Part shown: positions 1-64,000 of the stretch, piece after piece
How the letters are laid out: each line of letters opens with the position of its first letter
Numbering within the stretch: the first letter of the stretch is position 1
From: Trichoplax sp. H2
Taxonomy: Eukaryota
Assembly: GCA_003344405.1 (NCBI GenBank)
Contig: NOWV01000157.1
Coordinates: 1-64,000, forward strand
Length of the DNA: 64,000 nucleotides
Direction: 5' to 3'
Notes under the pieces: model-generated
Seen by the model: the letters and a program-made list of their open reading frames with translations, nothing else
What the model was told of the DNA's origin: nothing
Databases searched by the model: none
Position numbers and translations under genes: made by a program

Positions 1-839
1 GTCGAAATGACAAAAAAAGAAAATATATTAGTAGAGGTGATAAAAATAAGCACTATCTGAAATCGTCTTTCATAAGTAGACGATAGCTGCGATCTAAATA
101 TTAATCTTGACTTTCTCAGTTTGCATATTATTATCGCATATAAGATGACCGTAGTAATATATGCGAGCATTAAGTAAGCTAAGACGATAAATGCCCTTAC
201 GGTATGACTTGGGGTCAAATAATATTCGCCAAGACATAAATTACGATAAAAATCAAAATAGTAAGGAGATCTAAGATGAAAATGAGAGAAAGTAAAGATA
301 ATATTTCCTACAGTCCCAGCAACTGCTAACACCCATAGTATCGCAGTTATAATTTTAGCTCTTTTTATAGTCAATCTCCAATTACTGTGTGGATAGACAG
401 TTAGTATGAAGCGATCGACTCCGATACATAAAGTCAATATTGCTGCCATCAATAAATTTATTGTTGCTAGAAAATGTGCTACGCCGCATGTCGCGCTAAC
501 TGACCATACATTCTGGATTAGAGAAAAATTAGTTCTTGAACCATAGATATGTCGATAGTAGCTGGTGTAATAAGAATCCGATATGACGAGTATAAACATA
601 TAAATAGAACCCATAAGATCGCAAAGAATTAAGTTAAATAATAACCATACTGAAGGATTCCTAAAAGCAATCATTGAATGACGATGATATTCTTTCTTTC
701 TTACTGAGACAAGTGATTCCCATACTGTATAAATGATAAGAAATAGATTTAACGGCAATCCAATTAGAGCGATAGACCATGCTATGGGACGTATCGAGTC
801 AATCTCAAGGAACACAGAATATCGGCTGAAATTATCCAT
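1..839 (-). CDS. LGR/relaxin-receptor-like 7TM GPCR, copy 1 (3' end runs off the window start)
   Basis: Near-identical to 6508..7355 (offset 6507, becoming 6516 after an in-frame 9-bp net deletion near 710). ATG at 839 (MDNFSRYSVF...). Missing from the ORF track, presumably because the stop lies outside the window. Confidence 0.85.
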   Translation of the reverse strand, partial: MDNFSRYSVFLEIDSIRPIAWSIALIGLPLNLFLIIYTVWESLVSVRKKEYHRHSMIAFRNPSVWLLFNLILCDLMGSIYMFILVISDSYYTSYYRHIYGSRTNFSLIQNVWSVSATCGVAHFLATINLLMAAILTLCIGVDRFILTVYPHSNWRLTIKRAKIITAILWVLAVAGTVGNIIFTFSHFHLRSPYYFDFYRNLCLGEYYLTPSHTVRAFIVLAYLMLAYITTVILYAIIICKLRKSRLIFRSQLSSTYERRFQIVLIFITSTNIFSFFVIS

Positions 840-3800
840 AAAGTCGTCTAATTCGATCAATATATTATTCTATTTACAGTGTAATGGTTGAAGTAGAGTA
901 AAATATAGAATAATATATTGCTTGTGTATAATTTTAATAGTTAAATTTTAGTCTTGTTGAGAATCACACAATAAATGCTAGTAAGGCATATTATGATTAG
1001 GAATTGACGATAGCATTTTTACAAAAATTTACTTTTAAGAGTTCGAAGTAAAATGTGATACTGTACCATGAATCTTTTAGTAGAAAGGAAAAAAACCAGC
1101 TGTGTGATTAGATCGAATTATAGGGTACAAGATGCAGATAATAATAAATATGCGTGTTTTAACAGTTAACACGACAGCGAGGTAATTCCAATAAGCTACG
1201 TAGCTTTTTAGCTTCTGAACGTTGGTATTAATGTTAATATTTTAGCACAAACAAGAATCTATTGAGTACTTCATACAAAGGACAAGTTAATTATTAACCA
1301 CTTTTGAGCGGAAAATAGAGATATTGATAATAATAAAGCCTATTAAATTAAGAAAAAACTGTCTTAGCTTGATTTCCGTTGATTTCTAACTTTTCGATGT
1401 GCAACTATTACTTATTGTAAAGTTGTTGATTGTCAAATCTAATTTAATACTTAGAATGAAATAAATTTAGATTCCTAGAAGAGATAGCTACTGAAGTTTT
1501 ATTGTAGTTAAGGCTTCTAAATAAGATGAATAATATCTGACAAATGATGTGACATCAGTAATTCTGCTATATTTAATTTTTCTTTATAAATGAATGGTTA
1601 ACATGGTGATGGTATGACGCGAACTATCGTGAAGAATTAAATTACCAATTTAGCAAATTTAACATTAACATATGATAATTACAATTGGTTGCTTACAGTA
1701 GGAACCACTGAAGTTATAATATATTACAGTATATCATTTATTGTACTGTAATAAAATTCTTACATAGTAATGGAATACAGTACAGCTATTGTAACTGAAG
1801 TTAAGGCTGATAATAAATTGTAGGTGTACTAAATAACTCCGTGAATCCACTTACTGTAGTCTGATTACGTACTGTAAAACCAGTTAGTAGATGTCAATAT
1901 CAATAATTATTACCCTATCCATCAATGTTATTTTCTGCCGAAAGGTATATAACCACATAGTTAAATGGTAAGTTCTCTAGTTGTGAAGAAGCAAAGCCGT
2001 ATAAGTCCTTGTGAGTAGTCAAGCGATACCCAATTCCGGACAATTTAGAAATTTAGAGATTTGTCTCTACGTTAATCTAATCTGACAAGCGATCAATGCA
2101 CAAATGATGGCTATTTTGTAATTAGTTATAGGGTGTGAAATTTAATATAATAATCTCTACATGAGTTATCTTCAGATCTATTTCTGTAAATACGCATCCC
2201 AACATTAAGCCATTTTCTATGAGTGGTAGGGTCACAAAACCGTACATTATACTAATTATTATAAACTAATACATTAATTAGACTAGCAAAAGTTCGAGTT
2301 CAACCCAGTCATCTTTTCATTTACTCATTTCTTTATGACTTGACTTAATAGCTTTTTTACGGATCTTTTCTAAATATTATTTTCATGCAGTATTTTGTCT
2401 GTTATTATAAAATAGAAGGACAGTATGTACTAGCAAGGTTACTACACGAACTTATTTCTAACTGTTATAATGAATACTTGTTTTAAATAAATTTAAGAAT
2501 CGATTATGTGTAATATCTTTCGAGAATGAATAGGCAAAAAATTTTTCATAATCTTAATAAAATTCAGCTAACTTTAGGTATTTCTGCTTGTATTATCACC
2601 TAAGTAATAATAATCTTGTATTGTGTTGTCGAGTCATAGTAGTAAAGTATAAATCAGATTTCTTCATAGTTAGTGTTAGCAGTAACGATAGCGTCTGTTT
2701 TTTTGGTATGCTCTCAGTCAACTGAAGCGAGATCGTCAGCTAAGCTTCCACGTGAATATCTATCTTTATTCTGATTTCTCACCACCTTATATACTGTACA
2801 ATACAGTACCTTTACTGATCTAGTACGGAACAGAACTAGTGCCGTCAAGCTCTGATAAGGTTGCAATACAACCGATATGAATACAATACAAGAAATCCTA
2901 TAATTAGATACAGAGACGCTAGTAAATCCGTAACAGTTAGTCCAATGCTTTTACGGTTGTGCTGGTTGAACATTAGCTTACTTAAAGTAGAATGTAATTG
3001 AATATTACAATCCCGAAGCACCTTCAAAAATTGAAATTTTACGAGAATAGAGTACCGAACTTATCTCGGAATCTACAGAGTACGGTTCCATTAATGACAG
3101 TAATATATTGAAGAAAGAAAATATTTTTTTTATGGGTTAAAGATACAACTTTACCGTAATGTAGTCGACACATCGAAAATTTGGAATTACTACAAGTTAG
3201 TAGTTGTCTACTTTCTGAGAGTGGAGCTATGATAAGTTGTTACGTCTGAATTTCTATTAGTAACGACAGCTATACCTTATCGATATTGTTCATTTCTTAG
3301 ACTGATACACGTAACATTATATAGCAAATAGAGAATTGTCACAAAACAGCTTTGCAACAAGATAATGTTATGTACGATCAATAAGTCAATTCCTTGAACT
3401 ACGTATCAAGGAACGATATCTGAACTATCAGAAACACTTTTGCTCTACTAGCAGACTACACAAAGACTTAAATGCCTTGTATTTTACTTTAAACACTTAG
3501 TTTAACAATCCACTTTATTACTCGATATACTCCATTTAAATACTCTTCCTCAATAGTTCATGAGTCACAGTTAGTACGATTAACTTTGGAATCATTTACT
3601 GTATTAGATATTAATTTTAGCTACTGCTCCCTTGATGCAGACAACAGTATTTACGAACATAGACATCTGATGACTAATACAGAATAGTCAGATCACGATA
3701 AGTCCTATCACGGAACATTTCCACGATAATTTACAATCTATCATGAGTAAGTTACAATCACAATGATTCGAACCGTAAGTAGATGATTTGCATTCCCTAT

Positions 3801-4107
3801 TAAAACTATTAATTTCAGCATGTGTATATGTGTCTCTGTCATAAAACGTCAGTGCTATATTAAAACAGTATATCCAAATTAGAAGTTAACTAAATAAGGA
3901 TAGGCTAACAGAATTATACTAACATATATATTTCTACTCTAAAAAAGTATATAACACTGTCACAAGAATACTCCTATTCTCTGAGATAGAGTTTGCTAGT
4001 TCTTTTAGGCACTTACAAACATTCCGTTTATCTAAGTTACCAGTATGATTTATTTATATTACAATCTCGCTAGTCGCCTTTTACAATGTCACATAAGTCT
4101 AACTCAC

Positions 4108-5350
4108 TAGACTGCTACTTTTCTACTTCGCATTAAGTCCTCTTTATATACTTAATATTTTGAAACCTCAACTTAATACTTACTTAATCTGTGTTTATGT
4201 TACTTATCTCTAGTCCCTTTATTATTTTGAATTTAACACAATAGAAGAATATGCGATATTCATGCTTGAATTTCGTAAAAGTCTTAATTTGAAGTATATA
4301 AACTAGATATAAGGAATACTCGTAATTACCGGTATAGGTTTTCCAAATAGTATAATAACTATTTTCGATGTTACTAAAGAACAGAAAACTATTTTGGTAG
4401 TTTATATTTCCCTTAATTATTAAAATAATTATCAAAATGAACAATAATGTATTAACATGATACATGTAATAGAGGAATATATTCGGAGTCCTTTATAGTC
4501 TTGTCACGTTCTGTAATAGTTACATAATTAGTATGTTACCTTCTTTCTATATATGGCTAAATATCACGATGTTATCACGTCAGGCGTATATAGATGTAGT
4601 TATGGTACTATATTAAGCTTATCTATATATGTATTCTCATGTTGCCATACTTGGCATGATAGTCTATTTGTAATGACTAAACTAGGGAAACCTTTCTGTT
4701 AGTGATGATCTTGTGATCTACGTCAGTAGATCAAAGGTCACAATAAAGAAAGTATATAAACTCTTCATTTTAACAATAAAGTTAGTTCTTCAACTTANNN
4801 NNNNNNNNNNNNNNNNNTCAACCTTATACACTAGCTCACTTACAGTTTATACCGTACAGTTGTTAACATATAATACCAGACATCTACGCTAATCTGCGCG
4901 CGTGGTACTGTATCACATCATCTTAATAATTGCAATCATCTGGTAACTACTGTACTTAGACTGCTACTTATCTACTTCGCATTAAGTCCTCTTTATATAC
5001 TTAATATTTTGAAACCTCAACTTAATACTTACTTAATCTGTGTTTATGTTACTTATCTCTAGTCCCTTTATTATTTTGAATTTAACACAATAGAAGAATA
5101 TGCGATATTCATGCTTGAATTTCGTAAAAGTCTTAATTTGAAGTATATAAACTAGATATAAGGAATACTCGTAATTACCGGTATAGGTTTTCCAAATAGT
5201 ATAATAACTATTTTCGATGTTACTAAAGAACAGAAAACTATTTTGGTAGTTTATATTTCCCTTAATTATTAAAATAATTATCAAAACGAACAATAATGTA
5301 TTAACATGATACATGTAATAGAGGAATATATTCGGAGTCCTTTATAGTCT
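4108..5350. repeat. Near-identical ~394-bp duplication flanking gap 4798..4817 (4108..4501 = 4957..5350); probable uncollapsed haplotypes
   Basis: Direct comparison shows very few substitutions. The same 93-aa ORF is listed twice in the track. Confidence 0.8.
4502..4797 (+). mobile_element. LTR (second family), truncated by scaffold gap
   Basis: Begins TGTCACG exactly where the 4108..4501 / 4957..5350 duplication diverges. Contains TATATAA (~4753) followed by AATAAA (~4775). The other copy reads through without it. Confidence 0.6.
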
Positions 5351-6254
5351 CTAGTATAAAAATCGTATTACTTTATTTAAAAAACACATAGAGAGTGATA
5401 GTATTCTTACTGTACTTTATCTTACTCTGCTAAGGTTAGGTAACGCTATCTTTTCTTCTCTGCTTTCTTGTAAGGCTTGATATAAATAACCGTACTACAC
5501 TATACAAACTATTCACACGGTCTGCTGTAAAATACTTGACTGTACACTGTTCAATAATTATATAGTAGTACTGTAATCTTTCAAGTTTATACACTCTGAC
5601 GCTTCATAGTTTTTGATAAATTGTAACTTAGTGTACGAGTTCTGTACCCTCAAATACGTAGTTTAGTCACTAAGATGCTAGCAAATACCTAATCTTAAGA
5701 AATAGCGATAGACCTTAGATCTAGATCTGTCAATATTACGACGATCTATCTTTAAGATCTGGCGTTTGATAGAATTAAGTATGTTAACATTGTTTCGTAA
5801 TTTCTAACTACGACTCGTGTAATATTGTGTTATAAAATATTAAAAACTACCCGAAAACAGGTAAATCATAGTATTGATAGATATAAGTGTACTTTAACTT
5901 TAGTAATTATTAAAAGATACGTCTATTCGTTTATTTAAGCTTAACCAATACGGTCAATCTACTACCGATAAAATAGCCGTGTGAACTTAGTACGGAGTTT
6001 GTTTAATATAAAAGGCTTCTAAACCGTACCGTTATACTCATTCGAATCTAATTACACTTTATTATTGACTTCTATCCAAACTTATTATTATAGTAAACGT
6101 GTTAAAATTGTGTAATTCAGTTTATTTACGAAATATCTTGGCAAGCTAATAATACTTTTACTACAAGAAACAATCCATATTAGATAATCACACAGTTTTT
6201 GGTGAATGTATAAAAATGTCACAGCAGACGAGTACGTTTGAAGTCTTAATACGA

Positions 6255-7355
6255 TTAAATCTCTGTAACTACGATATTTTCGTGTTGGCTAGATTTTGTT
6301 TCACTAGAAGTAATAGGCTTAACTTTAGGAAGAGCACAACTTGATATCGAAGATTGACAACGTAGCCGACTTCTAATATCGTGAAATCGAAAGATTAAGT
6401 AAATTATTGGATCAAGAGCTGCATTAGAATAAGGAAGTATACTAGTTATTTTCTGAAGTTTCGATACTTGATTCGGTGTTCCATTTAGATAATCAATAGC
6501 TGCAGTAGTCGAAATGACAAAAAAAGAAAATATATTAGTAGAGGTGATAAAAATAAGCACTATCTGAAATCGTCTTTCATAAGTAGACGATAGCTGCGAT
6601 CTAAATATTAATCTTGACTTTCTCAGTTTGCATATTATTATCGCGTACAAGATGACCGTAGTAATATATGCGAGCATTAAGTAAGCTAAGACGATAAACG
6701 CCCTTACGGTATGACTTGGGGTCAAATAATATTCGCCAAGACATAAATTACGATAAAAATCATAATAGTAAGGAGATCTAAGATGAAAATGAGAGAAATT
6801 AAAGATAATATTTCCTACAGTCCCAGCAACTGCTAACACCCATAGTATCGCAGTTATAATTTTAGCTCTTTTTATAGTCAATCTCCAATTACTGTGTGGA
6901 TAGACAGTTAGTATGAAGCGATCGACTCCGATACATAAAGTCAGTATTGCTGCCATGAATAAATTTATTGTTGCTAGAAAATGTGCTACGCCGCATGTCG
7001 CGCTAACTGACCATACATTCTCGATTAGAGAAAAATTAGTTCTTGAACCATAGATATGTCGATAGTAGCTGGTGTAATAAGAGTCCGATATGACGAGTAT
7101 AAACATATAAATAGAACCCATAAGATCGCAAAAAAGTAAGTTAAGTAATAACCATACTGAAGGATTCCTGAAAGCAATCATTGAATGACGATGATATTCT
7201 TTCTTTCTTACTGAGAACTTATAGATAAGTGATTCCCATACTGCATAAATGATAAGAAATAGATTTAGCGGCAATCCAATTAGAGCGATAGACCATGCTA
7301 TCGGACGTATCGAGTCAATCTCAAGGAACACAGAATATCGGCTGAAATTATCCAT
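6255..7355 (-). CDS. Intronless class A GPCR, LGR/relaxin-receptor-type 7TM domain, copy 2 (366 aa from the first ATG)
   Basis: Seven hydrophobic segments. LGR-type motifs: RPIAW...LNLFL (TM1), NLLFCDLMGSIYMFILVISDSYY (TM2), W-S-C (ECL1), GVDRF, FYRNLCL (ECL2), LPYSNAALDPIIY (TM7). The ORF track starts at an upstream TTG (7376); the first ATG is at 7355 and matches the paralogs. Confidence 0.9.
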   Translation of the reverse strand: MDNFSRYSVFLEIDSIRPIAWSIALIGLPLNLFLIIYAVWESLIYKFSVRKKEYHRHSMIAFRNPSVWLLLNLLFCDLMGSIYMFILVISDSYYTSYYRHIYGSRTNFSLIENVWSVSATCGVAHFLATINLFMAAILTLCIGVDRFILTVYPHSNWRLTIKRAKIITAILWVLAVAGTVGNIIFNFSHFHLRSPYYYDFYRNLCLGEYYLTPSHTVRAFIVLAYLMLAYITTVILYAIIICKLRKSRLIFRSQLSSTYERRFQIVLIFITSTNIFSFFVISTTAAIDYLNGTPNQVSKLQKITSILPYSNAALDPIIYLIFRFHDIRSRLRCQSSISSCALPKVKPITSSETKSSQHENIVVTEI

Positions 7356-10300
7356 AAAGTCGTCTAATTCGATCAATATATTGTTCTATTTACGGTGCCT
7401 GGATAATTTAGTGTAAGATATAGAATAATATATTGTTTGTATATGATTTTAATCGTAAATATTAGTCTTACTTTTAATGGATAATTTATATTAAGGTGTA
7501 GAAAATACTATCCTCTGTGTATAATTTTAATCGTTAAGTAATAGTCTTACGGAGTATGATAGAATAAATGCTAATAAGGTATACAGTGTTTTATGATTAA
7601 GAATTGATAATGAGATTTTTATAAGAATTTTACAGTTAACAGTTCTAATCAAAATGTTATGCTGTGTGCAATCGATTATTAGTAGAAAGAAACAAGAAAT
7701 AAGCTGCAAGATTAGATCAAATAATAGGGTGCAAGGCATGGATGCCAATAAATACGTATATGCTAGCGGTTTGCACGGCAGCTAAGTAATTCCAAAAACT
7801 TAGCTTTTTCTTATCTCAAAGCTGTTATTAAAATTAATATTTTAGTACGAATAAGCATTTATAAAGTACTTAATATAAAGGAAAAAATAATCATTAATCT
7901 TTTTTGAATCCTATGTAGAGATACTGGCAATTACAAAGGCAATAAAATTAAGAAAAAATCAATATCTTAGTTTGATATATCGTTGATTTCTAAATTTTCG
8001 ATGTGCAGCTTTTACTTACGGTTTATTTTTTGATAGTAAAATCTAATTTAATACTCAGAATAAAAAAGAATTTGGATTTTTAGAAGAGATAAATGCTGAA
8101 GTAAGTTTTGTTATAGTCTAGACTTCTCTGCAGGATGAATAATATCTGATAAATGAAATAACTTCGGTAAATCTGCTATATTTAATTTTTCTTCATTCTA
8201 ATTAATGATTAATATAGCGATTAATTTATAAATGATCCTTAACATAGAGCTCAATCCTAAATAATCCTACACAATAGATAATATGAGATTATGTCAATTT
8301 ATAGTCCACGTCATCTATCATATAATTATAAATGTGTACTGAAAACTTAAACAAATAATAGCCGGAATACTTGCCGGTAAATGAAATTTTATTTCCTTTG
8401 TATTTGATTTTAGGGCGTGAAATTTACCGATGCTATAATGATCTCTGAACAATTTGTCTTTAGATTTATTTCTTTATGTACGTATCCTAAAATTAAGCCA
8501 TTTTCTCTGAACGCGGTATACTAAGCCATAAATTGTAGTAATTATAAACTATTATATGAATTAGACTAACAAAGGGTTGGAATCAACCCAGTCATCTTTT
8601 ATTTTATTCGTTTTCTTTGCAAATATGCTCAATAGCTATCTTTCGTATGTTTTCTAAACATTGTTATCATGCAGTGTTTTGTCCGTTACTATAAAATGGA
8701 AGGATATTATGTAATAGCAAGGTTACCACACGAATCTATTTCTAACTATAGTAATGAGCATTTGTTTTCAGTAGATTTACGATTCAAAAATAGATTGTAA
8801 GAAGAATGAATAAATTGGTAATCTATTTACATCTTTCGATAATAAATTGGAAAAATAGTTTTCTCAGTCTTATTAAATTTCAACTAACTTAAAAATAATT
8901 CTGTTTACATTATCCCTTACAGTAAGTAATAATAAACTTCCATTATATTATCGAATCGCAGCAGTAAAGTGTGAATCAGATTTCTCCTAAGCTAATCCAA
9001 AGCGTTTAAGGTTATAGTGGTTAAGTTTCAACTTCCTTAAATAAAGTAGATTTCAGTAGAACATCATTAAACCAAGTGGTATGCATAAATCGAAATTTTT
9101 GTGACAGTAGAGTATTTATTTCAGAATCTGCAAATTATGGCTTCATTAAATGAAAGTAACATATTTGTTTAGGTAGCTGTATCCCCACTCCTACTCTCCA
9201 CCTCCACCAAATAAAAATGTTTTTGTATTTATATTATTATAATATTATAAAAGAAAGATAATTATAGTTCGCAGTGCAGACATTTTAAACTACCCGTTGA
9301 AGTTTCTTTACCGACGCTCGGTTTTGCTAATCTAATCAAAGAGGCGAGTGCTGCACTGTGACAACTGTAGCGTTCTAATGACTAGAAATGGTCAGAAGTA
9401 GTTTACTGTAAACAAATGTTGAGATGGAAATCTAAGAAAGAAGGCGAATGTTTTCATTTTCAGCTTGCTGTCTACCGTTGATAAAATAATAAAGATGACT
9501 CTTATTAAAAATCTGATGAAAACTTTTTGTTGAAAAGAAAAGGTCTTATAATTAAATTCTTTAAGGATACCAATTAAGATCTCCTGCAATGCTTATGTAA
9601 ATAATGTATTTAAGCTATTTAACTAAAATTGAATTATACGTAACCAGATGATAATTTAGTTATGTCATTAAATGTGCAAACAGAGTTATTTGCAGCTACC
9701 ACAGTGCTTGTCGCGACTGCTAGACTAGCGTCGCTAGATAATATTGTTCTTAAGGATTAATATCCTTAACTACGCATAGTTGTTACCGTTATCTTGTATT
9801 GCTGTACCGGTAAATGATAAATTAATGTTGTACGGTACAAGTATGTTTATTAGTCAATTGTGTTAAACTGAAAAATGATATCTCAAGAATGTTATCGCAA
9901 TGTTAGAGAAGTTATGCATATTCATGCCAATGTAAGAGTATATAAATGAGGCGCTTTTACTATCTTGGGGAGTCGGTTCGAGTGTGAATTAGTAAGTTGG
10001 TTAGTTGTAGTTAATAAAGGTCGATTTCAACCACCGATAGAAAAGAAAGGAAATTCATTTTGTTGTTGGCTCAGCAGAAATTTCGCACGCTTCCGTAAAT
10101 TCGTAAAGATCAAACTGAGTCACAACAGTGCTAAACATAATTAGTAGGCTGATTGAATGTTATCCAAATAAAATACTGTACAAAAGCAATTTATTTAGTA
10201 AATCTAATCTATTCTCACCCGAACCAAAATTAACAATGACAAACACAACCATCCCTAAACATGATAAATAAACCTACAATATTAATAGCAGCCGTTTTCG

Positions 10301-11219
10301 ATTGACTAGCTGAGCCATATTATAGATTGCTATAAAAGATGAGATTATCTACTTTATCACATATATAGAACTAAAATACTCATTAATTTCAATTGTGGCT
10401 AATTGTACTACACCTAGCAACTTGGTAATTATTATAACAACTGTTATGAAATTCTCATCCTGTTGATGTATTGTTTTCGGTAATCAAATTTGACTGCAGA
10501 TATAACTTTTATTTTCTAATTATGTCTTAGGAAATATTAAAACTGGAGTACCAAAACAGCTAATTTTTTTACGTAATATTTAGTCCTTAGGAGTAAATAA
10601 TTTTTACATTTAATTAAGTTGAATTAGTTTTATAGCTTCTATCTTATGTTTCAATGGCTAATTTGAGAAAGAGAATTAGGACATACACCAGTCAATCTCG
10701 ATAGATATTGGGCCAGATGAAGTATAGAGTATCGTATCATATTTGACTATAGCTTTATTTCTGTGCTTAACCTATTGAGTGCATATCAATTTACTTTCGT
10801 GAAGTAATGAGATATCAGCACATGAGGATGATTGCATAGAACTGATAAATACTCGACTAAATGCTATTTCTGGTGCACTTTACATGATACATTCTAAAAA
10901 TTTAACAGCAATACCATTATCGTTAACATTGTTTTGTTGGCTCAAATAAATCATATCTAAATATTGCTCACAGAAAATTTGTAAGTAATATAGGTGGGTG
11001 AACATGACTTTATCCTAAAATAAAAATAAATTATACTGGACTATTATAAATATAAACTAACTGCTATACTGGCATTGTTAAGTCTAGAACTTGAATACAA
11101 ATATAGCACGAACATGAAAAGACTACTCTTTCTAATCAAATTGTGTATAAAGAATTTAGATAAACTGAATTTTATGTAGCTAAAATGCCAAATAAATAAT
11201 TCTTGGTTCACGACGTAGT

Positions 11220-12580
11220 TTAATCTAAGAAAATTTCATGATTGACAATATTGCTGGTCTTGCTTTCTTTCAAAGTAGCTGGGTAAACTTTCTGACGGCT
11301 GATCAGCAGAGACTGACGGCATAATTGACAATTAAGATCCTGAAATCGAAAGATTAAGTAAGTAGTGGATCAAGAATACCGTTGAACTAGGTGAAAACTG
11401 TAACTACTTTTTAAAATTGGCTGTACGTGTCGGGCACTTGATTGATAGTGCTGATACCTGAATGCAAATACGTTTGTTACGGAAATTGATGTAAGCATGA
11501 TCTGAAGGCGTCTCTCTTACATAGGTGATAATTGAGATCCAAATGTTAAACTTGATTTCCTCAGTTTACATACCGTTAAAATATATAGTATTACGCGAAT
11601 AGAATATGCTAGAACAAAGTAGCCTAATCGTATAGATCCAAAGAGTGTGTGAATTGGTATCAGGTAAAAATCATCAATGCTGATGTTAGCATAAAAATCG
11701 ATGAAATATAGCGATCTCTTATGGGCATAAACTTAGCGAATAGTAATAATTGCTTTCGTAACAAATTTAAATTCGATAGAAATTNNNNNNNNNNNNNNNN
11801 NNNNAACAATTATTGATTGCTAACTGCCTTAATACTGCGTATAGCAATTCCACACTAATAATACTTACTTCAATTACATGACAGCTATTTTCTACTACTA
11901 GGTGCTAATCAGCATGGTCATACACGATTGTAAACAATTATTAATCGTAAACACGGAGCTACTAGCTCCGTAACACTTGATTTCCTCAGTTTACATACCG
12001 TTAAAATATATAGTATTACGCGAACAGAATATGCTAGAACAAAGTAGCCTAATCGTCTAGATCCAAAGAGTGTGTGAATTGGTATCAGGTAAAAATCATC
12101 AATGCTGATGTTAGCATAAAAATCGATGAAATATAGCGATCTCTTATGGGCATAAACTTAGCGAATAGTAATAATTGCTTTCGTAACAAATTTAAATTCG
12201 ATAGAAATTGGTCCACACAGCTTGTTGTGCTCATTGACCATTCATATTTAATTAACGAAAATGTACCATTGTAATTGAAGATATGTTGATAGTAGGGAAT
12301 GTAGTAAGAATCTGATATAGTTAGAATTAAAACATAAACACTTCCTAAAAATCAAAAACTAATAAGTTAAATAACAGCCTAACGGAAGGATTTTAAGACT
12401 TATTGTGGGCTGCTGGCGGTACTCTAGTCTTGGTATGGAACTTTTATTGGTAATCGACTCTGAAAATATATAAATATTAAGAATAAGATTTAAAGGGGAA
12501 CCAACCATTGCAATCAACCATGCTAGCGAACGTAGAGAATCGATTTCAATGAAAACCGAGTATCTACTAATATTTGACAT
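11220..12580 (-). pseudogene. Degenerate LGR-like GPCR paralog
   Basis: N-terminus MSNISRYSVFIEIDSLRSLAWLIAMVGSPLNL matches the paralogs, then frameshifts. The TM3-TM4 segment appears to be missing. The TM7 region (~11335-11395) is recognisable. Interrupted by gap 11785..11804 and by the duplication 11551..11784 = 11976..12209. Confidence 0.8.
11805..11975 (-). mobile_element. 5' end of an LTR of the TGTTACGGAGC family, inserted in the GPCR pseudogene
   Basis: Ends in AGCTCCGTAACA (reverse complement of TGTTACGGAGCT, the start of the LTR at 47461), exactly at the duplication boundary CTTGA. The empty site is at 11551. Confidence 0.7.
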
Positions 12581-15500
12581 TTTTAAATTGGAAATTGAGC
12601 CATTTGATAGTTGTTTAATTGTAATCAGAGTACGTACATAGCCAGTCGTTTATGCTAAGTCGTAGCATACAACGTATCACCTATACATATCTTATCTTCC
12701 AATACTGATCTAGAAGCGGAAAAAGTATAGATTAATTAATTATATGATAAAGCATTGAATAGCGCAGCCATCTACAATTAATGGCGGCGTCTGTGTATTT
12801 CAACTTTTATCGAATTTTTACGACTTATTCAAGCTTTTGTACCAGTTCGCTCGAATAAGTAAAATATAAATATTAATGCGTTTTTATAACATAACGGATA
12901 TTACAATCTTATGAAAGTCTTTTATTGACGACTATTTCTATGCCATTAAGGCTATAAATATTTATTCCGAAGATACCATACTGTATTATTAGTTGGTGAA
13001 CGATTATAGAAACGCAATTATGCATAAAGTACGCGTATAATTGCTATCGTTGTTTGTGTTCAGAAATTATCGCGGAAGTAATAAAAAATGTTAATAATTA
13101 CGTCACCGTATAGAGATTGTTATTTAGTTTGTTTGCTGCATCAGGGTATCCTGTAGATGATCCAGTATAGCGTATATCGCTCAATATTACTCATGTTATC
13201 TAACGGAAGTACTAAAAATTTGCCACATATATTTCCTTACGAAAATTTTAGGCTATAGAATTGATATTTTACCGAAGTGAGATTAGAATCAGGTTATTCC
13301 AGAATAGTTTGCTAGTCTTGTTACCAAAACATATTAAAATCTCCTCACATTATAAAAAAATTTATTTCATAGCCCGAAATGGAATAAAAATTAAAGTTTT
13401 TCAAAAGAGTAATGAAATAAAACGTTTTATTCGCATTAATATAAACGACAGTTCTTTCATTTCTTAAAAAATGTGGGCTGTACGTCAAGTAAGCAATAAC
13501 TTTTACCTTTCACTTCTAGATACTATTTCGCTGCTGATAGAGCAGTCCACTCATATTTTTAAATTGAGATTAAGCGCACCGCAAGATCCAGTGCAGCATT
13601 AATGTAAGCACGTATAGTAAGCATTTTCTATAGTTTAGTAATTTGGTTCAGTATTCTATAAAGGAATTTTTAGCTATCACAGTTAAAGTGTAAATGTGCG
13701 AATCTATTTGTAGCAGTAATAATAATGAACATTATCTGAAATAGTTTTTTAGAATTAAATGATATTTAAGATGCAAATGCTAATCTTAATTTCATTCGCA
13801 TTTATTTTTCTCTATATCAACAAGACTTCAACAATAGTATATGCTATCGTGCAGTAGCCTAACTTTATAAATACTACTACAACGTGAATTTATGTTAAAT
13901 AATACCTACTGAGGCACAGGATTCGGTAAAACGTGAAGTAATATGCCGATCGAAGTTGAAAACAGGCTAAGCTACATGATAATTCCCATTATTGCAGCAA
14001 GACCTATAATCAATACCATAAGAGTGATAAATTGAGCTCTTTTGCAGTATGTTTTCTTCTACTTTGTGAATGGGCAGTAAAATAAATCGATCGATACCAA
14101 TACAAAAAGTTAACCATGCTAGCATAAATAAATAAATACTTGCTCGAAATTGAGCTATGTCACATCTTGTACTGGTTGACTATTCATTCTTAATTAAAGT
14201 ACCGTTTAAACTGTAAAAATATAGATAGTAACGAGTATAATAAGAATTTGATATCGCGAGAATTAAATATAAGTACAACACAAAAGATTATAAATCAGTA
14301 AGTTAAGAACAGTCAAATGGACGAACTTTTACGTGTAATGAGGAATAGCGACGACGTTCTTGTCTTATTATTGGAAATGGATTTGCTGCAGACTTCGTAT
14401 TGCATAGCAAAAAAGAAGTAGATTTAGCAGCAATCTGAATAATATGATAAATCAAGCCTCCAGACGTAGAAATCAGCTTCAGGGAAAATGGAATCCTGAC
14501 TAAAATTATGTTTATGTCTATAGAAGAAAGAATAATTGATAAATGTATAGTTAAAACTACGGTACATTCGATAAAAAGAAGGTGGTGAAAAATAAAGTAC
14601 AGCATTCTAACTTTTTATATATTTCCTTAGAATAAAAAATCTTATTTACTACGTAACTATGATTAGACCACGTACATAATTTATTTCAGACTTATTTATC
14701 AAGTGTCACAAATTCAATAATACATTCTTTTTGCGATAGTCTAATAGTCGTCCTGAATTAGTACTATTTAGCTTAAGAAGTTAATTATAAGTTTTAATTT
14801 CTAAATCTCGCAGCAGCAGCTGGCATTGAAAATACAGAAGCTGTAGTCAAGTACTAAATACATTGGAAGGAGATAAAGCAATTCCTTCAGCGACAGAGAT
14901 GAAAACTATCGTATTAAGTGAATTAGTAAAATTTAGCCAACATTGAAGCAGTCAATTTGTTTTGCTGATTACGTATTCATAATTTTTTGTGAGGATATCA
15001 AAATCATATGTACTAGTACACTTAATACATAATTTGACGATACCAGAAAATTATATCAGGTCGTTTTATATCTCTGATCCAAGATTTCCTAGTTGTAATT
15101 TACAGTTATTAACAATTATTGACACAAAGAATCTTCGCGAACAAAAGCTATTAATATTCTATTCTTTAGGATCGGATACCTCCAACTTAACGGTATTGAT
15201 ATTCCATACATGCAAATTCACCAAATACTCTATCGTAGTTAAGATGATGAAAGAACATCTTAAATAAACTACTACTCTAAACCTATTCTAACCTATTGTG
15301 TCTACTCGCAATTATTGTTGTAATTTGAAGTTTTATATAGGATAGCCTGGTAATGTCTACGATACTCGGCATAAGCACATATCGACAGTAATAGCTACCC
15401 ATAAATGCAAAAAGTAAATAAATCTATATGATCAACATAATCGTCTATATTAATTTACCTTACTAGCTCGATTGTTTAATGTCGTAAAAAGTTCAACTCG

Positions 15501-18500
15501 ATCACAGGTACAAAATTCGCATATTGAATTTTTGAAGGATATTAATACAATAGCATTATCCAATATACCGGGCACACATAATAAATATAATTATAATTCA
15601 TAATGAAAGAGATTATTTTTAAGGAATGATATTCATAACGAAAGACGTTGTCTCGTGATAACTGTTAACTCATGGTATACATTTAATCAAGATAATCGTT
15701 TATTGAAACACTATTTATCTATTCGAGTAAATTATTTACACTTTGCGCGTTATTTAATTAATATAAGTCTGCAAATTAGTTTCTATCTGATAGTGATATT
15801 AACGCTACTTATAGAAGTTGATAGAAGTAAAGTAAAGGGGCTGAAAGTCTAAGACAAGAAAGAAAATGTTAAATATGCTTCTACGCAACATTGCCAGGCA
15901 TATTCTGATATTTCAACAGTGATATCAAGTTCATTAATTCCTCCTATTGAATATATAATAAAAATATTGCACCTTAAGAATCTTGATAAATAACAATAAC
16001 AAATGTAAATAGAATTTAAAACCGTCTATCATATGCAGATGATAACTGAAAACCAAATATTAATCTTAGCATCGTTAGCCTCCATATCACGACGATATAT
16101 ACTATTGCATTAATAGCATACCAGAAGTTATACATTGCAACCTAATCGAAAAATCCAATTATAGTGAGGAATAACCTCAGGTCAAAATCTCTATATATAT
16201 TTATATAAAAATCGATAAAATGTGGCTATCACTTATGAACGTAGGCAAAGCAAAGAGCAACCACCGTTGTGGTTAGAGCTAAGTCTAAAACTCGTAAGAC
16301 GATGGACTTCACAGTGTCTATAATAAAAACTAATTCAACGACAAGGAAGCGTAAAGAAAATTCTATAAGCAAACTACTAGCTTAAACGCTTTTCTACTAA
16401 CCGCACTTTACATCCTGCTACGCATAATAGTTGGAATTTTAATACGCACGCTCCGCTATTATCTTCGTTGTTCAAGCGTATAATACAAGACATTGGCCTA
16501 ATGATGGTTGCTAGTTTGTAATCACGCCATAGTTCTGATATCTGTTATTCATAATTATACACATGTAATTACTTTGCCCTATGAGTCAATAACTAGCAAG
16601 TTCGGATGATTTATTTAAAATAGTAAATTAATTTTTATGATTTTTATCTTTTATTTAAATAATAATTTGTGCCTTCTGCTTGTTGTGATTTAAATGAGAG
16701 CATTTTAAATTAATTATAATTTTTCGAAGAAAGAATTGCATTGCTTAATTAAGTAAGTTGTACGGTATAAAGATGAAATAAGATAATATAGGCTAATGTT
16801 TTATAAGCTGACTTCTATACATGATAAAATGCATCAGATATGCCGTACTGGCGCACAATATGATCACTGAAATTGAACACTCTAACCATATTTGCATGAA
16901 ACATATTCATCAGATGCATTTGATTTACCCTTTTAAAATACTGCCTTAGCTACAACTAGAATTCTTTGAAAATTCTCGTTGCAAATTGAGTTAATTCTTA
17001 TTCTGTGAGATGCAGCGCTTGCTAGTTCTTTTAGATACTAAAAAATTTTCCTTACATGTAGGTTATAAATTCACTTGCAGCATGATCCCAATAGTCATCT
17101 TTTACAATGTCATACTGGCTTACTTCCTTAGACGGCCACTTTTTACTTTGTATTAAGTCCGAGGGAATCCGAGCCGGTATAGTTCTAAAATTCCAATGTG
17201 ATCCTTATCCAATCTGTTGTTGATGGTACTAATCTCTAGTACATTCTCTATATTTTTTAGCACAACCGACAAATATGCGATATGAATGCTTTAATTTCAT
17301 ATAATATGCAATTTGAAGTAGGCTCGTATACACCCATTAAGTACATGGAATATTTATTTTCAAAATAGTATAATAACTATTAAGAAGGGTCACAATCAAG
17401 GATTGGGACACAATGCGATCATTCAAATAGGTATTCATTACCCTCGTCGATCTAAGAAGCTTATTAGTAACTTGGTATAAAGTAAAATTGCTTTTCTAAT
17501 AAATATAACTGTTTCTGTACTGATATAATTTGTACTAGTCTACCTTTAATCCCACAGACAATTTTTACATGAACCTGTATATTCTATTCTACATTACTAT
17601 CAGATATTTTAGCTCAATCTAAGCATCACTCATCTAATCGGCTTCTGAAATCACATTTTATCTATCAATAATCCCTTTTAAAGAGATTTTTCTTCATGAT
17701 TTCATGAATAAATTAGTTAACATTACAAATAATAATAACAAGTAAATAGCACTTTCGAAAAATCCGATAATAAACACAATAACTGTATATTAATGGCTAT
17801 TTTATAAGCAGTCATAATAGTTAGCATGTTTTGATAATTATTAATAAATCTATGCACAGAAAATGCTTCTATTACTCAACTAATTAAGAAATTTTACACT
17901 TTTAGTTTGCTATGTTCGTAAGACGTTAGTAAAGAAGAAAACATTTATCCCCGTTGCTTATTTTTGCCTCATTTATAAAAAAAATTATCAAAATGAACAG
18001 CAATCTAATAGCTTAATAGGATAAATTCTGATTTAATTTTTCGATCCTAACATTTTGATGTTATTTTGCCCCATGCATAAATGAACCGCAGTGATGGTAA
18101 ACAAAATTTTACTTACTGTAAGATGCATATACATATGCGTAAGGTTATTTCACATAAATACCAAGGTAGATTTTAAATCATGGAATGGCGATCGAAAACT
18201 GCCTTGGTAATCATATTATGAATCTATAACTAGCAGTTTGTCATATTAACAACTTATACATATTTGCAGATTCATTTTAAATGTAACTATTAATTTAATA
18301 AGAAACGATGACGTTACTGCTTTTCAGAACGAACTGATGAAATTCAAACAATGAATAAACTCATCTCTAAATTTAGCCAAAACATGCCTAATATTGCACT
18401 ATAAAAATATTGAGATTTACCGAATAGTTAGCTAGTATTAATAGTGCTGTTACTTTGGCAATCTTTAAAGATACTTTTAGTCATCTATTAAAGTTCAACT

Positions 18501-18850
18501 AGTCAGCAAATTTCCTTTCAACAATATAACCGTGTAAGTATAATACAAGGATTATTCAATACAAAGGGCTTCGAAAACGGTAACGTTATACTTATTCGAA
18601 TCAAATTTGATTTTATTATTATCTTATGTCTAAATTTACTTTAATAAACTTGCTGAAATTGTATAATTCTGTTAACTTACGAAACACTTAGGCAAGTTAA
18701 TCAAATTGTGATAGTGTATTTACGAAATATTCGGACAAGTTAGTTGTACTTTCATCATAAGAACTAATCTACGTTTCATTAATCACATGTTTGCTTAATT
18801 TATGTCTGTAACTAACACTGCGAGCGTGTTCATTTGAAATCTTAGCGCGA

Positions 18851-19951
18851 TTAAACCTCTGTAATTACTATATTTTCATTTTGGCTAAATTTTGTTTCAC
18901 TAGAAACAATCGGAATAACTTTAGGACGGAGGCAATTTGATATCGGAGATTGACAATGTAGCTGACTTCTAATATCGTGAAATCGAAAGATTAGGTAAAT
19001 CAAAGGATCAAGTACTGAATTAGAATAAGGAAGTAAAGTAATTATTTTTTGAAATTTAGATATTTGGGTTGGTGTTCCATTTAGGAAACTAACCGCTGCC
19101 GAAGTCGAAATGAAAAAAAAAGCAAATATATTTGTCGAGGCAATGAGAATGAGCACTATCTGAAATCGTCTTTCAAATGTAGACGATAATTGAGATCTAA
19201 ATATTAATCTTGACTTTCTTAGTTTCCATATTATTCCCGTATACAAGCCAGCCGTAGTAGAGTAGGCGAGAATATAATAACCTAGACAGCTAAATGCCAC
19301 TATGGAATGAATTGATGTCAAATAATATTCGCCAAGACATAAATTACGATAAAACTCAAAATAGTACGCAGACCTAAGGTGAAAGTAAGCGAAATTAAAG
19401 ATGATAGTTCCGACTGACATAGTAACTCCTAATATCCATGATATTGTAGTTATAATTTTGGCTCTTTTTACTGTCAATTTCCAATTGCTATGTGGATAGG
19501 TAGTTAAAATAAAGCGATCAATCCCAATACATAAAGTTAGTGTTGCTGCCATGAATAAATTCAAGTTTGCTAGAAACTGTGCTATGCCGCATGTTACGCT
19601 AATTGACCATGCATTCTTTATTAACGAAAAATTAGCACTTGAACCATGGATGTGTTGATAGTAGTGAGTATAAAAAGAGTCCGATATGATGAGTATAAAA
19701 ATATAAATACAACCCATAAGATCGCAAAGAATTAAGTTAAACAATAACCATACAGAAGGATTTTTATGAGCAATCATTGAATGATGACGGTGTTCTTTAT
19801 TTCTTACTAAAAATTTATAAGTAATTGATTCCCATATCGTGTAGCTGATAAGAAATAGATTTAACGGCAATCCAATCAAAGCGATACACCATGCTATCGG
19901 ACGCATTACATCAACCTCAAGGAAGACAGAATATCGGCTGAAATTACCCAT
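18851..19951 (-). CDS. Intronless class A GPCR, LGR/relaxin-receptor-type 7TM domain, copy 3 (366 aa)
   Basis: Intact ORF colinear with copy 2, with the same motifs (NLILCDLMG, GIDRF, FYRNLCL, LPYSNSVLDPLIY). Confidence 0.9.
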   Translation of the reverse strand: MGNFSRYSVFLEVDVMRPIAWCIALIGLPLNLFLISYTIWESITYKFLVRNKEHRHHSMIAHKNPSVWLLFNLILCDLMGCIYIFILIISDSFYTHYYQHIHGSSANFSLIKNAWSISVTCGIAQFLANLNLFMAATLTLCIGIDRFILTTYPHSNWKLTVKRAKIITTISWILGVTMSVGTIIFNFAYFHLRSAYYFEFYRNLCLGEYYLTSIHSIVAFSCLGYYILAYSTTAGLYTGIIWKLRKSRLIFRSQLSSTFERRFQIVLILIASTNIFAFFFISTSAAVSFLNGTPTQISKFQKIITLLPYSNSVLDPLIYLIFRFHDIRSQLHCQSPISNCLRPKVIPIVSSETKFSQNENIVITEV

Positions 19952-22900
19952 TTTATTGATTAAGCTTGACTTATATGATCAAAGTATTATTCTATTTATG
20001 GTATAGTGGATTACACAATGTAGGCTAAAATATAGAATAAAATATTGCCAATGTGTAATTTTAATTGTTGAATATTAAGCTTATTAAGAATAAGCGATTA
20101 AATGATTATAAGGGATATTTTAATAAAGAATCAACGATATAATTTTATTAAAATCTTACTGTATTAATATTTCTTATCAAAACTTTGACACTGTAAAATT
20201 AATCACTCGTAGAAAGCAAACAAGAAATGAGATATTAGATTAAGTAATAAGGTATAGAGCTTCGATGATAATAAATATCTCAATAGCTAACAACGGAGCG
20301 AAATAATTTCAAAAAGTCAACCTATTCGCGTCTGGAAGCTCTTATTAAAATTAATATTTAAAAGCACAAGCGATCGTTTATAATGCATATAAAGAAAAAA
20401 TTCTTGACTTGTATTTAGCGAAAAATAGATGTATGGACAATAAGATAAAAGGCAATAATAAGAGGATTAATAGAAACTATTGCTGTCTTAGCTTGATTTA
20501 TCGATAATTTCTAATCTTTTGATGCAGCAGCTTTTGCGTAAATTGTTGATCGCAAAATTTAATACTCAGAATGAGATTAATTTCGAGTATGTAGAAAAAA
20601 TAGCTCTTAACGATAGTATTTTTGTGACGAAGGGTTTTCTTATGGGATGAATAGTGTCAACTAAACCTGACAATGAATTGACTTCAGTACGTATGCTATA
20701 TTTAATTTCCTGTCATTTCAATAAGCGATAAACTTGGTAATCAATTTAAAAATGATCCGTACTATGTGGTTAAATTCTGTTTAAGCTACTACATTAGTTA
20801 ATATGCGACTGTTTATCGGATATTTCTATCCATGTCAATCACTGTAAATTTATACTGTATAGAAAAGCAAAACAAATAATAGCTATAATATCTGTCGCGA
20901 AAATGAAATTTTATTTGTATTGTATTTGGTTGTATAGCGTACATCTTTACTATAATATTCTCTACATAATCTGTCTTCAGATCTATTTTTTTATTCATGA
21001 ATCCTAATATTATACCCTTTTCTATCAGCGTGGTACACTAAGCCGTTAAATTATAGTACCTATAACCTATCACGTGAATTAGCTTGTGAATCAGGTTAAC
21101 GAAAGTCCCAAGTTAGTACAAAGATCTTCTAGTTTACTCCTTTCTACGTAAATCACTTAATGACGCTATTTTTGCTGATAATTTCCAAATATTACGTAAC
21201 TTGCAGTGCTTTGCATATTATTATAAAGCGGAAGAATATTATGTGCCAGAAAGGTTGCTACAAGAGCCCGTTTCTAAGCAATGTATTAAATACTTGTTTT
21301 AATAAATTTACCCCTCAAAAGTGAATAGTAAGATAGTAGTGCCTTTTCCGCTATAAACAGGAAAAAATTTCTCAAAGTCTTATTTAAATTTAGTGAAGTT
21401 AAAAATATTTTTGTTTGCATTGATCATTAAAGTAGTAATAACCTACTATTTTATTGTTCACATTCAGATACTATAAACTATCGATTATTAACTCTTCATT
21501 AAACTCCGATTTGCCTAATTTAGTCTAAGACAGAAGAGTACGGTACTGTGATAGCTACAGCTATATGGCGACTAGAAAAAGTTAAAATGAGTTTGCTGTA
21601 GACAAATGTTAAGAAAGCAATGTGACACACGAAACTCGTAGTTTTAAATATTAGATTACAATCTACGGTTGATAATACAGTAAAGATGACTCTCGTTACC
21701 CATCTCTTCAAATATAGTTTGTCTAAAGGAATTATTATGTCTTAAACTAAATTCTTCATGGATACGGATTAAGATTTTTAAAAATATTTACCTAAATAAA
21801 AAATTAAGCTATTAAACTAGAATTGGATTACAAATAAGCAAACGACAATTTATAGTTTTGACATTTATTTGCAACTAGAATTTTTCGAAGCCAGTACTAA
21901 ACATGATTAGTAATCTGATTGCAAGTAGTCCAATAAAAAATGGTGTCTCAGTAATTTATTTGGCTTAATTTATTATTATGCAAGCCAAAATCAACATTTG
22001 TAAACACAGCTATCCGTAAACGTAATAAATAAATCTATAACAATTGCAGCCTACTTTCAGTTGGCCAACAATGCCAGTTTATAGATTGCTATGAAAGAAT
22101 GAGATTATCTACTTAATCATAGATAGAGAATTACGATAATCAATTATTTCAATAGCAGCTAACAATGCAACACACTCTATCCTGATAATAACCATTGTTG
22201 TTAAATTCCCATCTTGTTGGTTTATTATTTTCGATAGCCAGACTAAATCACTAGATACAACTTTAATTTCCTAATTATAGTAAATTTTAGAGAATCTATT
22301 GTATTAAAAATTAGGAATACCATAACAGCAAATTTTTAACATCCTGTTCAGCCCCTTACAGTAAATAACTTTTACAATTTAGTTAAAATAAATTAGTTTT
22401 GTGATTTCTATCTTATAATCGAATAGCCGATTTAAGAAAAATTCATTAGTCCTATCGGTCGACCTTGATAAAAGTTAAACTAGATTTACGTAGCACATAA
22501 AAAGTAGTACAGTTCGGTAGTAAAGTAGTTCAAGTTAATTTCAAGTGGGGGAATATTAAGAAAACTTAAGATATTGTACGTAATTTTTTTGATAATTTGG
22601 TTTGTTTGAGGCAGTAATCTGGCCTTTATTGTAATTCTTTTAAAGTTACTTAAAATTTAAATAAACTGGCATTTTCCTCTATTTTAGCGAAAAATTGCAA
22701 AGTGGCTATTCGTTTTTAGTAAAGTTAATGCTTTTCTCATTTTTATTTCTGCTATTGAAAGATGTAGAGTTATATTGCTCACGCCTAAAAGCAGGAATAT
22801 CGAAAAGAAATTATTCCGATATAAGTTACTGACCAAGTAATGCAAAAGCAATTTATTTAGTATGCATGCATCTTTGAAACACAAATGAAATATGGACGGA

Positions 22901-24699
22901 AATGAGATCGAAATTAACCTTGAATTATTTATACTTTAAAAATAAAAATATTAACCATTTATTACGATCGAAAGTTCCTGCATCATCACTAACAATATTG
23001 ACTGTAGATTAATTGTCAAATTATGTTTTCGACTTTTCACGTGTAACTTTGTTTGCTATTATTTCTTCACTATTGCGTCATACTTTTTACTGTAACTTCA
23101 TTTTAAACTTCATGTAAACATGAAAGTCTGCGGGTCAATTTCATTAAGCCTTCATAAAGGGGCAAACAAGAGTTTGAAATATAAGTAATCTTATATTACG
23201 AGCATAATTGAAAAGAGTAAACCCCATTATCTTAAGTATAGAATTAGAAGCAATATTATTGAAATTTAAGTTATTATCAAGTTGCCAATTTTCATTACTC
23301 GAATGCAATAATATGCAATATCTTTTTATCGGCGTTGCATCGTAATATTTCAAGCACTCCAATTATAGCTTTTCTATCCTGTCAGTCTGAAGATTTTACG
23401 ACCTTAACTTAGACTCGAGTTGAAAGATATCAAATTGCAGTTTATGCCACGGTACAGATTAAATGATGGCTATAAATAGGATTTTTAACGAAATAGACCT
23501 GCACCATCCGATCCTTCCGGAGCGTATAATCTGTTCTATAATTATAACTTCAAAAATTTCTATAATTTCTTTATCTCTTGACAGCTCCGATTAATCCATA
23601 TCTATTTGCAGATTAAATGGGTAAAGTTCAAATCCATAGAGTAGCAACACAATATTAGAATAATGATGCAATCGATAAAAGCATTCAATAACATAAGTAA
23701 GTAAACCATCCTTAAAAGTATAATTTACTTTCATTCATCATAGGTGATCTAATGACATACATATATTTATTGCTACACTCACGGATTTTTAAATTTAATT
23801 ATAATTATTATTAAGTAGGGAACCATAGCCACTATTTCTCAATTAGAAGTCGCTTCGATATAAATACATTGCTCTAGACACTACTTAAATCGTTTGTCTC
23901 GCAATAACCTTGGTGACTCAAAAATTATCCAAAGTAAAACTAGCGTTTACTTTCTTAACCACTCATCAAGCATCTCTAATGCACCTTACTTAATATAAGA
24001 CCTTAGCCACAGTCAAACACAAACTTCAAATCTAGTTAAATTATTATGTTAAAGAGGTAACGTACTCTGCTAAGTAACTCCAAATGTAACTTATTATTAA
24101 TTACTTTAGTAGCTGGCTTATATGCCTTTGTACTGCTATTTACAGATTTTCGTGCAAGGAAATATTAATGAACAACTTAATAAATAAGTTACTTGACCAT
24201 ATAGCAATTGTTCCAGTAATTATAATTATTAACCGTGAAGGAAAAAACGCAACATGCTGCTTTCAATGTCATTTGCAGAATGAATTTTATTGCTTACCAC
24301 TGATTTCACAACATACGATCACTTTATTAGCCTGCTGCAACTTCCTCTATAGAAGGCCTATTCATAGATAAACTACAACGACATGGCCAATATTAACCAT
24401 AGATTTCACAAAATATTATTCTGGTGATAGGTTTACTACATAACTTGTCAGAGAAGGTGTCTTACTCATAGAAAAATAAATTTTACCTTCGTTTTTATTG
24501 AAGAATTTAATCATTTCAGTATTACCCAATATATTTATTTAAAGACTGATATTGATAATTTCTATTAATCTAATTCTTTATTGGAAGATGTTGTACCTTT
24601 CCTTAATTTTCCTGCTGAGTTATCATTTGCGGTATATAGATTGCGGCCAATATCCGAAATTAAGGTATCATGAGGGAAGAAATTGCGATAAAAATGAAA

Positions 24700-25344
24700 G
24701 CAACTCAACGTATAAGTCTTTGATTGTGGTTTTCATCATATGTAGTCACAACAGAGGTTGATGGTCAGTAGTATTTGCAAAGGGACGTCCTTCCAGATAC
24801 ATTCGGAAAGTTCTTATTTCCCAAATCACTGCTAGCCACTCTTTCTCTACCGTAGAATAATTCTTTTCGGCTTCAGTTATTTCCTACTAGCTTAGACCAC
24901 AGGGTGTTACCATGGTGTGATTGCGTTAATACTGCATCAATGCCTAGATTTGAAGCATCGGTTTGTAAAGCAATTGGTAACTCTTCGCCGATGACCCATA
25001 ATATTGGCGCTTTTACTAAATGTTGTTTTAATAATCTAAAGGCTTTATCGCAGTCTTTTGACCAGTTTACCTTGTTAGATTCTTTCTTAAAGATTTGGCG
25101 CATCAAAGGTTCGGTTATCATGGCATAATTAGGGATTAATTTTCGATAATAGCCAGTCAATCCAAGAATGCCCTAAAGTCTCTCTTAATTTTCGGCTGCG
25201 AAAATCTTTCCACTGTTTCTAGTTTGAGCTGTTTCGATCGTGCTATCCCAGAGCCAATCTCGTGCCCGAAGTACGTTACTGTTCCGTCTGCAAACGTACA
25301 CTAAATCTACTTAATTATCATGTACGGTGCTTTGCTCCGTAACA
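24700..25344 (-). mobile_element. Internally deleted Ty3/Gypsy LTR-retrotransposon remnant (LTR start joined to RT thumb/connection and RNase H)
   Basis: Minus-strand translation gives VTYFGHEIG, (F)LGLTGYYRKLIPNYA, LQTDASNLGIDAVLTQ, YSTVEKEWLAVIW and TDHQPL, with frameshifts. About 44 bp of LTR start (TGTTACGGAGC) precede it at 25344. Confidence 0.85.
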
Positions 25345-25866
25345 TACTTACTAATTTTCTTTCTATTTCTTGAACAAACATTTCATTAGTTGTATATTAT
25401 GACTTGGCTGATTGTATGAAAGAGCATATTGTGATTTGACTATTTTGTGTCGGTAATCGGATATCGAAGTCCTTAATTATTTATGATATTAATTAGGTAT
25501 TTAGATATAAATTTGCTACCTGACTTGTAGGTACTATTGATACTAATTATAACTTCCAGCTACCACGCAAATATATATAAACCAGTCATATCGCATAATT
25601 GAGCTGGATTTTAAGCTGATGTATCCGCAAGACCTTCTGACTATAAATTTTTTTAGGCAAATTACACATCTAATTTTTATTCACGTATTTTAAAAAATCA
25701 TGGAATTTCTCAGCGATCAATTACCTGCATATCATCAAGATTTTCGACGTAGTATTAAATTGCCATATTAAGATGCGTTTATCGCAACTACCCGTATGCT
25801 ATATTTTGTTATTTTAAGAGCTAATTGCTTACTTAAGGATTATACAGTAAGTAAATCGTAACTTTC

Positions 25867-26454
25867 TGTGACGGAGCTCGCTCCGAAATGAATAATATTT
25901 TGATCTAAAATGTGTAACAATATTATTATGGAGGTTGCCGATCTCGGCAACAACCTAGTTGTTAATTGAGTTTTGTTATTAATTATCCTAGTAATATACA
26001 GCGTGGATATGGTGTTAGCAATTAAGATGTCAAGCTGTAAAGATTATTATGTTAGTTAATAAGGTGCTAATTAATAATATTAATTTGTGACAAGTGATAA
26101 GTAACACTCGAACTAGTCGAATCTATAGTAAGCCTGAATGGATCTGTATTGCACATTCTATAATTTAATATGAAAGATTAGTACCGATCTTATTTGTGTG
26201 ATATATGAAACTGTATATAAGCTTGATCATTACTTTTTAATCTGAGTTCCACGAAGGCTACGCTAGAGTACACTGGTACTAAGTTGCAATAGCTGGTAAT
26301 AAAATATTTAATAACCTAAACCTATCGTTGGACTCGTTGTCTATGGTATAGGAATAAGTTAGTTTTCCTTTACTGAGGATCTCCGGAGTTAGTCGGGGAA
26401 CCTTAAGAGTAGATAGACTAGTTTAGGTACGTTCACGAAAGTTGTTTTGTGACA
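25867..26454 (+). mobile_element. Solo LTR, 588 bp, 5-bp TSD CTTTC
   Basis: TGTGAC...GTGACA termini. CTTTC at 25862..25866 and 26455..26459. TATA-like and AATAAA motifs inside. The 3' half matches 47730..48092. The empty site is visible at ~27028. Confidence 0.9.
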
Positions 26455-26520
26455 CTTTCATAAAACGTTTTTATGGAGATGAGAGCTGAGACAGTTTCAA
26501 NNNNNNNNNNNNNNNNNNNN

Positions 26521-27072
26521 TTTTCTTTCTATTTCTTGAACAAACATTTCATTAATTGTATATTATGACTTGGCTGATTGTATGATAGAGCATATTGTGA
26601 TATGACTATTTTGTGTCGGTAATCGGATATCGAAGTCCTTAATTATTTATGATATTAATTAGGTATTCAGATATAAATTTGCTACCTGACTTGTAGGTAC
26701 TATTGATACTAATTATAACTTCTAGCTACCACACAAATATATATAAACCAGGCATATCGCATAATTGAGCTGGATTTTAAGCTCATGTATCCGCAAGACC
26801 TTTTGACTATAAACTTTTTTAGGCAAATTACACATCTAATTTTTATTCACGTATTTTAAAAAATCATGGAATTTCTCAACGATCAATTACCTGCATATCA
26901 TCAAGATTTTCGACGTAGTATTAAATTGCTATATTAAGATGCGTTTATCGTAACTACCTGTATGCTATATTTTGTTATTTTAAGAGCTAATTGCTTACTT
27001 AAGGATTATACAGTAAGTAAATCGTAACTTTCATAAAAAGTTTTTATGGAGATGAGAGCTGAGACAGTTTCA
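26521..27072. repeat. Near-identical copy of ~25355..25866 + 26460..26500 without the LTR; probable second haplotype
   Basis: Direct comparison across gap 26501..26520. Confidence 0.85.
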
Positions 27073-29360
27073 ATGATTAAAAACTATGAATTCAGTTTAA
27101 TTACCACAGCTCTTTTGATGCAAGAGCAAAGATCCGTTTTTATCATTATTATGTTAAGGTACGGTAACTAATATAACTCGATTAGCAAATAAGTAAGATT
27201 GCTTTGATAATTTTTACTCATTTTTACTTCCAGAGTCTCGCTCTAGGTGTCTATCTGCATCAAGCAATCTCTACACTCAATATAACATCCTTTATGCGCG
27301 TATATAATTTTAATCAATTTTACGATTTCTTGTTTTATCTGCTAATGGCAACATTTTTCAGCAGAACCAAATAAAATTTCTTCCACTTTCCGTCAATAAC
27401 TTGCAATTTCCCTCGTCTCACTTGACTTAATACATATCACGGTAAGGTACCAATCTCAACTTCTCACACTGATTTTGTTATTTTTCTCATAAAATCTGGA
27501 TAAAACTGGACCTGTATAGAGTTTCATCCGTCATATATTACTGTAATCGAGTAATAAGTCATCAGCTGTCTATCAATGCATTACAAAAATTGAGAATACC
27601 TCCGTTTTTCCCGCACTATCTGAGCAAATTCTATAGGCTGGGAGTGTAAAGAAAACACTATTACTGTAGCACAATGAGTTATAACTAATTCATTAACTTA
27701 ATGATCGAAGTGTTTCTATGTATTGGTATACTAGTAATTAATCAGTAATACTATTCAACTATCGCAAATGTCGATAGAAAATATCTTGAAGCTTAATCTC
27801 TGTATTGATTAGCATCTTCTCAGAGGTACTGTTGAGTTTTTATTACAATTGTTATTCAGAATTTAAACCAATTTGTTCATTAATTAGCCCCTTGGTCTTA
27901 ATCATCTCAATTGGATAATGTATGCATTGCATGATTACGATTTAAGATATAGAACCTACGGAAGATGTATTATAATGTGCGAATAGCTAACGTTGCTATT
28001 AACTGATGTAAAATGGGTATAGGTGTAAGTGATTTAAATTAAAAAGGATGGAATAGTTTCTATTAGGAATAACTTTAGAAAAAGTCTTCCTTTAGTTCAT
28101 CTTTAACTGTTGACTAACTTATGTTTCTGTTTTCCTGTTTACTTTACTATAATTTGCCTACAAATTAGAGTGCTGTGGGAAACTTTGAACTAATGCTGTT
28201 TATATTTGGTATTTTACTGTTTGCTTTACGATGATCGGCTTTTACAGGAGACTTTTTCAGATTACATTATTATGCTGTTTACTCTATAGCAATTAATTGA
28301 TTAGATTAGTTGTAGAAAAAATTTTAATAAAGAGACGTACTATAAGAACCGCTTGCATACTTACAGGAGAGAATGAGCGAGAAAATGAATGATGCAGTAG
28401 AAAATTTTCTCATAGTGTTTGTAAACGGTTTGTAAACCAGTTTACTAAGTAGATGATATAGTAAATAGATTAAGCCAAAATTTTATCTTTTCTTATACTA
28501 ATAATTTCCTGCAAATCTAGTAAAAAATAGTCGCTTTAATTGCAATTCACTTTTCACATCCTTTTTTTCTAGAAACAAATTGTTTTAAAACTAGATTTAT
28601 CTTCGACACAGCATTTAAGCATTTATTGATTTCAACTTTCTTACGACTATCACTGTAATCTTGGATTAAGTAGTGTTCTCTCGCATCGTTTCAAGATTAT
28701 TTTTGCCACTTAACTTCATTATTCTAATCATTTACCTGTCTTCTTAAAATATACTAACGTAGTCACTACGTGAGGCATTATGCTTTTGTAATACGGTTAT
28801 AATTAATCAAGAAAACGACTTATTATCTTGATACGTAGATAAGTAATATCACATCGTCTTGATGAATTAGACTCCGATAAACATTCAATTTCGGCATCGT
28901 TGCCATTTCGAACAACTAATATAAGATACAATCCGGCTATATAAATAATTTTTTTTATATTTTCAACCTTGATATTTGGAAATAATCATTCCTTCTACAC
29001 CGTGACGTTATAGATATAAATAATAACACTAATTTAATCCAAATGATCGTTTACTACTGCATTTCAATCTTAGTACAAATTACCTTGATAATAAAATTTT
29101 TTTCTTCCAATGACGATAAATTCTTCTATCACAACTAACACCTTTTGCATTCTTCCAAAAAAACCACTTAAATATTATCCCATTTATTAATAATTTCATA
29201 ACTTAACATTTTAATTTACTCTGAAAGCATTAATTTAATCTCGGATAATACTTTATCGCTTTGATGACAAATAGCCGTCTCAATGCATCCGATGATATTG
29301 TACGAGTAGATTGATGATTAATATTGCTTTAACGTCATTGCTAAATAACCAAAATCAAAT

Positions 29361-30270
29361 ACTAACCTATTTATGATTGGCATACCTATAGATTATTTAA
29401 CGTGCTTCTATTAAGTAATGTACTAAGTGAGAAAGCTTATTCATGACGGCATCAATCAATCAATCAATCTAGTCAAGGATTGCAATCCAATTCGATTGAT
29501 GACATCAAATCTGGCCCATAAGTCAGATATTACGTCACTATTTTGTTAACGCCAAACATTCTACCCTAAGAACACGCTTTACACGAAGGATTATATCCAC
29601 TAATTTATTCATGATTGGCACACCTAAAGCTTATCTAATGAGTTACTTTTAAGTTAACTACTAAATGAGAAAGCTTATTTATGACGCTATCAATCAATCT
29701 AAATAAGGATTACAAACGACTTCAATTGGTAACATCAAATCTGACCGGCAAGTCAGATATTTGGTCACTGCAGCCTTAACCTTAAGTATCACCTCTATCA
29801 ACATGTTTTACACGAAGGACTTTAACTACTAGCCTATTATGATTGGCACACCTTAAGATTATTTAATATTTTCTTGACAGCCGGGCAAAATACTCTATCA
29901 ACACGTTTAATAGAAGGAATTTATTTACTAAGTTAGTTATGATTGGCACACCTAAAGGTTAATTAATGTTCTCTGAACCCCAAACATTATACTCAATCAA
30001 CACATTTTTAGGAAGGATTTTATCCACCAAGCTATTATGATTGGCACACCTACAGATTATTTAATGAGCTACTTTTTAAGTTAACTACTAAATGAGAGCA
30101 CTTCTTCATAACGGTATCAATCAGTCAATTAATTAATCAATTTAGATGAGGATTGCAATCGACTTCGATCGGTAACATCGAATCTGATCCTCAAGTCCGA
30201 CATTTCGCCACGGTTTTCTTAACACAAAGCATTCTACTTGACCAATACATTTTATAGGAAGAATTTTGTC
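29361..30270. repeat. Degenerate tandem array, five units with conserved core ATGATTGGCA(C/T)ACCT
   Basis: Core at 29373, 29611, 29839, 29939 and 30037 (spacings 238, 228, 100, 98). Confidence 0.85.
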
Positions 30271-31069
30271 GTGTAGCTTCAAAGATGCTACCTCCCGCTA
30301 ACAGTGATAATTACGTAACGTAATTCTTAATATTAATAGTAAGATAAGATCAAAGGACATTCATCTCTAATAATCATATTAGCGCATTATCTATTAAGCA
30401 ATTGTTCTGTGACAATAGCTGCAACAATAAAATTAACCTCGCAGTTTATGATTTATACTCTTACTATTGAACATTAAATTATCTATTGTGATTCCATGCA
30501 ACCAAGGTTTGACGTAATAATAAAATATGTTGATGACTTAATTTTAGATTAGACTTAATTTTACATGCTGTCAAGTTATTTAACGATCAATTCTTCAATC
30601 CCACCTTACTGTATTCAATCTAGACATCATATCTTACAAGTTACTTCCAGTAATAGTCGCTACTTTGGGTACCGTATAGGACTTAATTTATCTTTTCCTT
30701 TTCCAACTTTTTTCTCTATTCCGATTGAGCTTATTAAATCGATCATCTGTAAGTGGTAATAGATAATTCGTTGTAACATAATCTCTACAAGATTGATAAT
30801 TTTGAAACGTATGTCTGTAAGTGCTAGTAAGGATTAACCGTTGCTAACATATTCTTAACAATTTAAGCGTATTATTTCATATTGCCACATTAATTATCGG
30901 AGATGAGTAAAAAGGGTTAGTTTTAGTGGATTATGTGTGTTATCTTATAGAGAAGTGTGACAAGGCATCTTCTTACATTTGTAATGGATAGATTAATATC
31001 GATTTTATCAGTTTATCAACTGATGTCTGTTCTTTCTTAACCAGAACTTAAATTTATCAAGCAATCAAG

Positions 31070-34000
31070 ATGTTAATGCTACATTGTATTCTGATTTTAT
31101 CTTGTATGATGCAACAAGGTAAGGTATCTACTTACAATCCAACAATATTTCTATCTATTACAAGATTACAATGTATTATATGCAAATGTTATTCCATTAC
31201 AGTATTTGGTCTACCATATTGCTATGGATTTGTTTCGGGCACAATCTGGTTCGATGTTAATGTAGCAGGAAAAAATGAAACAACGGTCATCAATTTCTGC
31301 CGATCAACATTCTACTTTGGTAGTAACTCCAATACAGGTGGGCGTGAGAATATTAACAGATACAGGCGTAACCTATTTCTAATTTATTTAACTCCTTAAA
31401 AACAGCAATTAATGATGGTAGAACATTTATCACCAATAGAGTCCGTTAATTATATAATTATTGATCAGCTTTTATTTCTTCTCTATCCTCATCTTTCGTT
31501 ATCTTTACCTACCTACATCATGGCTAACCTTCTATCGTGATTTTTATTTATTCATTTCATGGCAATGCAACTGATTCTTAACTAAACATTTGACTTTGTA
31601 GTTATGAATTTGAGTAGATGATAGAGGATCCTTAGATGTGGATTGAAGCAGATAATCTGGTTATTTTTGTTATTATAATGTCAATAATTCTCCGTTAAAT
31701 TTAATTTGTTATTTACTTAGCCCTATGACGTCGATGATGATCAAAATCAATTTTGAAATTCTTTACATAACTGTCAATGCAATTTATCAATCTATTTATA
31801 CGATATCAATAGCGTAGGAGTCCAAATGTCAGTAGATGATGAAAAGAAAGTTGCCGTAAATAACGTCCTAAATAACTACGATCAAAGGTGCTAATGGCCA
31901 CAAATTATCCCATCATTAGTGCTGCATTTAATTCTAATTATTCATATCATTGCAGATGCTTAGAAAGAAGAGTTTGAAACTTTACGCTTGTTTCTTTAAG
32001 CTGGAAAGATCGCTTTTGCATTCTTACATCATACCCAATTTCTTGAAAATAGCTACCGATTGAGTTATAGCATCTTAGATTTTAGTATCAGCTGGTCATC
32101 CTGAATAGGTTATAAACAAAGGAATACATTTAGCTACAGTAAGCTATCTATCATCCCCCTTCAACGGGATTATGCACCACTCTAAACGGTACTTCAAGAT
32201 AATATGACGTATGCAATTACTTCTATTCGCAAAAATTTTAATTGTTAGCCTAAACTCTTGGATATTATGGTTCACTTTAATAACCCCAATAGGAAATTAG
32301 TGAGATCGTTCTTGTACAAATGCAAAGCATATGGCTATCGAAATGGTAAAAAATACAATATAACAAGAACTGACATAAAATGCCAAAGGGTTACTTTTTA
32401 ATTAGCAGCACTAAATTTGAAAATGCTCAATTATAAATGCAAACTTATAAAGTGTGATCATCATCAGCCTCTAATCCAGTAATACTACCGTATCAGATTA
32501 AATAGTATGGTTCTGGATTATCAAGATAGAAAGGAACAGGTTATAATCAGTGAGAATAAATCTTGATGATAAAAATTTCAAAGATGAAAATTACTGGTAC
32601 TATGTACACTTTAAATTTCAATAAATGACATTAGATCAGATAGTAATTGTAAAATGCGATTCTTCTAACAAAAATCGATTAAAAGCATATTTGCTATGGA
32701 AGGAGTGCTAAATTAGCTACAGGTTTTCCTTGTATTTTAATTACGGAATTAAATTAGATAGCTCAATAAATTTAGAGTGTTGCGGAGATAAGTTCCTGAG
32801 TATAAAATAACTGTCATATTTGCTTTCAACTATAGCCTTCAGAATTCAATCCAAGTTCATCCGCATCGCTCTTCATATCTTCTACTATACCTTTGAAATT
32901 GATTACATAGCACCGAAGTGTATATTAAATCGTCAAAGTCTGAAAACTAGTTTGGAAGTAATTTAGTCATAAAAATGTACATAGTAAAGAAAGAAATTAA
33001 AATTATTTATTTGCCTATTACAGAATGAATCTCGATATAGCAGTACCACTTTCTAAGTCTTGAAGTGTATTCTAAGTTATCATGCTATTAATTTTATCCA
33101 TTTAAAACTAAATTTTAGCACCATCGATCATAAAATGTCGAAATTGTAACTTGAATGAATGTATTTCATTAACTATAAAGTAAATCTTATTCAATTTCGT
33201 CTGTAGAATAATCCAATACCATATTATAACCTAAATTTGATCTTTTTCTACTGTGTGAAAATCCTACCTTATAATTAAGTCAACGTTATACTCATATCTT
33301 GAATTAAGGAATGACTGATAAAAAATATTAAAATCATAACGGAGCAGACATTTTGCCCGATCTCCTTTACTAAATATTTTTCATAAGCATTTATTTTATT
33401 CGCTTAATACATAGTGCTGAGTGGCTTGGCAACACTGCCATGTCGAAAGACAGGAAGTGAATGGTCCTTAGGAAACGAGACAGAAGTAAATTTATGCGGA
33501 TGTCGATTCACAGCCATGCAGCAACTACACCAGTCTGTTCAGGTTGTACAAAATAAAATTTCAATCTGTTTCAAGCAATTTAATGCGTTGATATAACTCA
33601 CCAAAAATTAAGTTGTGCTAATAGATATGGATATCGATCCTATTTTTATTGTGCAGAACCTTACCAACACTACGTTGGATAGCTCCGTTTTCTCCTCTAG
33701 CATCGAAGTGGATGCAATCTTGCAAAATTCTTTCTATACCCGTCCTGTGAAAGTATTCGGTAAAGCACTTCATGTTGAAGATGCAATTGAAACAGTCTAT
33801 CGCTTATTTCAATTACATGTTGGTCGTACATATCAAGTGAATAAGACCAAGATATGGACCGCTAATGTAGGTTAATTTGTATGCTACTGGCATGATGCTG
33901 AATCATAATGAACTTGAACTAATCTTACACCCTTTGATCTTCATATTTTATTGATCAAAAGTGCTTATATCAAGCTGCAAGCCGAATTATCAACATAACA

Positions 34001-37000
34001 GCATGCAATAATGTATGTAAAATACATTACGCAAATTAACTCTAATATACTGAATCATATTCAACTGCGATGCTTTTATATTTTTGCACGGTAGATACTG
34101 TAAGCTGGTTCGTGTTAAACTATTTCATTTGATATTCTACATTATGAACGAGTAAAGTTTATTTTTTTTGTTAATAATAGACCTCCTTAATGAGTGCAAT
34201 TCTTCCAACGCTAAAAAATGATATCCAAGATCAGGTACGATGTTGTCAAGACTACCAGCAAACTCAAAAAATCGCCAATTGTCCGGCTAAAGAAGGTAAA
34301 GCCATCAATCATGATTTATAATCATGTTTTCTGTGTGAATGATTGAACTTTTCGCATGTTAATTGATGTTGCTAATGATCAATATAAACTATTAAGCTTC
34401 AATGGTTCAAGAAAAGAATTAAATCAGGGCATCATTAGTAAATTAATAAATAAGTAGGTGAATTAATTAAAATAGTTAAACCTACAAGCTCTTAGTAATA
34501 TATCCTGCATTATTAAGTGGGTAATCTTATCCTTACACAATCGTCTATTAAACGCTCTATAAACCTTTTCTTTATTGTAATCGTAAGTAAGATGTGAAAG
34601 AATTAAGTCTAATGTCGTCTAATATTAGAAAGCTATAGCTTAGCTTTTTAATTTACCAACATTTTATCACGCTGTTACTGATGGTATTTAATTTAAAGAT
34701 TTTAAATCTCTTCCAATATTCGCGATGAATTTTTTCAGTACCATACTATAGAATTTAAGCATGAAGTTGCTTTTACATTTCCTATGAGTAAGAATGCCTT
34801 GCTAATTTATTCGTAATATTCTCTCGCAGCAAAAAGCTAGAGCAGGCTAAGATGCATAATGGCTAGTTTAAGTGCTTCTAATGTAGAAGACCTAGTAGAG
34901 ATCAATTATAAAATGTTCAATATGCTGGATCACACTAGCATACATGATGGCTACTTTAAGCACTACTAATGTACATGGCCTAGAAATGACCAATTTATAA
35001 AACGACTTAGCCTGAGATAGGTAATCGCAACGAGAAAACATATTACACAATACTAATGGGCGAATCTTGTAGAATTTGCACATAATGCATTCCTTGATAT
35101 ATCTACTGCTCTGGATCCCTACTTTAACTGATCCGATCTCGATTGAAATTTGATTTTGATTTTCTATTGTAGAAATTGAAGACACATGCCCGACGAATTA
35201 TGCTCGTGGTTTCTTATGGGAACCAACCAAAGTTAATGTTACAATCAAAAGTAACAGGAAGGAATCTTGCAAGTTATTTACTAGCGATATAGAGCCAATG
35301 GATCAGAATTTGCATGTTCATGGTAAGTTCAATTAGATATCTTAAGCAGATATAGCGGAAAGGCAGTATTACTCTCAGTAAGAATTCTAATAATTCCATA
35401 AACACAGATAGCTACATTCACTTTGAAAGTAGCGTTCATTCAAGTTCAGTAGTTTATTATTCTTCTAGTATATTTCATTATGTATATAATTATATTAGAT
35501 TGCAATCTAGGATTAACTGAGTCATTCCTCTAAAGAAAATAGTTTCTCTTATAAAAAAAATAAACATTAGTAGATTACCAAGTGAAATGGCATTACCGCG
35601 ATATACACCCTCCTCTCTTCTCATTTATACTTTAGTCTATTCTTCATCCTTGATTTAATGCATACCAATACTATGCTTCGCCATCATTGACATTTTTTCA
35701 ACCCACCAATGTTAATTATTGATAAATAGTTAAGCACTACCAGGTTCAACGTTTCTATTCTCATACTTACATTAGACTTCTATTCTCTCTTGTTTTTAGG
35801 CCATGTAAGTAGAACATGTACATCTAACAGGCAAGCCAGCTCTGTATGGGCTTCTGTTAATGGATGTAAATGTTTCGTGACAGCAATGACAGATGTATTG
35901 GCTAAAGTAAGAACTTGTTGTATTTTATACATTAAAACATTCTGATGTTAACCTGCGGGGTTCTTGCCAATTGCCCATGATTTAATATTAATTTGCCTTT
36001 CTCTTCTCATGAATTAATTATAATAGATGAAATTAACCGTGGCCAAGCAATATACCATGCACTACTTGAGCACACTAACTAGTTTTGTTAGAAAATATTA
36101 CAAGTATAACACAGACTTTAACATAGCAACGAATGCTCAAGAGTTACTTTCTCAATCTCAGCAACAGCAGACGGATTTACAAAGCATTTACTATACTGAA
36201 TTTACTGGCGTAAGTCCTCCATTCTATACTAATTTACTTGCAATAGACATTTATATCAATTCTTTTCATCTGCCAGATATTGCAATAGATAAGTGAAATA
36301 GTCTATTTCAGATCGAATTTAATATCTTGGTACTATTTATGCTTGTATTAAAGTGCTTGGCAATGACAACGATGGACTTGATCAGTAATTGGCATTCTGA
36401 CAAGAATTGTCCGGCACCGGTAATAAATTTTAAGGACTGTATTGAGTGGATTATTGCCCTTGAATTTCATAGTCATTCTCTTTTCCTTACAACGATCTAT
36501 AGGATAGCTCCAAGGTAGCCATGAACAACACCTTCTACAATGCATTAGCCACACTACTCAACATGCCCAAAGAAGATGTACTCAGTAATCCTGCTTATTC
36601 ACTGGAAAATAATGATACTCTGACAATGGCCATCCAAAATATTAGCATGATGGAGTTAGGTCGATCCGATCCTTGCCCATTAGTTGGAACTGTTGTTCCA
36701 TTACCAGCATTTAAGCCAGGATCAGGAATAACATCACCAAATCCAACAACTGCAACCACTCCTATGGTACGTAAGCAATTCTTCTATGATTGACTTGATT
36801 AACTTACAGTCCTATCATTGTTGCTATCGCGAAAAATGATGATAATTTTTTTGTCGCTACTACTTATGGATACTTACCAATAGACGTTGAATTTTAAGTA
36901 CTTCTTTCTAGATGCAGATAGACAAACAATCTAGCTACTTGTTACCAGTTACCAGTACTTGTTACCAGAGGGTTGATTTACTTTGCTCGCTAGTTTTATT

Positions 37001-37311
37001 TTTAGCTGGATGATCGATGAATTAAAATAGCTACACAGTAGAAATGCAGCTACTTTTACTACGTATCGCCTTAACTTAACACTTGTAGTGAGATTGTTCT
37101 TTGGCTACTTTCTCGAGCTAGAAATAGTCTAATTTATCCCATTTATCTTCTCATGATGCTTTCGATTTTATATTCATATTACCTCTAGAATATCATCACG
37201 ACTTCAACTTCAAGTACAGGAACAACTTCTTCTTCGATAGGAAATTATCGCCAATCACTAGCAATCATTTATTCTCTTGCTCTGTTGCTATGGTGCAGTC
37301 TACTATTATAG
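31070..37311 (+). CDS. Predicted 526-aa secreted, probably GPI-anchored protein with two HormR-like + helical (GAIN-A-like) modules and no 7TM
   Basis: GT-AG, phase-consistent exons: 31070-31118, 31203-31337, 33415-33542, 33657-33866, 33962-34012, 34181-34295, 35173-35322, 35800-35906, 36027-36209, 36354-36419, 36503-36766, 37189-37311 (1581 nt). Hydrophobic N-terminus; C..G..W....C...G..T..C....W.....C pattern occurs twice; S/T-rich stalk; C-terminus ends in SLAIIYSLALLLWCSLLL*. Confidence 0.7.
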
Positions 37312-38919
37312 AATAGAAAATAAAAAAATCAATAAGCTTTTATTTAAGATCGATTAATCACGTTTAAGTGGATTCAATCATGGAATTATTCTGTATCACA
37401 TTTATTTTCAATATAATTTCGCTGTATATTATTATGATTTTCTATTAGTAAGAACGTTATCAATGAATGAGCCGTGTAATGGATATAAACTGGATTCGAG
37501 TTATTTTGATTGCAAGCATGGAAGTGCCATTACAGCAATGTTACCGGTATTGACAGCTAATCCTCATCAAATTGTCTACTCATATTTCTCTTATGTATTA
37601 ACCATGATTTCAATTTAGAATACGAGTAGTTTCATAAAACGCCTATCAGGTAGCGCTATTTGCACAACGATTTCAGAGCTAACGAGTAGAAACTTTTCGT
37701 ATTCAAGATCTGATTATATTATTCTTCCAACAAGGACATTTTGACTACTCTAATGTGCTCGATATTGAGCAACCAATTATCGTATACGAGTATAAAGGTC
37801 GGTTCTAATTCTATTCTATCTGCATAATATATGACTTCTTTATTTTTTTTTATTTATTCCTTATTATTATTGAATATTCAAATAACACTTTCATAGTCTA
37901 CATCTATTATTCATCGCTAATATGACGGACAAAATTAAATCTATGTATATGATTGAATTCTTCATCAACTAGCTATCTCGACACTATGTAAAACGACACC
38001 TAGAAATGATGATGATGGTGATGCAAAGTTTCGACTAGTTGGTTATAACTTAATTATTTAGCAATTTGCGCCATCTATAACTTTTAACATACCATATAAG
38101 TACGCTTGTAATCTTTCACATATGGTAATAAACTTTATATATAACAAAATATGGTAAATTTATCCTTTCTGACTACATATCTATATAAGTTAAATATTGG
38201 GCGATTTGCACTCGAGCAATCTCAGGTCGATCATGTAAGTAGTTGACTACACAAAATATCCTTTCGCTCTATTGTGACTCAATTATTGGGCAAATATAAT
38301 CTTTCCATTACCTTTATGATACAAATCATGCCAGCTATCGTCGTTTACGTCTGTTGGGCATGACTGTGTAATGTAAAAAATTTGCCCATTGCCCTAATTT
38401 GCAAACACTCAGCCACGGTAGCCTAGTATATGCAGTGGCTTCTTCAAATGGTACAGTAGTAGACAAGTGTAGCCAGCAGCTAAGTTCATGACCAGATGGA
38501 GCAGTAAAAAGTTAGTAAGGTCCCTGGACTCATTTGAAGTCATTGGTTTCGTCCTTGTTACCGATTGAAATTGGTAACGAGGAAAATTAAACTACTACAG
38601 AAAACTAAAACTACAAGCCTACTGTCAGCTTTCTCCTGCCCGACACCTACCTACAATACTATTTCAGATACTGACAATCTTCTATAGCCAAGGAGGAAGG
38701 TAAGCGTAGAGTCAAAAGGATAGGTGTGGGTCCATAGGAGCACTATGCAGCAGTCCTATAGGTCATAGGCAAAAATCTGCGATTCCATTCGTTACATTAT
38801 GATGAACTGTTAGCAATTATTAGTCTATGATACTGTTCATATGATTCCATCCCATAGCGTAGCGCAGGAAGTGAGAAAAGTACTGAGAAAAGGTATTTCA
38901 GGGTCTCGCTAAAGTCTCC

Positions 38920-39560
38920 AACTCCATCTAGTTTTGATGGCATTTTCAGTCTGAACTGCTCTGTTTACTTTCCTGCGTTAAATGGCTTCGCTGCCGTAAC
39001 GGCTCAGAAGGAATAAATCTGCAAGTCAGAAATCCGTAATTTCATCTAAATTGACAGCTTTATCTGCAGGTAACTGTTTTATTCGTTTACTTTATTGCCT
39101 CAACTGGCTTCGTTGAAATAAATCTGCCTGCCTGCAAGTCAGAAATCTGTAATTTCATCTAGTTTGACAGCTTTATCTGCTGGTAACTGCTTTATTCGTT
39201 TACTTTATTGCCTCCACTGGCTTCGTTGAAATAGATCTACATGTCTGCAAGTCTCCATCTAGTTATGATCGCATCTTCAGTCGGATCTGCTTTATTTGTT
39301 TTCTTTCCTGCCTTAATTAAATGACTTCGTTGCTATACCGGCTCCGAAGGAATAACTCTGCAAATCTGAAATCTACAACTTCATCTAGTTTTAGCAGTCT
39401 TATCTGCAGGTAACTGCTTTACTCGTTTACTTTACTGCCTCAATTGGCTTCGTTGCCGTACCGGCGAAGAAGAAATAAAATCTGCAAGTCTGCAATCGAC
39501 CACTTCATCTAGTTTTTGACAGTCTTACTTGCTGATCTACTGCAATATTAACAGTATTGA
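38920..39560. repeat. Degenerate ~110-125-bp tandem repeat, about 5-6 units
   Basis: Recurring TCTGCAAGTC...CATCTAGTT...AACTGCTTTA...TTTACTTT...GGCTTCGTTG blocks. Confidence 0.8.
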
Positions 39561-42500
39561 CTGCAGACAACTGCTTTATTTGTTTCCTTTGCTGCCTTAA
39601 TCAGCTTCGAGGCGAAGAAAGAATTAATCTACAAGCTCATTACAGCACTATCTGCTTTCTTATACAGTACCTTCTTAACTTAATTAATTAGCCTCTTCCT
39701 CTCTCCTCCTGCAGGAAGAGCTTGGAAAATGGGCAATCCTGCTTCGAATCTAGCACTGCGCAATACGTTTGCGCAGTCATAACGCACGTTTTCATCCCCT
39801 CTGTTGGGCGCATTCCTCGAGTCGGCATTTCCTTTTGCACTTTTCGAATTTGGATATATGATTAATTGCTTCTATTGCACTAGAATCTCCTCAAAACGCT
39901 CAAGGCATGGCTGCTAAAGAAGGCAAATCTTACGTAAGTATTTCTACTTGTATGGTATTCAATGACAATGAGATTAGATGGTAGTTTAGTCATAGTAATC
40001 CTTGAAAGAAGACAACATGGTGTTTGGGTTATCCCGTCGCCATGTCGGCGCAATAGGCCAACTTAAGAACCGAGAATTGGTCTAGCAGGCCAATTTCTTA
40101 TTTACAAATGGACTTATGCTACAGTAGATGAGAGATAGAAAGGGAATATGAAATCGGATTTAGATATATCTTCTTCACCTTACAATCTCAGACTCCTAGG
40201 ATGTAGGAGAGAGCGCAAGGAAGGAAAACCTTTCTTGCCACTGCAGCTTTTGAACTTCACATACCTGCACCATTTCGTCACCAGTAATGAATTGTTATTT
40301 TCTATCGGATTAACAACAACGCCAAATTGTAGCGGTAGGTCCAGTAGCTGTGTGGGAAACACTATTTCCATGCTTTAATCTGCATACTAAAGTACTTGAA
40401 AAAGTGCTACAGCATTGTAACATGCAACACTATATTAGTCAATATGATGCAATGAATAGAAATGATTACTATAAAAGAACCCATTAGGACTTTAGTGCTA
40501 AAATATCCGAATATCAAAGACCGATCTTAACCAATGGCAGCAAAGACATTGTAGTAATGCAGCTCTATTCTGTTGGCTGCAAAGAATCACTGAGTAATAG
40601 TCGTATGGACACTTGCGATGATGGAAAACCAGTAGAAAGAGGATTGGTAATGCTGCAGTGTTGTAGGTTAGGTTATTTCCCCCTTTAGCTTACCACGTCT
40701 ACGTACGTCAGCGCAAGTAAATTAATAGACTGCAGTACTTTGCATGGCCTGTATCGAGAACAGATTTAGCCGATAGGTCCTTGTTCGAGTTGAGATAATA
40801 GTGTAGCAAGTTTTAAAATTAGCTGGATGCCCGTAAACGTGTGTACTCAAATTGTCTCATAACAGACATTCTTTATTGCTGTAGGTGATCATCATCGATA
40901 ATATCTTATTGAAATACGATTCGTCTACGTTATTTGAAAAGCTATCCCAAGTGGCTTCGATCAAATGGATGTCTTTAGATACTGAAAATAAGAGTGTAAC
41001 TGTTCGTTTTAATGACGACCATGATGGTAAGATAACGGCATCAATTGATGCTTAAATGATAAATAGATCAATTAAAATTTGCAAGAATAATTGTACGCGT
41101 ATACCAGTGATAAACTGTATCATTAGAGGTTTCAGATTAGACAATTTCAGGTTGTAACCGCAACTTATATACTGTACAATTATTGGAAGACAAAATTAGG
41201 AGCCTGAAATATTTCTCGAGATTAATTAGTTACCCTATAAGCAAGTCCCCTTGACACTTAACTAAATGGGACTGATATAGCTCGTAATCTTCATAGATTT
41301 GATCACCTTATGTGGTTATAAAATGCAAGTTCTATAATCGCTAAATATGGTCATCGGTCATATTTATATTCCATGTCTACAGAACGTAGAATTAGTATTT
41401 AAATGACCAAGTTTAATCATCGATTTAACCAAGATACTGCATGTTGAAAGAATATTCCCGTCTAGTTTACTGAATAAGTACTGTAGGCTATTTAGAGATT
41501 GGTCACGAACTAAATTAGCTCGCGATGTGATTATTCGAACTAGATCATTAACTTGTATTCTGCTATTTTTATCATATATCCTGACTCGATTACTCGTACC
41601 ACTTCAACATATTTAGCCGAACTCCTCGGTGAATTAGGAGCAATTACGATTGAAAGTCAGCAGTTCAAATTACGCTTGGATCTTCTGGATTGATACAGTG
41701 TGCCGCATTGTCCACTGCTCTTGATTTTGTTAAGTATTCAACAGTAAGTCGTCAAGATTTCCTCCACAGCAAACCTTTTACGTGTAGGTCGGGATAATAA
41801 GTTTAATTTCATATCATGGTTTATTTATATAGTAGTATGAGATTAGAACACGTATTTTGGAATGCATCAGTCAACTTTTTGAGGAATCATTATGTAATAT
41901 CACACTTATGAAAGTTATAATGCATTGAATGCAGCATTAACTTTGCTATTAATTATCAATCATTCGTCTACATATATATCATGGTAATGTATTTCTGTGT
42001 AAATGTGATATACGATATCCCCGTAGACCCTTACTCGAATCGGTGTAAAATCTCAACTTGGTAAGGCCAATTTTTGGTAATTTATGTTAAGCTAGTAAGA
42101 AAATGTAACGAATTGGTGTAGAATGAAGTAGATGTGCTCTGGATTGCATTTCTTATTTATTGTTATTGTTGATATGCTGTTGTGCGACTAATGTAATTTT
42201 GGTGCCAATTAAAAAAGCGTAGAAATTTTTTCTACCGGTACAGTTAGGATTAATCACTAATAATGCCGTAGCCACCTCATTCCCATTATTTGCAATAATA
42301 AAAAGAGTACTTTATTACCATAACAATTTTTTCTCCTTTCACAATGTTACACAAACCGAGAAAACGTAAAAAAGTGATTAAAAATCGGATTAAATGATAG
42401 CAAATTAATAAGTTACCATAAAAGTCTCACTGGAATAGCTATACTACTGTAACGGTAGATTAGGCTTTACATTAATTATTAAAGTTCAGGAATAAATATC

Positions 42501-42730
42501 TTAAGATCCAATACCATTCTGCATATTTTAATATGGCTATGGTTAAAGGATATGATTAGCATCATTCGTAATCAAATAGCAAACTAGTAATGTGTAGTTT
42601 TTAAGGAGATAAAGTATGAAACAAGCAATGTTTACTGTGTTTAGGCCAAGTTGTAATATCAAATTGTTATAGATTACAATTACTACAGTATATCGTACAT
42701 TAATTTAGTAGATAGGGCAATAAATTAAGG

Positions 42731-45700
42731 CTATCGATGTCTTTTCCTTTCGTGCCCCTCCTGCACACTCGTTCCAGGTCGTAGATCTGTAACAATAAAT
42801 GATACGTGTAATCATCTAACATTGGACAACTATTCTGACTAAAATATTTTGGCTACAGTGTTCTTAACTTAATTATAATTATTGCAGCCTTTTATAACTT
42901 TATCAAGTCCTTAAGAATTATCAAAAAGTTAGGTAACACGTTCTTTTAAATCTCGATGACAGTCTGGAGCGATGGTAAAAAGTCACTTACTTTGATCCAC
43001 AACTGCGTTACTTTTTTTCTTTACTTTGGATTTAGTTCCATCCTCAACTTGCAAATGGTCATTCATAAGTTGTACATCTTGATCACTACCAAAGCTCGAC
43101 CTAAATAAATTACAAAAGAATGGAAAATGTGACTCAAACAATGCAGTAATACGCACATTTTTTGATTTAATCACTGATATAGTTACCTTAAGACGCGTTG
43201 GCTTTCTGGTTCCGCAATCTCACTATCATCCGTAAATAAAATAGTAAAATGAGGAACTGGAGCATCGACAGTAGGTATTATGCCCCGGGCACCCTGCGGG
43301 ATTTGTCCCAGATTTCCATGGAATACCAATAAATCATCGACGGATACCTAGAAACACATGGTACGATCAACCAACAGCATTGATAAATTACGGATTGAGA
43401 TCGAATATAATTATTTACCGCAAATTCTTTGACACCCCTACTAAATGTCTTGCTATAATTCCAGAGTTTAATCATCGATACTGTAACTGGACGATCGAAT
43501 ACAATGTACACAACATTTATCTAGTTTAAAAGGTGTTGAAAAATAATTAATTCGTCGTTGCTTAAAAAATTCTTACTGCATATTTTTTAGTTCGTCACGA
43601 AGGCCAAATATAAAAAGTTCAATTTTTGCAGCACATATCGTAATCGCTGATATACTGAAACTACCCGTTCGAATCAACTTCATGACTTACTGTATCAGGA
43701 ATGACTGGTGCTAACCATAAGTGATGGCCATCGTATGTGTCATTGATTCCATCAATAAGTTTATCAGGTGTTCGAATATCACCTGTGATACCTTCCAACG
43801 AATTAATACTATGAGGATAAGCCGTAATATCTGTTCGTCAATTAAGGAAAAATAGAATTCTTTCTACGATATAAATGATACCCTAATTAACTTAAAACCA
43901 ACAGTAAAATAACATAATTTTTACAAATACATTCACGATTACCAACACAATATTAGTAGCGACACAAGGTTACAAGATACTATTTGGACTCAATGGAATT
44001 TTATCTCCATTGCGGTCATAAAGTTCCAATCCGTTAAGTCCGATATAATAAGGATCTCCCCAAGTGGACAATAATTCAAATTTGAATACGACTATCAAAA
44101 AATAAGTAATGGATGATGTTAACCCACCATTCAAAACATAACGATTAGCATAGTTTAGTAACTATCACATCATTACTTACAACCACACGGCATCATTAGT
44201 GGTTCATAATCTGGGACAAGTTGATTAAGACTTAATTTATTGCGCCTAATAATTTAATTAAGCACTGTTTAATATAGAGTAAAAACCGAAAACTAAGCGT
44301 ATAGATACGAAAAAGGATGAAATCTTACTTCGACTTTCGATGTGCAATCTGATCTTCACTCTTATCAAATATAGGAGAATGTCCTGGTGAAGCATCAAAT
44401 ATAATTGTTTGACCATAATCGTAGTGCATATTTCCAGGTCCTATACAGAAAGTTGAAATAGAATTAGTGGCTTCTCTAGGAAAGCAAAGTTACGTTTATT
44501 CGCACTGTATATGACATATACATGTGCAACAGAAGTACAGCACCGATTAATACACGTAGCAACTTCTTCAGGTTGTAAGGGTATAGATAAATCAATTATT
44601 GCAATTAACATTTAAAATTTTCCAAGAGGAAATAAATCAAGGATCTTGACCTTTTCTTAATAAAAATCCACTCGGTGGTGATACAACTACACCATCCAAG
44701 CTAACATGAACGATCTTCGCCTATTATTTATAATTATTCACAATAGATAAAAGAATCTTAGTAATTGACAACTTCCTAGTATCTAATGTATCTTTCTACA
44801 TATGAAATTCTAACCCCTCTTATGGTATCTTCTAATGATTTATTGTAATTCCAGATTCGAAAACCAATAATATTTACTTTCTGACTAAAAGCTATCGTTA
44901 ATATATGATTCTGACCAGGAGTAAAGGGTATTAACCACATATGCTCATCGCTAACTGTAATTGTTGTTCCATCAACCAACCTAATAAGTTACATCGAATT
45001 TTCAGTGATTTTAAGCGCATTCAGTTCCATATTTCATCTCGTCAACGGTAACATCAATATCCTTAACTTACTTGTCAATAGTCCTACAATCATCATTATA
45101 TTCTGGAAGATCATTTAAATCTCTAGGATTAGCACTTAACATGTCGACGTTAAGTTCTAGTGAGTTTCCATCAGCTCCTAGGATCTTTAGCCCAGTTAGG
45201 CCCAAGTAATGCGGATCGGACCAGGTATCAACAAAATTAAACTGCAGTACTATTAAGTAAGAGAAGACAGTTAAAACAGTTTGATATTATCAAAGAAATG
45301 TCAATTCCTATTACCTCCACAAACATTTTCAGTACTTTCCATCCTTGGAGAATTTCCTAATAAGTAACAAATTTATCTATTACGGCCAAATTAACGACAA
45401 TTCAATTCTATAAGATAAATAGCAATTAATCCAACTGTACTAACCTACTGTTGCTGTGTCAATTCCTACCGTAAGTGGCTGTTATAAGTGTAAGTAAATT
45501 GTTAGATTAACACATATCTACAAAGGACAAAATCTCATCCATCAGGAAGATACTTTTACTTTCTGCTTACTTCATCTACACTTTCCATCCCCAAGTCGGC
45601 GGTTGGTGGTCTAGCATCTATTTGCGATACAATTTCTTCATCTTCAGAATCTGTTGCGATTCTAGGTGATAACCCATCAAAACTGTGGTCAAATTGGGAG

Positions 45701-48700
45701 ATATTTTCCAATACGTCTTCATCGGTAGTAAAAAGAATGGTCTAAACCGATAGCAACAATAAAGAAATATTAGATATATTCCACCAACTACTCAATTAAT
45801 TTTACTTAATTATTTTAAATAAAGGAATTCAAAAACGATTTCTAGGCTGACTAATATGATCAATTAGCAAACATCTATTTATTTCAGACAATCCACCAAT
45901 AGATACATACATCACCAAAAGAAGCCGTTCCCCCTAACGCTCCACCGATAGCTCTATTTAAGAATTTATTAAAAGTTTCATTAATGTATTTCCAAGCAAA
46001 CTTTTTCTTCTAACAATTCACCATACCTGGCAATTTCACCATCAAAAATTTTATAACCGTCTAAGAATATTTCAACTCGACGTGCTCCACGATTAGAGTG
46101 AATACGAGACTTATTGTAGTTCTGCATTATGTAGGTTAAATGATGTTTTTATCAGTAAAATTTATTCACATTTAATACTGCCAAAGTTCAAGTCTACGTT
46201 TCAGTAAAGTCTATCCTAAACAACTAAATCTATATTATTTAACCTAATATAGCTTATTAAACATGAATAGAAACAACGTCATATCTAACCCATAATCGAA
46301 TTATGGCAACCGTTTCACGCTTATCAAAGAGAATTGTAATAAAATGATTCTTTCCAGGAGTAAAAGGCGCTAGCCATTGATGCATGTCATCCCTACAGTA
46401 ATAATTAATTAAATAAATAAGAGTTTAGATGAGTAAAATTGTGTTTGAAAGTCATAACTATGCCTCAGGATTGAGCTATTTACTATTGTAATATATCTAT
46501 TATGCATATTTTTTAAAATGCCAATTAATTGGCGTATTCACCTAGTTTTATATACTCCATCGATTAAATTACTGACAACTCTTGGATCTTTGTTATAACC
46601 AGGTAATATGTTGATATCTGCTGGATCGGCTGATATCTATCAACATTTTCAGTTCGCTTCAGTTACGACGATATCTTTCGTATAATTACTGTATTACATT
46701 TACATTTATAACGACTGCTTACATCCAAAATTGAAGGTGGTTGACCATTTCTCGCAAAAATCTCAATACCGTTCAATCCGACATAGTGCTTATCGCCCCA
46801 AGTTGATAAGATATTAATAATCAGCTGTTGTCCAGATGGTAAAGTAGGTATCTCAAAATTAGATACTGCAGGAGCAGCCCTACATTGCATAGATCAAAAA
46901 TGTTGATTACTAGAATGGGAGTGAGATCTCAATGTGAATAGCTTTCACTTGGTCTACATACTCTAGAACTTCTCTGCCATCATCGCCTTCAGTATTAATG
47001 TCTACAAAAATTTTTAGAGAAAAAATAGTAAATAATATTTTTCAATCAAGACAATATGCTCAATAAATTGGACCACTATGAAACAAGACAAACAGTTTAA
47101 GTCAATATTTGCCTTACCTTCAGATTCCATAGTATTTGCTAAGCGTCCTTTCTGAGTTCTTTTAAAATAAGTCAGTGAACTCCAAGATTCTTCCAATGAT
47201 GACTCTTGCTCTCTGTAAAAATATTAGGAACACAAAGGTTATGGTCAGCTTACCACGCAATATTTATTGGTGGTCCAACAGTTACGCTTACTTCCATTGT
47301 TCCCTAGCCGATTGTAAACTAGGTTCAACACCAGCACTGGATAAGTCAAGATGACCACCAGAAGATGCGTGAGCTGATACTGATTCTCCTTTTGCATAAG
47401 CGTCATACATTGACCCTATTTACAACAGTGCAAAGAAAGCAAGAAATCTAAATATCAGATTGTTACGGAGCTTGATGCTCCTTGCATATAACTAGTAGTA
47501 ATTTACGATAGTAGAATAACTGTAATGATATACTGTCGTGTGATTAAAAATATTATTAGAGATTGTCGTGTTGTAGACAACAATCTTCAATTGTTAATTG
47601 AATATTATTATTGTTTATGACTTTGAATTGAGTCATAATATGCTTATTGCGATTAATTAATTAACTAATGATGCCGAAGTAGGCAATAGAACTAATGGTG
47701 AGATAGCACCACAAATGTGTGATAAATAAGTGAACTTGCTAATTAATAATATTAATTAGTGGCAAGTATTAAGTAACACTCGGTCTAGTCGGATCTATAG
47801 TAAGCCTGTATTGCACATTATATAAGTTAATGTGAAAGACTAGCACCGGGGTTATTTGTGTGATTATTAATTTTTCATCTCAGTTCCACTGAGGCTAACG
47901 TAGAGTACACTGGTACAAACGTAAACGGGCTAGTAATAAATATATTTATTAACCTAAACCTATCGTTTGACTCGATTACTATCGTATAGGAATAAGTTAG
48001 TTTTCCCTTACTGAGGATCTCCGGAGTTAGTCGGAGAACCATAAGAGTAGATAGACTAGTTTAGGTACAATCACGAAAGTTGTTTTATGACACAGATAAG
48101 CTGATTTAAACTTATCCTAGTAAATGTAAGAGTTTACCCGCTGATGGAGCTGAACCTCTACGCGAAGTACCTCCAACGCCTTGAGAGACAGCGAATTCCT
48201 ATAAATATGAATTGATAATTGACTACAATACACTGGTAGCTTGACCATTAATGAGTAAACCTACTTCTAGCTGAGTAAAAACATCACAGGAGCCACTTTT
48301 AGTTACGGATAACGGTGCGCTTTTCATCGAAAGCTACAAAGTAAACGAAGTTCCATAAATCGCAGCTTAAAATAATTACATTATTTCTCCATCAAACATT
48401 TTAAATTACATTACCTTGGTCATTTTTTGCATATTATCTTCCAACGAGCTGTCCCTAAAAAACGTATAAAATCAACAAATACAATGTAAATAAAATATAT
48501 GAAATACACCGAATCATCAATAATGGACTTCATAGGTATAGCAAAGCAAATGAGAACTAAAAAAATCAACAGAATTGCAAGCATTATCAATATAAAAAAA
48601 TTCGTTATGTTCTAAAATCATCAGTAATTTCAGTACCCGTCGTCAGAGTCCTTCTCAGCAACAGCATACAAATCGGTTAAATTTCCCCATTTTCTATTGT

Positions 48701-51700
48701 TAGTACTCTTATCATCAACTGTAATGTTAACTGTAACAAAACATTTTATTACCTAATATCAACTATAAACTTCCTTTTAAACTTAACGTTCATTTCCTAC
48801 ACGCCTGTAAGTCATATCACTACCTAAACTTGGGTTCTGAAATGAATCTATTTCATTCATTGAGGACCTGTGCCAAGTATAGAAAAATTTTAAGTCAGAC
48901 TGTTATCTAGATGACACATGATTACGCAGAATAACATTCATTATGCAATCAGGACTTACTCTTCTTGAAATGAATTGCGACTACTCCTTAAATTATCATA
49001 CCATAAGGACGTATGTTTTGACACCTCATTGCTAAAAATGTAAAGGTTTCCAAGCATTACGTTATAGCAATAATGTAATATTAAGTGATATCATGATTGA
49101 TTGAGTGTTAGCTTGCACTAGTTTACCTCCCAAGGACAACAGTAGGCTCAGTTGAGGACATATCTTCACTTAATTCATGTTTACTTGTCTGTTCCGGGCT
49201 AGCAGCCTTGACCGTGTAGCTGTATAATATACATATTACAATAAAATCAGTAGCTAAACTCAGAATTACTGTTTGATCTTACAACATCGCACTAAGTAAT
49301 ACATCATTACATTACTGAATTTGCAGTCCCAAACGTCGTAAGAAAATTAATAGATCGAAGAACTTTTTAGAACATTTTACTCGTATATCTACATTATGGT
49401 ACATACAAGGTTGTACTACAGTGTACTGTATACTCTGCAAACGTGTATAAGAATTGTCTACGGCAATTCGGCTTATAAAATGGCTATTCATCTAACTACT
49501 TTATATCTAGTTCTGGCGCGAGAATCAGTCAAAAGTCAGACATGGTACCTCTTGTTTAATACTATTTCGCTTGATTTTCCTCCTGTTAAGCTGTCCGTCT
49601 CACCAGTTTTCTTCGAGATTAATTTCCTCACATCTTTTAGTGAAAGAACGTCACCCGAGCTAGAGAAAACAATATTCAGTTCCAGTTAGGATCAGCGCAA
49701 ACTCGAAAAAGTCCATCAAGCCATATCTAGTAAACATACTTATCGCCTGGTATGTAATCTAAATCATTAAGATCGCATGGAAACGTACAAGAAGCTATTT
49801 CATAATCTTATTTCTAAGCTTGCAGATATTTACATTTGACTTTTTCGTTGATTGTCTTCGTTAACTAGAAATTCATCATTTTCTACCATAATTTTAAGGT
49901 TTGGCATAGCTACGTTAGTGACTAAATTTATAGTTTGACCGTATTCGAACACTTGATTGCCGCATCCCTAAATAATTTAAATTAACAACAAGCGAGAATT
50001 AAATATTATAACCGAAGTCATATATCTTGTTTCAAGTAAGCTCACACTTTGAATATACCCTACACTTCAATATAAATATTATGAAATAAGTAAACTTATA
50101 TAAAATACCATACGCACTTTTTCTAATACTCCTTCCCAGGTTAATATATCATCAACAAATATTCTAGCATCTTTAACTCCAATATTTAAATCCTGAAAAA
50201 AACACTTGCCATTACTACTGATATGTAACTCTTTCTGTACGAAAGTAACCCCTACCTTCAAACTTTTATTGTAATTCCATACCATTACTTTAGATAAAAT
50301 AAAATTTTCCGCTTTAGAACTTGACATCACTGAAAAATGGAGCACTAAAGTATCGCTTTTTTTATATGGAATGGACCACATATATTTAGTTTTAATTGTC
50401 TATATAAATATAAAAAAGCTACTATTAGAGAATCTATATTAACGCGTGTTTTATTTCTAATTAGTTATGCTATCTGAAACTGAAGATCTTGTAACGTGAA
50501 CCTTAGTTTTTCCATTCGTAATATTCGGTAATGAAGCTGATGTTAATTCTTCGCCTTGCAATATCACACCGACATTATTAATAATCAATTTATTTGAATA
50601 ATCGTCATAGAATTGTACCTGTACAAAGTACACAAACAGAGGATAAGTTGATCCGTAAAAATTAAATTAATCCGCAAATTTGCATTAATAATAATTAATC
50701 TTACTTCGGTCATCCCTAATTTATCCGGATGTCCCCAATTTGACAAAATCTCAAGTGTTACTACTTTAAAACTTGCATTCTCTACCAATTCCTCATCATT
50801 ATTAGTGTAATCATTCTACGTATACACATAAATATGTAATCAAAACCATGGTTACAACAACGCAAAAATTAATATTTAAGATGCCTGTTTAATTCTCTCA
50901 TCAACTTACTTGAGAAGCCGAAGTTGATGCATATACTGAGAGCAACGATGGATTATCACCAAGTTTGGATAGCATCCGTAACAATCGTCGTTGCTGACTG
51001 TTTTAAGAGATCATTGTCATGAGTAAAAATTTTAGTTCATCTATGCTCTTATTTTTGCATCTAATTTACAAGCAAATTAATACACTCTACTAAATAAATT
51101 ATTTAGTCTAGGCTGACCTTGAATGTAACTGTTTCACTTTATCGACGACCTGGTGAAGAGTATTAGAGGTTAGGCCCTCTGATGTAGCTTGAATTGACAC
51201 CTTTTGATTAAAATATAATATAATTTGTTAATAAACTTTAAATTCACAGTCGCAATCCTTGTTAGGTAATACCGTAAATATCAGTCAAGATTTAATCCAG
51301 AATTATAGTAAGAGTACCTCCGATGTGCTTTTCTCTACATTTGTATTTCCGTCTTGTTGATCATCTAGAGTAATTATAAACAACAACTATTTAGCGACCG
51401 CCTAACCCTATAGGATTTTGTCCTCCTAATAGTCAAGTAAAGATTTATAATAGTAAGACAAATCATATATCATAAAATATACCTTCTCTTTTTATGTCAT
51501 CTCCAATATTTGATTGATACTCTTCCTTTTTCGCACTGAATAAACAGCTTATCACTAAGTATTTTTTAAGACACACGATTTTCAAGGTATATAATATCGT
51601 CACTACCTTGTCGTAGACGCATCGTCATCATCTTTAGTTTGATAAGTTGATTCAGTTTTCTTTCTATGATTGCAAACAAAGATCTTACGTAAGTGTAACC

Positions 51701-53965
51701 ATGGTATAACATTATTATAATAACTCTATAGTACAGTATAAATCTTAAAGTTCTAAAAATATGAGATTACCTTGCAACGCTTAATTGTTTACTTCCTATA
51801 GCACAAATCAAAAGAATATTGATAGAAACATGGCATTAAACTAATGCTATATAGCATAGCAAAATTAATGGTTATCTCTTACTTCTAACGGAACTGCTAA
51901 AGTCTAATAAGAACGTCCTATCTTGAATCTGGACCGGAGGCTCTTCAGAAGATTTGACTACCGGAGTATCATCTACTGATTCCTCAATTGTTTCCTCAAT
52001 ATCCTCATCAGTTTCAATTTCATGATCATCATCAGCATCATCTCCAGCTATCTCTTCCTAAGATTTTAAGATTAAGATGAAGCAATCTCCAATTTAAATC
52101 AATCTCTAAATACTTTTTAAGCAGGAATTAATAATACCTCAATTTCTTCATGTAAACTTGCTCTAATATTTGCATCAGCTTCTAAACTTCGTCTTAATGT
52201 CTAGTAAACAAACAATTATACACTATGAACACTCTTACTAGATTTAAATTTTACCGAAATACAATTCGTATCGTTCATTTATCCCAACAGTTACCTTTAG
52301 ATCATCATAACTAAGTCTAAGTTGATTAATACCAAGATCTTCAGTAATTTCGTCTTCAACATCATCGTCATTGTCACTTGGCATTTCTTCATCTACTTGA
52401 TCGGCTTTACTTTGGGACGAAGACGACTGATTAGCATCATTCGCTGTTGCAGAAGTTGTAGAAGCTGGATTTGGAATTTGTCCTTCGGGGAATTAACAAT
52501 AATTGCAGTTAATTAAAGTCTTACAAGCCCTTATGCAGATGCAATTATCGCTGTATGTTGTAGAGAGATTATAGAAATACATCCGTAAGTCCAAAATTGA
52601 AAACTAACGGTTGGCCGGGGCGTGCAAGGGTTCGCCAGTTTCTGCTTTTATTTCAATTGATTGCTAAGACACAAAACAATAGTAATTATATAGTGACACA
52701 CTACTCTAGAAACAGATATTAGCTAATAAATACCTGACTCCATCCTTTTCTTATATGTTTGGCCGGAGCAGATTTGACCCTAAATCACATTAGATTACGA
52801 GAGCAAATATTACGTATTAACTATAATTCGATGTGAATCAGGCCGATTTCAAATTTCGCTTTGGCTTAGTTTACCGTTCGGGATTTATTTGGTCCATATC
52901 TCCAAAATTGATTGGAACCCAGTCAGTATCCTCTGTAAAATTTATTTAATATATCATTATGTATATTGAAGCATAGCCCATTGTACTCCAGATTGAGATC
53001 AAAACACGCACTAACTAACGCCAAAATTTATTACGAATTCTTTAAAATGTGGAGCACAATTAAATGCTCTCATTAGCATATAGCAAGCTTACTCAAGATA
53101 TCCTGCGGAGCAGTTCTAGCACGACTAGATACTCTAGAAAGATTTTGTCTAGGTGGCGGAGCTTGAGGTTTGAATTTGCTGACTAGGTTAGCTCCATTGA
53201 TATAAAGTACAAATCCTTGTTCTCTTTTCTCTTTTTCTAACTGCTTATCATCTTTTTTCTTCATTTTTTTCATAAGTCTAACGTAAGATAACGTATACAC
53301 AGCTATAAGATATCGAAGGTGGAATGAAAATTATACGGCAAGTTAGATATGGCACCTGTTCTTATGCTGTAAAGAAGTGAGGTATTGTTCATAGGCAGGT
53401 GAAACATCTTTTGAAGTTCGATCCTAAATTAAATATCAGGTAATACACTTATGTCAGCCACATCGCTATGTGATCTTTCCTGTGACCGTACTGTAGTGTT
53501 CTCAGCTAGTTATAGTCGTTAAAGGTTTTCAAAGTGCGACAGTAATAGGAAATAAAGCACTATTTGACGTAGAAATAGTCGGTTGTTCTTCAATAAAGTA
53601 ATTATAGATATCGCTGGCAAGATGGCATAATACTATTAAGTTGGTGAATTGCGAAGTGTAGGAGTTAAAAGCCATTCATTACACATAGAAAGCCGCAATT
53701 ATACAAAAAATGTTTCACATGTATGAACAGAACTCACGATCTATGACTACAGTTAGCTTACTACTGCTCGAAAATAAACAATATAAAAGTAACCGTACGC
53801 GAGCAAAAACGGATTTAGTTATTAATTATTAATATAAAATATTTATGATCATGGTATAACTGTCAAAAGTTAATTACATGCTGAGCTACAAAATAATCTG
53901 GCAAGCAACTATTATATCCTCACTGTTTTACATTCTAACTGTAAGTTTTTTGCTCTGTCACCCAT
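42731..53965 (-). CDS. KATNIP: Katanin-interacting protein (KIAA0556 ortholog), many small exons
   Basis: Repeated DUF4457-type motifs (LSNWGHPDKLGMTE, LSTWGDKHYVGLNGIE, HMWLIPFTPG, IWNYNKS). N-terminal YEQYLTSLQHKNR...EKREQGFVLYING. Last exon LRPGTSVQEGHERKRHR* (stop at 42731). Candidate first exon 53924..53965 is phase-compatible with 53356..53423. Confidence 0.9.
47461..48092 (+). mobile_element. Solo LTR, 632 bp, 5-bp TSD CAGAT, antisense in a KATNIP intron
   Basis: TGTTAC...ATGACA termini. CAGAT at 47456..47460 and 48093..48097. Homologous to 25867..26454. Confidence 0.9.
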
Positions 53966-56900
53966 AATTAACTTCGAATCATGTATCTTGTCCAATAATC
54001 GACTTCCGGATGAATGATAAATTTAGTGATCGTTCAATACAGTAGTGTTAGCTACTTTACGAAATAGTAACAAAACTGAAAGCTAGCTTTCAAAATTATT
54101 ACCATTAACTTTCAGTTATTTATATCTTCTATAAATAGGTACAGGAGACTTGCGATACAATGATAATAAAGCTCTTAATATACAGTAAGTACTGTATATT
54201 ATCATTTTTACGTTCATGAGATTTTAAAACCGAAGACATAATAGTTTAGCCTTTTCTATTGATAGTAAACTAAATGTTCTTTATTATTATAGTCAACAAA
54301 TTCAATTTGTTCGTTATGTTTATAGCTGTATAAGTTGATTTAGCCTAATGTACTGTAATTAGCCTTGCTAATAAGCAACTACGATTGAGCACAAGTGTCT
54401 TCAAGGTAATCGTTGTCTTATTGTCGTTAACAAGCTACCTAAGGCTATATTACCGACTATTTTATGGTTCATTGTCAATTACATGACTTAATATTTCATT
54501 CGCCTTACAAAATGAAAAGATCATAAAACGCTAGTTCTTATAGTCTACCTACAATGCCATTGATCACAAACAGAGAATGTTCATTCTTGTATCCTTCTGA
54601 TATCATTAATTATTTTTATTAATACTACCATTACAATGATTGCTCTTGTAAGATGTGATACTTGCTAAACAAGTTGATGATAATAGTGGTATCTAGCCAT
54701 TCAAAGTATTGCCTAAATGCTTTCCTTTAGTAAATCCACGGTAAATTATTATTAGACATATCACTTATGAATGAAAGTTTAACTGGAAGAGCTTTGAGCC
54801 AAATGTAGTGTTACAATGTTTGTAGAGAGCGATATAACTGCCTACAATATTCGTTTTCATTATTTTACCGACAACAGACATTAGAAAGGTAATATCCTGG
54901 CACATCTATACTTTATCGCTTCATCGTAAGTTGGGTATACGAAAAACGGCATAATGGAATAGGTACATTGAGCATTCAAAGCATGACTTAATTTTGAACA
55001 CTTTTGATACAATCTCCAAAATATAATGCGTTATTTTATAATTTGCAAATGGGTTTCTGATGTATCCGTATCCGCAATTTAAAAAATGTAATGTTTAAAG
55101 TATTCAATACAGTTACGAATTCTACAATGCGCACTTTCCTTTACGGTTGCTTTACTGTAGTTAAATTTTTATCCCTTATTATCTGTATTAACTGACTGGC
55201 GGAGCATATGGTATGAAGTAACGTTTATTTGATTGCACTAATAAGACCTCTAACATGACTTTATTACGTTATGATCAAGCATATGGTTAAAGTCTAGTTA
55301 TTGATTTACTATAGAAACAGTACTAGTTAATGAGGTCCATGTATTTTTATTTCATTATCGTAGTTTACACCTGTCAAGAATTACTAGAAAATGCGGTATT
55401 CTCTACACCTATTTTATCACTCCATATGGATAATTCTATCAGTAATGGTTGACAATATATTAGGGCGTTACGAGCTATTAGAATTGAAGATGCGGATATA
55501 CATCTTGTTAGGAAATGAGAAGCATTCATCCGTGAAGCATTTGTATATTATAAAAATGCAAAAGATTGAAAGACTTGCATACCTCTTCTGCTCTTATCTT
55601 GACAGCGGAATCGCTTCTTTTTTGCCAGTGCTTACGATGATTTTGCCCTAAGATAATCAACATATTGTATTTTAATACTAGCTCGCATACAATTGAAGAC
55701 AATGTTTCTTTACAGGCATGATTTATTTCATTAAATGACAGAAATTAATTAAAATTACTAGAAAAATGTTTTGATGTATTAGGAAGGCTGATCTATTCGT
55801 GCCTTTTTATGAGTGTTGTATTTATAAACTTTATACTTAACGTCTTGAAGTACAATGATTCATGGTGGTCCACATGTAATATACGAGTATACTAAGAAAA
55901 TATCGTCATTTTATTCGAGTTATCGTATCGATAATGAAATTTAGATCAATTGTCGATGGCTGTAGGCAATGGATACTTTTGACAGTAGAATATCCACAGC
56001 CATTGTACAGAAGTTATTCTAATTAGGGTGTAACATATTTGTCACCGATTATTTAATGCCAGTTCAAGTCGACTCTTTATTTACACTCTTTCTGGTATGT
56101 TTCCTTCCCTCCTCCTTTTACACTTTCGCAGTTGTAGATTGATATAAAAGATGAACAAGATCGAGTTTTTGTACGCGCATATATCCATTGATGAATTTTT
56201 CGTCAGATTAAGATGATATAATTCGTATTAAGCGCAATGCAGCTACGATGGAAATAGATCTGTTTGGTATGTATTCCTGTCCATCAACCCAGTTGGAATA
56301 TTAATTATAAAAATGTAATTCAATCTGGATTTTGGATTACTTCATTTCGGTCCATGGATTGTGTAAGAGATGTGTAGTACTCAGTCAGTGTTGATATCTT
56401 GTATTGTACAAAAAGGAACATTTACAAGTATTGCAATGTGGAATCGAGCTGGTATGTAAACTCTACGTCTAACAAGCAAATTCGACGGTCTATCGATGAA
56501 AGTGCAATAGAATTATGATTTGGATATTTGATTTCCGTCCATTTTATTATTCTAAGTATAAAGAGACATGCTGAGTCTACACATACATGCTAAATCGACG
56601 CCAACAGTACTGTATATAATAACTCGGATTTACCGCAATTTCAATACGCGTACAGTATCATGAAAATGCAGGTCGATCTGGATAATGCATACTACCTACC
56701 AACAAAGTTGGAATATCGAGCATAAGTGAAATTGAATTGGACTTTTCCCAACTGAACTCCTATTTGAATTGATCGGCCCTATCTACTATCCATCCACACC
56801 GTCTGAGTATTGATCAAAAGTGAAATTTCATTTGGATTCTTTTGCAATCCAAATAGATCATGGACATGATTTTCGCATTGTCTCGGTTCAAAGTGAAATT

Positions 56901-57530
56901 GAATTGCAATTTGCATTTGGACTACTGGATTTTATCCATCGTCAGCGCTCCCCGCACAAAAAAAATAGAGATCATCTGTATCGTTTACGGCAAACTATTG
57001 CTATTGTATATTGATGTAGCCTAGGGTGGCAAAGCAGCACATATACGGCAGTTTATTTACTAATAATGTTAATTACTCTTCATTGATTCTCTACTCTTGC
57101 TTTATCCATCTTTGGATAACAGCATGACTACAGTACTGTGCGTACTAAAATAATCAATTAATCAATGCTTCAATAACTGGATGGCACTTGTTCCTTTCAC
57201 TCTTGCCACTTTAAGACATACTGTACTACAAGTAATCAATGAAGATATCCACTAGGTTGAATTGATTTCAATAGCACAAGTTATAATTATTATTCAATTA
57301 TGGTTGATCGATGATGGAAAAGCTCAAACCGATACAGTACAACATTTTGCTGTCGTAAACACTGACAGTAGGTGAAATCCATCACTTCGCGCTTACTTTA
57401 GTTACTCTAACGGGTTCTACGACGCTTACCGGTGCTCATGAAGCCTTCAGGTGAGGAATGATAACAGGTCCAATATAATTCACGATTTCTATCGATATTC
57501 TACGATGATTTTAGTCCCAACATTCAAAAA

Positions 57531-58572
57531 GGAGTACCATTGAATCAAGAATGGCTAATCCTCATCCTTTGGTAGGATTGGTATGGCGTTGATTGATTAA
57601 TTTTGTGATTTTATTAGTCGTTGATCAAGATACGCGTACATTATCTCATATCGAGACGAGACGGCAGAATCTCAAGTTTACTACAGTCTGTCCAGCAGTC
57701 GGCTTTCTGTCTGTAGCTTACAGTGTACAGTACAGTATAGTGCAGTACAATACTGTACTGTACAGACGGCAGAATTCAAAGTGTACCGCAGTCTGTCTTG
57801 CGGTCGGCTTTCTGTCCGTAGCTTACAGTGTACACAGTACAGTACAGGACTTCTACAGTTGTACTGTAGAAGTCCATTTCCAATAGGAATGACTAGAAGC
57901 TAGACTACAGTACTGTAGGCTAGACCGCTACAATACTGTACAGTGTACACTGGAGTAGCATTCAATCAAGAATGGCTAATCATCATCCTTTGGTAGGATT
58001 GGTACGGCGTTCATTGATTGATTTTGTAATTTATTAGTCGTTGATCAAGATACGCGTAGGTTTCCCATATCGAGACAAGACGGCAGGAATCCAAAGTTTA
58101 CCACAGTCTGTCTTATAGTCGGCTTTCTGTCTGTAGCTTACAGTGTACAGTACCGTACAGTTGTACTGTAGAAGTCCATTTCCAATAGGAATGATTAGAG
58201 GCTGGACTACAGTACTGTAGGCTACACCGCTACAGCACTGTAACGTACACTGGAGTACCATTCAATCAAGAATGGCTAATCATCATCCTTCGGTAGGATT
58301 GGTATGGCGTTGATTGATTGATTTTATGATTTTATTAGTCGTTGATGAATATGCAGTACACGTCCATATCCCATATCGAGACGAGACGGCAGAATCCAAA
58401 GTTTACCACAGTCTGTCTTGCGGTTGGCTTTGTGTCTGTAGCTTACAGTGTACAGTACAGTACAGTTGTACTGTAGAAGTCCATTTCTAATAGGAAGGAA
58501 TGACTACTGTACTGTAGGCTAGACCACAGTACGGTCAGACCGCTACAGTACTGTACTGTACTGTACACTGTA
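57531..58572. repeat. Tandem repeat, three units (starts 57531, 57952, 58252), rich in TACAG/TACTG
   Basis: Each unit begins GGAGTA(C/G)CATT.AATCAAGAATGGCTAATC. Unit 1 has an internal duplication of the AGACGGCAGAAT...GCTTACAGTG block. Confidence 0.9.
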
Positions 58573-58990
58573 AGAGAAGTGCATGGGTTGGGTTCAATCA
58601 GGCCATCGAGGTGAAAGAAAAGCCTACAGTATTTTCTATGGATCAAGCAGTACAGTACTGAGTACTGTGCATATAACATTCCTGTACTGTTCATTATAAT
58701 TATTACTGTATGCTTCGACTCTTCTTGTAGAATGCTCTAAAATAGAGTCATTTTACCTTAGTTTCAGTACTAATTTTTCCCTTTTTCTGAGTCTGAAAAG
58801 AAAAGGAAATAAACACATCGTACTGGACACTAGTGGACAGTACGAGCATATCATTTCCATTTGCTGTTTATGGTACTGTATTGAGTCATGTGATCATACC
58901 ACGCTACCATCGTGTTCGCATCGTCTACAGTACAGTACTGTAGACTGTTTGCTCAGATTGCGTAATTCACTCATCGATCGTAGCTCTGAC

Positions 58991-59017
58991 CCATAGAGTT
59001 TTTTCTGAACTCTATGG
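58991..59017. mobile_element. 27-bp palindromic mini-insertion with 6-bp flanking direct repeat TCTGAC
   Basis: CCATAGAGTT-7nt-AACTCTATGG is a perfect 10-bp inverted repeat. TCTGAC at 58985..58990 and 59018..59023. Confidence 0.65.
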
Positions 59018-59433
59018 TCTGACCATACAGTACGTACTGCACTTATACTGTACACTGTACTGTATCCGACTGGACTCTTGGCCAGTCGGAGTTCACTGTC
59101 TGCCTGTCTGTATTAGAACAATACCAACGTCATCAAAGCCACAACGTCTTTTAGCAAATCACTTAGGCACGAAGGCGCTAACCACTGCAAAAGTTGCTGC
59201 GCTCTGGACGCCAGTTTTACGGAGGACGATCTATTTGTTCTCTATTTATTATGATTATAATTTAACAATTGTTATAGGTAGGAATACTGTACTGCAACTG
59301 TGCTGTAGTGTTGTTTATTAGGGGTGATTATATTATTGTATTATTAACTCTTACTGTACTGTACTGCAGCCATCAGTATTACAAACGATCACTTCACGTC
59401 ATCGCAATCGAACCGCTTGGCTTAGCAATCATC

Positions 59434-60309
59434 ATGGCCAATTTAGCCAAAGCTTGCAATCATACTATCGACAACTCCATCTTGGATCAACAACAAGAAG
59501 CCAAATGGTCACAACCTTTCTACTTTATTTTTGGTGCTGATCCACAACTGGGTATCGTTACACAAGATGTAACATGGCAAGATGAAATTCAATATGTTCA
59601 AAGAGCCGTTGATGAAGTCAATAAAATGCAACCACCGCCTCGATTTTTCATGGTCGGTGGCGATCTCGTTAATTCACCCCCTTCCAAACCAACACATCGC
59701 CAACAGGTTGAAGATTTCAAGAAAGCATTTGCTCAATTAAATCATCAAATTCCATTAATGTGCTTACCAGGCAATCATGATATTGGCGATACACCCACGC
59801 CCGACGATATTGCGACCTATCGTCAAGATTTTGGAGATGACTGGTATTCATTTTGGTGCGGTGGAGTTTATTTTATCGTCTTAAATTCTCAATATTATTA
59901 TGATGGCTCTAATTTACAAGATATCAAGAAAGAGCAACATCAATGGCTAGAAGATCATCTCGTCGAGGCTCAACTCGCTCATGCCAAACACATTGTTCTT
60001 TTCCAGCATATTCCATTATGTTTACAAGGTATCGACGAAGAAGATACCTATTTTATCATTCCTAAAAAGGAACGATTACCGCTCTTCTCCGCTTTGAAGT
60101 ATCACGGAGTTGTATCTGTTTTTACTGGGCATCGTCATGCTAATGCAGACGTTAACGTAGATGGTATCCAATTGACGACAGCATCTTCGATGTCATTTCA
60201 ACTTGGTAATGAAAAAAATGGTATCACAGTTGTCAAAGTTGACGACAAGGCAATTACATCGAAATATTATCAATACGACGATTTACCGACAAAGATTACA
60301 TTTGATTAA
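59434..60309 (+). CDS. CPPED1: Calcineurin-like metallophosphoesterase, CPPED1 family (291 aa, intronless CDS)
   Basis: Motifs WSQPFYFIFGADPQLG, GGDLVN, PGNHDIG, FGDDWYSFW, VLNSQY, FQHIPL, FTGHRHANA. First ATG at 59434. The upstream GTG extension overlaps a probable 5'UTR intron (~59278..59368). Confidence 0.9.
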   Translation: MANLAKACNHTIDNSILDQQQEAKWSQPFYFIFGADPQLGIVTQDVTWQDEIQYVQRAVDEVNKMQPPPRFFMVGGDLVNSPPSKPTHRQQVEDFKKAFAQLNHQIPLMCLPGNHDIGDTPTPDDIATYRQDFGDDWYSFWCGGVYFIVLNSQYYYDGSNLQDIKKEQHQWLEDHLVEAQLAHAKHIVLFQHIPLCLQGIDEEDTYFIIPKKERLPLFSALKYHGVVSVFTGHRHANADVNVDGIQLTTASSMSFQLGNEKNGITVVKVDDKAITSKYYQYDDLPTKITFD

Positions 60310-62847
60310 TTCAAAACCAATGACTGCTTTGAAAATATTCCACTCGTTAGTTAGTACGCGACTCTAAACATCGATATTGCATCAATAGAGCACTGGAATG
60401 TATGCATCACATTTTACACATGCTGACCTACTGTATTATGAAGCAATGGACAATGTCCAAAATGTAAATTTCTGTTCTATACGTATGTAAGAGTATTGCT
60501 TGTATTTACTCCTATTGTCATTAGTGATAATGATGATCATCATAATCCAGTAGTCAGTAGTTGTCACGTTGAATGCTTACAATTTAATTTGTTCCAAGGC
60601 TGGACTAATAAAAATTGAAGGAATAATAAAAGAATAGACTGAGAGTATAGCCATCATTTTATTAATTTGTATCAGTAATATACAGTTGTATATTTTTATT
60701 TTATATTTAAAACTCATTACAATCGTCAATCTTTTAATAACAACTTTTAGCGATATTTTGGAACCAATGATTTCTTATACATTGCCCTTTCCTAACAAAT
60801 TAACAGTTTTAATTGGCAACATTGGAAATAAATTATACTTGTGGCATGATACTCATATTAGTTATCGAGTTTTTTTCTCCTTTTTTTTCTTGAAAAATAG
60901 CAGCACACAATTAAACTTTTATGAATCTCTTGAATTTGACCCCAATCTGATAATTAGAAAAAATGAATCATCTTGTATTGCTTATCTTATCTTTACTTTG
61001 ATAACTTTAATAGTACGTTGTTCAATTCTCAATAAAAATCTATTCTCACTCTATGCTGCCACGCAAACCGGGGTAAAACAAATTAAAATAAGACTATTCA
61101 TATACTGCATCCCACTTCTGTCGTAATTTCCTGTTATACGTACGGTACTATGCTATGCAATCTAGACGTGCTGAAATTCGATAGCATGCTTTGAAAACGA
61201 TACTATTTATTAATATCAGATCGGAAATTTAATATTATGATGATGCGCTATCTCAATATCTATCGATTGAGGAGTAAAATTCACGTTAAACTACTTTCAC
61301 AACATCGGGCAATCTGAAGGAATTAAACGAATCAACTAGATATAGTTATGGCTTTCTCTGTCAATAGAGACATACATAACATCTACAATTATTATAACTT
61401 ATAAAGAGATCGCTGCTATTTAAGAATGATAGAAAATAAAAGTTCAACACCATTTCTGCTACTATACTATGGTAATTTAAATTGTCTACATAGTGTATGC
61501 CATTGTTTCGCCAACTTATTTATTTAATATTAATACTAAAACAATTGGTTATCAAAGTCACGGTCCCTTTCGTTATTCTATACTAAGTCTTTCATTTGAT
61601 ACCATTTTAGGATCATACGGATCAAAACATCATTAATTATTTATTTACAGTTAGTCAGACAATTTGATATCTTGGTGTCTGTGTACTTCATAACGGATTC
61701 ATGGCTACGTCTTGCATGTAGAGTATACATCCACAATATAGTATCATGTACACGTGTAGATCTAGTAGCCGAAAATGTAATTATAGTCTTCATAAATTCT
61801 AGTAAATAATGTCAAAATAATGACGGTCAATAAAGAATCGATAGGACCACGTCGTAATAAATAAAGACTGAAAGCGATCTATTGTAATATATGATACTAA
61901 ATCCCATGGTTGAAGTAATCTAGTACTTAAAAACTCTTCACTTAAATTTTAATACTGAATTGCTATTACTTTTCATAAGTGTGTTAGCTATGTACTGTAG
62001 AATTTATGTGAGCTTTTGAAAGTCAATTTTTAACTTTATCTATTAGGTGAACTTACCATATTATTATAAGAGTACAGTTTCTTGAAAATCACTATATTGA
62101 ATATACTGTAAACAATACTAGCGAAAACGTAACATATACATACTACACAACTTTTAAGTACCTGAAATAAATCGCAGCCAAGAAATGTAGAGCATCTCTA
62201 ACTTATTCACTGTCAGTATTTTTAGACACGCAAGCACAGCCTAATACAGCTTATACCGTACATCTTGAGCAATTGATATACTATAATTATACATGTATCG
62301 TTCAACTTCATGCTTCATCCCAATCAGTCATAGGTCCTACGAGTATTTACAAGTAATAATTAATATCAGTCCTAAGAATTCTAGTGCGGCTACTCAATAT
62401 CGAATCATCTGGTGCAATTCGCTGTCGATCACATAACTGGATGATCGCTCATTTTAATGGCAAAACAAGAAACGAAGTACATGTATCAACATGTACTGTC
62501 CAACAGCTTCAAGAAAGTACCGTATTAATAATCCCCGTCATGACATGAATAATAACTATCTCGATATACATTCAGTCAATGATCTCTAAAACATAAAGGT
62601 TTATTTTTTAGAGATCCCAAGTACTGTACTACAAACATGCATCCACTTGTTATAAGTTGCACTCGTTTTAGTACAGTAAATAGCATCTATTTCTTCACTT
62701 CCTATTCGAGATGACAAGTAAAGTTAGCAGTCTTCTACTATTACATGATCAATACCACGAGAAGACACAGCCAAAATTAATTTGAAATTTTAATCATTTA
62801 TTACTCAACAGTACATGACACGTCTATTAAACAGTAATTGGCCGAAT

Positions 62848-63916
62848 TTATGCAGTAGCTGCGATATCTTTCTTAAGGGTTCCCTAAAAGAGAATAATGT
62901 ATAGCACACGTCACACTTACAATGTTCAAATAATAACTTCAACTGTTGCAGGTAACTTACCATAAAGGCTTTCTTTTCATCAAGAGTTTGGAACCTTCCA
63001 TGGCCAAATTTCGATGTTGTATCCACAAATTTCAAATTAATCTTCTCCAATGCGACACGGCTAGTATGGACACGGCGAGACTGAAAGAAAGGAAGCATGG
63101 TGAATCAGAAATGCCATTCTTGAGCTACTGTTCTGTACTGTACATCCAATAAGTGTTAGTTTTACCTTTCGTAAAGTGATGACTCTTTTCTTAGGACCCA
63201 TGACACATCCTTTCAACATTATGTAATCCTGTGTAACTACACCATAATGAGGGAATCCACCCTAAAAGTGAGAAATATATGTCGAAATTTTAAAATAGAC
63301 ACAAATAGTAAGTGCCGTCAGTAACGCTAGCTCTTCAATTTACCACAGGAGTAATTTTCTTGACAGTCGTATCATATCCTGTACTAGCGTTCTTTTCATC
63401 TTTTCCAGAACCAATACGGTAAATCTTCTTGTTAACTTCAGTACGATGATGGTAACCAGTTTGACCAGCGCGAGCAATAGAAAAGCCAACACGACTAGGA
63501 TGCCAAGAGCCAATACATGCAACCTTTCGTAAACCTTTATGCGTCTTCCGTGGTAATTTCTTCGTTCCCCATCGGAAAGTAACGCCTTATCACCAAAGTA
63601 GTAACATTATGAATTGTTTTTAATATTTCGATCAAGTAGATATCATGCTATCATCATTAGCGAAGGTAGTAATATGAGAAATTATCTAATATTTATGACA
63701 TATTACAATATGACAGGGCATTGGAGTACCTCTAAATCCTTTTCCTTTAGTTGCACCAATTATATCAATCATTTCATCTTGGCTAAAAACGGTATCAGCT
63801 GGTACTTCTTTTTCTAACAGAGCACGGGCATAGTCTACCTTTTCAACGATATTACCTCCGTTAACTTGGATTTCCATGACATGGGATTTCTTTTGTCGTA
63901 AAGCGACCAGTCTTAT
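62848..63916 (-). CDS. RPL3: 60S ribosomal protein L3 (uL3), 3' exons; gene continues beyond the window
   Basis: Exons translate to [51 protein letters not shown] and [11 protein letters not shown] (stop 62848..62850). Confidence 0.97.
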
Positions 63917-64000
63917 CTAAAACATTAATATTTAATTTAGATACTTTACAATAAATAACATCTTGCTGTCGCAAACATTCTATGTAAGCCAGACTGCTTT

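What the first reader, a model, noticed from the sequence alone, without database searches (positions are those of the whole stretch)
31070..37311. Receptor-less, GPI-type protein built from two tandem adhesion-GPCR-like HormR + helical modules
Seen: 12 phase-consistent exons give a 526-aa ORF with an internal duplication mirrored in the exon structure. Pairs: CYGFVSGTIWFD..FC vs CPTNYARGFLWEPT..SC; GLATLPC..SEW..CGCRFTAM vs GHVSRTC..SVW..CKCFVTAM; CLYQAASRIIN vs CLAMTTMDLISNW. These are followed by an S/T stalk and a terminal hydrophobic tail with no cytosolic residues. Established: this Cys/Trp spacing resembles the HormR domain, which in adhesion GPCRs precedes the helical GAIN subdomain A, then the GPS and a 7TM. 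Inference: a free-standing surface co-receptor or decoy with doubled HormR + GAIN-A and no GPS or 7TM. I do not recognise this architecture.
Basis: partly seen in the sequence, partly recalled or inferred. Interest (0 to 1): 0.8.

Follow-up and report, generated by a model that had tools for sequence, protein, structure and literature searches.

The report
Receptor-less twin of GPS-less adhesion GPCRs
This is a real, spliced gene of a placozoan (a very simple marine animal) that encodes only the outer part of an unusual family of adhesion-type receptors that lack the self-cleavage module, ending in a lipid-anchor-like tail instead of the seven-helix signalling part, so it probably tunes its receptor sister rather than signalling itself.

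Summary
Observation confirmed. The 12-exon, 526-aa frame is real: RNA contigs match it to the base and run unspliced past the stop; no 7TM exons follow. This placozoan genome holds five paralogs with the same doubled ectodomain joined to an ADGRL-like 7TM, none with GPS, Stachel or GAIN subdomain B. The closest, G130, is 32% identical with all 10 shared intron phases equal. The window gene is most likely its 7TM-less twin, with a GPI-type tail (by pattern only). Module 2's HormR is established. GAIN-A rests on a paralog's predicted structure (TM 0.66 to ADGRB3) and matching exon phases, not on sequence. The duplication is significant only at family-profile level. Function is inferred: a membrane-tethered co-receptor or decoy for G130; binding, anchor and co-expression are untested. 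Nine literature searches and two scan look-ups found no description. New variant of a known kind; interest 0.62.

The parts
30522..30748 (+). Untranslated 5' exon (start approximate; alternative donor after 30915)
   Evidence: Joints 30748->31047 in X4 and X10, 30915->31047 in X6; GT donors and CCAG acceptor; start inferred from the length of the X4 contig
31045..31118 (+). Exon 1: in-frame TAA at 31049, ATG at 31070, hydrophobic signal-peptide-like start (about aa 1-19)
   Evidence: hydropathy; no SignalP available
31203..31337 (+). Exon 2, module 1 HormR-like part a (C23, W32, C49), phase 1 to 1
33415..33542 (+). Exon 3, module 1 HormR-like part b and first helix (C71, W78, C89, C91), phase 1 to 0
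   Evidence: 128 nt as in G130
33657..33866 (+). Exon 4, module 1 helices, phase 0 to 0
   Evidence: helical but low confidence; confident 5-helix bundle in paralog G9
33962..34012 (+). Exon 5, module 1 helix with C175 and C189
   Evidence: Joint to E6 in X10
34181..34295 (+). Exon 6, last helix of module 1 and Cys linker (C212, C213, C225), phase 0 to 1
   Evidence: 115 nt as in G130 and G9; canonical counterpart 103-118 nt in 5 of 6 models, same phases
35173..35322 (+). Exon 7, module 2 HormR part a (C235, W245, C262), phase 1 to 1
35800..35906 (+). Exon 8, module 2 HormR part b and first helix (C286, W296, C302, C304), phase 1 to 0
   Evidence: 107 nt; same intron position and length as the canonical C241 gene
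36027..36209 (+). Exon 9, GAIN-A-like helices 2-3 and start of helix 4
   Evidence: pLDDT 77-92 per ten residues, dipping to 60 at 301-310
36354..36419 (+). Exon 10, GAIN-A-like helix 4 (C377, C395)
   Evidence: 66 nt against 60-69 nt in six canonical genes
36503..36766 (+). Exon 11, helix-6 equivalent, two further helices and C456 with GxxVP (family cap where GAIN-B would begin), start of stalk
37189..37311 (+). Exon 12: S/T stalk, GPI-type signal (small residues 500-502 at 37228-37236, polar spacer, hydrophobic 510-526 at 37258-37308), stop; sits in the slot of the paralogs' TM1 exon
   Evidence: stalk 469-503 is 19 of 35 S/T
37312..38119 (+). Unspliced 3' UTR (polyA-like hexamers at 37319, 37934, 38127)
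   Evidence: X10 contig to 38033, X4 contigs to 37492 and 37551-38119

Best explanation
A cell-surface glycoprotein that is the ectodomain-only paralog of a placozoan family of adhesion-type GPCRs. SHOWN: the family (G130, G100, G85, G7 in tandem on G000:C852; G9 on C382/C146) has two tandem HormR-plus-helical modules, a short stalk and a class-B 7TM, without GPS, Stachel or GAIN-B. The window gene has the same ectodomain exons and stops where TM1 would be. INFERRED history: an ancestral HormR-GAIN-7TM gene lost its five GAIN-B exons; the HormR-GAIN-A block, bounded by phase-1 introns, was duplicated in tandem; after a later duplication the copy next to G130 in the tree lost the 7TM exons and its last exon became a GPI-type signal. 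INFERRED mechanism: it cannot couple to G proteins. It keeps G130's disulfide-locked binding surface on a glycosylated stalk, so it most likely captures the same extracellular ligand as G130 or pairs with G130's ectodomain, and sets the gain of G130 signalling (co-receptor or decoy; release from the anchor would give a soluble form). My odds: origin by 7TM loss 0.85; GPI anchor 0.7; helical part is GAIN-A 0.75; acts in G130's pathway 0.55.
For: Paralog G130: 32% identity over 519 aa, E 1e-91, 10 of 10 shared intron phases equal, 4 exons of equal length, open 779-aa chain into 7TM exons. Four more 7TM members; P0006 and P0009 hit Pfam 7tm_2 at 1e-49 and not GAIN or GPS; the best PDB match of the 7TM is ADGRL2, 1e-42, against CRFR2, 2.7e-19. 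The five 7TMs form one side of a 100/99 branch against seven canonical models; window and G130 join at 100/100. All 18 ectodomain Cys are invariant in 5 of 5 members aligned (G100 left out, its model being uncertain). Pfam GPS: 59 matches in G000, none on C194, C852, C382 or C146. GPS regex in 0 of 6 and Stachel regex in 0 of 5, both present in control P0011. HormR to TM1 or tail is 195-221 aa against about 280-330 in canonical receptors (PMC12716839). No family 7TM exons downstream: score 46 against background 48-50 and positives 432 and 177. Module 2 of G9 matches HRM+GAIN-A clusters by features (0.92, 0.91, 0.91) and ADGRB3 by structure (TM 0.66, 218 residues). Foldseek ranks BAI3 and BAI2 HormR-GAIN first to third for the G9 model, E 0.037-0.17. 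Canonical genes share the phase series. Constraint: 7 of the 10 listed coding variants are silent against 22% expected, P 0.0015 (69 variant rows were not shown). Four fragments from other sources are 54-60% identical to this gene and 19-41% to G130.
Against: The helical parts show no sequence-profile similarity to this genome's canonical GAIN-A (E 0.5-0.6, no better than 25 shuffles). The window protein's own model is confident only over about 305-465 (mean pLDDT 53). Against it Foldseek finds nothing at E<=0.001, and BAI3 scores Z 7.5 (rmsd 4.4, 125 aligned, rank 17) among unrelated helical bundles up to Z 9.4. The atlas found nothing for the whole P0008. The tail is not detectably derived from TM1: pairwise z 0.4-0.9; profile score 2.0 against 13.5-32.8 for true TM1s and up to 3.6 for other helices. 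Both window and G9 are long branches, and the tree is only midpoint-rooted: a root on the window branch would allow one gain of 7TM. At 32% identity the gene may have left G130's pathway.
Confidence: 0.58

Rival explanations
1. Same origin, but now independent of G130: a GPI-anchored adhesion molecule or trans-ligand that uses the inherited fold for its own partner.
For: Only 32% identity to G130 and a long terminal branch (1.86 against 0.61); it lies on another contig than the C852 cluster; orthologous fragments at 54-60% show long separate evolution.
Against: Conservation with G130 runs along both modules without a gap; this does not show a shared ligand.
Confidence: 0.25
2. The helical domains are not GAIN-A but an unrelated helical bundle fused behind a HormR.
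For: No sequence-profile signal; both bundles match generic solenoids first; phase 0 is the commonest intron phase, so the series 0,0,0 is weak on its own.
Against: TM 0.60-0.66 over 207-221 residues to ADGRB, ADGRL, LAT-1 and ADGRF models; exon lengths and helix boundaries match exon by exon; position directly behind a HormR in an ADGRL-like receptor.
Confidence: 0.2
3. The product is not GPI-anchored: it is a tail-less single-pass protein, or mainly a secreted form by intron-11 read-through as in the public model P0008.
For: The 19-residue window ending at the C-terminus scores 1.97, enough for a helix; P0008 ends without an anchor.
Against: Spliced E12 is in X4 and X10; three small residues, a 7-residue polar spacer and a 17-residue tail with nothing after it fit the GPI pattern (pattern recalled). 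Intron-11 cover came only from X5, which looks like DNA.
Confidence: 0.2
4. A decaying truncated duplicate or an annotation artefact.
For: Loss of the signalling half is how receptor pseudogenes often look.
Against: Open frame, splicing in three studies, excess of silent variants, 18 of 18 Cys kept, orthologous fragments at 54-60%.
Confidence: 0.03

Closest known systems
HormR-GAIN adhesion GPCRs (ADGRB/BAI3 4DLO, ADGRL/latrophilin 4DLQ)
   Same: HormR followed directly by a helical bundle of GAIN-A size; in the paralogs a 7TM closest to ADGRL with the exon phases of this genome's canonical receptors.
   Different: No subdomain B, GPS or Stachel; module doubled; two extra helices and extra Cys; the window gene has no 7TM. 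PMC11697300 (passages) treats both subdomains as required for a valid GAIN, with B the conserved one.
Drosophila Cirl 1TM and GPR126 1TM isoforms (10.1101/2023.01.11.521585, abstract; PMC13197933, passage)
   Same: A membrane-tethered aGPCR ectodomain without 7TM that binds the 7TM form and tunes signalling: the model for 'works like'.
   Different: Those are splice isoforms of one gene with a single helix and an intracellular part; this is a separate, diverged gene with a GPI-type end and no GPS.
GPS-less aGPCRs: human ADGRA1; 12 of 40 sponge Adhesions (PMC11697300, PMC4302439, passages)
   Same: Class-B adhesion-type 7TM without GPS.
   Different: ADGRA1 lacks the whole GAIN; the sponge cases are short or possibly mis-modelled. 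Retention of subdomain A without B, in tandem, is not described in the passages seen.
Secretin-family (class B1) receptors
   Same: HormR plus class-B 7TM and no GPS (paralogs).
   Different: About 200 residues lie between HormR and TM1; the 7TM is far closer to ADGRL than to CRFR2.
GPR124/RECK (PMC11213517, abstract); secreted Frizzled-related proteins (recalled, not looked up)
   Same: An aGPCR ectodomain acting without its intracellular part; a free-standing gene for a receptor ectodomain.
   Different: Unrelated domains or a full receptor; analogy of logic only.
Public records P0008 (RDD38873.1), P0001 (TRIADDRAFT_53957), P0006/P0009/P0010, P0007
   Same: Partial gene models of this gene and of two paralogs.
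   Different: Named hypothetical, uncharacterized or 'ADGRL2' by automatic annotation; none has the last exon of this gene.

Membership tests
Adhesion GPCR (window gene) | Class-B 7TM domain | tested here: not met
   Stop in E12 and unspliced 3' UTR; no 7TM exons downstream
Adhesion GPCR (window gene) | GAIN subdomain B beta-sandwich with GPS | tested here: not met
   The five canonical GAIN-B exons have no counterpart; Pfam GPS 0 matches on C194 among 59 in G000; regex negative; only about 50 S/T/P-rich residues follow C456
Adhesion GPCR (window gene) | GAIN subdomain A helical bundle | tested here: inconclusive
   For: paralog; paralog. Against or neutral:
HormR (PF02793), module 2 | Cys-Trp-Cys...Gly...Cys-Trp-Cys pattern, about 65 aa | tested here: met
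   hhalign 95.5%, P 1.4e-8 to six canonical HormRs; shared intron at the Gly; BAI3 4DLO E 5.6e-4 by family profile. Pfam alone is below its cut-off: E 0.049 here, 3.5e-4 in P0006
HormR (PF02793), module 1 | Same pattern | tested here: inconclusive
   Cys align to module 2, but E 0.06 to canonical HormRs, no Pfam hit, pLDDT under 50
Adhesion GPCR (the five paralogs) | Adhesion-type class-B 7TM | tested here: met
   (G9); models of the others; tree
Adhesion GPCR (the five paralogs) | GPS autoproteolysis site and Stachel before TM1 | tested here: not met
   0 of 5 by regex, control positive; no Pfam GPS on their contigs
Secretin family (paralogs) | HormR next to TM1 and secretin-type 7TM | tested here: not met
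   195-221 aa gap; ADGRL2 1e-42 against CRFR2 2.7e-19
GPI-anchored protein | N-terminal signal peptide; omega site, spacer and terminal hydrophobic tail | tested here: inconclusive
   Hydropathy and pattern fit by eye; no SignalP or GPI predictor available
GPI-anchored protein | Anchor shown biochemically | not testable with these tools
   Needs PI-PLC release or mass spectrometry
1TM/7TM heteromer partner (Cirl type) | Ectodomain-dependent binding to the 7TM form | not tested
   No complex prediction was run: no database record of spliced G130 was in hand

The most novel reading that the evidence does not exclude
HormR plus GAIN subdomain A is an autonomous, phase-1-symmetric exon cassette that folds and works without subdomain B. 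Placozoans use it, doubled, in a clade of uncleavable, Stachel-less adhesion-type receptors that are switched by soluble ligands in the manner of secretin receptors, an independent parallel to the adhesion-to-secretin transition. They also evolved a dedicated GPI-anchored gene copy as the family's co-receptor or decoy: a gene-level version of the Cirl 1TM/7TM pair.
Probability: 0.27. Interest if true: 0.82.

Novelty: new variant of a known kind. Interest (0 to 1): 0.62.

Why it matters
In the papers seen, GAIN subdomain B is the conserved core and A its variable support (PMC11697300), and the function of the HormR in adhesion GPCRs is called unclear or unknown (PMC12716839, PMC11697300). A natural receptor family that kept HormR plus A, doubled it and dropped B, GPS and Stachel is a ready-made test of what HormR and subdomain A do without cleavage or a tethered agonist. 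Its receptor-less paralog is a natural soluble-type bait for finding the ligand, and would extend the 1TM/7TM partner idea from splice isoforms to separate genes in a nerveless animal. The reach found so far is narrow: every ectodomain relative is from Trichoplax records or unnamed fragments.

Tried and rejected
Pfam on ten single exons: nothing above cut-off. Homolog searches: exon 11 found only P0001 among 87 candidates; the ectodomain profile found only P0001 among 4,031 and missed its own members P0006 and P0007, so it is insensitive; the 7TM region gave 2 hits among 2,617 at E<=1e-30; phmmer over 1.84 billion representatives gave 7 hits. These show no non-placozoan ectodomain relative but do not exclude one. 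phmmer of P0008 against PDB: 0 hits. The ectodomain profile's best PDB hit was BAI3 at E 0.15, next to chance cGAS hits. Atlas with the whole P0008: nothing usable. Foldseek on both models: nothing at E<=0.001. VIA on the G9 model listed no GAIN entry in its 50 rows; six unrelated bundles appear in both VIA lists. The JGI metagenome scan for the diverged ortholog's last exon found nothing among 247 stretches, so it is open whether that ortholog also lacks the 7TM. Tail-from-TM1: tested, not supported. C276 is a canonical GPS-bearing receptor and C334 an HRM gene outside the family; C852:106000-124000 holds no member (score 85). Several exon fragments were misplaced by the aligner and were mostly left out of the alignments folded; a few misplacements remained. 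PMC5551434 (passages) gave no soluble-receptor precedent. Literature searches without a description of this gene or family; most subscription papers are not in the library and no supplements were read, so GPCR catalogues in supplements may list these genes. Expression of the paralogs was not tested.


Full report
1. Observation. The window is G000:C194:1-64000, a 94.9-Mb genome at about 32% GC. Exon 11 is 99% identical to a Trichoplax adhaerens record, so this is a placozoan. I laid 4 of 20 listed runs. X6, X4 and X10 (three studies; only X6 is on record as RNA) list the first two joints, and X10 lists E5-E6 and E11-E12; 14 joints were not displayed. Contig lengths close the gap: 1,148 nt between E3 and E12 in X4 and 884 nt between E3 and E11 in X6, both exactly as modelled. 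X10 runs 720 nt past the stop unspliced. X5 showed no listed joint. There is also an untranslated 5' exon, and an in-frame stop lies before the ATG. Seven of the 10 listed coding variants are silent (22% expected, P 0.0015; 69 variant rows not shown).

2. The duplication. In this protein alone the two modules do not align better than shuffles (z 0.9). Between profiles of five and six family members they do (P 3e-5, probability 73.5%, 144 columns, Cys in register; 25 column shuffles reached at most 0.47%). Intron phases repeat: 1,1,0,0,0 in both modules.

3. Exon 11 had one other match in G000. That gene, G130 (C852:135264-126877, minus), has the same ten ectodomain exons in the same phases, four of equal length, 32% identity over 519 aa (E 1e-91), and then splices on through seven 7TM exons. 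Three tandem neighbours (G100, G85, G7) and G9 (split over C146 and C382) have the same plan; parts of the G100 and G7 models are uncertain. Public models of G9 hit Pfam 7tm_2 at 1e-49, HRM below cut-off, and neither GAIN nor GPS. The 7TM's best solved relative is ADGRL2 (1e-42), far ahead of CRFR2 (2.7e-19). The five 7TMs fall on one side of a 100/99 branch against seven canonical receptors of this genome. Pfam GPS has 59 matches in G000 and none on the four contigs concerned. GPS and Stachel patterns are absent from 6 of 6 and 5 of 5 members and present in the control. HormR lies 195-221 residues before TM1, against about 280-330 in canonical receptors (PMC12716839, passages). All 18 ectodomain cysteines of the window protein are invariant in the 5 members aligned. 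The window gene groups with G130 (100/100, with a long-branch warning). No family 7TM exon lies downstream (46 against background 48-50, positives 432 and 177), and the next gene is on the other strand from 42318.

4. Domains. HormR of module 2 is established: 95.5%, P 1.4e-8 against six canonical HormRs of this genome, the same phase-1 intron at the conserved Gly, and BAI3 at E 5.6e-4. HormR of module 1 is degenerate (E 0.06). For GAIN-A the evidence is mixed. For: residues 215-460 of G9 match HRM+GAIN-A clusters by features (0.92, 0.91, 0.91) and ADGRB3, ADGRB1, ADGRL3, ADGRL2 and LAT-1 models at TM 0.60-0.66 over 214-221 residues (both sides predicted, one source). The G9 fold has BAI3 and BAI2 as its first three Foldseek rows (E 0.037-0.17). 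Six canonical genes run HormR-b 107-110 nt (1>0), 147-174 (0>0), 60-69 (0>0), 103-118 in five of six (0>1), then the GAIN-B exons. Module 1 runs 128, 210, 51, 115 in the same phases and module 2 runs 107, 183, 66, 264. In the window model, helix 4 straddles the E9/E10 border and a helix opens E11, where helices 4 and 6 lie in the canonical genes (helix labels are my reading). Against: the helical parts have no profile similarity to canonical GAIN-A. The window model is confident only over about 305-465, seven helices and no beta-sandwich; it gives no Foldseek hit at E<=0.001, and BAI3 scores Z 7.5, rmsd 4.4, 125 aligned, rank 17 among generic bundles. I put GAIN-A at 0.75.

5. The tail. Exon 12 occupies the slot of the paralogs' TM1 exon (phase-0 start, 123 against 134 nt), and the tail begins 208 residues after HormR, against 209 for TM1 of G130. 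Sequence descent from TM1 is not shown. Three serines at 500-502, a seven-residue polar spacer and 17 hydrophobic residues to the stop fit the GPI pattern as I recall it; no predictor was available. Fragments P0002-P0005 from unnamed sources are 54-60% identical to this gene and 19-41% to G130, and P0002 has a T-rich stalk start. An ortholog therefore exists in a more distant source, but its last exon was not seen.

6. How it most likely works. Shown: a spliced, constrained gene for the family ectodomain without a 7TM. Inferred: loss of the GAIN-B exons and tandem duplication of the phase-1-bounded cassette in the family ancestor, then loss of the 7TM in one copy. The direction rests on the HormR-A-7TM linkage in canonical genes, not on a rooted tree. 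Inferred: lacking any cytosolic part, it acts by binding. The simplest partner is G130's ligand or G130 itself, as Cirl 1TM binds Cirl 7TM through the ectodomain (10.1101/2023.01.11.521585, abstract; PMC13197933, passage). In latrophilin the GAIN blocks the hormone site of the HormR (PMC3321182, passages), so whether these HormRs bind peptides is open. Rivals: an independent adhesion or ligand role (0.25), a non-GAIN bundle (0.2), a non-GPI anchor or secretion (0.2), a decaying copy (0.03); these are not mutually exclusive.

7. Relation to what is known. The gene is not an adhesion GPCR (no 7TM, no GAIN-B) but descends from, and probably works beside, adhesion-type receptors. The paralogs have the adhesion 7TM but fail the GAIN/GPS criterion. 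GPS-less cases in print are human ADGRA1, without any GAIN (PMC11697300, passages), and 12 of 40 sponge Adhesions, possibly mis-modelled (PMC4302439, passages). GPR124 acts through its ectodomain (PMC11213517, abstract). Nine searches returned no description of a doubled HormR-A, of A without B, or of this gene. The library lacks most subscription papers, only the first 300,000 characters of PMC13197933 are held, 10.1101/2025.09.16.676693 was seen as a listing only, and no supplements were read. The scan's own index held nothing like it by sequence or words; the 8 of 29 same-genome notes shown concern other receptors.

8. Verdict. A real feature and a new variant of a known kind. The larger surprise is the family the gene points to. 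Interest 0.62; the bold reading has probability 0.27 and would deserve 0.82.

Noticed in passing
G000:C852:66053-135264 (minus); C146:40-2837 with C382:42016-47179: Five 7TM genes with the doubled HormR-helical ectodomain and no GPS, four in a tandem cluster. G9 is split over two contig ends that both hold exons 5-9.
   Followed up: yes
window 6255-7385 and 18851-19978 (minus), pieces at 11918-12649: Two similar single-exon rhodopsin-type GPCR frames and a broken third copy between them (family by my reading).
   Followed up: no
window 4184-4492 and 5033-5341: Near-identical duplicated stretch about 850 bp apart.
   Followed up: no
window 24873-25172 (minus): Fragment that reads like a retroelement pol (RT/RNase H linker), by recall.
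   Followed up: no
window 26065-26460: Short repeated element with many loose contig ends in all four runs.
   Followed up: no
window 31362-32718 (intron 2): RNA-run contigs cover much of the 2-kb intron 2 (X6 31362-32346 at depth 19.7 against 27.1 for the spliced contig): retained intron, pre-mRNA or a separate transcript.
   Followed up: no
window 42318 to about 53300 (minus): Multi-exon gene with many listed RNA joints; KATNIP-like by recall.
   Followed up: no
window 59278-60309 (plus) and 62805-63916 (minus): Single-exon metallophosphatase frame (CPPED1-like) and ribosomal protein L3-like exons, both by recall.
   Followed up: no
G000:C334:35384-35551 (L029): HRM match preceded by an Ig-like exon, with no Pfam GPS match on that contig; not a member of this family by the module-2 profile.
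   Followed up: partly
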